From contig JAQBFN010000020.1 of NCBI GenBank assembly GCA_032123335.1, positions 7,540 through 71,539 on the forward strand: DNA of 64,000 bases. Reading direction: 5' to 3'. Below the pieces are notes generated by a model. The model was not told the DNA's origin, ran no database searches, and saw only the letters and a list, made by a program, of their open reading frames with translations. Origin of the DNA: Candidatus Micrarchaeota archaeon (lineage in GTDB: Archaea > Micrarchaeota > Micrarchaeia > Anstonellales > Bilamarchaeaceae). Numbering within the stretch: position 1 is the first letter of the stretch; every line of letters begins with the position of its first letter. Below, in pieces: positions 1 to 64,000 of this stretch. The position numbers were made by a program, and so were the translations under genes.

Positions 1-551
1 AAAAGCCGCTAAAGGACCTCAGGAAGCTCACAGTGAAAATCAAGAAGACCCTTGTGAAGGGAGTATCCGGAATCAAGAGGTCTGTGGTGATCAAGGACAA
101 GGGAGAATACTTTATTCGCGCATCCGGATTCAACATAAAGGACATTATGAAGCTCAAGAAAGTTGACCCTTCCAGGATTTACACAAATTCAGTAATGGAG
201 ATTGAAAAGACCTTCGGTATTGAGGCAGCAAGGAACGCAACCATAAGGGAAATGCAGAGCGTTATGGACCTCCAGGGCATCTCCGTTGACATCAGGCACA
301 TCATGCTCCTTGCAGATGCAATGACTTCGGATGGGAAGGTGAAATCCATCGGAAGGCACGGGCTTTCCGGAGAAAAAGCAGGAGTGATGGGCCGTGCAGC
401 GTTCGAGGAAACAATCAAGCACCTTGTAAATGCTTCAATTGTAGGGGAAGATGACGACCTTGTAGGAGTAACCGAGAACATAATCGTGGGCCAGACCATT
501 CCGATTGGAACAGGGAGAATCAAGCTCGGGATGAAGGCAACAAAGAAATAA
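1..551 (+). CDS. rpoA2: DNA-directed RNA polymerase subunit A'' (C-terminal part; 5' end lies outside the window)
   Basis: Frame is open to position 1. The C-terminal sequence (…GISVDIRHIMLLADAMT…GRHGLSG…) matches the archaeal RpoA''/Rpb1 C-terminal region. It sits immediately upstream of L30e-NusA-S12-S7-EF-2, the canonical archaeal order. Confidence 0.8.
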   Translation, partial: KPLKDLRKLTVKIKKTLVKGVSGIKRSVVIKDKGEYFIRASGFNIKDIMKLKKVDPSRIYTNSVMEIEKTFGIEAARNATIREMQSVMDLQGISVDIRHIMLLADAMTSDGKVKSIGRHGLSGEKAGVMGRAAFEETIKHLVNASIVGEDDDLVGVTENIIVGQTIPIGTGRIKLGMKATKK

Positions 552-581
552 TGTTAATTGATTAGATTAGAGGTAATACAA

Positions 582-692
582 ATGGAAGAAGAAAAGGTTG
601 AGATTGAGTGGTCTCCGACCACAGCCCTCGTTGGCAAAAAGCCAACTCGGTTGAGCGGACTCCGTCCACAACTCTCAACCTTTCCTGAGTAA
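582..692 (+). CDS. 36-codon upstream ORF that duplicates the L30e start (MEEEKVE…); possible leader peptide or duplication remnant
   Basis: The 35-bp segment agaggtaaNNNNNatggaagaagaaaaggttgaga occurs at 569-603 and again at 708-742 (the L30e start), differing only in the 5-nt spacer. The first copy opens a 36-aa ORF ending in TAA at 690-692. Confidence 0.25.
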   Translation: MEEEKVEIEWSPTTALVGKKPTRLSGLRPQLSTFPE

Positions 693-720
693 TGCTAACA
701 AGAATAAAGAGGTAACATAC

Positions 721-1146
721 ATGGAAGAAGAAAAGGTTGAGAAAGCCCCAACGGCTGGAGGAACCCCGGAGACCAAAAGGAGAGTTCAGATAAAATCCAA
801 GAACAAGGTAATCCGGAAGAGGAAATCCAAGAAGGAAAAGGAGAACCCGCTTTCAAGTGCAATCCGCCTTGCGGTGGAGAGCGGAAAGGTGGGCTTTGGC
901 TCAAAGAAGGGAGTAAGAGAACTCCTGCTTGGAAGCGTTAAGCTGGTTGTGGTTGCAGGAAATGTGCCCCCCGCGCTCGCGGAAGATGTGAATAGATACG
1001 GGCAGATTTCCGAAATTCCCCTTGTGGACTTCCCGGGAACGAGCCTTGAATTGGGCTCAATCTGCGGAAAGCCGTTCCCGGTTTCCGTGCTCGCGGTTTA
1101 CGATGAAGGTGTTTCCAACATAATGGAATTTGGCAAGAAGAAGTGA
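721..1146 (+). CDS. rpl30e: 50S ribosomal protein L30e with a ~40-aa Lys-rich N-terminal extension
   Basis: Core sequence AIRLAVESGKVGFGSKKG…VVAGNVP…EIPLVDF…ELGSICGKPF is the L30e fold signature. Position between rpoA'' and nusA is canonical. Confidence 0.85.
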   Translation: MEEEKVEKAPTAGGTPETKRRVQIKSKNKVIRKRKSKKEKENPLSSAIRLAVESGKVGFGSKKGVRELLLGSVKLVVVAGNVPPALAEDVNRYGQISEIPLVDFPGTSLELGSICGKPFPVSVLAVYDEGVSNIMEFGKKK

Positions 1147-1580
1147 GATGCGTGGAAATAACCGGGGAAGACCTTAAGCTGATAAACCTATTCGAATCCG
1201 TTACAGGAGTTATCCCTTCAGACATGGAAATCGTGGGGGAGGGGATAGTTTTCCTTGTGGATGATGCCAACCTTGGCAAGGCAATAGGGAAAAAGGGCGC
1301 AAATATCCAGAAGCTGAGGGCGAAGCTTAACAAGAACGTGCTTGTTTCAAAGGATGACAATGAGCCGGAGGCGTTCCTCCGCGGCTTCTTCAACAACATA
1401 GAAATTCTCTCTTTCGAGATAAGGGAGGCGCCCGGGCAGAAGGTTGCATTCATCACAGTGCCCGACTCCCAGCGAGGAATCGCGATAGGGAGGGGTGGAA
1501 TAAGAGTGAAGGCAGCAAAGGCTTTCCTTAAAAAGAAGTTCGGAACTGACCTGATGCTCAAGACGCGGAGAGTGGGATAA
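1143..1580 (+). CDS. nusA: Transcription termination/antitermination factor NusA (archaeal, two KH domains)
   Basis: KH-domain GxxG motifs (IGKKGANI, IGRGGIRV). Canonical position after L30e, with a 4-bp overlap with L30e. Confidence 0.8.
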   Translation: MRCVEITGEDLKLINLFESVTGVIPSDMEIVGEGIVFLVDDANLGKAIGKKGANIQKLRAKLNKNVLVSKDDNEPEAFLRGFFNNIEILSFEIREAPGQKVAFITVPDSQRGIAIGRGGIRVKAAKAFLKKKFGTDLMLKTRRVG

Positions 1581-1640
1581 TGTTTATAAACAAATCGATG
1601 CTAAGATGTAGACTACCGTCATATTTTCTTTGGTGATCAT

Positions 1641-2069
1641 ATGGGAAATGGTGAATTTGCAGGAAGAAACATAGAAAGGAAGAGGAAAAGGGAGCGCTGG
1701 CTTCGGAAGAAGTGGAAGAGGACTGCCCTTAAGCTTAAGAATAAGTTCGACCCTCTCGAGGGGGCGCCGCAGGCAAGCGGAATCGTCCTGGAGAAGGTGG
1801 TGCTTGAGCAGAAGCAGCCGCACTCAGGTCTTATCAAGTGCGTGAAGGTGCAGCTAATCAAGAACGGAAAGGTTGTAACCGCATTCCCCCCGAGAGATAA
1901 GGCAATCACATTCATTGATGAGCACGATACAGTGGTCATCGCAGGGCTGGGGGGTTCCCAGCGCGGCCAGATGGGCTCCATTCCCGGAGTTAGGTATAAG
2001 GTGGTCAGCATAAACGGAATTGACCTCCAGGCAATGAGGCACGGGAAGAAGGAGAAGGCCAAGAGGTAG
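1641..2069 (+). CDS. rps12: 30S ribosomal protein S12
   Basis: KKPHSGL…[12 protein letters not shown]…TAFPP…VVIAGLGG…[11 protein letters not shown] is a clear uS12 signature. Confidence 0.9.
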
Positions 2070-2075
2070 ATTTGA

Positions 2076-2681
2076 ATGAAGCTCTTTGGAAAATACGAAC
2101 TAAGTGAGGTTGAAGTCAGGGACGTCAGCCTCAGGAGTGCACTCTCATTTGAGGGCGTTAATTACAGGGCACATACATTTGGAAGGCATGCAAAGAAGCA
2201 GCACGCAAAGACAAAGGTAAACGTGGTCGAGAGGCTCACAAATAAACTCATGAGAGGAGGAACAGGTGAGAAGACTTCCGGAAAGGTTATCCGCACAAAA
2301 GGGAGGCTGCAGGGAAAGAAGCAGCAGGTTCTCGGGGTTGTGGAAAAAGCTTTCGATATTGTTGCAGAGAAGACCAGCAAGAACCCTGTGCAGGTTCTCG
2401 TGGATGCGCTTGAGAACTCAGCGCCACGTGAAGAAGTCACAAGGGTATCCCACGGTGGAGTGAGCTACCAGATTGCGGTTGATGTCTCTTCTTCAAGAAG
2501 GTTGGATCTCGCACTCAGGAACATTACTCTTGCAGCGCTCATGCGTTCATTCAAGAAACCGGTTTCGCTTTCTGAATCACTTGCGAACGAGATCATTTAC
2601 TCAGCGAACAATGATGTGCAGAGCAGCTTTGCCATCAAGAAGCGTGATGAGGCAGAGAGGATGGCGAGGAGCGCAAGATAG
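2076..2681 (+). CDS. rps7: 30S ribosomal protein S7
   Basis: uS7 family sequence. Position between S12 and EF-2 is canonical. Confidence 0.9.
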   Translation: MKLFGKYELSEVEVRDVSLRSALSFEGVNYRAHTFGRHAKKQHAKTKVNVVERLTNKLMRGGTGEKTSGKVIRTKGRLQGKKQQVLGVVEKAFDIVAEKTSKNPVQVLVDALENSAPREEVTRVSHGGVSYQIAVDVSSSRRLDLALRNITLAALMRSFKKPVSLSESLANEIIYSANNDVQSSFAIKKRDEAERMARSAR

Positions 2682-2707
2682 AGCTCCTTTATTTTTATTA
2701 TTTTTCT

Positions 2708-4912
2708 TTGGTGAAACTTATGGTCAGGAAAGAAGTTGTAGTGGAAGAAGTACAGAAGATTATGGAAAACACGGCTAACGTGAGGAACATCGCAATTATC
2801 GCGCACGTTGACCATGGGAAGACTACCCTTACGGACTCTCTTGTTGCCAGGGCAGGCCTCATCTCAAAGGAGCTCGCAGGCGAGCAGAGAATGATGGACT
2901 TTGATGAGCAGGAGCAGGCACGTGGAATTACAATCAAGTCCGCGAACATCTCGCTCGGGTTCAAATATGAGGGCCAGGACCACCTCATTAACCTGATTGA
3001 TACCCCCGGTCACGTAGACTTCGGAGGGCACGTTACCCGTGCACTTCGTGCAGTAGACGGAGTATGCCTCGTTGTGGATGCAGTTGAGGGAGTTATGCCC
3101 CAGACCGAAACCGTGCTGAGGCAGGCGCTCAAAGAGCGCGCAAAACCCATAGTTTTCATCAATAAGGTGGACAGGCTCATCAATGAGATGAAGCTTGACC
3201 AGGCAGCAATGCAGGAGAAGCTTGTAAAGGTTATTACAGGAATCAACAAAATTCTCCTTGCAAACTGCCCCGCAGAATTCAAGAAGGAATGGGAAATCAA
3301 GATTGAGAATGCGAACATCTCATTCGGTTCCGCATTCCACAAGTGGGCAGTGAGCGCAGCTTCAATGCAGCGCTTCAACATCACATTCAAGGACATTTAC
3401 GAAAAGTGCAGGGACGGGGACCACCAGTTCCTGGTGGAGAAATCCCCCCTGGACGATGTGCTCCTGGAGATGGTAATCAAGAATCTCCCCAGCCCGCTGG
3501 TGTCCCAGAAATACAGGATGCCTGCAATCTGGAAAGGGGACCCGGAATCAGAGATGGGAAAGCAGATGATTCTCTGCGACAAGAGCGGCACGGCAATGGG
3601 TGTATGCTTTGGAGTAGTTTATGATGAGCATGCAGGGGAAGTCGGAGTCGTGAGGCTCTTCGCAGGAAGGCTTGCAAAGGGGGACCCGGTTTACGTATTC
3701 TCCAAGAAGAAGTTCTTCAAAGTGCAGCAGGTGGGAATTTACATGGGCCCGGACCGTGTGCCCGCAGAATTCCTCTGCGCAGGAAACATTGGCTCAATCG
3801 TAGGGCTCAAGGACATCTACATCGGCGAAACTTTATCCGGATCTGATGATGTGGAGCCATTTGAGGATATTAAGCACGTTTCCGAGCCCGTTGTTACAAA
3901 ATCCATTGAGGCAAAGGAGTCCAAGGATCTTGCGAAGCTCATTGAGGCCCTCAGGGGGCTTTCAAAGGAAGACCCAACCCTCAGGGTTACAATCAACCAG
4001 GAAACAGGGGAACACCTCATCTCAGGAATGGGTGAGCTCCATCTGGAAATCATTGAGTACAAGATTTCCAAGGAGAAGGGAATCAACATCATTACTTCGC
4101 CCCCGATTGTAGTTTACAGGGAAACAATTACCAATAAATCCGGTGTCGTGGAGGGCAAATCCCCGAACAAGCACAACAAGTTCAAGATGTACGTGGAGCC
4201 CCTTGACCCGAAAATCATGGAAGCAATTGACCTCGGAACGATTCCGCAGGGCAAGCCCAAGGGCAAGGAGCACATCCAGGCACTTGTTGACCTTGATATG
4301 CCTCGTGATGAAGCCAAAGGAATCTGGGACATCAAGGGCAGCAACATGTTCGTTGATGTTACCAAGGGTGTCCAATATCTGAACGAAGTGCAGGAACTCG
4401 TGATTGAGGCATTTGAGGAGGCCATGACCAAGGGCCCGCTTGCACAAGAAACTGTAACTGGAGTGAAGGTAACGCTTGTGGATGTGGCCCTGCACGAAGA
4501 TAATGTGCACAGGGGGCCTGCACAGGTAATCCCTGCAGTGAAGAGGCCGATTTACGCATGCATGATTAATGCTGGAGTTTCTTTGATGGAGCCGAAGCAG
4601 AAGGTCCTGATTACCACCCCACAGGAATACGGAGGGGATGTAATCAACATGACCAACGGAAGGCGTGGGGTTCTGCTTAACATGGAACAGGAGGGTGAGA
4701 CCTCAGTAGTGCATAGTATTCTGCCTGTTGCTGAGCTCTTCGGGTTCTCCAACGCAATCCGAGGCTCCACACAAGGCCGCGCAACCTGGTACCAGGAATA
4801 CTATGGGTATGAAAATGTGCCCAAGGACCTGGTTCCTAAGATTGTGAGGCACATCCGTGAGAGGAAAGGCCTCCAGCCCGAGCCGCCTACAGTCCAGACC
4901 TTCCTGGAATAG
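2708..4912 (+). CDS. fusA: Translation elongation factor 2 (aEF-2)
   Basis: G-domain AHVDHGKTTL and DTPGHVDF. Diphthamide-loop region VALHEDNVHRGPAQVIP. 734 aa. Confidence 0.95.
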   Translation: MVKLMVRKEVVVEEVQKIMENTANVRNIAIIAHVDHGKTTLTDSLVARAGLISKELAGEQRMMDFDEQEQARGITIKSANISLGFKYEGQDHLINLIDTPGHVDFGGHVTRALRAVDGVCLVVDAVEGVMPQTETVLRQALKERAKPIVFINKVDRLINEMKLDQAAMQEKLVKVITGINKILLANCPAEFKKEWEIKIENANISFGSAFHKWAVSAASMQRFNITFKDIYEKCRDGDHQFLVEKSPLDDVLLEMVIKNLPSPLVSQKYRMPAIWKGDPESEMGKQMILCDKSGTAMGVCFGVVYDEHAGEVGVVRLFAGRLAKGDPVYVFSKKKFFKVQQVGIYMGPDRVPAEFLCAGNIGSIVGLKDIYIGETLSGSDDVEPFEDIKHVSEPVVTKSIEAKESKDLAKLIEALRGLSKEDPTLRVTINQETGEHLISGMGELHLEIIEYKISKEKGINIITSPPIVVYRETITNKSGVVEGKSPNKHNKFKMYVEPLDPKIMEAIDLGTIPQGKPKGKEHIQALVDLDMPRDEAKGIWDIKGSNMFVDVTKGVQYLNEVQELVIEAFEEAMTKGPLAQETVTGVKVTLVDVALHEDNVHRGPAQVIPAVKRPIYACMINAGVSLMEPKQKVLITTPQEYGGDVINMTNGRRGVLLNMEQEGETSVVHSILPVAELFGFSNAIRGSTQGRATWYQEYYGYENVPKDLVPKIVRHIRERKGLQPEPPTVQTFLE

Positions 4913-4980
4913 TTCTTTTCTTTTTTCCTTTTTCTTATCTTATTTCTGTTTTTACTAGGGTGTATGTAACCATGGTTACA
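4913..4980. terminator. T-rich tract followed by a perfect 18-bp palindrome (atgtaaccatggttacat, 4963-4980) between convergent fusA and the methyltransferase gene
   Basis: An oligo-T run (4913-4956) is the typical archaeal termination signal. The palindrome was read directly from the sequence. Confidence 0.35.
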
Positions 4981-4987
4981 TAGCACT

Positions 4988-5770
4988 TCAAACAGCCCTA
5001 GCAAGTATACCTTGCAGGCGGGCTTTCTTCTTCAGAACTTTCCACCCACACTCCTCCAGCCTATTAGCAACTTCCCCCATAATATCCCGCTTCTTTTTCC
5101 CCATGCTCCCCACATAATGGAAAAGCAAAGCATCCTTTTTGCAAATCCTCCTAAGCTCCCTATAGAGTTCCCGCGAATACAATTCCCCAGCTTTACTAAA
5201 CCTGGGAGGATCATGAATTACTTTTGTAAATTTCTCATCCTCCGCCCCCCTAATATAATCAAAACAGCTCTTCTCCCCAACAACCTCAATCCTTTTTCTC
5301 TCGAAAAGCTCCCTGCTCCACGGATTCCACTTCGCCATTGCAATCACCGCAGGCGAAAGCTCAACCGTAACAACCTTATCCGCTTTTTTGCTTGCAGCAA
5401 TTGCAGTGTACCCCAACCCCATGCAGGTATCCAGCACAACATCGCTCTGCACAAGCCTCAGTTCTCTCACAACCAATTTAGAATAATCAAATATATCTTC
5501 AAACTCTTTCACCAGATGCATCCTGAGCCCATCAATTTCCAGTATCGGCTTTCCTTTCATCATCCGCAGCCTATACAATCCATTATCAAAAACAGCAACC
5601 TTCCAAAGCTCCTTCCCATTCCATGCATAAACAAAATCCCCCTTTACTTCCTCCAGCGGAGCCCCCTCAAGCTCATCAGTAACCTCAATCGTGCTCCTCC
5701 CCAAATCCAGGGAAAGCTTCCGCTTCCCATCCAGATATTTCTCAACAAGCTCCTTCGTTAAATAAATCAT
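4988..5770 (-). CDS. Class I SAM-dependent methyltransferase (predicted archaeal N-methyltransferase, COG2521-like)
   Basis: Motif I VLDTCMGLGYTAIAA and a downstream HDPPRF (DPP[YFR]-type N-methyltransferase motif IV). Confidence 0.6.
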   Translation of the reverse strand: MIYLTKELVEKYLDGKRKLSLDLGRSTIEVTDELEGAPLEEVKGDFVYAWNGKELWKVAVFDNGLYRLRMMKGKPILEIDGLRMHLVKEFEDIFDYSKLVVRELRLVQSDVVLDTCMGLGYTAIAASKKADKVVTVELSPAVIAMAKWNPWSRELFERKRIEVVGEKSCFDYIRGAEDEKFTKVIHDPPRFSKAGELYSRELYRELRRICKKDALLFHYVGSMGKKKRDIMGEVANRLEECGWKVLKKKARLQGILARAV

Positions 5771-5822
5771 TTAATCTCAATCCTCCCGAACCGCGGAGGG
5801 GGACACCCCCTCCCCAGATTTT

Positions 5823-7106
5823 TCATTTTATATCAATCCAGTCTGTTTCCATGTAGCCCTGGAGCGCCTTTGGCACCCTAATTCCCTTATCTTCCTGGTG
5901 ATTTTCCACCAGAGAAATAAAGCACCTCCCCACAGCCACACCGCTTCCATTCAAGGTATGCACAAACTCATTCTTTCCCTCCCTCCTGAACTTGATATTT
6001 GCCCTTCTCGCCTGGAACCCCTCGCAATTCGAGCAGGAGCTAATCTCCCTGTACTTGTCCTGGCTCGGAATCCACACCTCCAAATCATATGTTTTAGTGG
6101 CCCCAAAGCCCAAATCCCCGGTGCACAGCTCAATAACCCTATAAGGCAACTCAAGCCCCTGCAGAACCTTTTCCGCATCTACAGTAAGCGATTCAAGCTC
6201 CTTGTAGCTCTCCTCCGGTTTTGCAAACTTAACCAGTTCCACTTTCCCAAACTGGTGCTGCCTCATCAGCCCTTTAATATCCCTTCCATATTCTCCCGCT
6301 TCCCTCCTGAAACACTGCGTAAATGCACAATACTTAAGCGGAAGCTTCTCCTCCCCCAAAACCTCATCCCTGTGCACGTTCACAAGCGGAACCTCCGCAG
6401 TCGGAATCATCCACAGCTGGTTCTGGATTTCCGCTTCCTCGGTCTGGTACAAATCCGTCCTGAATTTCGGGAGCTGCCCCGTTCCCACAAGGCACTCCTC
6501 CTTAACCATGTACGGAAGCCCAAACTCCGTATACCCGGCGCTCTCCGCCATCTTAAGCATATACTGCGCAAGCGTCCTCTCCAGCTTTGCAGCCCATCCC
6601 TTCATTATCGTAAACCTGTGCCCCCCAAGCTTGGCCCCCCTCTCAAAATCAATCGCCCCCGTACGCGCCCCAAGCTCATAGTGCGGTTCCACATCCCCAC
6701 TCTTCTTTGAAGGCTTTCCCCACTTCCTCAGTTCCACATTCCCACTCTCATCCTTCCCCTCCGGAACACTATCATGCGGGATATTCGGAATAGTAAGCAT
6801 CAACGCATTTCTTTTCTCCTCAAATTTTTTCTCCGCCTCCCCGATTTTCTCAAGCTTTTTCGCAATCTTCTCCCCCTTCTCCAGCAGTTCTGAAGCATCA
6901 TCCCCCTTCTTTTTCGCTTCCGCTATCTGTGGCCCCAGTTTGTTCCGCTCAGCCCGAAGCTCGTCCGCCTCCCCCTTCTCATTTCTCCACTCCTCATCCA
7001 GCTTTACCATCTTCTCCAAAATCCCCCCATCTTCCCCCCTGAGTGCAAGAGCCTTCTCCACTTTTTCCGGCTCCTTCCTGAGCAATTCTGTGTCAATCAT
7101 GAACAT
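5823..7106 (-). CDS. serS: Seryl-tRNA synthetase
   Basis: N-terminal coiled-coil arm plus a class II catalytic core (…FRREAGEYGRDIKGLMRQHQF…GSGVAVGR…). Confidence 0.9.
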   Translation of the reverse strand: MFMIDTELLRKEPEKVEKALALRGEDGGILEKMVKLDEEWRNEKGEADELRAERNKLGPQIAEAKKKGDDASELLEKGEKIAKKLEKIGEAEKKFEEKRNALMLTIPNIPHDSVPEGKDESGNVELRKWGKPSKKSGDVEPHYELGARTGAIDFERGAKLGGHRFTIMKGWAAKLERTLAQYMLKMAESAGYTEFGLPYMVKEECLVGTGQLPKFRTDLYQTEEAEIQNQLWMIPTAEVPLVNVHRDEVLGEEKLPLKYCAFTQCFRREAGEYGRDIKGLMRQHQFGKVELVKFAKPEESYKELESLTVDAEKVLQGLELPYRVIELCTGDLGFGATKTYDLEVWIPSQDKYREISSCSNCEGFQARRANIKFRREGKNEFVHTLNGSGVAVGRCFISLVENHQEDKGIRVPKALQGYMETDWIDIK

Positions 7107-7223
7107 TACCTCTCAATATCTCTATTCAGAAATCTTTAAATCCCCAGTGGCGTATTGGAGCACTTCCATAACCCCACTGCAGCACGTACTCCAAAACGCC
7201 AACATCACGCTTTTAATATATTT

Positions 7224-7232
7224 CCATAAATA
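7224..7232 (+). promoter_or_regulatory. Putative TATA box (cataaatag) about 26 bp upstream of tRNA-Glu
   Basis: A/T-rich octamer at the archaeal TATA distance from the mature tRNA 5' end. Confidence 0.3.
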
Positions 7233-7250
7233 GAATTTCCTGCTTAATCA

Positions 7251-7325
7251 GCTCCTGTAGTCTAGCCCGGTCAAGGACTCCGGACTCTCACTCCGGTAGC
7301 CCGGGTTCGAATCCCGGCGGGAGCA
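7251..7325 (+). tRNA. tRNA-Glu (anticodon CUC)
   Basis: Manual cloverleaf fold. Acceptor GCTCCTG/CGGGAGC, anticodon stem CCGGA/TCCGG with loop CTCTCAC, T-arm CCGGG-TTCGAAT-CCCGG, discriminator A. CCA is not encoded. Confidence 0.85.
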
Positions 7326-7360
7326 CTTCAATTTTTATAATCATTATTCGTTTCTAAGCT

Positions 7361-8056
7361 ATGCCTTCTGCAAAAGAAATCCTTTCCAAACTCAAAAAAC
7401 TCGAAAACAAAAAGAACAAAGAAGGAATGGCCCGCTACGGAATAAACACAGAAAATGCATATGGAATTTCCCTCCCAATTCTCAGGAAAATAGCCAAAGA
7501 CCTCAAGACAGACCACAAACTCTCAATTGAACTCTGGAAAACCAAGAACCATGAAGCAAGGATGCTCGCCTGCTTTATAGGCGACCCAAAGCAAGTTACT
7601 GAATCCCAGATGGAATCATGGGTTAAGGATTTCAACTCATGGGATATCTGCGACCAGTGCTGCAGCAACCTTTTCGACCGTACTCCATATGCCTACAAAA
7701 AAGCAGCAGAATGGGCAAAAAGAAAAGAGGAATTTGTAAAGCGTGCAGGGTTTGTTTTAATGGCCGCCCTCTCAGTTCACGACAAGAAAGCTCTGGATTC
7801 CAAATTCACCAAATTCTTTCCCCTGATAAAAAAACATTCCACCGACGAAAGAAACTACGTAAAAAAAGCAGTGAACTGGACCCTCCGCCAAATCGGAAAG
7901 CGCAATCTCCCCCTAAACAAAAAAGCAATCCAACTGGTAAAAGAAATAAAGAAAATCGATTCAAAATCCGCAAGATGGATCGCTTCCGATGCGCTAAGGG
8001 AGCTCGAAAGCCCCAAAGTACAGCAAAGGCTAAAAAAGGCAAAACCCAAAAAGTGA
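7361..8056 (+). CDS. DNA alkylation repair enzyme (AlkD-like HEAT-repeat DNA glycosylase family)
   Basis: MARYGINTENAYGISLPILRKIAKDL…WDICDQCCSNLF pattern that I recall for the DNA_alkylation family. Assigned from memory of the family, not from a search. Confidence 0.55.
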   Translation: MPSAKEILSKLKKLENKKNKEGMARYGINTENAYGISLPILRKIAKDLKTDHKLSIELWKTKNHEARMLACFIGDPKQVTESQMESWVKDFNSWDICDQCCSNLFDRTPYAYKKAAEWAKRKEEFVKRAGFVLMAALSVHDKKALDSKFTKFFPLIKKHSTDERNYVKKAVNWTLRQIGKRNLPLNKKAIQLVKEIKKIDSKSARWIASDALRELESPKVQQRLKKAKPKK

Positions 8057-8060
8057 AACC

Positions 8061-8378
8061 ATGCTCAAATATGCATTCTTCGCCCTATTGCTCTTTTCCC
8101 TCTCTTTCAGCGTAGTAGGCGCTCAGTGCCACGACTTCGAGCAGTACTGCAAAAAGGAATCCTGCACCAGGGCCGGCGGGCAAATAAATGAATACAACAC
8201 CTGCTCAAAACCAGAAGGATTCAATGAAGAAATATACAAGGAAGAACTGGACAACTGCGCGTTCAATTACGATTACTGCGTAGAAAACGATGGAGTAGTA
8301 CGGAACATGTCCTGCTGTGGCCCAGTATTCATTTTCCTGTTTGCGCTACTGGTCCTCTATGCGGATGGTACTCGATAA
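8061..8378 (+). CDS. Small secreted Cys-rich protein with a PGF-like C-terminal anchor (…SCCGPVF-TM)
   Basis: N-terminal signal peptide, 10 Cys, and a C-terminal CCGPVFIFLFALLVLY hydrophobic tail. Its 3' end overlaps the convergent MFS gene by 50 bp. Confidence 0.4.
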   Translation: MLKYAFFALLLFSLSFSVVGAQCHDFEQYCKKESCTRAGGQINEYNTCSKPEGFNEEIYKEELDNCAFNYDYCVENDGVVRNMSCCGPVFIFLFALLVLYADGTR

Positions 8379-9510
8379 TAGTCTTCTTTTTCCCATCAAA
8401 ATCATCCATTATCTTTTTTCCCAGCACCACAAATCCTGAGAGAAGCACTGCAGAAAACACAAACATTGCTTCCGTCCCAAACGCTTCAAGTGCAAAACCC
8501 GCACCTGCAAATACCACGAAAGCCCCAAGATTAGTAGGTGCAATAAGCGTTGCAATCCTCGCTGAAACCCCCCGTTTCCCAGCTTCCACAAGGTACCCAA
8601 TCATACCCTCATTCAGCCCAAAGCAAACCCCGAACCCAAACCCTGCCAGCATAAGCACCGCGCTGAAGTACTGCCCTGCAAAAGGAAGCATAACAATCAT
8701 TGGAATCGCCATAAGCTGGAAGAACAGCAGCCTGCCCTCATCCATTTTCATCCTTACGCTCAGTAAACTCCCCATCCCCATGGACAGGTAGAATGCAGTA
8801 AGCATAATCGCAATCTCAAGGTAGCTCATTCCCATGTCAATGTCCATCATTACCGGAAGCAGGAAAGTGAACAGCAGCATAAACGAAACATTCACAAGCA
8901 CAACTGCAGCAGACACATGCCAGAAATCCAGGTGCCTCTTTTGTATATTGAACAGGCTCCTCCAATCCGGCTTTTCCATATTCGCTCCCCTATTCACAAG
9001 AGTAAGCGAAATCACTATCCCCACAAGCCCAATCGCAATAAGGACCGCAAAAACCATCTCGAACGAAAAATAAGCTATAATCAGCCCTGCCCCAATCAGC
9101 CCCATCGCAGCCCCAAAAGATCTCAAAACCCCCATCAATGTCAGGTACTTTTTCTCATGCGCCCTCGCCATTATCGCAGTACGGTCCACTGCCCAGAAAA
9201 ATGCATCCGTAGCACCCTCACTTATTTTCCCAAGCCCAAACATCAAAGGTGTTTTCGCAAACAGCAGAATCACATTAGTTATCGTATGGAAAACAGTATT
9301 TGCAATAAAGAATGGCTTCACCCCCTTCACATCCGCAAACACAGAAGAAATAGTCCTCACAATCAGGAACGCAAGCGGAAGCAAAGAAAGAATCAGCCCA
9401 ATCTCCCCAACATCTATCCCCCGGCTGATAAGGTAAAGCGGAAGCGTAACCGTAAGCGCCCCATACTTAAATTGCTGGATGAAGTTGAGAGTGCCTATCT
9501 TCCTGAGCAT
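8329..9510 (-). CDS. MFS-type transporter
   Basis: About 12 predicted TM helices with a two-halves organisation. Hydrophobic throughout. Confidence 0.75.
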   Translation of the reverse strand: MLRKIGTLNFIQQFKYGALTVTLPLYLISRGIDVGEIGLILSLLPLAFLIVRTISSVFADVKGVKPFFIANTVFHTITNVILLFAKTPLMFGLGKISEGATDAFFWAVDRTAIMARAHEKKYLTLMGVLRSFGAAMGLIGAGLIIAYFSFEMVFAVLIAIGLVGIVISLTLVNRGANMEKPDWRSLFNIQKRHLDFWHVSAAVVLVNVSFMLLFTFLLPVMMDIDMGMSYLEIAIMLTAFYLSMGMGSLLSVRMKMDEGRLLFFQLMAIPMIVMLPFAGQYFSAVLMLAGFGFGVCFGLNEGMIGYLVEAGKRGVSARIATLIAPTNLGAFVVFAGAGFALEAFGTEAMFVFSAVLLSGFVVLGKKIMDDFDGKKKTIIEYHPHRGPVAQTGK

Positions 9511-9579
9511 GTTCTTTCTTCCCCTTCTCCTTTCACTATTCCCTTAACCTTTTAATTTAATTCCCCCACTTCTCTCCCT

Positions 9580-10221
9580 ATGCTCGATGAACAGCTCAGG
9601 GAACAGGTAAGGAAAAAACTCTCTTCCGAAATGAAGGGAAACGTAAAGCTTATACTTTTTGGTGAAGGCAACGACTGCACTTACTGCCTTGAATACAAAG
9701 AACTCGTAGAAGAACTCGCATCCCTAAGCGAAAAACTCTCATCAGAAGTCCATCCCTTTTCTTCCCCGGAGCGCGAAAAATACGGCGTAGACATCGCCCC
9801 CTCTTTAGTAGTTTATTCCGAAGAGCACGATACAAGCGCAATCTTTTGCGGACCCCCCGGCTCCCATTTTTTCATAATCCTGCTCGAAGACATACTCGAT
9901 GCCTCCCGCGGTTCCCCCGATATCTCCAAAGAAGTAATTGAAAAAGCAAAAGCCATAGATTTCCCCGTAAAAATCCGGGTGTTCGCTTCCCAGACCTGCC
10001 CCCACTGCCCCCCCGCAGTAAAAGCGGCGCACGATTTTTCCCTCATCAACCCAAAAATAAAAGCCCAGATGGTCAACAGCTCCTTTTTCCCTGCACTCTG
10101 CCAAAAATACCGCGTAATGGGAGTCCCCAAAACAGTAATCAATGATAGGATCGAATTCACGGGTGCGCAGCCCCCAAGCGAGCTCCTGAAACACATCCTC
10201 AGGCTTAAGGAAAATCCCTGA
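9580..10221 (+). CDS. Protein disulfide oxidoreductase (two thioredoxin-fold units; archaeal glutaredoxin-like PDO)
   Basis: Two CxxC active sites (CTYC and CPHC) in a ~210-aa protein, as in Pyrococcus PDO. Confidence 0.75.
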   Translation: MLDEQLREQVRKKLSSEMKGNVKLILFGEGNDCTYCLEYKELVEELASLSEKLSSEVHPFSSPEREKYGVDIAPSLVVYSEEHDTSAIFCGPPGSHFFIILLEDILDASRGSPDISKEVIEKAKAIDFPVKIRVFASQTCPHCPPAVKAAHDFSLINPKIKAQMVNSSFFPALCQKYRVMGVPKTVINDRIEFTGAQPPSELLKHILRLKENP

Positions 10222-10264
10222 CATGGGAAACCCTTAAATACCTATTATCACCGAATAAACACGT

Positions 10265-11680
10265 ATGAATTTTGAGAGTACTGCAGAAGTGCCAATTCCC
10301 CAAGACCCCTTAGAAAGGGTGATAGGCCAGGAAGAAGCAGTAAAAATCTCTCGCATAGTCTCAACTCAGAAGCGCCATCTCCTGATGGTAGGCGCCCCCG
10401 GTACAGGGAAAAGCATGATTGCGCGCACTATCGCCAACCTTTTTCATTCCCCACAGCAGGAACTCTCAGTTTTGCACAATATGGAACGCCCCGAGCGCCC
10501 GATACTTGCGGTGCGCACAAGGGAAATGCTCGAAAGGGAAAAAGGCGAAAAGGAAAAGGAATGGGGCGAGGTTCTCCATCCTGCAGAAGTTCCCTCATTT
10601 GTTTCTGAAAGGCTGGGGTTCCGCTGCAGGAGGTGCGGAGACCTTTCCATCTCCCGTGCCCTCTATTGCCAGTCCTGCGGAGCTGACAAGCATCCCAACA
10701 AGGACTCCCCCTTTGGAGACCTACTCCCAAACTCTGAACAGCGCGATGGCCGCGTCCACGCAGTCCGCATAGATGAAGAGGGGGAAGAGGAGCCGGTAAT
10801 CTACGAAAAAACCGAAGATGACCGCATCCGCAAGCTTACCTATACTGAGCTCAAGAAGCGCAGCGTTTCAAGCGCAAAGAAGCTCCGCAAGGTAATCGTT
10901 CCGCTCAACCGCCCCACATTTGTCCAGGTGGTTGGAAACAACGAAACCGAACTCCTCGGTGATGTTCGCCATGACCCATATGGGAGCCACCCTGAAATCG
11001 GGACTCCCCCTTACCTCCGCGTAACCGCGGGCGCAATCCACGAAGCCCACGAAGGCGTCCTTTACGTGGATGAGATGACCACGCTTGGGGAAGCCCAGAA
11101 ATATCTCCTCACCGCAATGCAGGAAAAAAAATTCCTGATCACCGGACGAAATCCCTCCAGCGCAGGCTCCACGGTTCGCGTTGAATCCGTTCCCTGCGAC
11201 TTCATACTCGTAGGCGCAATGAACATCAATGACCTTCCTTCCCTTTCACCCGCACTCCGCTCAAGAATCCGCGGAAGCGGCTACGAAATTGTCCTCAACA
11301 CAAACATGGAAGACACTAACTACAACCAGGAAAAAATGTCCCAGTTTGTTGCCCAGGAAATCCAGATGGATGGCCGCATCCCCCACGCCACCGCAGAAGC
11401 AGTGGAAAAAGTACTGGAGGAATCCCGCAAGATTTGCAGGATCACGGACAACAAATCCGGCCTCACGCTCCGCCTCCGCATCCTTAGCGGAATCATAAAG
11501 CTCGCAGGCGACTTCGCCTCCATAGAAAATTCCAAATTCATAGAGTCGGCCCACATGACCCAGGCAATAAAGCAGGCCAAATCCGCAGAGGAGCAACTTG
11601 AAGAAAAATACGGAAACATCTGGAGCGCAGGCATGGCTGATTACGGTGCCCGCCTCAAAAAAGGCTCAGAAATCGCCTAA
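10265..11680 (+). CDS. LonB-type AAA+ ATPase lacking the S16 protease domain, with a C4 zinc-ribbon insert
   Basis: VIGQEEAV…LLMVGAPGTGKSM (Walker A), VLYVDEM (Walker B), LLTAMQEKKFLITG…PCDFILVGAMN…ALRSRIRGSGYEIVL and FVAQEIQMDGRIPH…LTLRLR. All are LonB AAA+ hallmarks. CRRCG…CQSCG lies between Walker A and B where LonB normally has TM helices. The protein ends where the protease domain would begin. Confidence 0.75.
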   Translation: MNFESTAEVPIPQDPLERVIGQEEAVKISRIVSTQKRHLLMVGAPGTGKSMIARTIANLFHSPQQELSVLHNMERPERPILAVRTREMLEREKGEKEKEWGEVLHPAEVPSFVSERLGFRCRRCGDLSISRALYCQSCGADKHPNKDSPFGDLLPNSEQRDGRVHAVRIDEEGEEEPVIYEKTEDDRIRKLTYTELKKRSVSSAKKLRKVIVPLNRPTFVQVVGNNETELLGDVRHDPYGSHPEIGTPPYLRVTAGAIHEAHEGVLYVDEMTTLGEAQKYLLTAMQEKKFLITGRNPSSAGSTVRVESVPCDFILVGAMNINDLPSLSPALRSRIRGSGYEIVLNTNMEDTNYNQEKMSQFVAQEIQMDGRIPHATAEAVEKVLEESRKICRITDNKSGLTLRLRILSGIIKLAGDFASIENSKFIESAHMTQAIKQAKSAEEQLEEKYGNIWSAGMADYGARLKKGSEIA

Positions 11681-11746
11681 TTGTTGCTCTTCGTGTAAAT
11701 ACGAGTATATTTATATCTTTTTATCCCTAAATATATCCTGGTAATC

Positions 11747-12295
11747 ATGGGAAATGAAAAAGATGATGAAACGCCCAGCAGCCTTGATGATGCATTCGCA
11801 GCAATTGCAGGAATGCAATCAGTTTCCCCAGGCCCCTCAATTTTCGAGCAGCCCACAATAATGCCTCTCCCTGCAGGGGAGGAAGCAGAAAAACAGCCCG
11901 TTGTGTACCTTTCCCTTACCGAGAGGATAAACCTTGAGGAGTCCCTCCTGAAAAACTGCAGCAGCGAGACAAAGAACTGCGCTGCTGATTCGCTCGTTGA
12001 ATTTGCAGACTCCGATGAATGCACAATCGTTCATTCAAGAAGGATTTTGGATATCCTTACATTCTACAACAAAGAGAATGAAAGCCAGTTTTCTTCGCAG
12101 CTCCGCAAAGTAAAGAAATGCTTCGATAATCTGCTTGGCATATCTCATATGGAAACAATAGAATTCGAAAAAAGGGACACCTGGCCATATGAACCTGAAA
12201 GGCGAATCATGCCCCCGCGCGAAGGGAGGCAGGGCCCGAAAAAATCCCCTATGGATACAACCCTGAAGATAGGCAAATCTACTTCTAAAAAATAG
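11747..12295 (+). CDS. Hypothetical protein (acidic N-terminus, basic C-terminus)
   Basis: ORF only. No motif recognised. Confidence 0.3.
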   Translation: MGNEKDDETPSSLDDAFAAIAGMQSVSPGPSIFEQPTIMPLPAGEEAEKQPVVYLSLTERINLEESLLKNCSSETKNCAADSLVEFADSDECTIVHSRRILDILTFYNKENESQFSSQLRKVKKCFDNLLGISHMETIEFEKRDTWPYEPERRIMPPREGRQGPKKSPMDTTLKIGKSTSKK

Positions 12296-12394
12296 TTAAG
12301 GGCGGAGGGGGAGAGGACAAACAACTGTGTGGGTGGGAGGTGAGCTGCCCTTCTCCGGTCGCCTCGCGCCTAATACTCTCCGCTTTCGCGGAAA

Positions 12395-12826
12395 TTAGCG
12401 CAAGAGGAAGTACATTTTTCTTCCTACTTGTATTTTTTCCAGAACACCCTGCTTCGTTAGCCTATTCAGCCTCGAGCTCGCTGCATTGCTGCCCTTGTAA
12501 CCGAATTCTTTCTGAACATCCCGTGCGGTGGACTTGCCTGCCTTGGCAACAAAGTCTACTATTTTCTGGTCTATTTCGGAGAGGAACGCGTTTTGGGGAG
12601 GTACGCTCGCTTCCTTACCAGCCTCGATCTTATCCAACCGCGCCAGGACATTCTTTAGTACTCGGTTCGTGTTTTCCCTTTCTTCCAGGAGCTTGTAGGC
12701 TATGGTCGCTAGCACTACCGGGTCCTTGAATTTCTCAAGGTTCTCCCTCAACTCTTCCTCTATTTCTTTCTGGAGGTACGGGGACGGCACGCTTTTAAAC
12801 TTTTCCTTCGATTGTCTCTCGGGCAT
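12395..12826 (-). CDS. Winged-helix transcriptional regulator
   Basis: C-terminal wHTH (…IVDFVAKAGKSTARDVQKEFGYKGSNAASSRLNRLTKQGVLEKIQVGRKMYF). Divergent from the downstream nuclease operon. Confidence 0.6.
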   Translation of the reverse strand: MPERQSKEKFKSVPSPYLQKEIEEELRENLEKFKDPVVLATIAYKLLEERENTNRVLKNVLARLDKIEAGKEASVPPQNAFLSEIDQKIVDFVAKAGKSTARDVQKEFGYKGSNAASSRLNRLTKQGVLEKIQVGRKMYFLLR

Positions 12827-12963
12827 TTTTTACTTGCCTCACTTGGGTGTCTGTTGTTGCGACAAACTTGTGCAACTGTCATGACATTATCATGATAAGT
12901 TTATAAGCCTCACATTTTCCCCTCTTCTCTCCGTCGAAACTCTTTTTCAAAATAGCCCCAAAA

Positions 12964-13578
12964 ATGCCCTTTTTTGCCCCAAATAGCTCAATTTTTATAA
13001 GTTACTCCAGATACTCCAACATGCTCGACCTCCCGACTGCCGCCAAATTGGTGCAAGACGCATTCAGGACCAGGAACCAGCGCAAGATGCGCAAGGCTAA
13101 TGACAAGATCATGAGGGAATGGATTCTCTCTCCTTCCAATGAGCTATACCAACTCTCCGTTTACTCATATGTGCTCGCGAAAATACTTTCCAAGCCCCGC
13201 TTCATGGGCAGAACATACTCGGGAAAGCACAAGGAAATAGATTCCCTCCTTTCACGGCTCGTTTCCCTTGCACAAAAAAACAACCAAAAGGAATTCTCCC
13301 AAACCCTCCTCACCCTCAAGGCATCAATCCAGGATGTGGAAAGCTCGGATGCGCGATACATAAAGAACATGATGGAAAAGGGCCGCCTCAAAACCGCGGC
13401 CACCCTTTATGCACAGGGCATATCGCTTTCTGCCGCCTCCGAAATGACCGGAGTGGAGAAACAGGAGATAATGGACTATGCGGGAAAAACCCTGATGTTT
13501 GACCGCATGGGAGAAGGGGAAAACCTTCCCAAGCGCCTGAAAAAAGCAAGGAAAATACTCATGGGTGGTAAAAAATGA
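12964..13578 (+). CDS. Hypothetical protein, first gene of the putative nuclease operon (true start may be Met19, MLDLPT…)
   Basis: ORF only. 4-bp overlap (ATGA) with the next gene. Confidence 0.35.
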   Translation: MPFFAPNSSIFISYSRYSNMLDLPTAAKLVQDAFRTRNQRKMRKANDKIMREWILSPSNELYQLSVYSYVLAKILSKPRFMGRTYSGKHKEIDSLLSRLVSLAQKNNQKEFSQTLLTLKASIQDVESSDARYIKNMMEKGRLKTAATLYAQGISLSAASEMTGVEKQEIMDYAGKTLMFDRMGEGENLPKRLKKARKILMGGKK

Positions 13579-14261
13579 AAACCAACTACGTTCTCTGTGA
13601 TGCGAGCTCCCTCATTTCCCTCACAGTCTCCTGCCTCGATAGCCTTCTCCCGTTTTTCCAGGAGAAGTTCGGGATTCGCTTCCTGATTCCCAAATCAGTT
13701 GAATATGAAGCAGTAACCCGCCCACTTTCTTTCAAGAGCAAGATACACAGCTTTTCCGCCCTCCGCATCAAGGACATGATACATGATGAGGTAATTGAAG
13801 TAGTTTCTGATAACGCAGAAGAGGAAACAAAGGAGCTGATGAGGCTTGGAAACAGCATATTCCATGCACGTGGCCGCACTGTCCGCCTAATGCACATGGG
13901 CGAAACCGAGATGCTCGTTCTTGCAAGCCGCCTCCAGGTACCATCTCTCCTCATGGATGAGCGCACAACCCGCATACTTGTAGAGGATCCAATCTCAATG
14001 AAGAAGCACCTCCAGCATGAATTCCGTGCAAACATAATGGTGAACAAGAAGAATCTCCTGGATTTCTCTTCCAAGGTAAAAGACCTGGACGTAATCCGCA
14101 GCACCGAGCTTCTTTACCTCGCATATGAAAACGGCTTCCTCAAGCACTTCAACGACATAGAAAAAGACGCTGCGGAAGCAGCCCTTTACAATCTCAAATA
14201 CGCGGGCTGCGCAGTAAGCTTCAACGAACTCAAGGAATATGCAAAGTTGATGGTGAAATGA
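13575..14261 (+). CDS. PIN-domain protein (putative nuclease)
   Basis: N-terminal YVLCDASSLISL (PIN acidic motif 1). Downstream conserved acidic residues (…GETEMLVLA…, …LMDERTTRIL…). Overlaps both neighbours by 4 bp. Confidence 0.45.
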   Translation: MKTNYVLCDASSLISLTVSCLDSLLPFFQEKFGIRFLIPKSVEYEAVTRPLSFKSKIHSFSALRIKDMIHDEVIEVVSDNAEEETKELMRLGNSIFHARGRTVRLMHMGETEMLVLASRLQVPSLLMDERTTRILVEDPISMKKHLQHEFRANIMVNKKNLLDFSSKVKDLDVIRSTELLYLAYENGFLKHFNDIEKDAAEAALYNLKYAGCAVSFNELKEYAKLMVK

Positions 14262-14923
14262 ACAAGGCCCTAATCGCAATGGATACCCGCGAAGACTCCT
14301 CCTTCCGGGAACTCCTGGAATCCCACGGTGCAGAAGTCCAGGTTTCTCCTCTCCCAGTGGGAGATTTCATCTGCTCCGACCGCACAGTGATAGAGCGCAA
14401 AACCCGCTCTGATTTTGAATCCTCAGTAATTGATGGCCGCCTCTTTGACCAGCTTTCCCGCCTCTCTTCTTCCTATTCCCGCGTAATCCTCATTATAGAA
14501 GGAACAGAATCTCCCGGCACTCTCCAGAAGCCCTCCCTCCTTGGCGCATACTCCTCCGTTCTCACAGACTACGGGGCAGGAATGTTCTTCACCCGCTCAC
14601 CCGAATCCACCGCAGAACTAATTTATGCAATTGCAAAGCACGAGCAGCTGATGGAGAAGCGCCCCCTCCGCATAAGCGGAAAGCCCAAAGGCAAAACCCT
14701 CCCCCAAAACCAGATTGCAATCGTAGAAATGCTCCCCCTCGTAGGCCCGAAAATGGCCCGCACCCTCCTTGAAAATTTCGGCACCATAGAGAACCTTTTC
14801 AACGCTTCTGAAGAAGACCTCCTCAAGATTGAAGGCCTTGGAAAAAAGAAGGCAAATGTAATCCGCAAGGCCCTCACCACCCCCTACGAACCCGAAGAAG
14901 AAATCCCACCGGAAGAATACTAA
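14258..14923 (+). CDS. xpf: Short archaeal XPF/ERCC4-family structure-specific endonuclease (nuclease + HhH2)
   Basis: ERCC4 signature …LPVGDFI…VIERKTRSDFESSVIDGRLFDQ… plus a C-terminal tandem helix-hairpin-helix (MLPLVGPKMARTLLENFGTIENL…LLKIEGLGKKKANVI). Confidence 0.8.
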   Translation: MNKALIAMDTREDSSFRELLESHGAEVQVSPLPVGDFICSDRTVIERKTRSDFESSVIDGRLFDQLSRLSSSYSRVILIIEGTESPGTLQKPSLLGAYSSVLTDYGAGMFFTRSPESTAELIYAIAKHEQLMEKRPLRISGKPKGKTLPQNQIAIVEMLPLVGPKMARTLLENFGTIENLFNASEEDLLKIEGLGKKKANVIRKALTTPYEPEEEIPPEEY

Positions 14924-14953
14924 GAATACCCTTTTATTACTTATTTCCGATAT

Positions 14954-15877
14954 GTGCACATGATTCTCCCCGTCAGAGGTAAATCCATAGGCCTGGACAA
15001 GGGAAAGTGCGACCTCCCATTCCTTTCGCACGCCCACGGGGACCACACAAGCGGGATGAAATCCAAAGAAGAAATCATTGCAACCGAAGCAACAATCGAG
15101 CTCGCCCGCCTTTCCGCTTCCTCAGTTTCCCACCCTGGAACCGAACTCCTCAACGCCGGCCACATCCTAGGCTCCACCCAGCTTTGGGCCGAATCCGATG
15201 GCTCCACTACCCTTTACACAGGGGATTTCCGCACCCAGGACGGAATCTACACAAAAGGCGCAACCCCCAAGGAAGCTGACCGCCTCATAATTGAATGCAC
15301 CTATGGAGACCCCTCAATCACTTTCCCCCCACTTGAAGAAACATACTCCCAGATTTCCCGCTGGGTAAAATCCAACTCCAACGCCATCCTTGTTTTCGGT
15401 GCTTATAATCTAGGAAAAACCCAGGAACTAATCAAAATCCTCAACGAGTACTGCTCCATAACCCCAGTAGTTACCCAGGAATCCGAGCACTTTAACCAGG
15501 TTTACGAAAAGCACGGAGTCAAACTCGACCGCGTAGTTGTAGGAACAGATGAAGCAGAAGAAGTTATGCGCGGCCCCTTCGTATCCATTGCCCCCCCACG
15601 CATTGCAAAGCGCACCTTCACCTCCAAGCTCTCCGGAGCCTTCAACCTTCCAGCCTACTCCGCACTTGTTTCCGGCTGGGTCCAGAAATACCGCACACGT
15701 GTGGATGCGGGCTTCCCTCTCAGCGACCACTCAGACTTCAACGATATCCTGGAATATATTGACCTCGTAAACCCAAAAGAAGTTGTATTCGTGCACGGGG
15801 ATGGCTCCCATTTAATGCGCGCCCTCAACAAAAGAAAAGGAACCTTATTCGCCTCGCTTGGGGGCAGCAGCCCATAA
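14954..15877 (+). CDS. Metallo-beta-lactamase-fold nuclease (beta-CASP-like, 307 aa)
   Basis: HxHxDH motif (SHAHGDH). Downstream SDHSD and a terminal VFVHGDGSH, which resemble beta-CASP motifs B and C. It lies 30 bp after xpf on the same strand. Confidence 0.6.
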   Translation: MHMILPVRGKSIGLDKGKCDLPFLSHAHGDHTSGMKSKEEIIATEATIELARLSASSVSHPGTELLNAGHILGSTQLWAESDGSTTLYTGDFRTQDGIYTKGATPKEADRLIIECTYGDPSITFPPLEETYSQISRWVKSNSNAILVFGAYNLGKTQELIKILNEYCSITPVVTQESEHFNQVYEKHGVKLDRVVVGTDEAEEVMRGPFVSIAPPRIAKRTFTSKLSGAFNLPAYSALVSGWVQKYRTRVDAGFPLSDHSDFNDILEYIDLVNPKEVVFVHGDGSHLMRALNKRKGTLFASLGGSSP

Positions 15878-15901
15878 TCCTTTTTTAATCTATCCATACT
15901 C

Positions 15902-15910
15902 AATATATCT
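15902..15910 (+). promoter_or_regulatory. Putative TATA box (aatatatct) about 26 bp upstream of tRNA-His
   Basis: Position and composition only. Confidence 0.3.
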
Positions 15911-15927
15911 CTCAACCTTACTACCAT

Positions 15928-16000
15928 GGCCATGGTAGTGTAGCTGGCATCACGGGGGGTTGTGGTCCCCTTAACCCGAGTTCGAATCTCGGTCATGGCC
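15928..16000 (+). tRNA. tRNA-His (anticodon GUG) with a genome-encoded G-1
   Basis: Acceptor GCCATGG/TCATGGC, anticodon stem GGGGG/CCCCT with loop TTGTGGT, T-arm CCGAG-TTCGAAT-CTCGG. An extra 5' G at 15928 pairs with discriminator C73, the archaeal tRNA-His hallmark. Confidence 0.85.
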
Positions 16001-16032
16001 CTTCAATTCCGGCCCATCAGAAAAAGAGTAAT

Positions 16033-16308
16033 TCAAACCTTCACTTTTTTCATTCCGTTCATCATCTTCCTGTAAACAACCAGGATAATAAATCCGATAA
16101 CAGTCGCAATTAAAGCAACGCTAAAATCCACCACTACCACAGAGTGCGATGCAAGCACATCTCCGAGCAGCCCTACCAGCAAGTCCTTCAAAAATTGCGC
16201 CCACAATATTGCGATTGCCACTATAATCCCGAACTTCAGGCTGCGCGGAACCCCGTCCCCAACTCCCATAATCGGTTTCTTGGGTTTATTGTTGGCCATA
16301 AACCCCAA
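16033..16308 (-). CDS. Small membrane protein (2 TM; true start possibly Met14)
   Basis: Two hydrophobic helices and a basic C-terminus. No family recognised. Confidence 0.3.
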   Translation of the reverse strand: MGFMANNKPKKPIMGVGDGVPRSLKFGIIVAIAILWAQFLKDLLVGLLGDVLASHSVVVVDFSVALIATVIGFIILVVYRKMMNGMKKVKV

Positions 16309-16388
16309 TCTCCTGAAAACTTTTTAAATCCGCAATCAATCAAAAGCCTTTAAAATCTCCCAACCAAAATCACTCAGGGTGAGCCTCC

Positions 16389-17354
16389 TTGAAAAAGTTC
16401 CTTACGAACAAATACCAAATCGCGCTCGATGTACTAATTTCCTTAATAATAGTTGCAGCGCTGCTCCACTTCGCAGGCTTCAATGAATTCATAGACGCGC
16501 TCGCCAACATCAACCTTTTCTGGCTCATCATCTCTATCATTCTCCTGCTCGGAATGTACATAATGATGACTTTCCGGATGAAAATCCTCCTGGATGAAAT
16601 GAAATCCCCGCTCCCCTGGCTCTCAATTTTCAAGTGCCACCTCACCGGAATGCTCCTCTCGGATATAACTCCCGCAAGAAGCGGCTACCTCGCAACCGCA
16701 GCAGTACTGCACAAGAACTACAAAGTCCCCTCAGAAAAAGCCATGGTCGCCATACTCGGCCCCCAGGCCTATGATTTCATTTTCAAAATAGTTGTGGGCG
16801 GTCTCGCAATCCTCTTCCTGCTTGAATACGTAGGAATCGAAAACGGCTGGATTATGTACTTAGGAGTCGCAGGCCTCTCCTTCGTCCTGCTCATAATGCT
16901 CCTCCTGATGTATTCCCGCCGCTTCCTCAATGCTTTCAAGTTCTCAGAAAACTGGCCATTCTTAGGAAAGATTTACGCAATGTTTCATCGCGTGCAGGAC
17001 CATTCAGATGTAGTAATCAAGAAAACCCCCATTCTCATAACATTATTGCTAATAACCTGGACCCTGAAAGCATTCTCCTGGTATGCAATCGCCCTCTCCC
17101 TAAACATGACCCTAAACTTCCCTTACCCTGAAGAAGCATTCTATTTCTTTTTCCAGCCCCTTGCAACAATGCTCGAATTCGTTCCCACTCCAACCCTCGC
17201 AGGCCTAGGATTCAGCGAAGCCGGAGGCGTACTCATCCTTTCCCTATTCGGAGTAACCGCAGCCCAGGCAACAGCCTTCATGCTCGTTGCCCGCTTCAAA
17301 ACCACACTAGTAAATCTCCCGGGAATAGAAGAAGCCCTAAAACTAATCAAATAA
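16389..17354 (+). CDS. Flippase-like membrane protein (UPF0104 / lysylphosphatidylglycerol-synthase TM-domain family)
   Basis: About 8 TM helices and a DITPARSGY (P-x-R-x-G) motif characteristic of the family. Confidence 0.5.
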   Translation: MKKFLTNKYQIALDVLISLIIVAALLHFAGFNEFIDALANINLFWLIISIILLLGMYIMMTFRMKILLDEMKSPLPWLSIFKCHLTGMLLSDITPARSGYLATAAVLHKNYKVPSEKAMVAILGPQAYDFIFKIVVGGLAILFLLEYVGIENGWIMYLGVAGLSFVLLIMLLLMYSRRFLNAFKFSENWPFLGKIYAMFHRVQDHSDVVIKKTPILITLLLITWTLKAFSWYAIALSLNMTLNFPYPEEAFYFFFQPLATMLEFVPTPTLAGLGFSEAGGVLILSLFGVTAAQATAFMLVARFKTTLVNLPGIEEALKLIK

Positions 17355-17978
17355 TCACAATCTAATCATAAAAGTAGTCCTGTACACCCTTCTCCCTTCC
17401 TTCTCCCCAGCAAGCGTCTTGCTTATTTTCGCCTTTAATTTAAGCTCTGCAAGCATCTCCACAACCGCTTTGGAGTCCCCAACGTACAAATCCATACCCT
17501 CCTTCTTTTCTTCCTCCTTAGTCAGGAATGTTCTCTTGCCCAGCATTTTCTTGAGGGTCCAGTATGCCTTTTTTATCCTTCCCGAAGGCCCACGAAGCTG
17601 TATGATCGCCTCGAAATACCCCCCACTCTGCCTTGAGCAGGCCTGGCATACCGTCTTCACAACGGTAGCATTAATCTTCTCCTTTACAGGGAACATTGTG
17701 CTCTTGTCCCCCACATAAAAAGTAGCCTCCTGCTGCCTGAAATCATAGCTTCCGCTAATAAATTCCCCTTTGCATTTTGAAATCACTTCCTTTGCAAGCT
17801 TGCTCTCGTCTGCATTCACCCAGTTGCCCTTGAGCCTCACCTTCCCGCATTTGGTACAGCGGATATACTCCAGCCTTTTAGGGCACTTGATATGCACGGG
17901 CTTGCATTTTATGCAAAACGGGCCTGAAAAAGGAACCTCCTTATCTGAGACCCCGCACTTTGCACACCTTAATTCCAT
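17355..17978 (-). CDS. NMD3-family protein (archaeal ribosome biogenesis/export factor homologue)
   Basis: N-terminal double Cys4 zinc cluster: CAKCG…CIKC…CPK…CTKCG. Confidence 0.55.
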   Translation of the reverse strand: MELRCAKCGVSDKEVPFSGPFCIKCKPVHIKCPKRLEYIRCTKCGKVRLKGNWVNADESKLAKEVISKCKGEFISGSYDFRQQEATFYVGDKSTMFPVKEKINATVVKTVCQACSRQSGGYFEAIIQLRGPSGRIKKAYWTLKKMLGKRTFLTKEEEKKEGMDLYVGDSKAVVEMLAELKLKAKISKTLAGEKEGRRVYRTTFMIRL

Positions 17979-18044
17979 ATAGCTAATTTAGCCATCCACC
18001 TTCTTTAAATAGCTTACTAATTATAGACTCCAAAAGGTGAGCAG

Positions 18045-18257
18045 ATGGAATTTGAAGAGGATGGGCCATACACAGCAAATTCTGAATTACGCTACATAAC
18101 CCTGGAGCTCATGCGCCTAGCCGAAAAGAAGAACACCACCTTCGAGCAGATGGCAGAAGATTACGTAAAGAATACCTTCCACCTGAAGAAGCTCATAGAG
18201 GAAAAAGAGTTCCCGGAAAAAACTTTAAAAAGTAAGGAAGGGATCGGTTATCCATGA
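18045..18257 (+). CDS. Hypothetical small protein
   Basis: ORF only. 4-bp overlap with the downstream gene. Confidence 0.2.
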   Translation: MEFEEDGPYTANSELRYITLELMRLAEKKNTTFEQMAEDYVKNTFHLKKLIEEKEFPEKTLKSKEGIGYP

Positions 18258-20014
18258 GCAATATAGAAAAGGCAGTCTCACTCACTAAATATTTTGTAAA
18301 CCTGCCTAAAACACCCTATACTCTCTCTTTCATATTTTTGCTTTCCCTATTCCTGGGTTTGGGCATTTCCATCCTCACAGGGGAGTCTCTCGTGGAAACA
18401 ATCTTCACAGGCATATTCATACTCACCATTCCCAGCTTCCTCTCAATAATTGTAGGCAAAGCCCTGATGTCCAGGGTCCCTGTCCGCAGGATTGCCGCCA
18501 CAGCATTCCTTGGTGCAGTAATCTATGCCATTACTTACCTGATTGCCCTCTCCCTCCAGCTGTTTTCCCCTGAAGGCACAAGCGCAATATTCGTAGGAAG
18601 CGCCCTGGTATTCGTACTATTTTACACAACTGCAAGGATAATTTTCGTGCACAAATGGCGTTCCCTCATTTTCGCGGTGCTCCAGCTCTTCCTCACCGCA
18701 ATCTTCCTGATAACAGATGGTTTCCTCCCTGTATCTGCAGGAGACCCCTTCAATGTGCTAGTCAAGTTTTATCTTTCTGCATTCGTACTCCTTGCCGGCC
18801 TCTACCTCTTCTTCCTGCTCATAAATGCGCCCATGAAGCGCACGTTCGGAGTTACCTCCACCGATGCAGTTTCAATGTTCTTCTCCCAGTGGTTCTATGA
18901 CAAAAAAGACATGGAGAAAACCTTCCGCAAAGTAGGCGAAACCGTAACCACCTACATTTCCCTCCTCCTTTTCCGCCGCAAAGACGGCGATTTCGCATTC
19001 GTAGTCCCCGGAGTCCATTTTGGCCCCTTTGGCAACCTGGGCGGAAGCAACTTCTCCTACCTCATTGCAGAAGAACTCGAAAAGAAGCACAAAACAAAAT
19101 CATTCGTTTTCCACGGTCCCGCAACCCACGACCTCAACCCGGTTTCCACATCCGAGCTCAAGAAAATAACTGATTCCTGCTCAGAAATACTCTCAAGCGC
19201 AAAGCCCATGTCCTCCAAGGTTTCCCTTTCCGCTTCAACCACAGAGCATGCAATTGCAGAATCCCTCAACTTCAAAAACCACTCCTTTATCGGAATGAGC
19301 CGTGCCCCCAAAACCACTGAGGATATGTCCCTGGGCACCGGGATGGCTCTTGCAGCAACCGCAGAAAAGCACGTCTCCTCCGCAACAATTGTAGACCAGC
19401 ACAATGCAGAAACAGGGGAAATGGAGTACATAGAGCCCGGAACCAGGATGTGCTTCCAGTACCTAGAAGCACTGGAAGATGCGCTCTCCAAAAAGCCCAA
19501 GGAAAACAAGCTCAAAGCCGGATTCGCATTCGGCTCAAGCGATTCTTCTCGCATCGGCCCTGCAGGCATCAAGGTTGCAGCCCTCTCCACAGACCCGGAA
19601 TATGTAGTAATCCTTCCCGATGCAAACGGCATCACCCCCACCTTTCGCAGGCGCATCATGACCGCAGTGGATTCCCTCTACCGCACAGAAGGCTGGGGCC
19701 CCGCAGTCCCGGCAGTCTACACAACCGACACCCACAAGGTAAACACTGTCCGCGGTGTAGTAAACCCTCTCAAAGAAAACGACGTAATCCTCAACCAGAT
19801 TCTCTTCCTTGTAAAGCATGCCCATGAAGACATGAAGGATGCCCAATTCTACGCAGAAAAGCGTACAATGGATATCCGTGCACTTGGAGCAAAGCAGGCA
19901 ATCGAAATCATTTCCACAATAAACTCAATCGTTGCAATCTCAAAAGTTGCCGCACCCATTATAATAATTTCAGGCATATTAGCCATACTCTGGATAATTT
20001 CCAACTTAGGATGA
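18254..20014 (+). CDS. Large archaeal membrane protein (DUF2070-like: N-terminal multi-TM region plus soluble domain)
   Basis: About 6 N-terminal TM helices, a ~380-aa soluble region and a C-terminal TM. The architecture resembles DUF2070. Family recalled from memory. Confidence 0.4.
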   Translation: MSNIEKAVSLTKYFVNLPKTPYTLSFIFLLSLFLGLGISILTGESLVETIFTGIFILTIPSFLSIIVGKALMSRVPVRRIAATAFLGAVIYAITYLIALSLQLFSPEGTSAIFVGSALVFVLFYTTARIIFVHKWRSLIFAVLQLFLTAIFLITDGFLPVSAGDPFNVLVKFYLSAFVLLAGLYLFFLLINAPMKRTFGVTSTDAVSMFFSQWFYDKKDMEKTFRKVGETVTTYISLLLFRRKDGDFAFVVPGVHFGPFGNLGGSNFSYLIAEELEKKHKTKSFVFHGPATHDLNPVSTSELKKITDSCSEILSSAKPMSSKVSLSASTTEHAIAESLNFKNHSFIGMSRAPKTTEDMSLGTGMALAATAEKHVSSATIVDQHNAETGEMEYIEPGTRMCFQYLEALEDALSKKPKENKLKAGFAFGSSDSSRIGPAGIKVAALSTDPEYVVILPDANGITPTFRRRIMTAVDSLYRTEGWGPAVPAVYTTDTHKVNTVRGVVNPLKENDVILNQILFLVKHAHEDMKDAQFYAEKRTMDIRALGAKQAIEIISTINSIVAISKVAAPIIIISGILAILWIISNLG

Positions 20015-20018
20015 TCAC

Positions 20019-21083
20019 ATGGATATTGAAAAGAAAATCGAACTCACTATGAAAGCCCCTACCCAGGAGCTCGTAACCAAGGAAGACCTCAAAACCCTTT
20101 TTGAAAATCACGCGCACCCCAAGCACTACATTGGATTTGAAATCTCCGGTTTTGCCCACATCGGAACCGGCCTCGCAACATCCCTCAAAGTAAAGGATTT
20201 GCTCGAAGCCGGCTGCAAGCCCACCATCTTCCTTGCTGATTACCATACCTGGATAAACGGCAAGCTTGGAGGAGACCTGGATAAAATAAGGCAGGTTGCA
20301 GAAGGCTACTTCAAGCACTGCTTTATCGCGCTCGGCCTTCCCGAATCCAAAGTAGATTACGTGCTTGCAAGCAACCTCTACGATTCCGATTACTGGAAAA
20401 CCGTTTTGGACATCAGCAGGAACACAAGCCTTAACCGCATGCTCCGCTGCATTACCATTATGGGACGCAAGGAAACCGACACCACCTCCTCTGCTTCAAT
20501 CCTCTACCCCGCAATGCAGGCCGCAGACATCTTTATGCTCAAAGTGCAAATCGCGCACTCTGGAATGGACCAGCGCAAGGTCCACATGCTTGCAAGGGAA
20601 GTGGCGCCCAAGCTCGGGGCTGAAAAGCCCGTAGCCCTTCATGGCCACCTCCTCCCTAGCCTGCATGGCGTAGAGCGTATGAATCCCACCGAGGACCAGG
20701 TAATTGATGCAAAGATGTCCAAGTCCAAGCCTGATTCCGCAATCTTCGTGCACGAGCCCGAATCCGAAATCCTCCGCAAGGTAAAGAAAGCATACTGCCC
20801 TGAAAAAGTTGCGGATGGAAACCCAATGATTGAATATGCGGAAAACCTTGTTCTCCGCGACCGCCCGCTCAAAATCGAGCGCCCGGAAAAGTTCGGAGGA
20901 AACGTGGAATTCGCAACTTCCTTAGAGCTCCGCGAAGCCTATACAAGCGGTGCACTCCACCCAATGGACCTCAAGAATGCAGTGGGAAAAGAACTGGTAG
21001 AAATGCTTAAGCCCGTTCGGGACTACTTTGAAAAGCATCCCAAATACCTCAAGGAACTCGAGGGAATGCGGATAACCCGCTAG
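20019..21083 (+). CDS. tyrS: Tyrosyl-tRNA synthetase (archaeal type)
   Basis: KMSKSKP. A C-terminal block KAYCPEKVADGNPMIEYAENLV…ERPEKFGGNV…LHPMDLKNAV is nearly identical to M. jannaschii TyrRS. Confidence 0.9.
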   Translation: MDIEKKIELTMKAPTQELVTKEDLKTLFENHAHPKHYIGFEISGFAHIGTGLATSLKVKDLLEAGCKPTIFLADYHTWINGKLGGDLDKIRQVAEGYFKHCFIALGLPESKVDYVLASNLYDSDYWKTVLDISRNTSLNRMLRCITIMGRKETDTTSSASILYPAMQAADIFMLKVQIAHSGMDQRKVHMLAREVAPKLGAEKPVALHGHLLPSLHGVERMNPTEDQVIDAKMSKSKPDSAIFVHEPESEILRKVKKAYCPEKVADGNPMIEYAENLVLRDRPLKIERPEKFGGNVEFATSLELREAYTSGALHPMDLKNAVGKELVEMLKPVRDYFEKHPKYLKELEGMRITR

Positions 21084-21790
21084 CTTCGCGCAAACGCTTC
21101 CACAATTTTCTTTATCTTTTTATTCGCTTCTCCCATATGCTCCAGCACTTCCTTGTGCGTAAGCTCTTTCTTCCCTTTAATTCCCGCAGCATAATTAGTC
21201 CCAACTGCAATCCCACACAAAGGAATCTCCAGCTCCCCCGCAAGCGTTGCTTCATACGCACTGGTCATATTAACCAAATTCGCACCCATCCCCTTCAACG
21301 CCTTAACCTCTGCCCGCGTCTCAAACCTGGGCCCATGCGTAGTAGCTACAATTCCCCCTTTCTTCAGCTTAATTCCCGCACCCTTCGCAGCACCTTCCAC
21401 TTTTTTGGAAATCGCTTTATTGTACGGCTCACTCATGTCCGCATGTGTTATCCCGGATTTAAACGCATCATAATATGTAATCGGTGAATTAAACCCGATA
21501 AAATCCTCCAGCAAAACCAAATCCCCTGGTTTATACCTTCCAATTATCCCTGTTGCATAAAACACAAGAACCGCATCAACTCCCGCATCCTTCATTGCCC
21601 AGATGTTCGCCTTATAATCCACTTTATGCGGAGGCGTCCCATGTTCCTCCCCATGCCTTGGCATAAACAAAACTTCCCTCTTCCCAATCTTCCCACTATA
21701 CACAGTAATTGTCCCGTACGGAGTCCTCTTCCTCCCCCTTTCCATCCGCCCCAATGAGTAGATTCCGGTGCCCCCAATAATCCCAATCAT
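21080..21790 (-). CDS. mtnP: 5'-methylthioadenosine / purine nucleoside phosphorylase
   Basis: MIGIIGGTG…PRHGEEHGTPPHKV…ANLVNMT is the PNP/MTAP family signature. Confidence 0.85.
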   Translation of the reverse strand: MIGIIGGTGIYSLGRMERGRKRTPYGTITVYSGKIGKREVLFMPRHGEEHGTPPHKVDYKANIWAMKDAGVDAVLVFYATGIIGRYKPGDLVLLEDFIGFNSPITYYDAFKSGITHADMSEPYNKAISKKVEGAAKGAGIKLKKGGIVATTHGPRFETRAEVKALKGMGANLVNMTSAYEATLAGELEIPLCGIAVGTNYAAGIKGKKELTHKEVLEHMGEANKKIKKIVEAFARS

Positions 21791-21841
21791 GCTTCCAATA
21801 GAAGGGGGGAGTTTTTTATAAGTTTTGGTCGATATCTCTGC

Positions 21842-22033
21842 GTGATATATATGAAAGCAATGTATCTCGCACTATGCTTAATGCTCGTTCTCGCAGGAAC
21901 AGTAATGGCATACACTGGCTACGATGACGACTACTATTACGACGACTATGCATATGACGATTACGGATGCTGCTGCGGACCCATGTTCGCACTGGTCGCT
22001 GTTGGAGCATTCGCCCTCTCCCGAAGGCACTAG
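21842..22033 (+). CDS. Small secreted Asp/Tyr-rich peptide with a CCCGP-TM-RRH C-terminal anchor
   Basis: Signal peptide, YDDDYYYDDYAYDDY, then GCCCGPMFALVAVGAFALSRRH. Its stop abuts the PLD gene start. Confidence 0.4.
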   Translation: MIYMKAMYLALCLMLVLAGTVMAYTGYDDDYYYDDYAYDDYGCCCGPMFALVAVGAFALSRRH

Positions 22034-22540
22034 ATGAATAAGGATTTCTTTGCCGGTGTTTTTGCCGGCGTAATCCTCTTTTTTGTTCTCTCATTCATGT
22101 TTCTTCCCGCATATTCCGTTTCCGTAATCTCTTCTCCCGGAGCCGAAGACGAAATCCTCTCCCTTATTGATTCCGCCCAGCACTCAATCTACATAGACAT
22201 GTACATACTCACTTCCGAAAAAGTTGTGGATGCACTAATCTCCGCCCACTACCGCGGCGTAGAAGTAAAGGTAATCCTTGAAGAGCGCACAGGTGCAAAC
22301 ACCCTTGCTTTCTCCCGCCTTGAAGGTGCAGGCACCCAGGTCTGCTGGGCCTCTGCAGTCTACAAGCTCTCCCACCCCAAACTCATAATTGTGGACAACC
22401 AGAAAGCCCTGGTAGGCTCCCACAACCTCTCCAACTCCGCCCTTAATTCCAACCGGGAAATCTCCCTCCTTGTCCAGGGAAACGTAGTTTCTACCCTCCT
22501 TTCCCTTTTCAATTCCGATTGGGATGCCTGTTCCATGTAG
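22034..22540 (+). CDS. Secreted phospholipase-D-family (HKD) nuclease/phosphodiesterase
   Basis: N-terminal TM/signal. Single HKD motif HPKLIIVDNQKALVGSHNLSNSA (HxKx4Dx6GSxN), as in Nuc-type PLD nucleases. Confidence 0.75.
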   Translation: MNKDFFAGVFAGVILFFVLSFMFLPAYSVSVISSPGAEDEILSLIDSAQHSIYIDMYILTSEKVVDALISAHYRGVEVKVILEERTGANTLAFSRLEGAGTQVCWASAVYKLSHPKLIIVDNQKALVGSHNLSNSALNSNREISLLVQGNVVSTLLSLFNSDWDACSM

Positions 22541-22591
22541 CCCACTTCTCTCGAAACTCCTCCTAAGCCTTATAAATATATTCTGTCAAAT

Positions 22592-25500
22592 ATGAATATG
22601 GCAGCAGTTGTAGAGCGGAGTAATTGGTGTAAATTACTGCTAGCCGTATTTATGCTCGTTTCCCTCTCTTTTTCCGCCGGATTCACCTCCGAAGACCTTT
22701 CCAATAAAATAACCTTCATTGACATCTCTGCCGTGGATGGAGTGGTAACCGCCAAGCTCACTGTGCTGACGATGGATGCCAGCATTGAGCACAACCAGTC
22801 CGCCCTCATTGAGGCGTTCAGGGAAGCAGAGAAAGGAAACCAGGCAACCGCAGAGCAAATCCTCGAGGAAGCAGGCCTGAACACTTTCTCAGGGTATTTA
22901 GGCAAAATCGAATCTGAAAGGGCCCCCATAGAAGGTGCAGACCTCAATTTCTACTACACAGTAAAAACCTACGATGATGACAACTATCCTGTCTTCACCA
23001 GGGAGCCAGTGCCCTTTTGTGCAGAGCCAGACCCGGTGCTAACTGATGAGGAGGGGATCGCAGAATGCGACCTCACCCCTTATTATGAAGGAATATACGA
23101 GGGTAAATGCACAGAAATTTCCGTGGTTTTCGGGGATTCAGTATTTGGCACCCAGCTAAATGACGAAACTTATCCCTATGTAGAAGAGATAGTTTACGTA
23201 TGTGACCAGGAAACAACCGCACTCGCAGTAATGCGCGAAGAGATAAGGACCATATTCTCAGACCAGGCCCAGAACCCCCTCTGCTTTGCATCAATGCTTT
23301 TGGGAGGAATGCTGCTCGCTTCAATGTTCTTTGCAGGAAGGAGCCCACTTTCCCTCCTTGATATCACAACACCCCTTCTCCCCAAGGCAAAAGCCATCTC
23401 CTACAGCGGCCTTAGGATGGGAGTCGGTTTCGGGCGCATCATGAAAGAGATGGGTGGCATGGGCGGGCCCGGAGGCATGATTGCATCCTCTTCCAAAGCA
23501 ACCACCGAGCGCATGCTCCGCTACCTCCGCTCCAAGGGCAAATACAGCAAGCGCATGGTTGACCTCATAATGAATTCCGGGGCCAATGAAGTCCTCAAGA
23601 TGCTTGCTCTCCGCTCACTTATTGCAGGAAAAAGCGAGCATTATGTAAAGGGCATTCTCGGGTTCAAGGGAAAAGCCCTGACTGAAGCAGATTTCCAGTC
23701 GGCCTATGCAAAGGTTCTTGCAGACCTTGATAAATCTTCAGATGCAAACGACCTGAATGAATACACGGTTAAGGGGTATGGTGCTAATGCACAGAAGCAG
23801 GGCCTCCACGATTCAGTGCTCCTCCTTGCCCAGATGAGCATGCTTAATGCAATGCAGCAGCAAGCCTTTATTGATTCTACCGGGGAAATACCTGCCTGGT
23901 TCAAGACCCCGCTTGGAAAAACCCTGGGAAGGCTCCCCTTCATCGGAACCCACATAATGGGAGGCACAGCATCCCTCTTTTTTGGTGGCAGGCACCTAGG
24001 CCGCTATTACAATAGTTTTGCAAGGGGAGCAGTGCGCGGAATAGGCGATGTGTTAACCCCCAAAGATAAGAAATTCAGCAAGCGCATCCAGATGGCTGTT
24101 GACGATGCGCGTGTAAAAGGCAAGAAGCCAGGATTTTTTGCAAACTGGGTTGCCCTCAAGGACAATGAGCGCCAGCTCGTAAAAATCTTTGACAATTTTG
24201 AATACGGTTCCGCACTCTACAAGCGCATGATGAAGGAAGCCCGCAAGGATGTCCTCAACTGGCTCGTGGGTACGGTAATTGCGAAATACGGAGGAAAGAT
24301 GGACCTCACCCGTGAAGAGGTTATAGAAATTGGGGAAAAGACTCCGGATGAATTGATGTTCCGCACCTTCAACAAGATTGAATTCTCAAAGATTGAAGGA
24401 GAGCTCCGTAGGCTCCTCTCAGATCCAGGCATGAGGGACCTCCAGAAAGCCCGCGCCCTGATGCGCCTTATGGAAGCATACGGAATAGCTTTCGACAAAC
24501 AGGGCGTTACTGATGCAATCCACATGCTCTCCAAAATAGACCGGGAAGACCCCAAATCCCCTGCAGCAGTAGGCATAATCGATCCGACCAACAGGTACGC
24601 AATGGATTGCCACAAGCTCATGCGCCTCCAGAGCTACCTACAACAGCAGTTCAACGTTGACAGGCTAACAGACATCAAGTCAGAGTACAAGGCTTTCCAG
24701 GACGGAGGAAAATTCTTCTTCACAGTAGGAAGGGAAACCCTCTCCCACGGCGCAAGCGATTTCACGTTTGGCACCTTTTTCCGCTCCAAGTACCGCGAGG
24801 CGCTTGAGAACTCCAAAGCAGGGGAAACCCGCCCCATCTCCATAAGGGACATCGCGAACTACTCTTTCCTCCGCATCGCAAACGAGCGCTGGGGACTAAT
24901 TGACCCAAATATGCCCGGCCTGGACAAGAAGCTCGTAGCAGTAATGAAGAACGCAGAAACCTGGCTCCGCTCCCTAGCAGATCCAGAGTTCCTCAGGCGC
25001 AACCCCTCGTACTCCAATCTTCTCAATTCCCTTTATGGCCCAAGTGCCCGTGCTGGTGTGAAAGACGACACCATGGACATAATGGAGCACGGTGCCGAAT
25101 ATGGCACAGCCAAGGGCGCGTGGCGCATGGACATGAAGGCCCACTGGAAAATTTACGGGGGCCCGATGGGCGGAGTAAAATCTTCTGTAGAAAACCAGGC
25201 ATTTGGGGAAGTTAACCGTGCCCACAATGTCCCCATGGCTATCCAGTCGATGATTGACAAGGGACTCAACTACAAGGATGCTTCAGGCAAGTACATGAAC
25301 ACTGTTGTTGAAAGCTACCTCTTCAAGCGCCTGAAGGGAATGATAGAGCAGGACAATCCAAATACCTATTTCACTTCCCAGGGTGAATTCGACCGCTTCA
25401 GGCAGCTCTGGGCCTCTTACAAATCACACATTGCCAGAGACAAAGGCATAGATGAAAGGAGTGTTACCGACAAGCAGGTTGCAGAATTCATAAAGAAGCC

Positions 25501-28219
25501 CCTTGGGATTGAGGAGCTTTCAAAGTCCAGCTGGATAAGGCTGAAGGAAGGCTCAGTTGCTCCGTTTATCCAGGAACACACTTTCAAGCTTGCCCAGGCC
25601 GACCGTGTAATAAACGCCAAATATTACATACGGCGTGGCGGGTACTGGGAGGAATTCGCGCCTGAGAAATTCCAAAAGCAGAAACCATTTATGGATGTTG
25701 TCCTGGGCAAGGACAGCGAAATCAGGAAAATGCTTGGGGACAAGGATTACATTCTTTCTGGAGGTGAGATACGTGGTGTATCCAACAAGCTCCTGAAGGA
25801 ATATGAAACTATTATGAATAACCTGGCGCGAGTACCCCAGGCAGATATTGACAAGCTTTTCGCGAAACTCAAAACAGGCGCTGCGAAAGACCCCAAGAAT
25901 TCTGAAGCCTATGCTGCAATGGCAGGATATGTGCTCAGTGGAAGGGCAGGAAGGGACCCAACTAAACTTGACCTTGCCGATAATTTCGGGACCCGTCTAG
26001 GTGAAAAAGTCCGCATGGAACTCATGCTCAAGGACTACCAGAATGCCAAAACCACGGAGCAGAAAAGGGCTGCCGCCAGGGACCTTATGAACTGGGCAAA
26101 AGCAGGAGGGCCTGGTGAGGAGCGCCACGTAAAAGTCGCCCTCCTCCTGTACACCCACGCAGACAGAACCGGGGACTGGAAAGATTTCAACAATTTTGAT
26201 GCAGTGAAGCTCATGCCCGGTGCAACTGCAGATCTAAAGCCTGGCAATGTCCAGGAGTACGAAAAGCTCACCGGGCTCAAAGGCTGGATCAAGAATGCAG
26301 TTAACCTCACCCAACACATCACAGACCCGATAAGCAAGAAGTTCAACCTTGGGCTTGAGCAGTTCATGCTTTCCACTTTCGGCAAGCAAATGAAGAGCGA
26401 ATATGAAGGAAGCCTTGTTTCAGAATACTTCAGGCAAACAGGAGGAAAATTCGCTGCTAAGCTTGCGGCAGGGGAATTCGGCAACCCGGATATGCGAGCC
26501 AACGCGGACCCAAGAATAAAGGAATTCAACCGCCTCATGGATTCATTTACCCGCTACCATGCAGTCTGGGACGAGACAATCACCCGTGACCCCAGGGGCA
26601 ACTCTTCAGCCATTGGGGGCGCATTCATTTACTCAGGTTTCTTCCACCACGGTCCTGCCATGGGATTCGGCCCCGGCATGTACAGGAGATGGTCGTCTGC
26701 AGGCCACCAGCAGCCCTGGACTACCTGGGGAGGATTCAAGGCAAATGTGCGTGAGCGCGCATGGGGCCTCCAGTTTGTCCCCCAGATGTTCAACTGGGCA
26801 GTGGGAACTCCTTTTGGTGTTGCCTACAGGACATACATAACCTCCAGATGGGGCTTCATGTCCAAGTATGACAGGAAATACAGCAGTGACGCCCCCCTAG
26901 TCACAGAAACCCCTGAAAAATACCGTGCAGGCGCAATTCAGAAATATGATGATCAACTGGCAGCCTATCAGGCTAAAATGATTGAGCAGATTGCTAAACT
27001 CCAGCAAAACAAGGGCTATTCAAACGAAGATGCATTTACCCAGGCCAACCAGGAGCTCAGGGGTGAAAGGCCAACTCCTCCTTCATTTGAGCTGGAGCGT
27101 GACACCCTCAGGCCCTATTCCGAAACCCACCCCAGGACTTCAGAAGGCCGCGCTGCAATGTTCAACTGGTTTTATGCTTCATTTGACCCCACATCAACGA
27201 ACCTCAAGCGTTTTGCATCAATCGCGGCCGCTGCACCCGGTTCACTTATGACTCCCCTGCACCTAATCAGAGGAGTGCAGAGCAATATCCTGAAGGGGGG
27301 CACTCCCGGGATAAACCGCTCTGACAGCAACCCATACTATGTAACTCCCGGAGGAATGAGGGGCCAGATGATAAAGGCTACTGGCCCCATGGTCAAGAGG
27401 CAGTATGGAGGAACTGAAATTGTTACCGGTGTAGTACGGTCCCATGAAGATATGTGGGCTTACCAGGCAGGGGTTAATGCTGTTTGGGGCAATGCAAACC
27501 CCGGCGCATCCTACATTGATTTCAGCCAGAGCCTACACCTGGACCCCCGCGCAGCCAACTATCTCCGCTATGAATCACGTTTCCGCCCATATATGCAGTA
27601 TGATGAATATGTGGACAAGCAATCCAAGCTCGGCCTTGTGAAGAGGGACATCGACCCATTCAAGCTCATGATGGCAAGGAATGCAGAAATCAGGCATTAT
27701 AAGTTCCCTGAGAACACTCTCTTCAGGTTCCTAAACCCAGCAGCATTCGCTATCTACAAAGCACAAGCATTTGTTACCAAGCGCGGGCAAACCCTTGTCA
27801 ATGCAAGGAACATGTATAGGGATGCAACAACCAATGTTTCAACCACCACCGGCGGGGCTATGCTTACAGGAGTAGGCAACTTTGCATCCAAGATAGGTGG
27901 CAAGGTAGGGACTATGATGCACCAGAATCTAGAGCTTGGATTCAGGAAGAGCATCCGCTACTGCCAGTCCTGCGGAGGGCCGAGGGTTGAAGGCGGCGTA
28001 TGCAATGCCTGCGCAAGAAAAACAAGATGTTCTTACGAAGGATGCGACCATATCGGGGACCCATCCCACAACCACTCCTGCGTACATGGAATACAGCGCA
28101 ACCTCCTGAATGAAGAATTTTCTCAAAAAGGCGGCTTCAAAGTTGCAGGAGAGAGGGCCTCCGGTTGGTATGGCCTAAGAAAAAGCCATTGGGGAACACT
28201 ATGGGGTAGAGAACCATGA
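22592..28219 (+). CDS. Giant (1875 aa) single-pass membrane/surface protein of unknown function
   Basis: Uninterrupted 5.6-kb ORF. N-terminal signal peptide, a ~220-aa N-terminal domain, then one TM (…CFASMLLGGMLLASMFFAG…). No P-loop or known catalytic motif. Trp/Gly-rich segment (aa ~1330-1420). C-terminal Cys/His cluster CQSCGG…CNAC…CSYEGCDH…HNHSCVH. Confidence 0.7.
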   Translation: MNMAAVVERSNWCKLLLAVFMLVSLSFSAGFTSEDLSNKITFIDISAVDGVVTAKLTVLTMDASIEHNQSALIEAFREAEKGNQATAEQILEEAGLNTFSGYLGKIESERAPIEGADLNFYYTVKTYDDDNYPVFTREPVPFCAEPDPVLTDEEGIAECDLTPYYEGIYEGKCTEISVVFGDSVFGTQLNDETYPYVEEIVYVCDQETTALAVMREEIRTIFSDQAQNPLCFASMLLGGMLLASMFFAGRSPLSLLDITTPLLPKAKAISYSGLRMGVGFGRIMKEMGGMGGPGGMIASSSKATTERMLRYLRSKGKYSKRMVDLIMNSGANEVLKMLALRSLIAGKSEHYVKGILGFKGKALTEADFQSAYAKVLADLDKSSDANDLNEYTVKGYGANAQKQGLHDSVLLLAQMSMLNAMQQQAFIDSTGEIPAWFKTPLGKTLGRLPFIGTHIMGGTASLFFGGRHLGRYYNSFARGAVRGIGDVLTPKDKKFSKRIQMAVDDARVKGKKPGFFANWVALKDNERQLVKIFDNFEYGSALYKRMMKEARKDVLNWLVGTVIAKYGGKMDLTREEVIEIGEKTPDELMFRTFNKIEFSKIEGELRRLLSDPGMRDLQKARALMRLMEAYGIAFDKQGVTDAIHMLSKIDREDPKSPAAVGIIDPTNRYAMDCHKLMRLQSYLQQQFNVDRLTDIKSEYKAFQDGGKFFFTVGRETLSHGASDFTFGTFFRSKYREALENSKAGETRPISIRDIANYSFLRIANERWGLIDPNMPGLDKKLVAVMKNAETWLRSLADPEFLRRNPSYSNLLNSLYGPSARAGVKDDTMDIMEHGAEYGTAKGAWRMDMKAHWKIYGGPMGGVKSSVENQAFGEVNRAHNVPMAIQSMIDKGLNYKDASGKYMNTVVESYLFKRLKGMIEQDNPNTYFTSQGEFDRFRQLWASYKSHIARDKGIDERSVTDKQVAEFIKKPLGIEELSKSSWIRLKEGSVAPFIQEHTFKLAQADRVINAKYYIRRGGYWEEFAPEKFQKQKPFMDVVLGKDSEIRKMLGDKDYILSGGEIRGVSNKLLKEYETIMNNLARVPQADIDKLFAKLKTGAAKDPKNSEAYAAMAGYVLSGRAGRDPTKLDLADNFGTRLGEKVRMELMLKDYQNAKTTEQKRAAARDLMNWAKAGGPGEERHVKVALLLYTHADRTGDWKDFNNFDAVKLMPGATADLKPGNVQEYEKLTGLKGWIKNAVNLTQHITDPISKKFNLGLEQFMLSTFGKQMKSEYEGSLVSEYFRQTGGKFAAKLAAGEFGNPDMRANADPRIKEFNRLMDSFTRYHAVWDETITRDPRGNSSAIGGAFIYSGFFHHGPAMGFGPGMYRRWSSAGHQQPWTTWGGFKANVRERAWGLQFVPQMFNWAVGTPFGVAYRTYITSRWGFMSKYDRKYSSDAPLVTETPEKYRAGAIQKYDDQLAAYQAKMIEQIAKLQQNKGYSNEDAFTQANQELRGERPTPPSFELERDTLRPYSETHPRTSEGRAAMFNWFYASFDPTSTNLKRFASIAAAAPGSLMTPLHLIRGVQSNILKGGTPGINRSDSNPYYVTPGGMRGQMIKATGPMVKRQYGGTEIVTGVVRSHEDMWAYQAGVNAVWGNANPGASYIDFSQSLHLDPRAANYLRYESRFRPYMQYDEYVDKQSKLGLVKRDIDPFKLMMARNAEIRHYKFPENTLFRFLNPAAFAIYKAQAFVTKRGQTLVNARNMYRDATTNVSTTTGGAMLTGVGNFASKIGGKVGTMMHQNLELGFRKSIRYCQSCGGPRVEGGVCNACARKTRCSYEGCDHIGDPSHNHSCVHGIQRNLLNEEFSQKGGFKVAGERASGWYGLRKSHWGTLWGREP

Positions 28220-30588
28220 ACAAACTGCACATATTCATACTGATTGCAATTCTGCTATTCGGATGCACAGAAATGGAAAACTATTATGAGGGGGAAGGGA
28301 AAGAAATAAACCGCACAGAACCCCTGGATATGGACAACCTGATTTCCTGTGACACCACAGACCATGATTGCATCTGCATGGTCTGCGAAAACAGTGATTC
28401 ATTTGAATTCACCAATCCCTTCAACCGTTTTTACAGCATAGACCTCAGGGAAGGAGAATGCAGATTCGAAACAGATTGCACAGAGGAAAAATTCCTGGAA
28501 ATCTCCACCCCGGATTTTGAGAATTTCCTTTTTGGCCAGGAGCAGGTGCGCTTCTTCATGCTTGGCCAGGGCTCGAATTTTGCAGAGTTCGCAGACGCAA
28601 ACCGCTACTGCAATAACTCCCTTAGGCTCGCAGTCCGCTGGCTCTATTCCACTGATGGATTTGAGTATCCTGCCCCCCAGCCCGAGCGCGCAGAATGCTT
28701 CCTTGAAAAGGACACGCTTCCCGTTTACCTCCTTTACAGCGAAGGAGAAGCAATGAGCGTCCCCCGTGCTGCTTACATCGCATCGCAATTCCAGGAATCC
28801 GGCCCCGTAATCCTTACTTCTGAATTCGATTTCGACCCCTCCAACTTCCAACAGCTTAACGATGCAATAGACCAGGCTATCGCAATGAAATCCGCTTGCC
28901 CTGATTGCCTGATTGCAATCGCACCCAAATTCAAATACAACTACAGCGAAGTTGATGGCGAATATTACGGCTATAACCACACCTACGATGCAATCGATTA
29001 CATTTTCGAGACCCAGGAGGCCCGTGACAGCATAGCCCTTGTTGCCATAGGCCTCAATTCCCATTACACCCAAAACTGTGCAGGCGCTTCCCTCCTTTGG
29101 GATGGGATGGCTTACTCCAAATACATAATGCAGCAGCATGGAAAGCCCACGCTCTGGGCATATGTTCTTCTTGATGATAGGCAGCCCAGTGCAGCCCCCT
29201 ATGGTTCCCTTGAATACTGCGAATGGAATTCAGATGAGATCACACGAACATACGGTGACCTCTACAAATACATCCCCTCTTTCGTAAACAATGGGGTAAT
29301 CGGAATCGCCCCATATTCCCTTTACGGTCTGGGTACGGGTCCGCTTGAATGCGCAGATTGCGGAATGATGGCAGTGGATGGAACAACTTATCCACAGCAC
29401 GCAGAATGGTTTTCCCTCTGCCAGGTTTACTATACCGGGAGGGGAGTAATCCCAGTGGTTTTCTCCCCCAGCCCATGCGCTGACTGCTCATTTGCAAACA
29501 ACTTCAACATGTTCCAGCTTTCCGACTCTTACTACGGCTCCGGCCCAACCATTGAGCAATACCAGGACAAGGCAGTTGCTCCCTTCTCCACATTCTATAG
29601 GTGCAACGGACAGCTCATGAGTGAGGTACCCGAAGAGATAACCCTCCCTTCTTACTCTGCGGGCGATAATGAATGCAACTGGTACCCCGAGCTGGATATT
29701 TTCTCAGACCTCCGAGACTCCGACCCTGTGCTTGCCCGTGCAATAACCTGGGGTGAAACCGGCTTAAATGATGATACTGAAGGCCCAGATGGCGACATGT
29801 GTGAAGCTTCTGATGTTGATTTTGGCCTGGCCAGCTTTCCTGAATGCGTAACCGACCCAGAGGGAAGATGTGGAACACAGTGCGCCCCGACAAACTGGCG
29901 CAAGCATTCCCTGGGCCTCATGCAAATCCATGTATATCCCCAGCAAATCTGGGCCGATTATCCCCCTGGCTCTGGAACAGAGCAGGAGGCTCTCTGGTGC
30001 GCTGGAAATGCCGTAGATGGATTCAACCCATTCAACAAAGCCCACAACGCATGCGTAGGGACCGCAATCATCCTGGAATATCTCCAGGTGGGAAAATCCA
30101 AGGTTTCAAGCAATGAGCAGCAGCTCGGGCTCGCCTACCTAAAAACCACATATGGGGAAGACAGCGATGAATACCTCAACATGAAGAACGCATTCATTGT
30201 TTTCATTTCTTCTTATTACTACAACGGGTTCTCAGCCTTCCAGAACGGAATAGATTCCTGGATATATGAATACTCCAAGCAGAGCGGGATAACCGATGAA
30301 TACTGCGAAGTTGCAGCCGGCTCAGACCCCTGCTGCAACAGCGATGGCACAGCCAAGAGCAACAACTGCTGTGGAGTAGAGAACTTCATAAACTACTACC
30401 AGTCCTGCAAGCTCCCCACACTTTCCAACCAGCAGGCAGGGGCATACGGGCTTAGGCTCCTCGGCCACTACAAAGCCCTTCTAAAATGCGAAAAATACGA
30501 TGAGGCCCAGCACGAGCAGAACCTCATAGACTACCTTGAATCCTATGGTGAATCATTAGAAGAACCAGAGGAAGCGGAAGAAAGCTAG
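28216..30588 (+). CDS. Cys-rich lipoprotein with lytic-transglycosylase (SLT/lysozyme-like) motifs
   Basis: Lipobox LFGC. About 50 Cys. ITWGETGLN…SLGLMQIHVY…KAHNACVG…AIILEYLQ corresponds to SLT motifs I-III (E-S/T, GLMQ, AYNxG). 4-bp overlap with the giant gene. Confidence 0.55.
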   Translation: MNKLHIFILIAILLFGCTEMENYYEGEGKEINRTEPLDMDNLISCDTTDHDCICMVCENSDSFEFTNPFNRFYSIDLREGECRFETDCTEEKFLEISTPDFENFLFGQEQVRFFMLGQGSNFAEFADANRYCNNSLRLAVRWLYSTDGFEYPAPQPERAECFLEKDTLPVYLLYSEGEAMSVPRAAYIASQFQESGPVILTSEFDFDPSNFQQLNDAIDQAIAMKSACPDCLIAIAPKFKYNYSEVDGEYYGYNHTYDAIDYIFETQEARDSIALVAIGLNSHYTQNCAGASLLWDGMAYSKYIMQQHGKPTLWAYVLLDDRQPSAAPYGSLEYCEWNSDEITRTYGDLYKYIPSFVNNGVIGIAPYSLYGLGTGPLECADCGMMAVDGTTYPQHAEWFSLCQVYYTGRGVIPVVFSPSPCADCSFANNFNMFQLSDSYYGSGPTIEQYQDKAVAPFSTFYRCNGQLMSEVPEEITLPSYSAGDNECNWYPELDIFSDLRDSDPVLARAITWGETGLNDDTEGPDGDMCEASDVDFGLASFPECVTDPEGRCGTQCAPTNWRKHSLGLMQIHVYPQQIWADYPPGSGTEQEALWCAGNAVDGFNPFNKAHNACVGTAIILEYLQVGKSKVSSNEQQLGLAYLKTTYGEDSDEYLNMKNAFIVFISSYYYNGFSAFQNGIDSWIYEYSKQSGITDEYCEVAAGSDPCCNSDGTAKSNNCCGVENFINYYQSCKLPTLSNQQAGAYGLRLLGHYKALLKCEKYDEAQHEQNLIDYLESYGESLEEPEEAEES

Positions 30589-30992
30589 TTCTTCCTTCCA
30601 AACCCTAATTTCCTTTTCCAGTAGAAGAATGTTCTCCTGGGCATCATGAGCTCCTTCATTTTCTCATCATTGCTCGTTTTCTTGGAAATAACCGCCCTAA
30701 TCTTCTTCTCATCATATTTCTGCGGCCTTCCCCTCTTGCACTTCCTTACAATGACCTCTACGCTCTTCCCCAGGCTCCCCATCACTTTCCTTGGGATAGT
30801 CCTGGAAATGCCTTCGCTTATGTATAATTTCTTTATTCTTGTCTCATTAAGCAGGATCACAAACATCATCACATTAGGCTTGGTTTTCAAAAAGAATGAT
30901 TCTGCATCCTTGTTATCAGTTATCTGCCTATAGATGTTATCCCTGGTTCCTTTGAGCTCGATTGCGCTAAGTTCTTTTGAACAATCCGGCAT
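30585..30992 (-). CDS. Small HTH-domain protein (possible transposase-N-terminus-like or regulator)
   Basis: …EGISRTIPRKVMGS…KRGRPQKY… resembles homeodomain-like HTH modules. No catalytic domain. Confidence 0.3.
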   Translation of the reverse strand: MPDCSKELSAIELKGTRDNIYRQITDNKDAESFFLKTKPNVMMFVILLNETRIKKLYISEGISRTIPRKVMGSLGKSVEVIVRKCKRGRPQKYDEKKIRAVISKKTSNDEKMKELMMPRRTFFYWKRKLGFGRKN

Positions 30993-31029
30993 AATTTCTC
31001 ACCTGCGACTAAGATTCAATTAATCCTCA

Positions 31030-32328
31030 CTATTCCTTTTTAACCCTTTTGAGGAATTCTCCTCCCTTCCCCTCTTTCTCTATGGATTTCAGCAGCATTC
31101 TTGAACCCTTTACTTCTTCCAAACCCATTCCCAGGAACTCTGAAACCCACTTCTCATCCTTCCCCCCTTCTTCCAGGAGCAACGCCGCCCCCAATTTCTT
31201 ATTGTCTATCCTTACTCCCATCTCCTCAATCTCCATCTTCTTCCTGAGGATTGTTGTTGCGGGCAGCCCATCAGCCTCATACAGGAATGTAAATATCCTC
31301 ATCTGGCTGTTGCTCGGGACCACCGCCATTCCGGGATAAAGATTGCTCTTCTTTCTCTGCTCCCTGGGCGTAGTAAGGTAAAACTTGAACATGGGGGCAA
31401 GCAGCAGCATAGTGCTCCTTTCCAATATTTTATTCCTCCTCTCACTCTTTCTTTTTCCTATCTCAGCTGCAAGGTTCTTCCCCATTGTGTATTCCCCGTC
31501 ATTCTTGGAAAGCAATCCCTTCTCTGCAAGCTCCTTCTTGAGTTCCTCATACCCCTCCACCTGGTCCACCCTCACATCTGGCCTAAGCCCCTTTCCCCGC
31601 ATATAATCATTATATTTCTTGATTTCCCCCTTCTCCTCTTCTTCCAGCTCCCACACAACCGTTTTTGCAATATAGTTAACAATTGCAGCCACAAGCGAGA
31701 TCCTTGTTCCCTTTGATGCAATAATTAGCTTCCTCTTCAGGCTCGGCTTTACTTCTTTCACAACTGCCTCAAGCCCAAACATCCTCGCCACTTTATAATC
31801 AATCCTCTCCTTGTCCTCAACCTGCACAGTATGAATCTCTCCCCCGCTATCTACCTTTACCTGGAAGCACCTGCTCACATCCGCCATCAGGTCCATCCTG
31901 TCCATAATGGTTCTGTATGCAAGAATCCCCTCTCCCCCTGATTCCATCAGCACCCCGATATGGTTCCCATCCAGAGGAGTATGCTCCACAATGTCTGCAT
32001 ACCCCATTTCCAGGAAGTGCTGGGAAAGCTTGTGCGCGGAAAGCGCTATGCTCGCCCGCGCCAAACTATATTTCTTTAAATTAGCAATCTGCTTAAAGTA
32101 TGAAACCTGCTTCTTCAGGTCTGCCCACTCAGCCTCATCCATGTCCTTTGCTTCTTCCATTGTCCTCTGCAGAATCCCCTTAAAGGGTGCATTGAATCCT
32201 GCAAAAAGCATCCCTTCCCTTACCTCTCCTATTCTCTGGATATTCTCGCTCTTGAAGGGTCTCGCATCTTTCAATATATCCTCAAGCTGCTGTACAAGCG
32301 ACATCGATGGAAGGTTCATGGCAACCAC
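31030..32328 (-). CDS. Hypothetical protein co-oriented with, and overlapping, the topo VI A gene
   Basis: ORF only. 13-bp overlap with the top6A start. Confidence 0.4.
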   Translation of the reverse strand: MVAMNLPSMSLVQQLEDILKDARPFKSENIQRIGEVREGMLFAGFNAPFKGILQRTMEEAKDMDEAEWADLKKQVSYFKQIANLKKYSLARASIALSAHKLSQHFLEMGYADIVEHTPLDGNHIGVLMESGGEGILAYRTIMDRMDLMADVSRCFQVKVDSGGEIHTVQVEDKERIDYKVARMFGLEAVVKEVKPSLKRKLIIASKGTRISLVAAIVNYIAKTVVWELEEEEKGEIKKYNDYMRGKGLRPDVRVDQVEGYEELKKELAEKGLLSKNDGEYTMGKNLAAEIGKRKSERRNKILERSTMLLLAPMFKFYLTTPREQRKKSNLYPGMAVVPSNSQMRIFTFLYEADGLPATTILRKKMEIEEMGVRIDNKKLGAALLLEEGGKDEKWVSEFLGMGLEEVKGSRMLLKSIEKEGKGGEFLKRVKKE

Positions 32329-33434
32329 TCTTTACCGTTTATTTTCTTTCTTATGTACTCGCCTACGAATGTAAGCCTCTCACCCTGGAGTGCATCCTGC
32401 TCAATCTTTCTCTTGTCCTTCAACACTCTTTTGAGCTCCTCAACCCACTCTGGATGCACGTTAATCCACGGGTAACTCAACATCTCTTCCGCTCTTTTAA
32501 TATCTATCGGCTTCGCCTTAATAGTTAGTTTTTTCAGGAACTCAAACTCATCAATATCCGCCATTGTTACCCCGAGAAACCTTGCCTCCGGGATCGAGAA
32601 ATCCCGCCCCAGGTATGCAAGGTTCATGCTTCCTGTTTTAATCGTCCAGTAGATGTACCACCCCCACGCATCACAATCCGTAAATACATAGACCGGCAAT
32701 CCCTTGTCCGCCAGCCTCCGAAGCAATCTCCTGGTTCCCCGAGATGCCTGCCCCTTAGGAGTAATAAGTATACAGTTCTCTTTCTTCCAGAACCTGTCCT
32801 CATTCAGCCTCTGCCAGAGCGCATCCTTTTCCACTACAAGAACATAATCCGCTTTCACATCAACAAATTCCATCCCGTTGTCCACATCACTCGGAATCAT
32901 CCACCCGCTCCTTCCCTGCTTTGCACAATCAATAGTGGTTTCCTCCCCAGCAAAGGTATCCTTCACAATCATATCCCCTGCAACAACCCCCTTCCTATCC
33001 GTAGTCAGGTGCAAATCTTCCCTCTTTATCCCCATCGACACCTCCAGATCCTCAATAAGCGAATTCGATTCAGTCTGCTCCTCAAACAGGCTCTCGTCCA
33101 TATTCTCCCCAAGGCTAAACTTCAACTGATAATACAAACCCCTGATGCTCGTATGCAAACCCTCAATCAAAAACTTCTTGGTTTTATTCGCAACCGCAAC
33201 GGTCTGCATAAACGTCCTGGCCTGCGCCACATTCAAAAATTTCCTCTCCTCCTTCTTCTCCCCCAGGCGCAAAAAACCAACCGACTTATCATACTCTATA
33301 TTCCCCCTGCTCCTCAAAGGCGTTTCAAAAGTGGGAGATTCCTTCTTCCTTACCTGCTTAATCATGCTCTTCCCAAGGCCCTCCAGCTTCTCAATGGTCT
33401 CTTTCTCTCCCATGCTAATCAAACCTCTCTTCAA
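32316..33434 (-). CDS. top6A: DNA topoisomerase VI subunit A (Spo11-like)
   Basis: Catalytic-Tyr region RGLYYQ. Toprim VLVVEKDA and FTDCDAWGWYIY. Confidence 0.9.
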   Translation of the reverse strand: MKRGLISMGEKETIEKLEGLGKSMIKQVRKKESPTFETPLRSRGNIEYDKSVGFLRLGEKKEERKFLNVAQARTFMQTVAVANKTKKFLIEGLHTSIRGLYYQLKFSLGENMDESLFEEQTESNSLIEDLEVSMGIKREDLHLTTDRKGVVAGDMIVKDTFAGEETTIDCAKQGRSGWMIPSDVDNGMEFVDVKADYVLVVEKDALWQRLNEDRFWKKENCILITPKGQASRGTRRLLRRLADKGLPVYVFTDCDAWGWYIYWTIKTGSMNLAYLGRDFSIPEARFLGVTMADIDEFEFLKKLTIKAKPIDIKRAEEMLSYPWINVHPEWVEELKRVLKDKRKIEQDALQGERLTFVGEYIRKKINGKEWLP

Positions 33435-34953
33435 TCATTTTCTGCAGCCCGGCCTTAATCTCCCCTTCATCCGCCTTATTCCCCGCAAGGTCTGCCATGT
33501 CCCCGCTAATCTGCCCCACATACTTCATAATTGCTTTTTTCTTGGTGCTCTTCTCCTTCTCCCTTCTTCTCCCTGAAAGGTGCTTCTGCACCTGCCTTCC
33601 CGCCTCCATGAGCGCATTCCTTATCTCCTCAACCACATCATCTTCCCCGGAAATAGATTGCTTTCCCGCAGAAGTATACGGCACATGCACACTGGCCAAA
33701 TTCACAAGTATCGCAATAGGCTCCTCATCAAACTTCTTGATTTCGTACCTCTTCCACTCTACGTTCTTTGCAGTCTGTGTTATCGCACATCCCCCCGCAT
33801 CAAACAGAAGCGGCGCACGGTTCGCAAACCTCATCACAACTCCCCCCTTCCCTTCCTTATTTATGTCTCCCCCATATGCAATCCCCACCTCCACCACAAA
33901 TGGAATCCCCCCTCTATAAATCTTAGGCGGCCTGCTTGTAACATAAACCAATTCCGGATTCAGGATATTGTTCAATGATTTCTCAATCTGCTCTTTTCCA
34001 ATCGGAATAACCGAATCAGTAGCAGGCGCAATCCATTTCACCTTCCTGAACCCGACCACCAGCTTTTCCGCATCATCCCAGGTAAGCTTCGAGGGTTTCA
34101 TGTCCAAATTCACTTCAGGAACAAGCTCCTTCAGCTCCTTCACCTTATTCAAACTAATGCGCGTAAACTCATTCTGCAGCATCGCAGACAACCGGTTATA
34201 CTGCTTCGCTGCCTTCGCAATATCCAGCAAATCGTTTGCCCCAATGCCCAAAGGATGCGGCTTCACCTCCTGCGCCTTCTCCGGAAGGCCTTCCACGGAT
34301 TGGGGGTATACAAACCTGTCCCCCTCCGGGCTGTTGAATACAATCCTTGCATGCGGATTCACAATCGCAGTCCGCTTCAGGTACTCCCCAACCCCATATG
34401 CACTCTTCTCATATTTTGTATCAGCAAAAACCCCTTCCACTTCCAGCCCATGCTCCTCAGGAGGGCAATCCTCCCGCACAACCTCCGTAAGCACCGGCCT
34501 GTTCCCCTTAAAATCAATCCCCAGCTTGCAGCTCACTTTCTTTCCGAGGTGCTTTGAAACCACGCTCACCGGCTGCCCGGTAGTAATCAATGAATACATT
34601 GTGCATCCTGCAGCCCCAATTCCCTGCTGCCCCCTCTGCTGCACATACCTGTGGAACTTGGTTCCCGCAAGCATCATCCCCAACGCTTTCCCCAGGATGT
34701 TCTCAGGAATCCCGGGCCCATTATCCCTAACCTTTACCCTATACCTATCATTTTTCTCAATCTCTTCCACCCAAACTTCTATGTCCGGGTGTATCCCCGC
34801 TTCCCCGCAAGCATCCAGCGAATTAGTAATATACTCATGCACAATTGTAGTAAGCGAGCGGATTTTCCCTGAAAACCCCAGCATCTGCCTGTTTTTCTTG
34901 AAGAACTCCGCAACGGAATATTCCTTGAACCCGCTAAATATGTTCTCAGCCAT
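33415..34953 (-). CDS. top6B: DNA topoisomerase VI subunit B (GHKL ATPase)
   Basis: Bergerat-fold motifs EYITNSLDA, DNGPGIP and GQQGIGAAG. Confidence 0.9.
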   Translation of the reverse strand: MAENIFSGFKEYSVAEFFKKNRQMLGFSGKIRSLTTIVHEYITNSLDACGEAGIHPDIEVWVEEIEKNDRYRVKVRDNGPGIPENILGKALGMMLAGTKFHRYVQQRGQQGIGAAGCTMYSLITTGQPVSVVSKHLGKKVSCKLGIDFKGNRPVLTEVVREDCPPEEHGLEVEGVFADTKYEKSAYGVGEYLKRTAIVNPHARIVFNSPEGDRFVYPQSVEGLPEKAQEVKPHPLGIGANDLLDIAKAAKQYNRLSAMLQNEFTRISLNKVKELKELVPEVNLDMKPSKLTWDDAEKLVVGFRKVKWIAPATDSVIPIGKEQIEKSLNNILNPELVYVTSRPPKIYRGGIPFVVEVGIAYGGDINKEGKGGVVMRFANRAPLLFDAGGCAITQTAKNVEWKRYEIKKFDEEPIAILVNLASVHVPYTSAGKQSISGEDDVVEEIRNALMEAGRQVQKHLSGRRREKEKSTKKKAIMKYVGQISGDMADLAGNKADEGEIKAGLQKMIEERFD

Positions 34954-34956
34954 GCC

Positions 34957-35481
34957 CTACCCCTTGAGTTTAATGGCCAGCTTCATCGCCCGCACCGTCT
35001 TAAGGTAATTGAGCACCGTTGTGTGTGGCGCCCCATCAAGAATCTTGAATATCGCTTCTTTTGTAAATTCCATCAGTTCCGCAGGCGCAATTATCGCAAT
35101 TGTGTGCCCGTACATGCAGAGGTATGAATCCGTGGAATCCTCTATATCCTTCTTGATTTTTCCTTTCTCACCAATTACCCTTCCCGTCATTCTCTTGCGG
35201 GCATTCTCTGTACTAAACTGGTCCCTTAAATCTATCACATGGAATAGATAATCATCTTTAAAAAGCTTAACCGCTTCCGCAATTTTGAACCCCCTCCCAA
35301 TCGCATGCACAACATCTTTTGCAAAAAATGCATCCGCACCGTCCCCCTCAATCGTCACTTCCCCCTCATCCTTCACGCTAATCTTCACATTATAATTATC
35401 TTCAATCATTTTTTTGTTCTTCATCTTTCCGCCCATAAGCTCCCCAACTCGCTCCTCAGGAATTCGTATAATCTCCATCAT
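34957..35481 (-). CDS. KH-domain RNA-binding protein (aDim2/Pno1-like)
   Basis: Two KH modules with GxxG-like loops (IGRGFK, IGEKGKI). About 175 aa. Confidence 0.5.
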   Translation of the reverse strand: MMEIIRIPEERVGELMGGKMKNKKMIEDNYNVKISVKDEGEVTIEGDGADAFFAKDVVHAIGRGFKIAEAVKLFKDDYLFHVIDLRDQFSTENARKRMTGRVIGEKGKIKKDIEDSTDSYLCMYGHTIAIIAPAELMEFTKEAIFKILDGAPHTTVLNYLKTVRAMKLAIKLKG

Positions 35482-35485
35482 TGTT

Positions 35486-36436
35486 TCACCCCAGGCTCTT
35501 TTCTGCTTCTTTTTTTACTTCCGGAGGCAACCCCTCAGGAATCAGCTCCTTCGCCTTCGTCTTCCCATAAATTTTCTTTGCAAGCGCCCCCAGCTCATCC
35601 ATTTCCTTCCCCCTCAATCTCGAAAACATCTTAGTAAACTCCCCCCCAGCCCCATCCTTTGAATTCCCAATAATGTGCTCCAGCGCCATCCTGAATATCT
35701 CATCCGGCTCATACACATACAGCCCCACCGCCTTTTTCGCAGCCGCCTCCACTTTGTGCATCTTCAGTGTTTCCAGCGCCACCCTCTTCGTCTCTAAATC
35801 CCAGTCATCCATCATGTCCACAAACAATTTTGCAACATCCGCATCCCCGGGAAGCAGTATCGCAAGCGCTTCCATCGCATAAACCTGCGGCTCATTAATC
35901 TCAGTTCTCGCAATATTCAGCAACTCTCCCCTCACATGCCCCACAAGCTCATCATCCCCCAAATGCGTAATATAAGATAATGCTGCCTCAGAAGGCCTAT
36001 CCTCACCGAGTATCGCCTTTATCCATCCCCCCACCAGCTCCTTATTATGCGTAAATCCATCCCCGAACGCCATCATCATATTGAGGTCCGGCCCTTTCTT
36101 CCTCTCATACAAATTGTTCAGCGCTCTCTCGAGCACATCCCCCCACTGCCCCATCACAATCATCGTAAACAGGCACTTCGCAAGCGTAGCCTTCGGCACC
36201 TTCATCCTGTGCGCTTTTGGGGACTCCTGGAGCACGCTGCACCCTATGTTCACCAGCGCCTCCCGTATCCCCGCGTACTTCTCCACCAGCGCATCAAACC
36301 CTTCCCCTTCCCTATATGCCTCTATCATTGCCCAGAATATCTCCCGCGGATTCGCGTCCGAGGAAAGCTTGTGCTTGGACATCTTCACGATGTCTTCCGG
36401 CAGCGTAGGGGGAGGCTGCTCTTTGTTGTCCTGCAT
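35486..36436 (-). CDS. Hypothetical alpha-helical (HEAT/ARM-like) protein
   Basis: ORF only. Confidence 0.3.
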   Translation of the reverse strand: MQDNKEQPPPTLPEDIVKMSKHKLSSDANPREIFWAMIEAYREGEGFDALVEKYAGIREALVNIGCSVLQESPKAHRMKVPKATLAKCLFTMIVMGQWGDVLERALNNLYERKKGPDLNMMMAFGDGFTHNKELVGGWIKAILGEDRPSEAALSYITHLGDDELVGHVRGELLNIARTEINEPQVYAMEALAILLPGDADVAKLFVDMMDDWDLETKRVALETLKMHKVEAAAKKAVGLYVYEPDEIFRMALEHIIGNSKDGAGGEFTKMFSRLRGKEMDELGALAKKIYGKTKAKELIPEGLPPEVKKEAEKSLG

Positions 36437-36569
36437 CGCAATCCATCTTCTATTTAATAGAGAACCTTTTTAAATTCACGTCAGAGAATTTCCCACATCG
36501 ACGTATTTCTCCTCCCCCAATTAAACACTAACCAACACATTTAAATACAACCTCCCACCCAATATATAC

Positions 36570-37109
36570 ATGGGAAAAGCACTCAAAATCCAGCCCCAGA
36601 GGCCAATCCCGCTCCAGAGGGTTCCCAGCCGCAGGCAAATGCCCTTCAATCCCACTTCCAAACAACTCATGTTCGAAAACACTGAACGCACCTCCCTCAA
36701 GAATTCCCTTGGGGAACGCTTCACTCTCACTGTTGAAAGATTGTACCCTGGTGGATACGATATAGAGCTCAAAAGCAAGGACAGGGAAGCAGGGCAACTC
36801 ATAATCGACATAAGCCTCAGAACCTACAAAGAAAAGAACAAAGTTTGCATTTCCAGCATCACCTGCTGGACTCCGAAGCTGCCGGACCAGGCTTACTCCA
36901 AGCCCCCCAAGGAAAACAGGGGCTTCGGAATTATCCGCCTTGCAATCCAGTTCGCAAAAAAAATCGCAAAAGAACAGGGCATCTCCCGCATTACAATCAT
37001 GCCTTACTGCTTTGCGCTCAGGGACCATTATGTAAATTCCGGATTCAGGGAGGAGCCCGTTTCGGACACAATCAAGAAGCACGAACTTGTTATGCACCTG
37101 AAACAGTAG
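36570..37109 (+). CDS. Hypothetical protein, possibly a GNAT-fold acetyltransferase
   Basis: Weak GNAT motif-A-like RGFGIIRLAIQFA…. Confidence 0.3.
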   Translation: MGKALKIQPQRPIPLQRVPSRRQMPFNPTSKQLMFENTERTSLKNSLGERFTLTVERLYPGGYDIELKSKDREAGQLIIDISLRTYKEKNKVCISSITCWTPKLPDQAYSKPPKENRGFGIIRLAIQFAKKIAKEQGISRITIMPYCFALRDHYVNSGFREEPVSDTIKKHELVMHLKQ

Positions 37110-37227
37110 GGGCCGAAGCCTCAAGCCATTTTATGCCTTAAAGCCTCTCATTATTTGAACAGTTAGAAGCCGTGACATCACGCCTCGAAGCTCCTCATTA
37201 ATTTAATTAGTAAATAGCGGGACTTCA

Positions 37228-37300
37228 AGCCGTGAACGAGAGTCGAACTCGTGACCTCGTGCTTACCAAGCACGCGCTCTACCAACTGAGCTACCACGGC
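37228..37300 (-). tRNA. tRNA-Thr (anticodon GGU)
   Basis: Reverse complement folds as GCCGTGG-TA-GCTC-AGTTGGTA-GAGC-G-CGTGC-TTGGTAA-GCACG-AGGTC-ACGAG-TTCGACT-CTCGT-TCACGGC-T. Confidence 0.85.
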
Positions 37301-37467
37301 AAGTTTTTATAACCGCGTTACGCTTACGCAAAAACTTGCGTCAAAAAACACCGCATTACGCTACCTTTTTGGTTTACTCTGCACTGCTCCGGTGCATAAA
37401 CCTGCACATGGGAGTATTGTTTTTGTTTTATTGGAAGGAAAAGATAAAAAGGGTAACTCTCCCGGAT

Positions 37468-37776
37468 CTAAACCAGGGAGATTTTAACGAAGACGCTGTC
37501 AGGCACTTTAACTCTGAGAATCTGCCTAATCATCTTCTCATCGCCCTCTACAATAACGAGCCTCTTGGAGATTCTCTTCTCCCAGTGCTCATAGGTGTCC
37601 GAACCATCCCCGCAGGGAGTTCTCCTCGGGTCAACCATGAGCCTTTTCCTGGGCATAGGCACAGGCCCAGTAACGGTCATGTTCAGAGTACGGGATAGGT
37701 CCTTAATCTGGTCAATGACCTTGTCAAGGTCTCCAGGGGATTCCCCCTTGAGGATTATTTTCGCCTTCGTCATCAA
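37468..37776 (-). CDS. rps10: 30S ribosomal protein S10
   Basis: …TVTGPVPMPRKRL…RTPCGDG… is the uS10 signature. Directly downstream of tuf. Confidence 0.9.
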   Translation of the reverse strand: MMTKAKIILKGESPGDLDKVIDQIKDLSRTLNMTVTGPVPMPRKRLMVDPRRTPCGDGSDTYEHWEKRISKRLVIVEGDEKMIRQILRVKVPDSVFVKISLV

Positions 37777-37810
37777 ATCACGTTTCCAAAATAAAAGGAA
37801 GGGGGAGAAG

Positions 37811-39064
37811 CTACTGCTTCTTCGGGACTACATCCAGCACGACACCAGCCGCAACTGTCTGCCCCATGTCCCTGATTGCGAACCTTCCGAGCGGAGGGAA
37901 TTCTGCATACTTCTCAATCACGATGGGCTTGAGTGGCTTGAACTTAACCACTGCAACATCACCGGTCTTGATGAAGTCTACTTTTCCTTCCTGGCCCTTC
38001 TTTTCCACAATCTCAATAATCTTAGCTGCAAACTGTGCAGTGTGGATGTGAAGCACGGGTGTGTATCCCACAGAGATTGCAGTCGGGTGGTTCAGCACAA
38101 CTACCTGTGCAGTGAACTCGTCTGCAACTGTTGGCGGGTTTGCAGAGGAACCAAGAACGTCTCCCCTCCTGATGTCCTTCTTGTCTACACCCTTTACGTT
38201 GAATCCAACGTTGTCTCCGCACTTTGCCTCAGCCATTTCCTGGTGGTGCATCTCAATTTTCTTCACTTCACCAGTTGCTCCGGAGGGCATGAACACAACC
38301 TTCTCGTTAACCTTCATGGTTCCAGTTTCAATACGCCCAACAGGCACGGTTCCGTGCCCGGTGATTGTAAATACATCCTGGATCGGGAGCCTGAGCGGCT
38401 TGTCCATAAGCTTTGCAGGCACAGTAAAGCTGTCCAGTACAGTGAGAAGTGCCGGTCCCTTGTAATAAGGGGTGTTCTCAGAGTTCTTTGAAATGTTGTC
38501 TCCCTTGTACCCGGATGTCGGGATAAAGACGAGCTTGCTTACATCATAGCCCATTCCTTTGAGGAGCTTCTCGAGTTCTGCCTTGACCTCATTGTACCTT
38601 GCCTCATCATAGTTGATTGCGTCCATCTTGTTGATGAGGACCATAAACTGGCCGATTCCGAGCACCTTTGCAAGGAACGCGTGCTCCTTGGTCTGGGACT
38701 GCACACCATCTTTTGCAGAAACCACGAGGGCTGCTGCATCTGCCTGGCTTGCACCTGTAATCATGTTCTTGACGAAGTCTCTGTGGCCGGGTGCATCGAT
38801 AATCGTGTACTCATATTTGTCCGTAGTGAACTTCTTGTGAGACACATCGATGGTAACTCCCCTTTCACGCTCTTCCTTGAGAGTGTCCATCTCATAGGCG
38901 AATTCGAAGGTCGCTTTACCGAGCCTCTCCGCCTCCTCCCTGTACTTCCTGAGGGTCTGTTCAGAGAGCGCCCCAGTCTCGTAAAGGAGCCTACCCACAC
39001 AAGTGGATTTACCTGCATCTACGTGGCCAATAAACACTATGTTCATATGTTCTTTTGCTGCCAT
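37811..39064 (-). CDS. tuf: Translation elongation factor 1-alpha
   Basis: [21 protein letters not shown]. Confidence 0.95.
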
Positions 39065-39229
39065 TTATATTCACCTATATATAATTTATTCTATAACATT
39101 TGCTTTCTACGTGCAGATGCACGAAAAGTAAGCATAGTGGTTATTAATAGACAGTCTTTTAAATGTTCCCCAGAGCCTCTCTCCTGCATTCCCCACCACC
39201 CTTATAATTCTATTTTCCTTATTCTCCAT

Positions 39230-40345
39230 ATGGTGGATGATATTTACCTTAATAAGCCAGAGGAATTGTTCGAAGCCCTGGAGCGCGAGCTTGAAGACCC
39301 GGAAAAGGTCGTCGCAGTCCAGATGGCTCCCGCAGTCCGCGTTGCAATCGGAGAGGAGTTTGGCTACGCCCCCGGAGAGGACCTCACCAAAAAAACGGTG
39401 GGTCTCCTGAAGCAATTGGGTTTTGACCATGTTGTAGATACCCCCCTCGGCGCAGACGTCAACATTTATGAGGAAGCCTACGAAATACTCCACGCCCTGG
39501 AGCGCAACGACGAAGATTACTTCCCGGTATTTAACTCCTGCTGCATCGGCTGGAGGCTCTACTGCTCCCGCACCCACGAAGATATCTGCAAGCACATCTC
39601 CCCCATTGCCTCCCCCCACATGATTACGGGCAGCATCATAAACCACTACCTCCAGAAGAAGCTGGGCAAGCCCCGCAAGGAAATCATTTCCGTAAGCGTA
39701 ATGCCCTGCACTCTCAAGAAATATGAAACTCTGGAGCGCTTCCCGGATGGAGATCCTTATGTGGACTATGTCCTCACCACCCGCGAGCTCGCTGATTTCG
39801 CAAGAAAGAAGGGCCTGGACCTGAAAACCGCCCCAGAATCTGAATTTTCCGAGCTCCTTCCCGACTCTTCCAAGGATGGAGTGGTGTTTGGAGTGACCGG
39901 AGGCCTGGTTGAAGCCCTCCTCACGACCCTTGCACACATCCTGGAAGTTGAAAAGGAAAACGAGCATTTCTTCCGCAATGATGATGAAATCAAGGAGCGC
40001 GAAGTAAAGCTCGGAGAATACACCCTCCGCGTAATCTCTGTCCACGGTTTCGCAAACCTGGAAAAAGTCCTAAAGGAAATCGAAGGCGGAAAGAAATTCC
40101 ACTTTGTAGAGGTAATGAACTGCCCATATGGGTGCGTTGGCGGCCCTGGCCAGCCCCTCCCCGTAACTGAGGAAAAGCTCAAGGCCCGCGCCGCAGGCCT
40201 TCGCAAGGCCGCGGACAACAAGGACACAGTTGCCACAGTTCCCCAGGAAAACCCCACGGTCCAGAAGCTCTACCGCGAGCTTTTAGACCGCCCGGGCTCT
40301 GAAACCGCACGCAAACTCTTATATTTCCATAAGGTCAAACTATAG
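39230..40345 (+). CDS. [FeFe]-hydrogenase-like protein, H-cluster domain only (HydA/Nar1 family)
   Basis: All three H-cluster signatures are present. L1 FNSCCIGW (cf. TSCCPxW). L2 VMPCTLKKYE (MPCxxKxxE). L3 EVMNCPYGCVGGPGQP (ExMxCxxGCxxGxGQP). No N-terminal ferredoxin-like domain. Start taken at the first in-frame ATG after the EF-1alpha divergent region. Confidence 0.7.
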   Translation: MVDDIYLNKPEELFEALERELEDPEKVVAVQMAPAVRVAIGEEFGYAPGEDLTKKTVGLLKQLGFDHVVDTPLGADVNIYEEAYEILHALERNDEDYFPVFNSCCIGWRLYCSRTHEDICKHISPIASPHMITGSIINHYLQKKLGKPRKEIISVSVMPCTLKKYETLERFPDGDPYVDYVLTTRELADFARKKGLDLKTAPESEFSELLPDSSKDGVVFGVTGGLVEALLTTLAHILEVEKENEHFFRNDDEIKEREVKLGEYTLRVISVHGFANLEKVLKEIEGGKKFHFVEVMNCPYGCVGGPGQPLPVTEEKLKARAAGLRKAADNKDTVATVPQENPTVQKLYRELLDRPGSETARKLLYFHKVKL

Positions 40346-40360
40346 AGTAGGTGCTGTTTA

Positions 40361-40594
40361 GTGTTCAAACTCAAGGTTCAAGACAAACGGGATGATAGCA
40401 AAGGTTCCGGAAGCAAACCTCCCCTTCCAACGAGGAGTGCAGAACAAATTCTCAGGGAGTCAAAAGAAAACCCCGGAATGCAGCGCATATGGGCATTCAT
40501 GAAGGGCGTCAAGCCTGAGCCCGAAGACATTTTTAACGGTGATTACCTCATGGGCGATAAGCCTCCCAAGGGTACCGGGTTCAAGCTAAAGTAA
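40361..40594 (+). CDS. Hypothetical small protein (GTG start)
   Basis: ORF only. Confidence 0.2.
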   Translation: MFKLKVQDKRDDSKGSGSKPPLPTRSAEQILRESKENPGMQRIWAFMKGVKPEPEDIFNGDYLMGDKPPKGTGFKLK

Positions 40595-40656
40595 TATTCT
40601 CCACCTTTCCCCACCCATCCCAACCTTTATAACTATTCCTGCACAAATATTCCTGT

Positions 40657-40971
40657 ATGACCACTACAAGAAGCAGCGTTCCGCCTGTTCCTACAGCTAC
40701 GGTCCCAGGACCGATCAAAGCAGGAACAATGCGCAGGCCGCTCGGAAAGAAACCCGATTCAGATCGGAATGAGCCTACTCTTACTGAATTGAAGGCAAGG
40801 CAGCCTCTCCCAGGAAGCTTCTCCGACACTTACCCTAAAGCAACCGATGATGATTGTGAAGGAAGGTGCGATTGCTGGGGCGATAATAACCCAAGGCTTA
40901 CAAAAGAAGAAAGGGAAGATTTGGAAGATCGCTTAAGTTCCCACAAGGCGCCTTATGACCTGGGGAACTAG
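40657..40971 (+). CDS. Hypothetical small protein with a CEGRCDCWGD motif
   Basis: ORF only. Confidence 0.2.
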   Translation: MTTTRSSVPPVPTATVPGPIKAGTMRRPLGKKPDSDRNEPTLTELKARQPLPGSFSDTYPKATDDDCEGRCDCWGDNNPRLTKEEREDLEDRLSSHKAPYDLGN

Positions 40972-41510
40972 CTTCCCATTATTCTTTTTCCCATTCCAAT
41001 TAACACAATTCCACCAAGAGCGGTAGCTACCTGCAGTGCGCCCATCGGAATCAACAATGCTTCCGGCAGCACTCCCGCAGCAAAAAGAAAATATGCCGGA
41101 AGGAATATCGCCCCCGCTTTCAGGAACGCAGAAACCGCACCAGCTTTCCAGAATCCCATTCCTGCAAAATGCTTTATCCCGTACACAAACAGGAAATTCC
41201 CAATCCAGATAAACGGAACCAAATACACAAGGAAAATTGTAAGGGGCCCAAACAACAATCCATTCGCAATCGCCCCAATGCTCGGAAGCAATATAACCGG
41301 AAGCACACTATTTCCTCTCATTCCAAGCGCAGCAAAAACAAGCAGCGCATTCACCACGACCCCCGTAAGGATTTGTGGATGAGGAAACAGGAAAGGAATC
41401 GCGAATGCAATAAACGAAATCACAATCAATTGCACAAAATCCTTTCCAGCTGAAAATGAGTATTCCCTTTTTTCCAGAGTAGTGCAAATCTCCATGCCCC
41501 CACTACTCAA
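40968..41510 (-). CDS. Small polytopic membrane protein (possibly a BioY/ECF S-component-like transporter unit)
   Basis: About 6 TM helices in 180 aa. Family assignment is tentative. Confidence 0.3.
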   Translation of the reverse strand: MSSGGMEICTTLEKREYSFSAGKDFVQLIVISFIAFAIPFLFPHPQILTGVVVNALLVFAALGMRGNSVLPVILLPSIGAIANGLLFGPLTIFLVYLVPFIWIGNFLFVYGIKHFAGMGFWKAGAVSAFLKAGAIFLPAYFLFAAGVLPEALLIPMGALQVATALGGIVLIGMGKRIMGS

Positions 41511-41772
41511 GCTGATTTTATAAATGTTGATTCTTCCTGCAAATAAGTTGATTCTTTGGAGCTAGAGCTGTCCGCTAACGCGGGCTAAGCTCCAAAAAAT
41601 CAGTAGAAAGAGAAGGAGATGGTAAACCCGCGAAGGCTCCATCTCACCTCCCACACGACCTGCAAAGCAGGCAACCTAGTATTCCACACTTCATTTATAT
41701 ACCCACCGTTTCTATTCGGAGAAAGTTCCCCGCGTTTCCCCACGAAAATTCCAAAATGTTTATATTCCTTGC

Positions 41773-42927
41773 TTGCTAGTTTCTCTCATGAACAGGGCCC
41801 TGTTATTTACAGCTATCATGATTTCACTTTTCCTTATTGCCGGATGCCCCGGCGAAGAGAAAACACCAATCCCTTCAGAAGAAGAACCCACAATCTCCGT
41901 TGGAGGGTGGGTGGCCGAAGTCGAGCCCTCCTACGAGGAGGAAAAAGCCCAGCTATCCGAAACCGCCCTGCAAGAACAGGATACCTCCTATTGCTTCAAG
42001 CTCCCCGCAAATGAGCGCGACGACTGTATCCTGCCTCTTTCCAACGATTCCCTTTCCAACTGCATCCAGCTGATAAAATACGATAACAAAAGAGAATGCC
42101 TTTTCTACCATGCATACAAGGATGAAGACATGTCCATCTGCGATCTTATGAGCGAAGCAGACAAGGCAGAGTGCATCGAATACCTCTCCCCCCCATGCAC
42201 ATTCGTGCTGGACCCTGAAGAAAAGGGAAGGTGCCTTGCTTTTGAATACATGAATTATACTTATTGCAAAGATGAGGAATGCTACCTGGATTATGCATTT
42301 GAGAACAGGGATGCAGGCGCATGTGAAATGCTTGAATATGCAAAAAGGGAAGGCTGCCTCAGCTCCCTGGACTATGAAGACAGGTGCAAGGGCCTGGATG
42401 AAAAGTCTTACAAATATCAATGCTACTACATCTTTGCATTGGGGGAAGGCAACCCCACCCATTGCTATTTCATAAACGGGGTATATGAAACAGAAATCGC
42501 TTACCAGTGCTTCACCCACTTTGCGGTGACGGATGGCAACCCTGCACTGTGCGAAGCAGTTGCTGTGCTGAATAGGTGGGACTGCTACACTGACTATGCA
42601 TTGGAAACCGGAAACAAGGAAGGCTGCTATGCAATAGATACCCGCGCCCCTGTTTCCAGGGAAAATTGCTTCAAGGAATATGCCTATGCATATGACGATC
42701 TTGCTTCCTGCAATGAAATAGACACTGAATTAGTGCGCCAAATATGCTATTCCGCGCTCATATTCAGCGCAGAGGAACTCACAATGACTGAGTGCAATTC
42801 AATCTGGCTCCCGGACTGGAAAGACAAATGCTACCAGGAACTGGCAAAGCTGGAAGATACGAAAACCTACTGCAACTATATAGAAGGCAATGGAGTCAAG
42901 GAGAACTGCCTTTTAATGTTCAATTAA
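41773..42927 (+). CDS. Cys-rich repeat lipoprotein
   Basis: Lipobox LIAGC. About 40 Cys arranged in ~25-aa repeats of the form C-x(4-6)-Y/F-x(3)-A/Y-x(4-6)-D/N-x(3)-C. Confidence 0.5.
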   Translation: MLVSLMNRALLFTAIMISLFLIAGCPGEEKTPIPSEEEPTISVGGWVAEVEPSYEEEKAQLSETALQEQDTSYCFKLPANERDDCILPLSNDSLSNCIQLIKYDNKRECLFYHAYKDEDMSICDLMSEADKAECIEYLSPPCTFVLDPEEKGRCLAFEYMNYTYCKDEECYLDYAFENRDAGACEMLEYAKREGCLSSLDYEDRCKGLDEKSYKYQCYYIFALGEGNPTHCYFINGVYETEIAYQCFTHFAVTDGNPALCEAVAVLNRWDCYTDYALETGNKEGCYAIDTRAPVSRENCFKEYAYAYDDLASCNEIDTELVRQICYSALIFSAEELTMTECNSIWLPDWKDKCYQELAKLEDTKTYCNYIEGNGVKENCLLMFN

Positions 42928-42950
42928 AATTAGAATATTAAAAAATAAAA

Positions 42951-43826
42951 TTATTCGGAAGATTTCTCTTCCGCTTTCTCTTCTTTAGGCTTAGCAGTTT
43001 CTTTCTTTTTTTCCGGAGTCTTTTTCTCTTCCTTTGCCTTTTCAATTGCTTTCTTTGCCCTCTCTTCCTCTCCGCCTTCCTTCTTCTTTTCCTCTCCTTT
43101 CTCTTCTGCCTTTTCCTCAGCTGCCTCTTCCTTTGGAGCTTCTTCTACAGGTTTCTTCTTTTCGGTTTCTTCCTCAAACTTTTCAAAGTAGTCCATCCTG
43201 TACTCAAACTCATTGTAGGACTTGATTTTCCCCTGGCTCATCATGAGCTCCCTTGTAAGAAGGTAGAACAAAATCGCGAGGCTTCTCCTTCCTTTGTTGT
43301 TTGCAGGCACAATCCAGTCCACAAATGCAGTGTTATTGTCAGTATCACAGAGCGCAACCACAGGAACTCCGGTCATCGCAGCTTCCCTGATTGCTTCCCA
43401 TTCACCCTTCGGGTCACATACAATAAGCAGCTTCGGCTCCCTGAAGTTCGGAAGGTTCACATTGGTCATTGTCCCGGGCACAAACCTGCCCCTAAGGATT
43501 CCAACGCCCGTAAGCTTGGAGAACTTTTCCGCAGCATTCCCGGAGTAAAGCCTTGAAGCAACCACAAGCACTTCTTCCGGCTTGTACTTTCCGATGAGTT
43601 TTGCCGCTTCCCTTAGCCTTTCATCAATCTTCCTCAAGTCCAGGATGTACAATCCATCATCCCTCATCTTGAAGACGAACTTCTTCATATCCGAAGTCTT
43701 GAACCTCGTCCCGATATGTATTCCCGTTTCCAGGTATTTTTCCTGTGGAATGAGGTATGATGATTTTTCTTCTTCAACTTTTTCAGTTTTTTCTTCAACT
43801 TTTTCTTCGTCTGCCATTTTTCTCAC
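42951..43826 (-). CDS. rps2: 30S ribosomal protein S2 with Lys/Glu-rich N- and C-terminal extensions
   Basis: uS2 core (…YLETGIHIGTRF…VVASR…PNFREPKLLIVCDP…VPVVALCDTDN…). About 80 aa of KE-rich tail. Confidence 0.9.
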   Translation of the reverse strand: MRKMADEEKVEEKTEKVEEEKSSYLIPQEKYLETGIHIGTRFKTSDMKKFVFKMRDDGLYILDLRKIDERLREAAKLIGKYKPEEVLVVASRLYSGNAAEKFSKLTGVGILRGRFVPGTMTNVNLPNFREPKLLIVCDPKGEWEAIREAAMTGVPVVALCDTDNNTAFVDWIVPANNKGRRSLAILFYLLTRELMMSQGKIKSYNEFEYRMDYFEKFEEETEKKKPVEEAPKEEAAEEKAEEKGEEKKKEGGEEERAKKAIEKAKEEKKTPEKKKETAKPKEEKAEEKSSE

Positions 43827-43840
43827 CGTTTGAAAGATTT

Positions 43841-43913
43841 TGGGGCCGCCGAGATTTGAACTCAGATAACATGCACCCCAAGCATGCAGGATACCAGGTT
43901 ACCTTACGGCCCC
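43841..43913 (-). tRNA. tRNA-Pro (anticodon GGG)
   Basis: Reverse complement: GGGGCCG-TA-AGGT…-CATGC-TTGGGGT-GCATG-TTAT-CTGAG-TTCAAAT-CTCGG-CGGCCCC-A. Confidence 0.8.
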
Positions 43914-43925
43914 AATTTAACTTCC

Positions 43926-44123
43926 TCACATTTTTCTGTACTTTTTGATTGCCTCCATGCCGTCTACGTGCCCCAGGAACATTCTCCTGCAACAGTATCT
44001 GTCTACTCCCAGTTCATCGAGTATCTCGACAGCGGGTTTGTTTGCTTCAAGCCCGGCCGTATACTTCTCGTACAGGTCGCCAATCACGGCGCCGCACGTA
44101 AAACACCTTACTGGAAATTCCAT
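43926..44123 (-). CDS. rpoN: DNA-directed RNA polymerase subunit N (Rpb10)
   Basis: MEFPVRCFTCGAVIG…LDELGVDRYCCRRMFLGHVD. Start placed at the internal Met that gives a 65-aa product abutting the rps9 stop. Confidence 0.8.
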   Translation of the reverse strand: MEFPVRCFTCGAVIGDLYEKYTAGLEANKPAVEILDELGVDRYCCRRMFLGHVDGMEAIKKYRKM

Positions 44124-44127
44124 AGTT

Positions 44128-44781
44128 TCACCTGTATGATTTCTGGTTTCTCGCCCTAGCCTTGGGCCCCATGTACTTCTTGGGCTCAACCCTCCTCGGG
44201 TCTTCCCTCAGGAGGTAAGTGTCATCTTCCTTGTACTTTGCAATAACACTTTCTCCGAAGTACTGCGCGAGAGCTTTCGCAATAGCGGTCCTGCAGGCCT
44301 GTGCCTGCCCCATTTCTCCGCCTCCGTGCACCTTCACGCTCACATCAACACTGAGCCCGTCCGGACCAATGAGCGCGAGCGGCTCAGCAACAATGCTCTT
44401 GAAATATTTATTCCCGAATGAAGAAACGAGCTTGCTGTTTACCCTGATTCTCCCGGAGCCTTCCCTTACGGTCGCCCTTGCAATCGATCTCTTCCTCTTT
44501 CCCCTTGAGTGCTCAACACGAACACTTTTCTTTTTCTTCTTGGATTTCCTTGCCTTCTTTGGCTTGGGGGCTTCCTTTTTGGGCTCCTCTTTTTTCACTT
44601 CAGGCTTAGGTGCCTCCGGCTTCTTTGCTTCAACTTCCCTGGGCGCATCAACCTTCCTCTCTTCCTTTTTGGGCTCCTCCTTTCTAGGAGCATCTTCCAT
44701 CTTAGGTGCAGCCTTCTTCTTTGTTTTATTCCTGGCCGGAGCCTTCTTTTTTGTTTCTTTCTTTTCTGCCATAATCATCAC
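44128..44781 (-). CDS. rps9: 30S ribosomal protein S9 with an ~85-aa Lys/Pro/Glu-rich N-terminal extension
   Basis: uS9 core (…GKRKRSIARA…VHGGGEMGQAQA…PKKYMGPKARA…). Confidence 0.85.
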   Translation of the reverse strand: MMIMAEKKETKKKAPARNKTKKKAAPKMEDAPRKEEPKKEERKVDAPREVEAKKPEAPKPEVKKEEPKKEAPKPKKARKSKKKKKSVRVEHSRGKRKRSIARATVREGSGRIRVNSKLVSSFGNKYFKSIVAEPLALIGPDGLSVDVSVKVHGGGEMGQAQACRTAIAKALAQYFGESVIAKYKEDDTYLLREDPRRVEPKKYMGPKARARNQKSYR

Positions 44782-45209
44782 CTGGACTCGTATCCGAGCA
44801 GCTTGCAGAGGTCTTTCACCTTTATGTACTTGGTGAGCGTTCCTACATCAGCACCGTCAATCCTTATGGGCTCTCCCTTTACATCCGCAGGCTTGCCCAT
44901 GTAAACCCTGAGCTTCTTGTACGCATTCCTGCCGGTTGCTTTCTTCCTTGGAAGCATTCCCCTGATTAATCTCTTCACGAACCTGTCCGGCACCTTTGGC
45001 CAGTACGGGCTCTTCTCGGGGTTTCCCTTGAACTGGAGCTGCCTCCTGTGAATGTACTTATCCACAATCTTCTGCGGCTGCCCCGAAATAACCGATTCCT
45101 CCGCATTGATTACCTGGATTTCCTCACCTTCAATAAGCTTTTTCGCCACAAAGGTTCCAACCCTTCCGATTCTTGCGTTTCCAGCGTCTATTACTATCAT
45201 GATAATCAC
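44778..45209 (-). CDS. rpl13: 50S ribosomal protein L13
   Basis: IDAGNARIGRVGT…RAIRGMLP… is the uL13 pattern. Confidence 0.9.
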   Translation of the reverse strand: MIIMIVIDAGNARIGRVGTFVAKKLIEGEEIQVINAEESVISGQPQKIVDKYIHRRQLQFKGNPEKSPYWPKVPDRFVKRLIRGMLPRKKATGRNAYKKLRVYMGKPADVKGEPIRIDGADVGTLTKYIKVKDLCKLLGYESR

Positions 45210-45557
45210 CTACACAAGTATCCTCACATTTTTCCCTTCCGGGTTCGCCTTCATGAGCTCTTCAATGCTCAACAGCTTTCCGCCATTCTTCTCAATGAGC
45301 GCCTTTGCACTTCCGCTGAAAGAGAACGCTGCAACATCAACCTTCTTTGTAAGGTATCCAGCACCCAGCAATTTCCCGGGCACAAGGACGGTTTCCCCAT
45401 CGTTCACATATTCTTCCAGCTTGCTAACGTTGACTGCGGGCCTCCTTCTTGTAGGCTTGGACAGCTCTCGCGCTACCTTTTTCCAGATTTCCTTGTCAGC
45501 TTTCTTGAGCTCATATATGAGACCCAGTAGCTTCTTGTTTTCTATTCCGCTTTTCAT
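45210..45557 (-). CDS. rpl18e: 50S ribosomal protein L18e
   Basis: eL18 family pattern. Canonical position upstream of L13-S9-RpoN. Confidence 0.8.
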   Translation of the reverse strand: MKSGIENKKLLGLIYELKKADKEIWKKVARELSKPTRRRPAVNVSKLEEYVNDGETVLVPGKLLGAGYLTKKVDVAAFSFSGSAKALIEKNGGKLLSIEELMKANPEGKNVRILV

Positions 45558-45633
45558 CTAAAACACCTTCGCCTTTCGGCTCGCCCCATCCGGGACTGAA
45601 ATGAGTGTTGCTCTATATTACTATAAGAAAAGT

Positions 45634-45978
45634 TTATAAGTTCTTCTGAAGCTTCCCTCGAGCCCTAGCCTTCCTGATTTCCGGCCTCTTCACCTTTGGC
45701 TTCGGCATCCTTTTAGGGTCCATCATTGACCTTTTCTCAGGAAACATCTTCTTTGCTCCAACTTCCACCAATTCAAATTCACTCCCAGGCTTTGCCTTAA
45801 CCTCTTCATCTTCCCACTCCTCACTCGGCACGGGAGACCCCCTATACTCTGGCTCCTCCTTTTTCGGAGGCTTAAGATCCAAAGGCGCAAAAAGCACCTT
45901 GAGCTTCTCATCAATCCCCCTAAGAATAGCATTTAGCGTGAACCTCCCTCCCGGTAGCTCCATCTTTGGCAGTGCCAT
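45634..45978 (-). CDS. Hypothetical basic protein at the position normally held by rpoD
   Basis: ORF only. C-terminal KPKVKRPEIRKARARGK. Confidence 0.3.
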   Translation of the reverse strand: MALPKMELPGGRFTLNAILRGIDEKLKVLFAPLDLKPPKKEEPEYRGSPVPSEEWEDEEVKAKPGSEFELVEVGAKKMFPEKRSMMDPKRMPKPKVKRPEIRKARARGKLQKNL

Positions 45979-46094
45979 TACTCCTGAGTTATGCAGAAGA
46001 AAATTTAAACTAAACCCCTGTTTCCCCTTCCCCCTCGGGCTCCCCCATCCCCTCAGTTATATTTTTAAACCTTTTTGGTTTAAATTATGTCCAC

Positions 46095-46511
46095 ATGCTT
46101 GATACAACGGATATGCGCATATTGCACATGCTCCTGAAGAATGCCAAGGTTTCCCTTGCAGAGGTAGGCAAGGAGATAGGGATCTCCCAGCCCGCAGCCC
46201 GCAAGCGCTTAGAAAAACTCAAGAAAAAAGGCATAGTACTAGGAAGCACAGTAACCCTGAACGAGCGCAGGATTGGATGGGAGCGCGCCCTCCTCGCGCT
46301 GGCTATCTCCAAATTCAACTACCTCAAAACCCTGGACGCAATCCAATCCACCCCCATGGTAACTGCAGTCTACACAACCACTGGTCCCTACACCCTCGCA
46401 GTAGAGGTGCTCGGCCCAGTCGGCATCATAAAGGAAGTTACAAAGCACATTTCCAAAATAAAAGGGGTAAACGAGCTCTGCCCTATCACGTTCGTAGAAA
46501 AAATCAAATAG
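46095..46511 (+). CDS. Lrp/AsnC-family transcriptional regulator
   Basis: N-terminal HTH (DMRILHMLLKNAKVSLAEVGKEIGISQPAARKRLEKL) plus a RAM/ACT-like C-terminal domain. Confidence 0.85.
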   Translation: MLDTTDMRILHMLLKNAKVSLAEVGKEIGISQPAARKRLEKLKKKGIVLGSTVTLNERRIGWERALLALAISKFNYLKTLDAIQSTPMVTAVYTTTGPYTLAVEVLGPVGIIKEVTKHISKIKGVNELCPITFVEKIK

Positions 46512-46521
46512 GTGAAAGCAA

Positions 46522-47016
46522 ATGAAGGAGATCTCAATAGAAAACCTGGTGGAGTTGGCAAAAAAGCTTAATCAAGAAGGAAAGAAGTGGCATTTCCATA
46601 TGCTCACTCCGGATTGCGTTTTCAACAAGAGAAAAGACAAGTATGCAGTTGTCCTGGAAAACGACACCGACCGGGAGACCTATACTGTCTATTCGTACAA
46701 GCGCCACATGGGCACGTGCGAAGAGCTTGCCAAGCTCCTCTATGGAAAAGCAATCCTGGAAAAGGAAGCCCACCCCACCCCTCCGGGCAAAGGCATGAAG
46801 TCCATCCTGGAAAAAGCAGCCCGGATGACCAAGGACGGCCTTCCATGGCACCACCATATACTTTTCCCGAACTGCATCTTCAACAAGCACAAGGGCAAAT
46901 GGACCATTATCTTTGAAGACAGCGAAGAAGGGAAGGCCATGGAATCGGTTACCGTGCATGAACCGCTGGATGATGTAAAGAAGATAGAAATACTCTATTA
47001 CTCGCAGAAAAGATGA
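46522..47016 (+). CDS. Tandem-repeat protein (2 x ~75 aa) with a conserved W-H-x-H-x-L-x-P-x-C-x-F-N motif in each half
   Basis: Repeat 1 is KKWHFHMLTPDCVFNKRKDKYAVVLEND. Repeat 2 is LPWHHHILFPNCIFNKHKGKWTIIFEDS. No known family recalled. Sits between lrp and sufS. Confidence 0.45.
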   Translation: MKEISIENLVELAKKLNQEGKKWHFHMLTPDCVFNKRKDKYAVVLENDTDRETYTVYSYKRHMGTCEELAKLLYGKAILEKEAHPTPPGKGMKSILEKAARMTKDGLPWHHHILFPNCIFNKHKGKWTIIFEDSEEGKAMESVTVHEPLDDVKKIEILYYSQKR

Positions 47017-47026
47017 GGGGAAATAT

Positions 47027-48241
47027 ATGCTTAACACAGAAGAAATCCGCAAAGATTTTCCTATTCTTGAGCGCAAAATAAACGGCCACCCGCTCGTTTA
47101 CCTGGACAATGGCGCAACCTCCCAGAAGCCCATCCAGGTAATCAATTCAATTGTGGATTACTACGAAAACCACAACGCAAATGTGCACCGCGGAGTGCAC
47201 ACCCTGAGCGCAGAAGCCACAGAAATGTACGAAGAAGCCCGCAAAAAGGTTGCCAAGTTCATAAACGCGGAACCCGAGGAAATAATCTTCACAAAGAATG
47301 CTTCCGAAGCCATCAATATGGTAATGTATACATATGGGGAGCAGAACATTTCTGCGGGGGACACCATTACAACAAGCATAATGGAGCACCACTCAGGTTT
47401 TATTCCCTGGCAGGCCCTCGCCAAGAAAAAGAGCGCAACGCTTTCCATAATGAACGTAACCAGGGAAGGGGAGATCCCCGAATCCGAATACTCCAAGATC
47501 CAGGGCGCAAAGCTCACCTCCATTGTGCACGCTTCCAATGTTCTTGGTACCATAAACCCAGTAAAGGAATTCGCAAAGCTTGCCCACGAAAACGATGGCA
47601 TAATTTTAGTGGATGGTTCCCAATCCGTTCCACACCTCTCCGTAGATGTGAAGGATTTGGATTGCGATTTTTTTGCATTCACGGGCCACAAGATGCTCGG
47701 CCCCACAGGCATAGGAGTGCTTTACGGAAAGAAGGAGCTGCTTGAGAAAATGCCCCCATTCCTATATGGGGGGGAGATGGTTGTTGATGCAAAAGTCGAA
47801 GGGTGCAAATGGAACGAAATCCCGCACAAATTCGAAGCAGGGACCCCCAACATGGCCGGCACAGTAGGCCTCGGTGCAGCAATCGACTACCTAACTAAAC
47901 TCGGAATGGAGAATGTGCGCGCCCACGAAATCGAGCTCCTGGACTACGCAACAAAGGCCCTCCTTGAAATTGAGGGTTTGGAGCTCTACGGCCCCAAGGA
48001 CCCGCACAAAAGAACCGGAATCCTCACTTTCAATATCCCGGGGCTTTCCTCCATAGACCTCTCCTCTTTCATGGACGAGTATGGTTTCGCAATCCGCTCA
48101 GGATTCCACTGCGCCCAGCCCGTGCACGAAGCCCTCGGGATTCTCCCATCCGCCCGCATTTCTTTCTACATCTATAACACAAAGGAGGAAATCGATGCAT
48201 TAATCCCCAGGATAAATGAAGTAAGAAGGGTGATATCATGA
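47027..48241 (+). CDS. sufS: Cysteine desulfurase (SufS-type)
   Basis: PLP-Lys region (FTGHKMLGPTGIGVLYG). Catalytic Cys loop (RSGFHCAQP). Confidence 0.9.
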   Translation: MLNTEEIRKDFPILERKINGHPLVYLDNGATSQKPIQVINSIVDYYENHNANVHRGVHTLSAEATEMYEEARKKVAKFINAEPEEIIFTKNASEAINMVMYTYGEQNISAGDTITTSIMEHHSGFIPWQALAKKKSATLSIMNVTREGEIPESEYSKIQGAKLTSIVHASNVLGTINPVKEFAKLAHENDGIILVDGSQSVPHLSVDVKDLDCDFFAFTGHKMLGPTGIGVLYGKKELLEKMPPFLYGGEMVVDAKVEGCKWNEIPHKFEAGTPNMAGTVGLGAAIDYLTKLGMENVRAHEIELLDYATKALLEIEGLELYGPKDPHKRTGILTFNIPGLSSIDLSSFMDEYGFAIRSGFHCAQPVHEALGILPSARISFYIYNTKEEIDALIPRINEVRRVIS

Positions 48242-48696
48242 GCGAAAACAGGTACCAGAAGTTCGTAGAGCTGTTCAAAAATCCGTTAAACCGAAGGGAA
48301 ATGGAAAACCCTGACGTAACCCATGAAGGGCGGAACACCTGTGGGGACACCCTTATGGTCTTCCTCAAAATAGATGACGGAAGAATAGAAGATATTTCCT
48401 ACCAGGGAGCCTTCTGCGCATTCAGCAATGCTTCTGCCTCCCAGGTAACCGAGTTCATAAAAGGACTGACCCTGGACGAAGTCCTTGCAATAGACAACCC
48501 CAAGCTTTTCGAGCTGATTGGGGATGATTTAAGCGATAACTCCCACAGGCTGAGTTGCATCCTCTTCCCACTGAACACGGTAAAACAAGCCTGCGAAAAA
48601 TACAAGCAAAATGGTCCGGATAAAACTCCCAAAAAACTAAGCAAGGATATTGATTGCCACTGCGATGAGCACAATGCAGAGCTGGGAATCCAGTAG
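48238..48696 (+). CDS. sufU: SufU/NifU-like Fe-S cluster scaffold
   Basis: Conserved Cys ligands (…NTCGDTLMV…CAFS…LSCILF…). 4-bp overlap with sufS. Confidence 0.8.
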   Translation: MSENRYQKFVELFKNPLNRREMENPDVTHEGRNTCGDTLMVFLKIDDGRIEDISYQGAFCAFSNASASQVTEFIKGLTLDEVLAIDNPKLFELIGDDLSDNSHRLSCILFPLNTVKQACEKYKQNGPDKTPKKLSKDIDCHCDEHNAELGIQ

Positions 48697-48728
48697 CGGA
48701 AATACTTATAAATCATGTCTGAGTTTCA

Positions 48729-50117
48729 GTGAGCATGAAAGTAACTTTTTGCGGTGCAGCCGGGATAGTCACAGGCTCCTGCTATCTAATCGAATCCGGA
48801 AACAAAAAGATCCTGGTGGACTGTGGCATGTTCCAGGGCCCCAAGGATATCACGCGCATGAATTACCTTCCTTTTAAGTTTGACCCAAAAAGCATTTCAT
48901 GCGTGCTCCTTACGCATGCGCATATTGACCATTCCGGGCTCATCCCCAAGCTCTTCAGGAAAGGCTTTAGGGGAAAGGTGCTCTGCACAGCCCCCACCAA
49001 GGATTTGTCCAGGATCATGCTCGAGGATTCAGCATACATAAATGAAAAGGATGTTGAAGATGAAAACCGGAGGAGGAAACGAGAGGGGCTCGCGCTCCGT
49101 GAACCCCTCTTTACCATGGCTGACGCTAAGAAATCCCTTCGTCTCTTTTCTTCGGTAAATTACGGGCGCAGAATAAAAATCGCTGAGGGAATAAGTGCAA
49201 CGTTCAGGGATGCCGGCCACATACTTGGCTCCTCAATCATTGAGCTTTTTGTTGAGGAGAAAGGGAGGAAGACTAAGTTGGTATTTTCTGGAGACCTTGG
49301 GCAGTGGGACGTCCCAATTGTCCGGGACCCAACCATAATACAAGAGGCAGATTACCTCTTTCTTGAATCAACCTATGGAGATAGGAGCAGGGAGAATTTT
49401 GAGGAGAAGGAGAAGGCACTGCATGATGCAATAAAGAAAACTTTCAAGAGAGGAGGCAAACTTATGATTCCTTCTTTTGCTGTTGAGAGGACTCAGGAAC
49501 TTCTTTATTTTATTCACCGGCTCATAAAAAAGGGAAAATTTCCAAAAGAGAGGGTTTTCCTGGACAGCCCCCTAGCAATCAAGGCAACAGAGGTGTTCAG
49601 AAAACATGGTGCATTTTATGATGAAGAAACCAAACGTTCTTTTGCCACTCCATTTACTTTTGCCCGGTTGGAGAATTTAGTTACTGGCAGGGATTCAATG
49701 AAGCTCAACAATTATCCAGGCCCTTGCATCATCATAGCCGGAAGCGGCATGTGCACAGGAGGAAGAATAAGGCATCACTTGAAACATCACCTCTGGGAAC
49801 CTGAAAATACCCTGCTTTTTATCGGGTACCAGGCTGAGGGCACACTTGGAAGGCGTATTCTGGATGGTGCAGAGTATGTCCATATGATGGGAGTAAAAGT
49901 AGCAGTAAAAGCAGAGGTTGAGAGAATAGAGGGTTTTTCCGCCCATGCTGATTCGGAAGAGCTGCTCCGCTGGGCAGATGGTTTTGAGGCAAAGCCCAGG
50001 AAGGTTTTTGTGGTGCATGGGGATATGGATGCTTCAACTGCTTTGGCCAAACGGCTCAACTCCCTGGGCTATAAAACACATATTCCAAAAATCGGGGAAA
50101 CTGTTGAGCTCAAATAG
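48729..50117 (+). CDS. beta-CASP ribonuclease (CPSF-like, aCPSF2/RNase-J-like)
   Basis: MBL motifs LLTHAHIDHSG. CPSF-like N-terminus (VTFCGAAGIVTGSCYLIE…ILVDCG). Terminal VFVVHGD. Confidence 0.7.
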   Translation: MSMKVTFCGAAGIVTGSCYLIESGNKKILVDCGMFQGPKDITRMNYLPFKFDPKSISCVLLTHAHIDHSGLIPKLFRKGFRGKVLCTAPTKDLSRIMLEDSAYINEKDVEDENRRRKREGLALREPLFTMADAKKSLRLFSSVNYGRRIKIAEGISATFRDAGHILGSSIIELFVEEKGRKTKLVFSGDLGQWDVPIVRDPTIIQEADYLFLESTYGDRSRENFEEKEKALHDAIKKTFKRGGKLMIPSFAVERTQELLYFIHRLIKKGKFPKERVFLDSPLAIKATEVFRKHGAFYDEETKRSFATPFTFARLENLVTGRDSMKLNNYPGPCIIIAGSGMCTGGRIRHHLKHHLWEPENTLLFIGYQAEGTLGRRILDGAEYVHMMGVKVAVKAEVERIEGFSAHADSEELLRWADGFEAKPRKVFVVHGDMDASTALAKRLNSLGYKTHIPKIGETVELK

Positions 50118-50229
50118 TGCGGCTTCCCACTCCACACCAATATTGTTTTCTGAATATTTTTTCCTGTTCCGCAATGTTTCTTCACAGCATTCCGTGCTAC
50201 TGTTCAACTGAAAACAAAGAGCTTGGAAT

Positions 50230-50715
50230 CTATCTGGCAACAATTCTATTTCCAATTGATTTGAGGTTTCCAACATTATCTGCCCGTGGCGTTCCTTTTT
50301 TGGGTTTTGGAATCCGAAGATTTCCTTTTTCAGCGGGAGGCCTGCTCTTCCTTGCTTCCAGGGCCTTGAGGGCAATGGGTGCTACATATGGGAGGTCGCT
50401 TTCCGTAATGCTCTTCAACTCGGAATCGATTCCCTTGCCATCCAGCCCCTCAACCGCCTTTATTGCCTCCTTTTGAAGCCCCATCTCTGGGCTGCGCAGC
50501 AGTTTTTTAAGGAGCCTCAGTGCTTTGTTGCTGCCCATGTGTTTCAGGGTGTCGATTGCAAGCGTTTTTTCCCAGTATCCGCCATCTTCCAAAACCTTTG
50601 CAAGCCCGGGAATTGCTTTGTCCTCCATTGCGGCAATCAAATTCACTTCTCCAGATCTAATTAGGTCATACACTTCAATCCGAGCCAGGTATTTAGCCTG
50701 TTCTCCGCCTCCCAT
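50230..50715 (-). CDS. HEAT-repeat (PBS-lyase-like) protein
   Basis: Repeated A-x-x-A-L-x-x-L/I-G helix pairs. Confidence 0.45.
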   Translation of the reverse strand: MGGGEQAKYLARIEVYDLIRSGEVNLIAAMEDKAIPGLAKVLEDGGYWEKTLAIDTLKHMGSNKALRLLKKLLRSPEMGLQKEAIKAVEGLDGKGIDSELKSITESDLPYVAPIALKALEARKSRPPAEKGNLRIPKPKKGTPRADNVGNLKSIGNRIVAR

Positions 50716-50807
50716 GTTACTCTATTATGGAATATTATGTATAAAAATGTGCCATATATCCACTTTCTGTGCAATAATTATATAAACATTAATTCAGTAC
50801 CTGCACC

Positions 50808-51803
50808 ATGAGTTTGATTTCCAGATTCAAGAAAACTGCCTGGAAGAAGTGCAGGATGGTCCTTCCCGAGGGGGAAGACCCCCGTGTCCTTGAAGCCGCC
50901 ATAAAGGCGAAGAAGCTCAAGATTGCCGATCCATTCTTTGTTGGAAACAAAAAGGAAATAGAAAAAACAGCAAAAAGGCTCAAAGTTTCCCTCAAAGGCT
51001 TCGAAATAATCGACACCTCCTCAGGAATCCCCGAAAAATATATTGTTGCCTACCGCAAAGTGCGCAAAGCGCCCCCCGCTCTCGCAAATCGTATCCTCTC
51101 CAACCCACTCTTCCTCGCTTCCCTCATGGTAAAGATGGGTGAAGCAGATGCAATGGTTGCAGGCGCAGTTTCCTCTTCCGCAGATGTAATCACCGCTGCC
51201 ACTGGAATAATCGGACTGCGCAAGGGGGTCTCCGTTCCCTCAAGCTTCTTCATAATGGAAATCCCAAACCCCAAAGTAGGTGAAAACGGCCTCCTCCTTT
51301 TTGCAGATTCTTCTGTAAACATTGAACTAACTCCGGAGCAGATGGCGGATGTTGCAATCACCACTGCCCAAACCGCCAAAGAGCTCATGAATTGGACCCC
51401 CCGCGCTGCAATGCTTTCTTTCTCCACGAAAGGAAGCTCCATTCACCCGCGTGCAGACAAGGTAATCGAAGCCACAAAAATCGCAAACAAAAAAGCCCCC
51501 AAATTATACATCGACGGTGAAATGCAGGGCGATTCCGCCCTTGTTCCCTCCACCGCAAAAAAGAAAATAAAGGGTAAGCTCGGGCCAGTTGCAGGCCGCG
51601 CCAATATCCTCATATTCCCGGACCTTGACTCAGGAAACATCACCTACAAGCTTACTCAGTGTCTCGGTGGCGCAAACGCCTACGGCCCCATTCTCCAGGG
51701 CTTCCAAAAACCTGTTTCCGACCTTTCCAGAGGCGCCAAAACTGAAGACATTCTAGGCTCAATAGCTATCCTGAGTACCTGGGCAAAAAGGGTGAAAAAA
51801 TGA
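50808..51803 (+). CDS. pta: Phosphate acetyltransferase
   Basis: Pta/PtB fold. 331 aa. 4-bp overlap with ackA. Confidence 0.8.
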   Translation: MSLISRFKKTAWKKCRMVLPEGEDPRVLEAAIKAKKLKIADPFFVGNKKEIEKTAKRLKVSLKGFEIIDTSSGIPEKYIVAYRKVRKAPPALANRILSNPLFLASLMVKMGEADAMVAGAVSSSADVITAATGIIGLRKGVSVPSSFFIMEIPNPKVGENGLLLFADSSVNIELTPEQMADVAITTAQTAKELMNWTPRAAMLSFSTKGSSIHPRADKVIEATKIANKKAPKLYIDGEMQGDSALVPSTAKKKIKGKLGPVAGRANILIFPDLDSGNITYKLTQCLGGANAYGPILQGFQKPVSDLSRGAKTEDILGSIAILSTWAKRVKK

Positions 51804-52990
51804 AGAAAATACTCGTATTGAATTGCGGAAGCTCATCCATAAAGTACCGCCTTTTCGACAGCAAATTCAACACCCTCCTTTATGGAATAATCGAGCGCAT
51901 TGGCCCCAATGCCCAGCTCGTGCATCACAAGGGAAAGAAACCACTCACGGAAAAAGCAGATGCGAAAAACCACTCCCAGGGAGTCCAGCTTATGGTGAAG
52001 CTCCTCCACGATCCGGAGTGGGGCGCAATAAAGCGCGTAACTGAAATCTCGGTTGTGGGCCACCGCGTAGTCCACGGAGGGCAGTTCGCAAAGACCTCCC
52101 TCGCTTCCGGAGTCGCGCTGAAATACCTGAAGGATTTTGAGATGCTCGCCCCCCTCCACAATCCCAACAACATAACCGGGATAAATGAGATGAAGAAGGC
52201 GATGCCCACTGTTCCACAGGTGATGGTTTTCGATACTGAATTCCACCAGAGTATGCCCCGCAAAGCCTACATGTACGGTTTCCCCTACAGCTATTTTGAC
52301 AAGTATGCTGTGCGCAAATACGGTTTCCACGGAACCTCCCACAAATATGTTGCGCAGGAAGCCGCAAAATTCCTAAAAAAGAAATCCCCCAATTTGATTA
52401 CTTGCCACTTGGGCGCAGGTTCTTCCCTCGCCGCAGTAAAAGCAGGGAAATCCATCGATACCTCTATGGGAATGACCCCGCTTGAAGGCGTAATGATGGG
52501 AACCCGTACAGGGGACACAGACCCTGCAACTCTCCAGTATCTGGTAAATAAGTACAAATTCAAATATGAGGATTTATTCGATACAATGAACCACAAGAGC
52601 GGACTCTTAGGAGTTTCTGGGGTAAGCAAGGATGTCCGGATAATTGAGGGCCGCGCCAAAAAGGGCAACGAGCGCTGCAAGCTTGCCCTGGAAATGTATG
52701 CCTACCGCGTTGCAAAGTACATAGGAGCATACGCGGTTGCGCTCGGGAAACTCGATGCGATTGTATTCACCGCAGGAATCGGCCAGAACTCCTCTTCCAT
52801 GCGAAAGGAAATCTGCTCTTACCTCCAGATATTGGGTGCAAGGCTCGACCCCAAAAAGAACCGAAAACCAATCACTAAAGCCACGGACATCTCCGCCCGC
52901 GGCTCCAAAGTAAAAATCCTGGTAATCCCCACAAATGAGGAATTGATGATTGCAAGGGAAGCTGCAAAGGCAGTAGGTGCATCAAAATGA
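51800..52990 (+). CDS. ackA: Acetate kinase
   Basis: N-terminal ILVLNCGSSSIKY. VVHGG. FDTEFHQSMP. HLGAGSS. Confidence 0.9.
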   Translation: MKKILVLNCGSSSIKYRLFDSKFNTLLYGIIERIGPNAQLVHHKGKKPLTEKADAKNHSQGVQLMVKLLHDPEWGAIKRVTEISVVGHRVVHGGQFAKTSLASGVALKYLKDFEMLAPLHNPNNITGINEMKKAMPTVPQVMVFDTEFHQSMPRKAYMYGFPYSYFDKYAVRKYGFHGTSHKYVAQEAAKFLKKKSPNLITCHLGAGSSLAAVKAGKSIDTSMGMTPLEGVMMGTRTGDTDPATLQYLVNKYKFKYEDLFDTMNHKSGLLGVSGVSKDVRIIEGRAKKGNERCKLALEMYAYRVAKYIGAYAVALGKLDAIVFTAGIGQNSSSMRKEICSYLQILGARLDPKKNRKPITKATDISARGSKVKILVIPTNEELMIAREAAKAVGASK

Positions 52991-53358
52991 AAATACTTGG
53001 CCTAGGAACTGATCTAGTAGACATGAAAAAGCTAAAGAAAAAGCTCTCAGGGAAATACGGAAAGCACTTCATCAATTCCACGTTTACCCAAAATGAAATC
53101 TGCTGCGCCCAGGAAAAAAACATTGCAAAATTCGCAACCGCATTCGCAGCCAAGGAAGCAGTGTATAAAGCCTTCCGCACAGGCTGGATTGAAGGCAAGG
53201 ATGTAGAATTGCTCAGGGACCCGGAAACCGGGGCCCCCTCAATAACCCTCCATGGAGAAATAAAGAAAATAGCAAAAAAAGGGAAGGTGAAGGAAATCCA
53301 GGTTTCCCTCTCTTTTACGGATTCCCATGCACTCGCAGTAGTCCTTCTTATTTCTTGA
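52987..53358 (+). CDS. acpS: Holo-[acyl-carrier-protein] synthase (4'-phosphopantetheinyl transferase)
   Basis: GLGTDLVDM…, …FTQNE…, …FAAKEAVYKA… are AcpS motifs. 123 aa. Confidence 0.8.
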   Translation: MKILGLGTDLVDMKKLKKKLSGKYGKHFINSTFTQNEICCAQEKNIAKFATAFAAKEAVYKAFRTGWIEGKDVELLRDPETGAPSITLHGEIKKIAKKGKVKEIQVSLSFTDSHALAVVLLIS

Positions 53359-53602
53359 GCGTTTTGCACTTTTTATACATGTAGTCTACTGCCGCTTTGA
53401 TGGTCTTATTCTGCCGCACATCCCGCTGGGGAACCCGGAACCCGAATTCCATTTCTAGTGCCGCAAGCAGTTCCACAATGTCCATGGATTTAGCGTGCAG
53501 GTCGTCAACAAATGATGTGGTGGGCTTTAATTTGCCCGCACTTACCCCGAACACATCCGCAACGACGCTTTTCACTTTCTTCCCGACTTCTTTTTTATCC
53601 AT
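53348..53602 (-). CDS. acpP: Acyl carrier protein
   Basis: …SFVDDLHAKSMDIVELLAALEMEFG…TIKAAVDYM… aligns with the ACP DSL helix II, with the Ser retained. Confidence 0.7.
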   Translation of the reverse strand: MDKKEVGKKVKSVVADVFGVSAGKLKPTTSFVDDLHAKSMDIVELLAALEMEFGFRVPQRDVRQNKTIKAAVDYMYKKCKTLKK

Positions 53603-53603
53603 G

Positions 53604-54011
53604 CTACTTTACCACCTTGAACACCACGATGTTCGTCCCTGCAATCTTCTTTACCTTTGCCTTTACCTTCATGGGCATTTTTTTATTCTGTTTTTCAATT
53701 GCTTCCACACTGGAGACAGGTACCCCTTCAATCATGGTAAAAAACACCGGGCCTTCTTTCAATTCCACTCCGCCGTATGCATATGGGTGGTATTTTGCAA
53801 ATTTCAAGGGAGGTAGATTCCCGCTTGAATAGAAGAGAAGTTCCCCGTCCCCGCTTATCTCCTTCCAATCCATGTTATGCGTACTGCATTTTACACATGC
53901 CGCCTTAGGGGGAAATGTGAAATGCTTGCACTTTTTGCACACCACTCCATAAATCTTTCCTTTCCCGAGGGATTTGTAGAATTTATCAATCATTCTTTCC
54001 ATAATAATCAC
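53604..54011 (-). CDS. DUF35-type OB-fold/zinc-ribbon protein (thiolase partner)
   Basis: CKKCKHFTFPPKAACVKC Zn ribbon plus an OB-fold. 4-bp overlap with the thiolase gene. Confidence 0.7.
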   Translation of the reverse strand: MIIMERMIDKFYKSLGKGKIYGVVCKKCKHFTFPPKAACVKCSTHNMDWKEISGDGELLFYSSGNLPPLKFAKYHPYAYGGVELKEGPVFFTMIEGVPVSSVEAIEKQNKKMPMKVKAKVKKIAGTNIVVFKVVK

Positions 54012-55291
54012 CTCTTCAATACAGTTACTGCAGAATGCATTCCGTATCCGTGGTTATGCACAACTGAAACCTCAGGCTCATCCTTAATTTGCCTTCCCTT
54101 GGCTTCACCCCTCATCTGCTTCACTGCCTCATAAATCTCCGCTCCTGCAGATGCTGCGAATGCATGCCCCTTTGCGTGCCTTCCTCCGGAAGTGTTCATC
54201 GGCTTGTCTCCCTTGTAGGTCGTTCTCCCTTCAAGGACAGCTTCCCATGCTTCCCCTTTCTTGAAGTATCCGCAAATCTCTGATTCAATCAGATGGTAAA
54301 TCTGCATGCAGTCATGCACGTCCAGGTAATCTATGTCTTTGGGCTTGATTTTTGCCATTTTCATTGCAGCCCCAAAGGCTTCCGTGTCCAGTGCCCAATC
54401 CGTTGGGTCGCGCCCATACCAGGGGTAGTTGCCCGAGGCCCAGTGGAACCCCTCAATTGATATCGGCTCTTTCCTGAAGTATTTCTTTGCCTCTTTCTTT
54501 GAGCTGATTAGGTAGGCCGATGCACCATCAACTGTGTTGAGTGCACTCTTTACTCTTGAAGGCCATGCAAGGAACGGATTTTTCCTGCCCGTCCAGAATT
54601 CCCATGAGCTCTTGAATCCTGCTTTCTTTGCCTCCTGCTCCAGGGTAGTCTGCACATATGCCTTTGGATTCTTGGAACCGTGCAGCCTCACTGCTTTGTG
54701 GACTGCCCACATCACTTCATCCATTTTCTCCATAGGTATTCCATATTTTTTTGCATAACCCAGGGTTGGCAGCCCACCATATGCTGTTGCAATATCATAT
54801 GCGTGGTGATATGCATATGCCTGGTCAACACCAAAGTCTGTCCAGTACCAAAGCATGCCCGGGTCAAGCGCTTCCTTTTTCAGCGGGTCATCCGTAGCTG
54901 TTGAAGAAAGTATCTCAGCCCCAACTACAAGAACATTCCTGTATTTTCCTGAGGCTATGTCCATAGCCGCAAGCCCCACACCAGTATTGGTTGTAGCGCA
55001 TGCAGTTGCAAAATGCACCCCTGGCTTTCCCTGCAATCCCAGCCAATCTGCCATCTGCGTGTTGTGTGAATACAAATGTGAACTATGGCTGAGCATACTC
55101 CCAATATAGAACGCATCTATCTCCTTGGGGTCAATCCCTGCTTCATCTATTGCTTCAAAAGCAGCCTCGCACGCAAGTTCCTGGAAAGCCAACCCCTTAA
55201 TTTCAGGGGTTTCAAGAACGCTTCCAAACTTTGTGCACCCTACACCAGTAATTACCGGTTTTTCTCTTAAATTTCCAACATGGGCCATCAA
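54008..55291 (-). CDS. Thiolase-family condensing enzyme (archaeal acetoacetyl-CoA thiolase / SCP-x type)
   Basis: ITGVGCTKFG N-terminal signature and thiolase-fold length. Confidence 0.8.
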   Translation of the reverse strand: MMAHVGNLREKPVITGVGCTKFGSVLETPEIKGLAFQELACEAAFEAIDEAGIDPKEIDAFYIGSMLSHSSHLYSHNTQMADWLGLQGKPGVHFATACATTNTGVGLAAMDIASGKYRNVLVVGAEILSSTATDDPLKKEALDPGMLWYWTDFGVDQAYAYHHAYDIATAYGGLPTLGYAKKYGIPMEKMDEVMWAVHKAVRLHGSKNPKAYVQTTLEQEAKKAGFKSSWEFWTGRKNPFLAWPSRVKSALNTVDGASAYLISSKKEAKKYFRKEPISIEGFHWASGNYPWYGRDPTDWALDTEAFGAAMKMAKIKPKDIDYLDVHDCMQIYHLIESEICGYFKKGEAWEAVLEGRTTYKGDKPMNTSGGRHAKGHAFAASAGAEIYEAVKQMRGEAKGRQIKDEPEVSVVHNHGYGMHSAVTVLKR

Positions 55292-55355
55292 ATCTCCTCC
55301 TGGTGCAGGAACTCAGATAAGTATTATAAATATATTGCACTCCTGAAGGAAATCC

Positions 55356-56408
55356 CTAGATCCACTTCCTCCTTTTGAAATACACAAACATAACGAGCGC
55401 AACCAGCAGCATAATCCCCAGCGCAAACGGGTACCCGTGCACCCACCCCAGTTCAGGCATGTACTGGAAGTTCATCCCATACAATCCCGTAATGAAGGTA
55501 AGCGGAATAAAGATAGTTGCAATAATCGTGAGCACCTTCATCACCTCATTCATCTTGTTGCTGATGCTCGATAGGTACAGATCCACCATTCCCGAAAGGA
55601 TATCCCGGTAAGTTTCAATCGTATCAATTACCTGGATTGTATGGTCGTACACATCCCGCAGGTACCGCATCGTCCCTTTCTTTATCAGCTTTGATTCATT
55701 CCTGGTGAGTGTATTGATTACTTCCCTGAGCGGCCATATCCCCTTCCTCAGGTAAATCATGTCCCTCTTCATGCGGTGGATGTCCTGGAGCGTTTTGTTT
55801 GATGGGTTCAGTGTAAGCGCTTCTTCCAAGTCTTCTACCCTCTCTCCCGCACCCTCCAGGATTACAAAATAATTATCCACAATCGCATCCAATAATGCAT
55901 AAAGAAGGTAATCCGGGCCCATCTTCCTCATGCTTCCTTTCCCATCCCGTATCCTCTTCCTCACCGAGTCAAAGATGTCCCCTTCATTCTCCTGGAAGGA
56001 GATTACAAAATCCTTTCCCAGTATGAAGCTGATTTGCTCGGACTCAACTTCCCCCTCTTTCTGGCCATTGTAGAACATCCTTGCCACAATAAACAGGTAA
56101 TCCTCAAAATCCTCAACCTTCGGCCTTTGCTCAGTGTTCGCAATATCTTCCAGCACAAGCGGGTGCACCCCAAAATGCTTTCCTATTTTCTCAATCACGT
56201 TTACGTCGTGTACCCCATCCACATTTATCCAGGTGGTGCGCTTGTTTCCCTTGAACTCGTAGCAGCCCTCCACCTTCTTTACCGCCTTTTCTCTTACCCC
56301 CTTTTCATCATAATCAATTACAGAAATTGTTGCCTTCCCCCCCCTTCTTTCCCCAGTATGAACAATAGTTCCCGGAGGAAGCCCTTTCTTTTTAGAGCGC
56401 TTGGCCAT
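55356..56408 (-). CDS. corA: Magnesium transporter CorA
   Basis: Two C-terminal TM helices with YGMNF. Confidence 0.9.
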   Translation of the reverse strand: MAKRSKKKGLPPGTIVHTGERRGGKATISVIDYDEKGVREKAVKKVEGCYEFKGNKRTTWINVDGVHDVNVIEKIGKHFGVHPLVLEDIANTEQRPKVEDFEDYLFIVARMFYNGQKEGEVESEQISFILGKDFVISFQENEGDIFDSVRKRIRDGKGSMRKMGPDYLLYALLDAIVDNYFVILEGAGERVEDLEEALTLNPSNKTLQDIHRMKRDMIYLRKGIWPLREVINTLTRNESKLIKKGTMRYLRDVYDHTIQVIDTIETYRDILSGMVDLYLSSISNKMNEVMKVLTIIATIFIPLTFITGLYGMNFQYMPELGWVHGYPFALGIMLLVALVMFVYFKRRKWI

Positions 56409-56443
56409 GGTATCCCTAAGAAGGCAATATTAATAACCCTTAT

Positions 56444-57094
56444 TCAGCCCATTCCCTTCATAATCAGGTACGCGCCGAACACAAAGAATATCGCCATTGC
56501 AAGGTAATTCCCGTACTTCTTCATCAGCACTCCCAGCGGCACAAGCACTTTCTTTGCCTTCTGCGGATACACCAGGTACACTGAAAGCGGCACAAGCACA
56601 GGGAGCAGGAAAAACAAATCACACATCAGCGTAACCGCAATCTCCTGCCCAAATACAATCCCGCTCTGGAACACTTCCTTTACCGCAGTTATGTTCAGCA
56701 GCACCGCATCAAAATTCAATATATTCGTAAGGAATCCAACAATGAACCACTTCACAAGCCCAGGCTTTCCGCCTTCCTTCTCCACTTTCGGACCTTTCTC
56801 CTTTGAAGGAAGCGCACTCATCACCCCAAACACAATAAACAAAACTCCCAGCACCAGGTCCATGGATGCACTTGGATGGATTGCCTTGATTTCCGCATCC
56901 GCTCCCCCTCCCCCCAAGAACGAGCCAATAAGCGCAAGTATAATTACAGTAATTATTGCCCCAAGAAAAAACGCAAGCGTCCTCTTGATTGGATGGTTTT
57001 TCCCAGCAAGCAGCGCAACCGCTATCCCAAACACCACCGGAGACATGGTTGATGCAACCGCAAGCGGAACTACCTTAATCAATAATTCAAACAC
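56444..57094 (-). CDS. Membrane protein (6 TM; LysE/GAP-like small transporter?)
   Basis: Hydrophobicity pattern only. Confidence 0.3.
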   Translation of the reverse strand: MFELLIKVVPLAVASTMSPVVFGIAVALLAGKNHPIKRTLAFFLGAIITVIILALIGSFLGGGGADAEIKAIHPSASMDLVLGVLFIVFGVMSALPSKEKGPKVEKEGGKPGLVKWFIVGFLTNILNFDAVLLNITAVKEVFQSGIVFGQEIAVTLMCDLFFLLPVLVPLSVYLVYPQKAKKVLVPLGVLMKKYGNYLAMAIFFVFGAYLIMKGMG

Positions 57095-57130
57095 GCTAAC
57101 TGCTTCAGGAATTAATTATAAAAATAGAAT

Positions 57131-57290
57131 GCAGGTTAAGCGACCTAACCGGTCGCAGCCCAGCATTTTGAAAACAAAATCAGGTTAAGCAGTCTTGCGA
57201 CTGCAGCCCTTCAAATTTTAAAAATAAAAACTTGCAGGTTAAGTGAACTGTGTTCACAGCCCTGCATTTGAAAATAAATGCAGGGGAAGG
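57131..57290. repeat. Three tandem ~50-bp units, each (g)caggttaag + a 6-bp-stem hairpin of differing sequence + cagccc + A/T-rich spacer
   Basis: Unit 1 is gcgacc-taacc-ggtcgc. Unit 2 is gcagtc-ttgc-gactgc. Unit 3 is gtgaac-tgt-gttcac. Flanks are conserved and the stems carry compensatory changes. They lie between tRNA-Leu and the membrane gene. Confidence 0.5.
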
Positions 57291-57364
57291 GATTTGAACC
57301 CTCGTAGGCACTAAGCCACTAGACCCTCAATCTAGCACGTTTGACCAAACTCCGCCACCCCTGC
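57279..57364 (-). tRNA. tRNA-Leu (anticodon GAG), type II with a long variable arm
   Basis: Reverse complement: GCAGGGG…CTAGA-TTGAGGG-TCTAG-(long variable arm)-GAGGG-TTCAAAT-CCCTT-CCCCTGC-A. 86 nt. Confidence 0.8.
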
Positions 57365-57451
57365 GTATTCTAATATCCCATTAACTGTAGGATAAGTGTC
57401 TATCCTTTATCCTGCATATGTTTTTAAAAGATATTCCCGCGAATTCCACTC

Positions 57452-58309
57452 ATGAAAAGAGAGGATGCGGGCCATGCGGGCATTGTCGCATTCCTGGTGA
57501 ATGTATTCCTATTCCTCATTAAGCTTGCAGCAGGATTGATTTCCGGAAGCCTCGCAATCCTTTCCGATGCATTCAATTCCTTTTTGGATATCCTCTCCTA
57601 CCTGCTTGCATTCTTTTCCATAAAGGTTGCGCAGAAAGGCCCGGATGCAGACCACCCCTTTGGCCACCGCAGAGCAGAGCCCCTCTCCGCTCTCATGATT
57701 GCAATATTCGCAGGTGTGCTTGCATTTGAAATCCTCAAATCAGCCGCAGACAACATCATTTTAGGGGAGCCCATCCTTACCCTCACTCCCCTTGTTTTTG
57801 CAATAGTAATAATCTCGATAATTGTAAAGATCGGGGCCTATTTCTACCTCAAGCAAAAAGCAAAAGCTTCACTAAGCTCAACCCTTGAAGCGCTTTCCAT
57901 AGATTCCAGGAACGACATCTTCGCATCTTCAATCGTCCTCATAGGAGTAGTCGGAGCCTACCTAAGCTCTCCAATCCTTGATGATGCTGCAGCCATTTTT
58001 ATCGCCATCTATATCCTCTATTCCGGATACGAAATCGCAAGGAAGAATATAGATTACCTTATGGGCGCCCGGCCCCCAAAAGAAGTGCTTGGAGAGATAC
58101 GGGCTGCCGCAAAATCAGTAAAAGCCGTAAAGAAATTCAAGGATATCCGTGCCCACTATGTAGGTGACCGTGTCCATGTGGAACTCTCAATAGTTCTCCC
58201 CAAGAACCTTAAAACAAAGAAAGCCCATGATATCGGTGAGCAGGTGCAGAAAGCAGTTGAAAAAGTAGCTCTGGTTTCCTATGCGTTCGTGCACATAGAT
58301 TATGAATAA
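57452..58309 (+). CDS. Cation diffusion facilitator family transporter
   Basis: CDF signature (…SGSLAILSDAFNSFLD…HPFGHRRAE…) and a C-terminal cytoplasmic domain. Confidence 0.85.
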   Translation: MKREDAGHAGIVAFLVNVFLFLIKLAAGLISGSLAILSDAFNSFLDILSYLLAFFSIKVAQKGPDADHPFGHRRAEPLSALMIAIFAGVLAFEILKSAADNIILGEPILTLTPLVFAIVIISIIVKIGAYFYLKQKAKASLSSTLEALSIDSRNDIFASSIVLIGVVGAYLSSPILDDAAAIFIAIYILYSGYEIARKNIDYLMGARPPKEVLGEIRAAAKSVKAVKKFKDIRAHYVGDRVHVELSIVLPKNLKTKKAHDIGEQVQKAVEKVALVSYAFVHIDYE

Positions 58310-58354
58310 TCCTCTGCCACTTTGGAGCGCTTCCTTGGAGGGCACTCCAAAGCG

Positions 58355-58774
58355 TCATTCTCCAATTACTTTTACTAAAACCCTCTTCCTTCTTCCCCCA
58401 TCAAACTCACAATAGAATACCTGCTCCCAGGGCCCAAAGTCCAGCTTCCCATCCGTAATCGGAAGCACAACCTGGTGCGCCATCAACTGCCTCCAGATAT
58501 GCGCAGCCGCATTGCCCTCGCCCACATTATGCTTGTACTCCGCTTCGTATGGAACAAGCCGCTGCAGCGTCGCAATATAATCCTGGATAAGCCCGCCTTC
58601 ATTATCATTCACAATAACCGCAGCAGTTATGTGCATCGGATTAACAAGGGCAAATCCCTCCGTTACCCCTGATTTCTCAACCACTTTCTCCACTTCATCC
58701 GTGATGCGCACAAACTGGATCTTCTCTTCAGTAGTGAACACCAGGTATTCCGTGTGCGACTTCATGGAAATCAA
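58355..58774 (-). CDS. YjbQ/UPF0047-family protein (secondary thiamine-phosphate synthase-like)
   Basis: …ITAAVIVNDNEGGL…RL…HNVGEGNAAAHI… family pattern. Confidence 0.75.
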   Translation of the reverse strand: MISMKSHTEYLVFTTEEKIQFVRITDEVEKVVEKSGVTEGFALVNPMHITAAVIVNDNEGGLIQDYIATLQRLVPYEAEYKHNVGEGNAAAHIWRQLMAHQVVLPITDGKLDFGPWEQVFYCEFDGGRRKRVLVKVIGE

Positions 58775-59302
58775 CTACTCAGTAAGGAGCAGGTGGTCAG
58801 CTTCAACTTTGATAAGTTCCCTGAAGAAGTACTTCACAGGCTCATCGGTGGATTCCGCAGCGGCCATTTTGTAAGCCTCAATTGTGTTCTCCTCCCTCCT
58901 GCGGGTCTCCGCAAGGTTCTCCTCAATTGTTTCCCTTGCCTTGTCTTCTTCCAGCGCCAGCTCTTCTATATTTGGCATGGCCACCCCGAGTATCTTCACA
59001 ATCGCAGATGCATGCTCCCTCTCAGCTTTCATGATTGCCTTGAACATCTTCTGCACCCACACCTCGTCTGAAGCCTTGGAAACGTTATTATAGAAATTAG
59101 TGGCTCCAACCTCAAGCTGGAGTGCCTCTTCCAGGTGCTTCCTTGAAATATCGCTTATGGGCTTTCCCCAAACCGGCCCCCACTCATCCATTGGGACTAC
59201 GTTTTCCTCATGCGCTCCGCAGAACGGGCACCTGCTTGGTGCTCCAGTGCCCAAATAAGGGTCCCCGCAAACCTTGCAAACAAACAATTGATACTTTCCC
59301 AT
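58775..59302 (-). CDS. Rubrerythrin-family protein with an N-terminal rubredoxin-like Cys4 (reverse-rubrerythrin arrangement)
   Basis: CKVCG…CPFCG, then a ferritin-like four-helix region with E-x-x-H (AEREHASA). Confidence 0.7.
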   Translation of the reverse strand: MGKYQLFVCKVCGDPYLGTGAPSRCPFCGAHEENVVPMDEWGPVWGKPISDISRKHLEEALQLEVGATNFYNNVSKASDEVWVQKMFKAIMKAEREHASAIVKILGVAMPNIEELALEEDKARETIEENLAETRRREENTIEAYKMAAAESTDEPVKYFFRELIKVEADHLLLTE

Positions 59303-59361
59303 TTAACTCACCTTAACAAGTAGCACTCTCTTATCCAGTAAATTATAAAAACACTATGAAT

Positions 59362-60495
59362 TCATGCACTCTCAGTAAACCTTCTGAGAACCCTAATCAG
59401 GTCCAGGTAGCTCTGCTTGCTCACCCACTCATCCGCAGAATGGTACTTTCCCCCAACCGGCCCGTAATCAATCACCGGAACTCCCGTTGTAGAAAACGCA
59501 TTCTCATCACACACAGTATACCCATAGGTAAACTGGGGCTCCCCAACCTCTTCCCGCACTGCCTGTGCAAGCTTCCTAACGCACTCCGCATCCTCCGGAG
59601 TAACATATGGAGGCATATATGGAGTTTCCCTTCTTTTTATCTCCACAGTAATCCTCCTTCCATCTATTTCCCGGAACTTCCCTTCCGCATAAAGCCCATC
59701 AACAAGTTTCCGTATCCCTGCAAGCACGCTTTCAGTAGTTTCCGGTGTAACCAGATGCCTGTCCAGCTCAATAACCGCATTTTCCGGAAGCGAAAGCGAG
59801 CTTGTTTCCGCATATATTTTTCGTATAAACTGCGAACCCGAAGGTAATTTCTCATGGGAAGGCATCTCCGCACCCTCAAGCTCCATAACCAACCTTGCCG
59901 CTTCACTAATCGCACTGGTTCCCTTTGCTGATTGCGCCCCATGCATTGCCTGCCCCGGCACATTAATCTCATAAACTGCCCTTCCCCTCCTTCCAAGCAC
60001 AATCGCATCCGCACGCCCAGGAGGCTCGGGGGAATCATTGATCTCAGGCACAATTACGCATTGCACATCTTTCAAAATCCCTTCGTGCACAAGCGCCCAT
60101 CCTCCCGCAGAATTGTTTTCCTCATCCACCCCAAAAGCAACCCTTACCCTTCTTTCACCCTGCCCTTCACATGCCTTGAGGATTGCAGCAATCCCTGCCT
60201 TCATATCATAAGCACCAAGCCCATACAGCTTATCCCCTTCCTCCCTAAGCACAAATGGGTCTGAGCTCCACTCCCCATACCTAGGAACAGTATCCATGTG
60301 CCCATACAGCATAATGGGCTTCCCTTCACTCCCCCTGTCCCCAACCAAGCAGAATCTCCCCTCCGCAACCTCCACTCTCCTCGTAGAAAACCCAAGTTCC
60401 TTAAGCTGCCCTTCCAAAAACTCCCCAAGCTCCCGCTCATCCGGGAACACTGAATTAATTGAAACTAATTTCCCAAGCAGCTCAATCTCGTTCAT
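59362..60495 (-). CDS. M20-family metallopeptidase/deacylase (ArgE/DapE-like)
   Basis: HMDTVP and a dimerisation-domain-length insert. About 377 aa. Confidence 0.8.
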   Translation of the reverse strand: MNEIELLGKLVSINSVFPDERELGEFLEGQLKELGFSTRRVEVAEGRFCLVGDRGSEGKPIMLYGHMDTVPRYGEWSSDPFVLREEGDKLYGLGAYDMKAGIAAILKACEGQGERRVRVAFGVDEENNSAGGWALVHEGILKDVQCVIVPEINDSPEPPGRADAIVLGRRGRAVYEINVPGQAMHGAQSAKGTSAISEAARLVMELEGAEMPSHEKLPSGSQFIRKIYAETSSLSLPENAVIELDRHLVTPETTESVLAGIRKLVDGLYAEGKFREIDGRRITVEIKRRETPYMPPYVTPEDAECVRKLAQAVREEVGEPQFTYGYTVCDENAFSTTGVPVIDYGPVGGKYHSADEWVSKQSYLDLIRVLRRFTESA

Positions 60496-61580
60496 GCGTG
60501 TACGGCCCTCCTCATCCTTCTTGGCTCCACCCTCTGCGCAACCACAGGCCTCTGCATCTTTCCGAACGGAGCCCTATATTGGTATGCTCCTGTTCCGAGC
60601 CCATTCTCGCGCCTCCTGCCCCAGTGCGCATCAAACGATTCCCTGTACTTCCCTAGGAGCTCTGTTGCCTTCCGCCTCGCCAACCTCCTAATCTCATTCC
60701 CGGACCCATTCATTTTCCTTGCTTCCCTCCTCAGCCTCAAAAGCTCCCTTGCATCCGGGTCAGAAATGTAATTCTGCACAGCAGCCCAGAAGTTCCTCCC
60801 CTCCCCCTGGTAATTCACCCTCCTCACATCCTCAACGCTCATGCCCGGAGTAATTTGTGTGCATTCCCTCTGCGCAACCACAGGGCCTGTGTCTATTCCC
60901 CTGTCTATGAAGTGCGCGGTAACCCCTGTCCAGGAGTTCTCCCCGCGGTTTGCGCGTGCATGCGCATCCGCAGTAGGCGTATCCCCGGGCAAATCCGGAA
61001 GTATCGCCGGGTGGCTGTTTATAGTCGCCCCAAGGTACTCATTAAGGTAAGTCTTCCCCATAATAACCATCAATCTGTCCAGCATAACCAGGTCCACTCC
61101 CGCGCCCCCAAGAACATCCAGGAATTCCTGTTCATACCTCATTCTCTCAGCCCCATATTCTGCCCTTAGCCTCGCAAACTCAACTTCATTCCCTGCAGCT
61201 GCATTCCTCGAATCCCTCAGCTCCCTGAGCCTCTCGGAGCATACCCCCACAAACTCCACAGGGATATCCGTAAAGTCCCTGAGCGGAGGCTCCCTATCAT
61301 CATATATAATAACTGCAAGCTCCACACGGGGCAAATTCAGTTCCCCTGCTTCCACCTGCTTATTGTGCTTGAGCATAAGGTTGTACACATGGGGAAGGTT
61401 TCCCCTGTGCGATGCATTGAGTGCACTGTCTGTTGCTGAAAGCGGCTCATCATCGAGTTCCCTCGTGGAAACCGCATATGCGATCCTTATCGTTTCCGTA
61501 TCCATTTTGCTCACCATTCTCAAACCTTCACGAATTTCGTATCGTTTCTCACACTTTCTAACGAATTTCGTATAAACCAT
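60492..61580 (-). CDS. Formyltransferase-domain protein (PurN/PurU-like core with N- and C-terminal extensions; true start may be Met22 at 61517)
   Basis: INSHPAILPDLPGDTP and GVTAHFIDRGIDTGPVVAQ match the formyl-transferase catalytic core. The first 17 codons of the long ORF are built from two copies of the operator-like repeat. Confidence 0.55.
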   Translation of the reverse strand: MVYTKFVRKCEKRYEIREGLRMVSKMDTETIRIAYAVSTRELDDEPLSATDSALNASHRGNLPHVYNLMLKHNKQVEAGELNLPRVELAVIIYDDREPPLRDFTDIPVEFVGVCSERLRELRDSRNAAAGNEVEFARLRAEYGAERMRYEQEFLDVLGGAGVDLVMLDRLMVIMGKTYLNEYLGATINSHPAILPDLPGDTPTADAHARANRGENSWTGVTAHFIDRGIDTGPVVAQRECTQITPGMSVEDVRRVNYQGEGRNFWAAVQNYISDPDARELLRLRREARKMNGSGNEIRRLARRKATELLGKYRESFDAHWGRRRENGLGTGAYQYRAPFGKMQRPVVAQRVEPRRMRRAVHA

Positions 61581-61665
61581 TATTACTTATCGTAGGTTTT
61601 TTAAACCTATCGCAGTTCCGCTACGGATGCAGCAACCCTTATAAAACTATTCTACGAATTTCGTA
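61530..61665. promoter_or_regulatory. Three copies of the near-palindrome ACGAATTTCGTA at 61530, 61561 and 61654 (spacing 31 and 93 bp) in the divergent formyltransferase/lrp control region
   Basis: Exact 12-mer repeated three times. Half-sites ACGAA/TTCGT. The third copy ends 3 bp before the lrp start codon. Confidence 0.45.
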
Positions 61666-61667
61666 GC

Positions 61668-62078
61668 ATGAAGAAAGATGAAAAAGACTCCAAGATTCTC
61701 TCTTTACTGAAGAAGAACTCCCGTGCAAGCAACACTGAAATCGCCAATGCAGTAGGTTTAAGCGAGGGCGCAGTCCGCCAGCGCATCAAGTCCCTGCTCC
61801 AGAACGGCACAATAAAGCGTTTCACAATAGAAACCAGCTCAGAAGCCGGAAACCAGGCCATCGTAATGGTAAAAGCAAAAGGAAATACGAAGAAAATGAT
61901 GGCGGAAATCTCCAAGCTCCCGGGTGTGCGTGCAGGGTTTGAAATCTCAGGCAGTTACGATGCCTGCCTAATCCTTTCTGCAGAAAACATGGAAGAACTG
62001 GATAAAAGGATAGATGAAATCCGTGCCCTCCCCACTGTAGAAGACACGCGCACCTTCATAGTGCTGAAGGAATGGTAG
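61668..62078 (+). CDS. Lrp/AsnC-family transcriptional regulator
   Basis: HTH (DSKILSLLKKNSRASNTEIANAVGLSEGAVRQRIKSL) plus a RAM domain. Confidence 0.85.
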   Translation: MKKDEKDSKILSLLKKNSRASNTEIANAVGLSEGAVRQRIKSLLQNGTIKRFTIETSSEAGNQAIVMVKAKGNTKKMMAEISKLPGVRAGFEISGSYDACLILSAENMEELDKRIDEIRALPTVEDTRTFIVLKEW

Positions 62079-62079
62079 T

Positions 62080-62802
62080 CTATCCTTTTCTTGCAAACAG
62101 AATGGCCCCAAGCGCCAGCAGCACAAATGCTGTTCCGCAATCCTCCTGGGGTGCAGGAACGCAAACCCCGTTTTCACAGGTTTCATCCCACCCGCAGTCC
62201 AAGGTGCCACTGCACTTTTTGGTGCCTGCACTAGGCCCACTGGAACCCGCAGCAGAAGCAATCTCCGAGCTCAAATCCTCAGGTGGCTTCCCATCAAATG
62301 TTGGGTCCGCAGGCTCAAGGGGCGCAGAAACAAGCCCATACTCCTCTCCCGCTAGATAATCTATCGCCATCAGGTCCCTGCTCTGCTCACTCATGTTCAC
62401 GTACTCCTCATATGGCATCACAGAGGAAACCTTCCAGCTTCCCCCCACACTATGCAGCAGCATCACATAATCCAGCTCATAATCGAAATTCTCTGCCCCG
62501 GAAACCGTTGCATTCAAGGAATACCCTGCCATTGCATATTCCCCCGAAGGATCCGTTGCATATTCAAGCCCCCTGATATGGTACTCCTCCGTATCGTAAG
62601 CTTCCCATATCCCAAGCACCATCTGCATCTCATATTCTATTTCAGATGCATCCAGGCCACTCGTATCCACATAATTCATGAATTCCTCAATGTTCTCATT
62701 TTTGTTTGCCGCATAATAGCCCGCAATCGTATCCTCAATCCCCGCAGCAAACACAGCCGCAAACAAAATCACTGCAATCATCAGTTTCTTCATAATGTTC
62801 AC
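62080..62802 (-). CDS. Secreted protein with a C-terminal Cys-rich module and a PGF-like anchor (…CGTAF-TM-RKG)
   Basis: Signal peptide, then …CSGTLDCGWDETCENGVCVPAPQEDCGTAFVLLALGAILFARKG. Confidence 0.45.
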   Translation of the reverse strand: MNIMKKLMIAVILFAAVFAAGIEDTIAGYYAANKNENIEEFMNYVDTSGLDASEIEYEMQMVLGIWEAYDTEEYHIRGLEYATDPSGEYAMAGYSLNATVSGAENFDYELDYVMLLHSVGGSWKVSSVMPYEEYVNMSEQSRDLMAIDYLAGEEYGLVSAPLEPADPTFDGKPPEDLSSEIASAAGSSGPSAGTKKCSGTLDCGWDETCENGVCVPAPQEDCGTAFVLLALGAILFARKG

Positions 62803-63926
62803 CCGGATATCTCATCATCTTTCCCATACTGCTTATCTGATTCAAATCCTTCATACTCAAGGTCAAACTGGAACAGGTGCCAATCCACATATCCATCAGA
62901 ATCCTCCACTATTGCTGCACATGAATATGTTGTAATGCGGGTTTCCGCCGCATTTACCCGCGCCTGGTGTGCAAGCCCCTTCAGCTTTGCCTGCATGTGC
63001 CCTATCGCACCATCCACAAGGTCTCCCGCATCATTTGAAATTTTCCCAAGCGCCCCAGGCGCAGCCTTGAAACCCAGGGTATAAACTCCCACAAAAGTCT
63101 TGAATCCCTCAAGCCCCAAATCCAGCGAGCGGTATGCTCCCTCCCTCCAGTCCTCTGATTTTGTGAGTGCGTGGAACCCGGTTGCAAGGTTCTGCGCATT
63201 TCCATTCAGCCCATTTGCAGCCTTGTAAATCCCCCCAACAACTCCAAACCGGTTTGCCCCCAGGTTTTTTGAAAGCCCTTCCAGGTTCGCCAGCTTCTCC
63301 TTGAATTCCACAGGATCCAGTTCATCCACTCCCTGCGCAGGCCCGGTCCACTCAATGCTTTCGCTTGTTTCTCCGGAGTAAAATACACGTGAATACTCAT
63401 CTGAATTTGCTGCTTCTCCTGAGTGCGTTCCAAGCTTTCCCCCAAAGCACCTGATGGTGTATTTCAGGTTCTTGGGCCCCTCATCCGCATCCTCCACTCC
63501 AATGGACAGCATGTGTATGAAGTATGCCTGTGCAGGGTCGGGACTTATGCTCATTTCCGTAATCTCTGGCACAGGGCTCTCCACCAAAACAGTCCCTGTT
63601 TTTGTTGTTGACCAGTCTTCTCCCCCGGAATGCTTCGCAGCAGTTATCTCCACTTCCAGCTCCAGCGGGAACTCTTCATAATGAATCCTGTCAATGGACT
63701 TCATGCTCGGGAGCCCAAGAGTTGCGCTTGCAATCCCCCCTCCATCCGTGTACTTCTTCACATCCATGAATCCCCAGTTTCCCAGGAGCCCGGTAAATTC
63801 AGGGTCAGAAACCCGGATATATACTTCCGCACCTTCAACTGCTTCCCCAGAGCCCCTTACAAGCTGGACCATGATGTCAACTTCTCCATTCCCGCTAATC
63901 ACAACTGAACTGGGGGTAGTTTCCAA
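62799..63926 (-). CDS. Hypothetical protein (Gly/Ala-rich; 4-bp overlap with the downstream secreted protein gene)
   Basis: ORF only. An in-frame stop at 63942-63944 bounds the 5' end. Confidence 0.35.
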   Translation of the reverse strand: METTPSSVVISGNGEVDIMVQLVRGSGEAVEGAEVYIRVSDPEFTGLLGNWGFMDVKKYTDGGGIASATLGLPSMKSIDRIHYEEFPLELEVEITAAKHSGGEDWSTTKTGTVLVESPVPEITEMSISPDPAQAYFIHMLSIGVEDADEGPKNLKYTIRCFGGKLGTHSGEAANSDEYSRVFYSGETSESIEWTGPAQGVDELDPVEFKEKLANLEGLSKNLGANRFGVVGGIYKAANGLNGNAQNLATGFHALTKSEDWREGAYRSLDLGLEGFKTFVGVYTLGFKAAPGALGKISNDAGDLVDGAIGHMQAKLKGLAHQARVNAAETRITTYSCAAIVEDSDGYVDWHLFQFDLEYEGFESDKQYGKDDEISG

Positions 63927-64000
63927 AAGTATATTTGGGGGCTCAGTATTCCTCTCACATCTCCCGGTTCCGGGATTGCAAGCAAATTCACACTCTTCAG

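Follow-up and report, generated by a model that had tools for sequence, protein, structure and literature searches.

A tiny symbiotic archaeon of the Micrarchaeota (DPANN) carries genes for an acyl carrier protein (ACP) and for AcpS beside genes for phosphotransacetylase (Pta), acetate kinase (AckA), a thiolase-like enzyme and a DUF35 protein. Do these six genes serve one chemistry, and if so, which? The initial annotation of the window, the 64-kb stretch of DNA analysed here, pointed to the scarcity of ACP and AcpS in Archaea, which is upheld, and proposed that two convergent gene triplets belong together in ACP-dependent acyl chemistry. That observation is confirmed below and its interpretation is partly supported. 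No literature on this gene set was found.

Gene layout and host contig

Family-model searches matched all six ORFs to the families first proposed for them. On the plus strand, pta (50808–51803; 331 amino acids; PF01515, 333 bits), ackA (51800–52990; 396 amino acids; PF00871, 460 bits) and acpS (52987–53358; 123 amino acids; PF01648) are chained by 4-bp overlaps at the pta/ackA and ackA/acpS junctions, as originally described. The acpS gene converges on the minus-strand ACP gene (53348–53602; 84 amino acids; PF00550, 42 bits), and their 3′ ends overlap by 11 bp. The minus strand further encodes the DUF35 protein (53604–54002; 132 amino acids; PF12172 zf-ChsH2 and PF01796 OB_ChsH2_C) and the thiolase-like enzyme (54008–55288; 426 amino acids; Thiolase_N and Thiolase_C_1). 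Transcription on this strand runs thiolase, DUF35, ACP, so the ACP gene is the final one and not, as first described, ahead of the other two. The thiolase probably starts at the ATG at 55288, giving a protein identical to database protein P0001 over all 426 residues; the ORF list starts it at TTG 55291. For DUF35, the ATG at 54002 is the more likely start, matching the call in the independent assembly L001, and a GTG at 54011 is the alternative.

Both flanks of the six genes are archaeal: the contig encodes L30e, archaeal NusA, S12, S7, aEF-2, aEF-1alpha, Topo VI A/B and the ribosomal proteins S9, L13 and L18e. The region shows no shift in GC content, and assembly L001 has the same arrangement. 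Contamination or a chimera is therefore unlikely, and the contig is genuinely archaeal, as had been argued from its ribosomal protein genes.

A module shared by archaea and bacteria

Genes for thiolase, DUF35, ACP, Pta, AcpS and usually AckA lie within a few kilobases of one another in about 50 of 80 species-representative loci. The hosts include Micrarchaeota, Woesearchaeota, three Asgard lineages, a haloarchaeon and CPR bacteria, as well as Chloroflexota, Bacillota, Desulfobacterota-like genomes, Actinomycetes and Alphaproteobacteria. Pta is encoded in every ACP-bearing locus with at least 3 kb of downstream sequence, and the DUF35 gene immediately follows the thiolase gene in at least 80 loci. 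In archaeal and CPR loci no further neighbour is conserved, which makes the gene set self-contained. As the genes also occur in at least seven orders, the six form a mobile functional module, with an adjacency far beyond chance. Horizontal acquisition, also proposed initially, has two lines of support: the module occurs patchily in several bacterial phyla as well as in DPANN, Asgard, Halobacteria and CPR, and the thiolase tree is at odds with taxonomy. In this lineage, the transfer is old: composition does not vary, and Micrarchaeota share the module at 79–85% identity.

This recurrence bears directly on the reading that the locus has no shared chemistry, being an ordinary CoA-dependent Pta–AckA acetate/ATP pathway beside an unrelated ACP/thiolase operon. 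Fermentative DPANN and CPR organisms would be expected to gain ATP through Pta–AckA, and both enzymes have all their canonical catalytic residues. However, the association has outlasted at least seven rearrangements and spans two domains; in several Bacillota modules, the core is Thl-DUF35-ACP-Pta-AcpS without AckA; and in Halodesulfurarchaeum sp. HSR-GB, the ACP gene stands first in the pta-ackA-acpS operon. Synteny thus disfavours a chance neighbourhood, which we consider very improbable. Rather than a neighbouring acetate pathway, as initially read, the evidence makes Pta, AckA, ACP and AcpS the invariant core of the system.

A dedicated carrier protein

The ACP candidate passes PF00550 and lies just over the NF002148 cutoff (71.8 versus 71 bits). 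Its AlphaFold model (pLDDT 88.5) has four helices, with T. thermophilus ACP as the top structural match (TM 0.87). The expectation that its serine would lie in a DSL-like helix II holds in position, as Ser39 opens helix II in the model, but not in motif: the protein is of an H-A-K-S-M type, in which Lys38 replaces the canonical Asp. This Lys is invariant in the family, and none of the thiolase-linked ACPs has an acidic residue at the pre-serine position. The window's ACP is also basic (pI 9.6; E. coli AcpP, 4.1). AcpS exceeds the cutoffs of TIGR00516 (60.7 versus 59.8 bits) and TIGR00556 (61.6 versus 45.35 bits), carries an N-terminal GTD and a FAAKEA motif, and accompanies the module even in free-living bacteria. 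A dedicated Lys-Ser ACP subtype, co-inherited with AcpS even by bacteria that necessarily have an AcpS of their own, fits a private carrier system.

Proposed acetate activation and the altered CoA site of Pta

AckA scores far over the TIGR00016 cutoff (468 versus 293 bits) and aligns over its full length to the T. maritima and M. thermophila AckA structures. Its catalytic residues (N7, R91, H123, D148, H180, R241 and E384) and acetate-pocket residues (V93, L122, F179 and P232) are conserved in 42–45 of 45 module AckAs. Pta exceeds the NF007233 cutoff (318 versus 310 bits), falls short of the TIGR00651 equivalog cutoff (298.5 versus 311.2 bits) and retains catalytic residues S309, R310 and D316 (M. 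thermophila numbering). The pair resembles the canonical pathway of M. thermophila and P. gingivalis (1QZT, 6IOW and 1G99) in folds, catalytic residues, sequence (43% identity) and acetate pocket. It differs in its location within ACP/AcpS operons and in the loss or change of the Pta residues for the CoA nucleotide.

In the P. gingivalis Pta–acetyl-CoA structure, these residues contact the CoA β-phosphate, 3′-phosphate and adenine; they form CoA 'site 2', the catalytic status of which is disputed (PMC6461089). The window's Pta has Thr at Arg133, a shortened Lys90 loop and Pro at position 148, which corresponds to P. gingivalis Val150, whose backbone recognises adenine (PMC6461089). Replacement of Arg133 and shortening of the Lys90 loop occur in all 50 thiolase-linked Ptas; Pro148 is found in 41 of these and missing from nine. 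Pro148 is also present in 83 of 83 nearest Pta homologues and 35 of 35 Ptas linked to an alternative GlmU, and in none of 80 canonical representatives. The nearest homologues all adjoin ACP and AcpS genes, and some homologues of the module Pta give weak PlsX-family (PF02504) matches. A control Pta with 50% identity and canonical residues adjoins a split Pta N-terminal domain and is not ACP-linked, which again argues against a pathway unconnected with ACP; in favour of such a pathway, the window's Pta passes one NCBIfam phosphotransacetylase model and retains Arg87. The Pta clade has thus kept its catalytic residues and lost several CoA-nucleotide contacts. Gene context and the lost contacts together point to ACP as the putative substrate of Pta.

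A sister cassette in Thermoproteota and bacteria combines Pta, in some cases AckA, a TIGR03991 alternative GlmU, ACP and AcpS. Its Pta (53–56% identity), AckA, ACP and AcpS are homologous to those of the module, and its Pta shares the Pro148 signature, but the consumer is a nucleotidyltransferase/hexapeptide acetyltransferase instead of thiolase/DUF35, and the ACPs are of the canonical, acidic kind and have D/E-S motifs. The GlmU-type Ptas also keep Arg/Lys133 and mostly Lys90, so losses at Arg133 and Lys90 are no general ACP signature. In this uncharacterised cassette, Pta is the sole plausible loader of ACP. As the cassette is workable only in the acetyl-donating direction, the shared Pta-AckA-ACP-AcpS quartet would charge ACP. 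The FakAB/PlsX/ACP route of Gram-positive bacteria follows the same logic: a kinase phosphorylates the carboxylate, and a phosphotransacylase equilibrates acyl-phosphate with acyl-ACP. The module would be a short-chain counterpart, with ACP as the presumed acceptor and with the AckA and Pta families in place of FakA/FakB and PlsX.

The thiolase-like enzyme and its DUF35 partner

The thiolase-like enzyme is of the SCP2 type, and the family alignment shows no variation at Cys97, His325-Asp326-Cys327 or His371/His375. The structures closest to its AlphaFold model (pLDDT 82.7) are P. furiosus thiolase (7yvy) and the thiolase of the M. thermolithotrophicus thiolase/HMG-CoA synthase/DUF35 complex (6ESQ/6ET9), which is among the top matches at TM about 0.79–0.86. 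The module shares with this complex the Cys/His catalytic machinery and an adjacent DUF35 zinc-ribbon/OB-fold protein, with a CxxC...CxxC motif seen in the module sequence.

The initial annotation had equated the pair with the archaeal acetoacetyl-CoA-forming complex. The module thiolase scores far too low for the models of characterised archaeal acetyl-CoA acetyltransferases, and identity as the mevalonate-pathway acetoacetyl-CoA thiolase was rejected at 149 bits against a 600-bit equivalog cutoff. In no locus compared does an HMG-CoA synthase gene adjoin the thiolase/DUF35 pair. The module thiolase is also about 35 residues longer than that of 6ESQ/6ET9 and, unlike the mevalonate complex, is linked to ACP, AcpS and Pta.

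Could the pair instead condense acyl chains in ACP-dependent fatty-acid or polyketide-like elongation, as initially suggested, with the reductive enzymes encoded elsewhere? It would then be the ACP-dependent equivalent of the DUF35-scaffolded synthase that makes fatty acids in Sulfolobus acidocaldarius, where KT/DUF35 complexes act as a non-decarboxylative condensing unit (10.1101/2024.07.05.601840). ACP with AcpS is a hallmark of FAS and PKS systems, thiolase–DUF35 pairs are tandemly duplicated in some modules (L024, L045 and L049), and FabG, FabI and FabZ have been reported from some DPANN MAGs (PMC10634959). However, the Sulfolobus synthase is CoA-based, ACP-independent and clustered with reductase, dehydratase and enoyl reductase (10.1101/2024.07.05.601840), whereas the module has ACP, its synthase and Pta/AckA with no reductive enzymes nearby. 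Genes for ketoreductase, dehydratase, enoyl reductase, FabD/malonyl transferase and thioesterase are neither conserved beside the module in about 50 loci nor present in the 64-kb window. Standard FAS II enzymes are, moreover, unlikely to read the basic, non-canonical K-S ACP, and CPR/DPANN hosts are generally held to be without de novo lipid synthesis. Elongation is accordingly judged unlikely. The gene content of the host is known within these 64 kb, and reductases or a second, ordinary Pta/AckA may lie elsewhere.

Proposed route and its direction

The reading that we favour, at about even confidence, is that the six genes form one functional unit around a dedicated ACP. AcpS would convert apo-ACP to holo-ACP, and AckA would form acetyl-phosphate from acetate. 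With acetyl-phosphate as donor, the specialised Pta would then acetylate holo-ACP on its phosphopantetheine thiol, either instead of free CoA or alongside it. Thiolase/DUF35 would use up the acetyl-ACP, through a Cys97 acyl-enzyme and the HDC/His machinery, in a non-decarboxylative Claisen condensation to a C4 product, acetoacetyl-ACP. Against this proposal stand the endergonic nature of thiolase condensation, with no nearby gene for a later enzyme that would pull it, and the lack of AckA in the Bacillota modules described above.

Every step but the condensation would be near equilibrium, and the unit could therefore reverse. As a catabolic, energy-conserving module, thiolase/DUF35 would thiolyse a β-ketoacyl thioester, or a free β-dicarbonyl or C-acetylated compound, with holo-ACP taking the acetyl group; Pta would pass it to acetyl-phosphate, and AckA would yield ATP by substrate-level phosphorylation. 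Thermodynamics favours the sequence of thiolysis, Pta and AckA, and DPANN and CPR organisms ferment under ATP limitation. An AraC-type regulator with an AraC_binding_2 sensor domain lies divergently upstream of the operon in 11 free-living bacteria, suggesting substrate induction; regulators of this family are more typical of inducible catabolism. The DUF35-associated structural relatives PhlC and MucC, moreover, take acetyl groups off C-acetylated substrates via an equivalent cysteine (PMC12960953). These PhlACB/MucABC C-acetyltransferases (5M3K and 9VBO) match the module in structure, in their thiolase-like and DUF35 subunits and in the acetyl-enzyme (PMC12960953). However, they require a PhlA/HMGS- or KAS III-like third subunit that the module lacks, and act on acetyl-CoA or acetylated phenols with no ACP, Pta or AckA. 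No conserved nearby gene (ligase, CoA/ACP transferase or dehydrogenase) would supply a β-ketoacyl-ACP, and the alternative GlmU cassette implies that the quartet charges ACP. A catabolic role is judged rather unlikely.

Under the favoured biosynthetic reading, ACP would be the substrate of both Pta and the thiolase. The module suggests that, in its archaeal and bacterial hosts, acetyl groups may be carried on a protein rather than, or besides, on coenzyme A.

Gene organisation and archaeal context

An ORF map and profile searches place six genes where the initial annotation had put them. The genes pta (50808–51803), ackA (51800–52990) and acpS (52987–53358) lie on the plus strand, and converge on an ACP gene (53348–53602), a DUF35 gene (53604–54002) and a thiolase-like gene (54008–55288) on the minus strand. 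In the ORF map, the pta/ackA and ackA/acpS junctions each overlap by 4 bp, and acpS shares 11 bp at its 3′ end with the 3′ end of the ACP gene. Transcription of the minus strand runs from thiolase through DUF35 to ACP; the ACP gene is thus the last on its strand and not, as had been implied, the first. ATG starts are likely for the thiolase and DUF35 genes, giving a thiolase of 426 residues that is identical to the database protein P0001, and a DUF35 protein of 132 residues.

A contaminant bacterial contig, which the initial annotation had named as one threat to its reading, or a chimeric contig was rejected on three observations. GC content is flat across the region (about 0.47–0.50), the same arrangement occurs in an independent assembly (locus L001), and archaeal genes flank the module on both sides (L30e, archaeal NusA, S12, S7, aEF-2, Topo VI A/B, aEF-1alpha and DUF2070), with the genes for ribosomal proteins S9, L13 and L18e directly upstream. 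The nearest genomes are Micrarchaeota MAGs, with thiolase identities of 79–85%, and the window therefore derives from a DPANN archaeon. Scans for bacterial promoters and terminators returned no more than the shuffle expectation; such bacterial signals are not applicable to an archaeon.

Several other genes in the window were recorded. Some 2 kb upstream of the module, a cysteine desulfurase (Aminotran_5) gene is paired with a NifU/IscU gene (47027–48696, plus strand); a link to the module, along the lines of ACP–ISD11, was rejected because the adjacency is not kept in other loci. A beta-CASP/metallo-beta-lactamase RNase (48729–50117, plus strand) has no N-terminal KH region of the kind found in aCPSF1; its best NCBIfam match, the type VII CRISPR Cas14 model, reaches 421 bits where the cutoff is 800, and the protein is therefore not a member of that family. 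Two plus-strand ORFs of 1875 and 790 residues (22592–28219 and 28216–30588), which overlap by 4 bp and have no Pfam or NCBIfam match, may encode DPANN surface or host-interaction proteins. The window also encodes an LPG_synthase_TM (MprF-like membrane domain) protein (16389–17354, plus strand) and a small PLD-like protein (22034–22540, plus strand), in an archaeon whose group is thought to depend on host lipids.

Conservation of the module

One genome per GTDB species was scanned, which gave 80 loci, each viewed over about 17 kb (64 kb for the host genome). Profiles made from the window proteins were run against the six-frame ORFs of these loci, and gene order was tabulated. Thiolase, DUF35 and ACP genes occur with Pta and AcpS genes, and usually AckA, inside a few kb at about 50 loci. 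Furthermore, Pta is present in every ACP-bearing locus with at least 3 kb of downstream sequence. This synteny speaks strongly against a simple coincidence of an ordinary Pta–AckA pair and an ACP operon.

Among archaea, the module occurs in Micrarchaeota, Woesearchaeota, three Asgard lineages (Promethearchaeota, Sifarchaeum and Borrarchaeum) and a cultured haloarchaeon, and among bacteria in CPR/Patescibacteria, Chloroflexota, Bacillota, Desulfatiglandales, Actinomycetes, Spirochaetales and Alphaproteobacteria, with the qualification that several MAG labels (e.g. those of the 'Methanosarcinales' and 'Gammaproteobacteria' bins) may stem from wrong binning. The genes come in seven or more different orders, convergent in most DPANN and co-directional in Asgard archaea and bacteria, with AcpS before ACP, Pta before AckA and AckA before Pta among the variants. 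Carriers in culture are Geosporobacter ferrireducens IRF9 and Sinanaerobacter chloroacetimidivorans BAD-6, both Bacillota, and the haloarchaeon Halodesulfurarchaeum sp. HSR-GB. The last (L096:7001–11463, GCA_031432215.1) has the full module, in which a thiolase–DUF35 pair faces an ACP–Pta–AckA–AcpS operon headed by the ACP gene; this strain-designated organism could serve for experiments.

When all other flanking ORFs were clustered, no extra conserved neighbour emerged in archaeal or CPR loci. The sole recurrent addition is an AraC-family regulator (AraC_binding_2 plus HTH_18), located divergently upstream in 11 free-living bacterial loci (L041, L042, L044, L047, L052, L054, L055 (6798–7793), L060, L061, L065 and L075), which implies that the module is induced by a small molecule in these bacteria. 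As no further neighbour is conserved, the whole unit comprises six genes, or five in several Bacillota that lack AckA. Metallo-beta-lactamase-fold genes adjoin the module in one DPANN locus (L003:7230–7886) and one Bacillota locus (L055:5611–6594). These did not cluster together as a conserved family, and could be chance neighbours or thioesterase-like accessories. Among the homologues listed, which for ACP are Micrarchaeota relatives only, no ACP domain was fused to Pta, thiolase or DUF35.

An atypical carrier protein and its transferase

The ACP candidate scores 42.1 bits against PF00550 (cutoff 20.8) and, marginally, 71.8 bits against NF002148 (cutoff 71), while falling below the cutoff of TIGR00517 (60.6 versus 70.45 bits); the concern that it might fail ACP models is thereby answered. 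Its AlphaFold model (pLDDT 88.5) is a four-helix bundle with helices at residues 3–18, 39–53, 59–63 and 68–83, and the top Foldseek match is T. thermophilus ACP (TM 0.87). The initial annotation had proposed checking that the phosphopantetheine serine lies in a DSL-like helix II. In the model, Ser39 does open helix II, but the surrounding motif is H-A-K-S-M and not G-A-D-S-L. The window ACP thus has neither the Asp-Ser-Leu motif nor the strong acidity expected of a type II ACP, its pI being 9.6 versus 4.1 for E. coli AcpP. A lysine or other non-acidic residue precedes the serine in all thiolase-linked ACPs, including that of HSR-GB, which keeps the H-A-K-S-M motif in a protein that is acidic overall.

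AcpS (123 residues, PF01648) has the size of a single-domain phosphopantetheinyl transferase (about 120 residues), and scores 60.7 bits against TIGR00516 (cutoff 59.8) and 61.6 bits against TIGR00556 (cutoff 45.35). A private, atypical carrier would explain why a dedicated AcpS accompanies the module even in bacteria.

The thiolase-like protein and DUF35

The thiolase-like proteins form a distinct family of about 420–427 residues, with invariant Cys97, an HDC motif of the SCP2-thiolase type (His325-Asp326-Cys327) and His371/His375. The AlphaFold model (pLDDT 82.7) resembles the thiolases of P. furiosus and of the M. thermolithotrophicus thiolase/HMGCS/DUF35 complex, as well as SCP2 thiolases, PhlC/MucC and BbsB. 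The pair had been taken for the archaeal acetoacetyl-CoA-forming complex. The thiolase fold, catalytic Cys/His residues and adjacent DUF35 all agree with that assignment, but scores lie far under the cutoffs of the equivalog models for known archaeal acetyl-CoA acetyltransferases (148.8 versus 600 bits for NF053570 and 205 versus 420 bits for NF004720), and no HMGCS gene is present in the about 50 module loci or in the 64-kb window. Thiolase/HMGS/DUF35 C-acetyltransferases are known (PMC12960953). PhlACB/MucABC have three subunits, including the HMGS/KAS III-like PhlA, whereas of these three the module loci have only the thiolase-like and DUF35 subunits.

In a neighbour-joining thiolase tree, midpoint-rooted without outgroups, proteobacterial thiolase–DUF35 pairs lacking ACP and Pta group together as one derived clade within the ACP-linked proteins; these pairs have no conserved neighbours. 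Tandem duplicated pairs occur in Woesearchaeota (L024:5922–9676), an actinomycete (L045:7773–14761) and Syntrophomonas (L049:803–4231), and their second thiolase copies form a separate deep branch.

The initial annotation had seen a hint of ACP-dependent acyl-chain chemistry, such as fatty-acid or polyketide-like condensation, and had suggested a search for FabH/FabG/FabZ-like or HMG-CoA synthase genes. The condensing enzyme is an SCP2-type thiolase with an HDC motif, and not a KAS of the decarboxylative kind used in type II FAS/PKS. FabG, FabZ, FabI, FabD, thioesterase and HMGCS genes are all absent from the 64-kb window, and no ketoreductase, dehydratase, enoyl reductase, malonyl transferase (FabG, FabZ, FabI and FabD, respectively), thioesterase or HMG-CoA synthase is conserved beside the module. 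Chain elongation is possible only with partner genes elsewhere in the genome.

Acetate kinase and a divergent phosphotransacetylase

AckA scores 468 bits against TIGR00016 (cutoff 293). The catalytic residues Asn7, Arg91, His123, Asp148, His180, Arg241 and Glu384 are conserved, as are Val93, Leu122, Phe179 and Pro232, which we take to line the acetate pocket from studies of M. thermophila AckA; these positions are kept in 42–45 of 45 module enzymes. On the strength of this conservation, the carboxylate substrate should be acetate or, at most, propionate.

Pta has the PTA_PTB fold (333 bits against PF01515), and shares 43% identity with its counterparts from M. thermophila and P. gingivalis. 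It scores 318 bits against NF007233 (cutoff 310) and falls under the cutoff of the pta equivalog TIGR00651 (298.5 versus 311.2 bits). The catalytic residues Ser309, Arg310 and Asp316 (M. thermophila numbering, used throughout) are intact in the window Pta and all module Ptas. In the structure of P. gingivalis Pta with acetyl-CoA, Arg135 (Arg133) binds the beta-phosphate, Arg89 and Lys92 (Arg87 and Lys90) bind the 3′-phosphate, and the backbone of Val150 (position 148) binds adenine, although the catalytic relevance of this CoA site is debated (PMC6461089).

The window Pta does not hold the full set of CoA-nucleotide contacts (Arg87, Lys90, Arg133 and a backbone NH at 148): it keeps Arg87, has a shortened Lys90 loop, and carries Thr at position 133 and Pro at position 148. 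Proline has no backbone NH. All 50 thiolase-linked Ptas have the shortened Lys90 loop and, in place of Arg133, one of Thr, Ala, Ser, Met, Leu, Ile or Val, and Arg87 is missing from about 45%; Arg133 is present in 80 of 80 canonical representatives. Pro148 occurs in 41 of 50 thiolase-type Ptas (nine lack it), in 83/83 nearest homologues and in 35/35 Ptas of the GlmU-type cassette described below, versus 0/80 canonical representatives.

Arg133-Pro134 was rejected as a simple marker of CoA versus ACP use, as Pro134 is not general (of 150 representatives, 53 have RA and 24 have RP at residues 133–134) and GlmU-type Ptas have Arg, Lys or Gln at 133, with Lys90 mostly kept. Judged from sequence, only the combination of Arg133 loss, a shortened Lys90 loop and Pro148 would be informative, with exceptions. 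A control Pta with canonical residues (50% identity) has no ACP linkage, and adjoins a split Pta N-terminal (AAA_26/DRTGG) domain.

A sister cassette with an alternative GlmU

The closest Pta relatives outside the thiolase-linked set (53–56% identity) are found in Thermoproteota MAGs and several bacteria. They belong to an operon of Pta, in some cases AckA, a 420-residue nucleotidyltransferase/hexapeptide protein, ACP and AcpS (L086:8001–12170, L087, L088, L089:1471–4969, L091:7001–11208 and L095:3361–8244). The 420-residue protein is the 'alternative bacterial GlmU' of TIGR03991 (370–385 bits, cutoff 225), and a NagB-like gene adjoins the cassette in two lineages, which suggests an acetyl-ACP-dependent route of amino-sugar acetylation. 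The ACPs of this cassette have canonical D/E-S motifs. As the cassette exchanges thiolase/DUF35 for GlmU, the invariant quartet is Pta, AckA, ACP and AcpS, with a variable consumer. The Pta–Ack genes of these archaea are ACP-linked, and, going by gene content, nothing but Pta could load the carrier.

A proposed route through acetyl-ACP

Functional claims beyond family membership draw on comparative genomics and residue patterns. The most economical reading of these would have four steps. AcpS would prime the carrier, AckA would convert acetate into acetyl-phosphate, the specialised Pta would equilibrate acetyl-phosphate with acetyl-ACP, and thiolase/DUF35 would form acetoacetyl-ACP by non-decarboxylative Claisen condensation. 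The kinase-then-phosphotransacylase logic is that of the fatty-acid kinase/PlsX system (FakAB/PlsX), but the protein families differ.

A serious rival is the reverse direction, in which the module would carry out ATP-yielding thiolysis. Thermodynamics and the AraC regulators speak for it, whereas the consumer in the sister cassette is an acetyltransferase, and for this reason the acetyl-donating direction is favoured. In the donating direction, AckA together with this Pta clade may, tentatively and at somewhat less than an even chance, provide CoA-independent, ATP-driven charging of a private ACP with acetate, serving interchangeable consumers of acetyl-ACP: thiolase/DUF35 for C–C bond formation (acetoacetyl-ACP), or the alternative GlmU for N-acetylation.

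Implications

All parts of the module belong to known families. What is new is the suggested route to acetyl-ACP, by kinase and then phosphotransacylase, and a putative ACP-dependent thiolase/DUF35 system coupled to that loading route, which would be the first such member of these enzyme systems. Literature searches turned up no description of the module or of acetyl-phosphate:ACP transfer. The hypothesis is directly testable, as cultured organisms bear the module.

Pta–AckA is normally taken as a simple acetate/ATP switch and, in metagenomic reconstructions, as a marker of acetogenesis; Pta–Ack in Bathyarchaeota has been read in this way. With Pta–AckA tied to a carrier protein, metabolic models of many uncultured lineages may mis-assign these genes. 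If the proposal is true, the 'bacterial-type Pta-Ack' genes, in wide use as evidence of acetogenesis or acetate fermentation in uncultured archaea, would have to be reinterpreted, and part of acetyl metabolism in DPANN, Asgard, Thermoproteota and CPR would run on a protein-bound carrier, not coenzyme A.

By textbook accounts, ACP and AcpS are missing from Archaea; here they lie inside a conserved, self-contained module of DPANN, Asgard and haloarchaea, and also of CPR bacteria. That Asgard archaea have a condensing enzyme linked to ACP matters for the question of how the lineage leading to eukaryotes came by fatty-acid chemistry. If the proposal holds, the thiolase branch could be the starting point in archaea for ACP-dependent synthesis of fatty-acyl or isoprenoid precursors, a point of relevance to the lipid divide.
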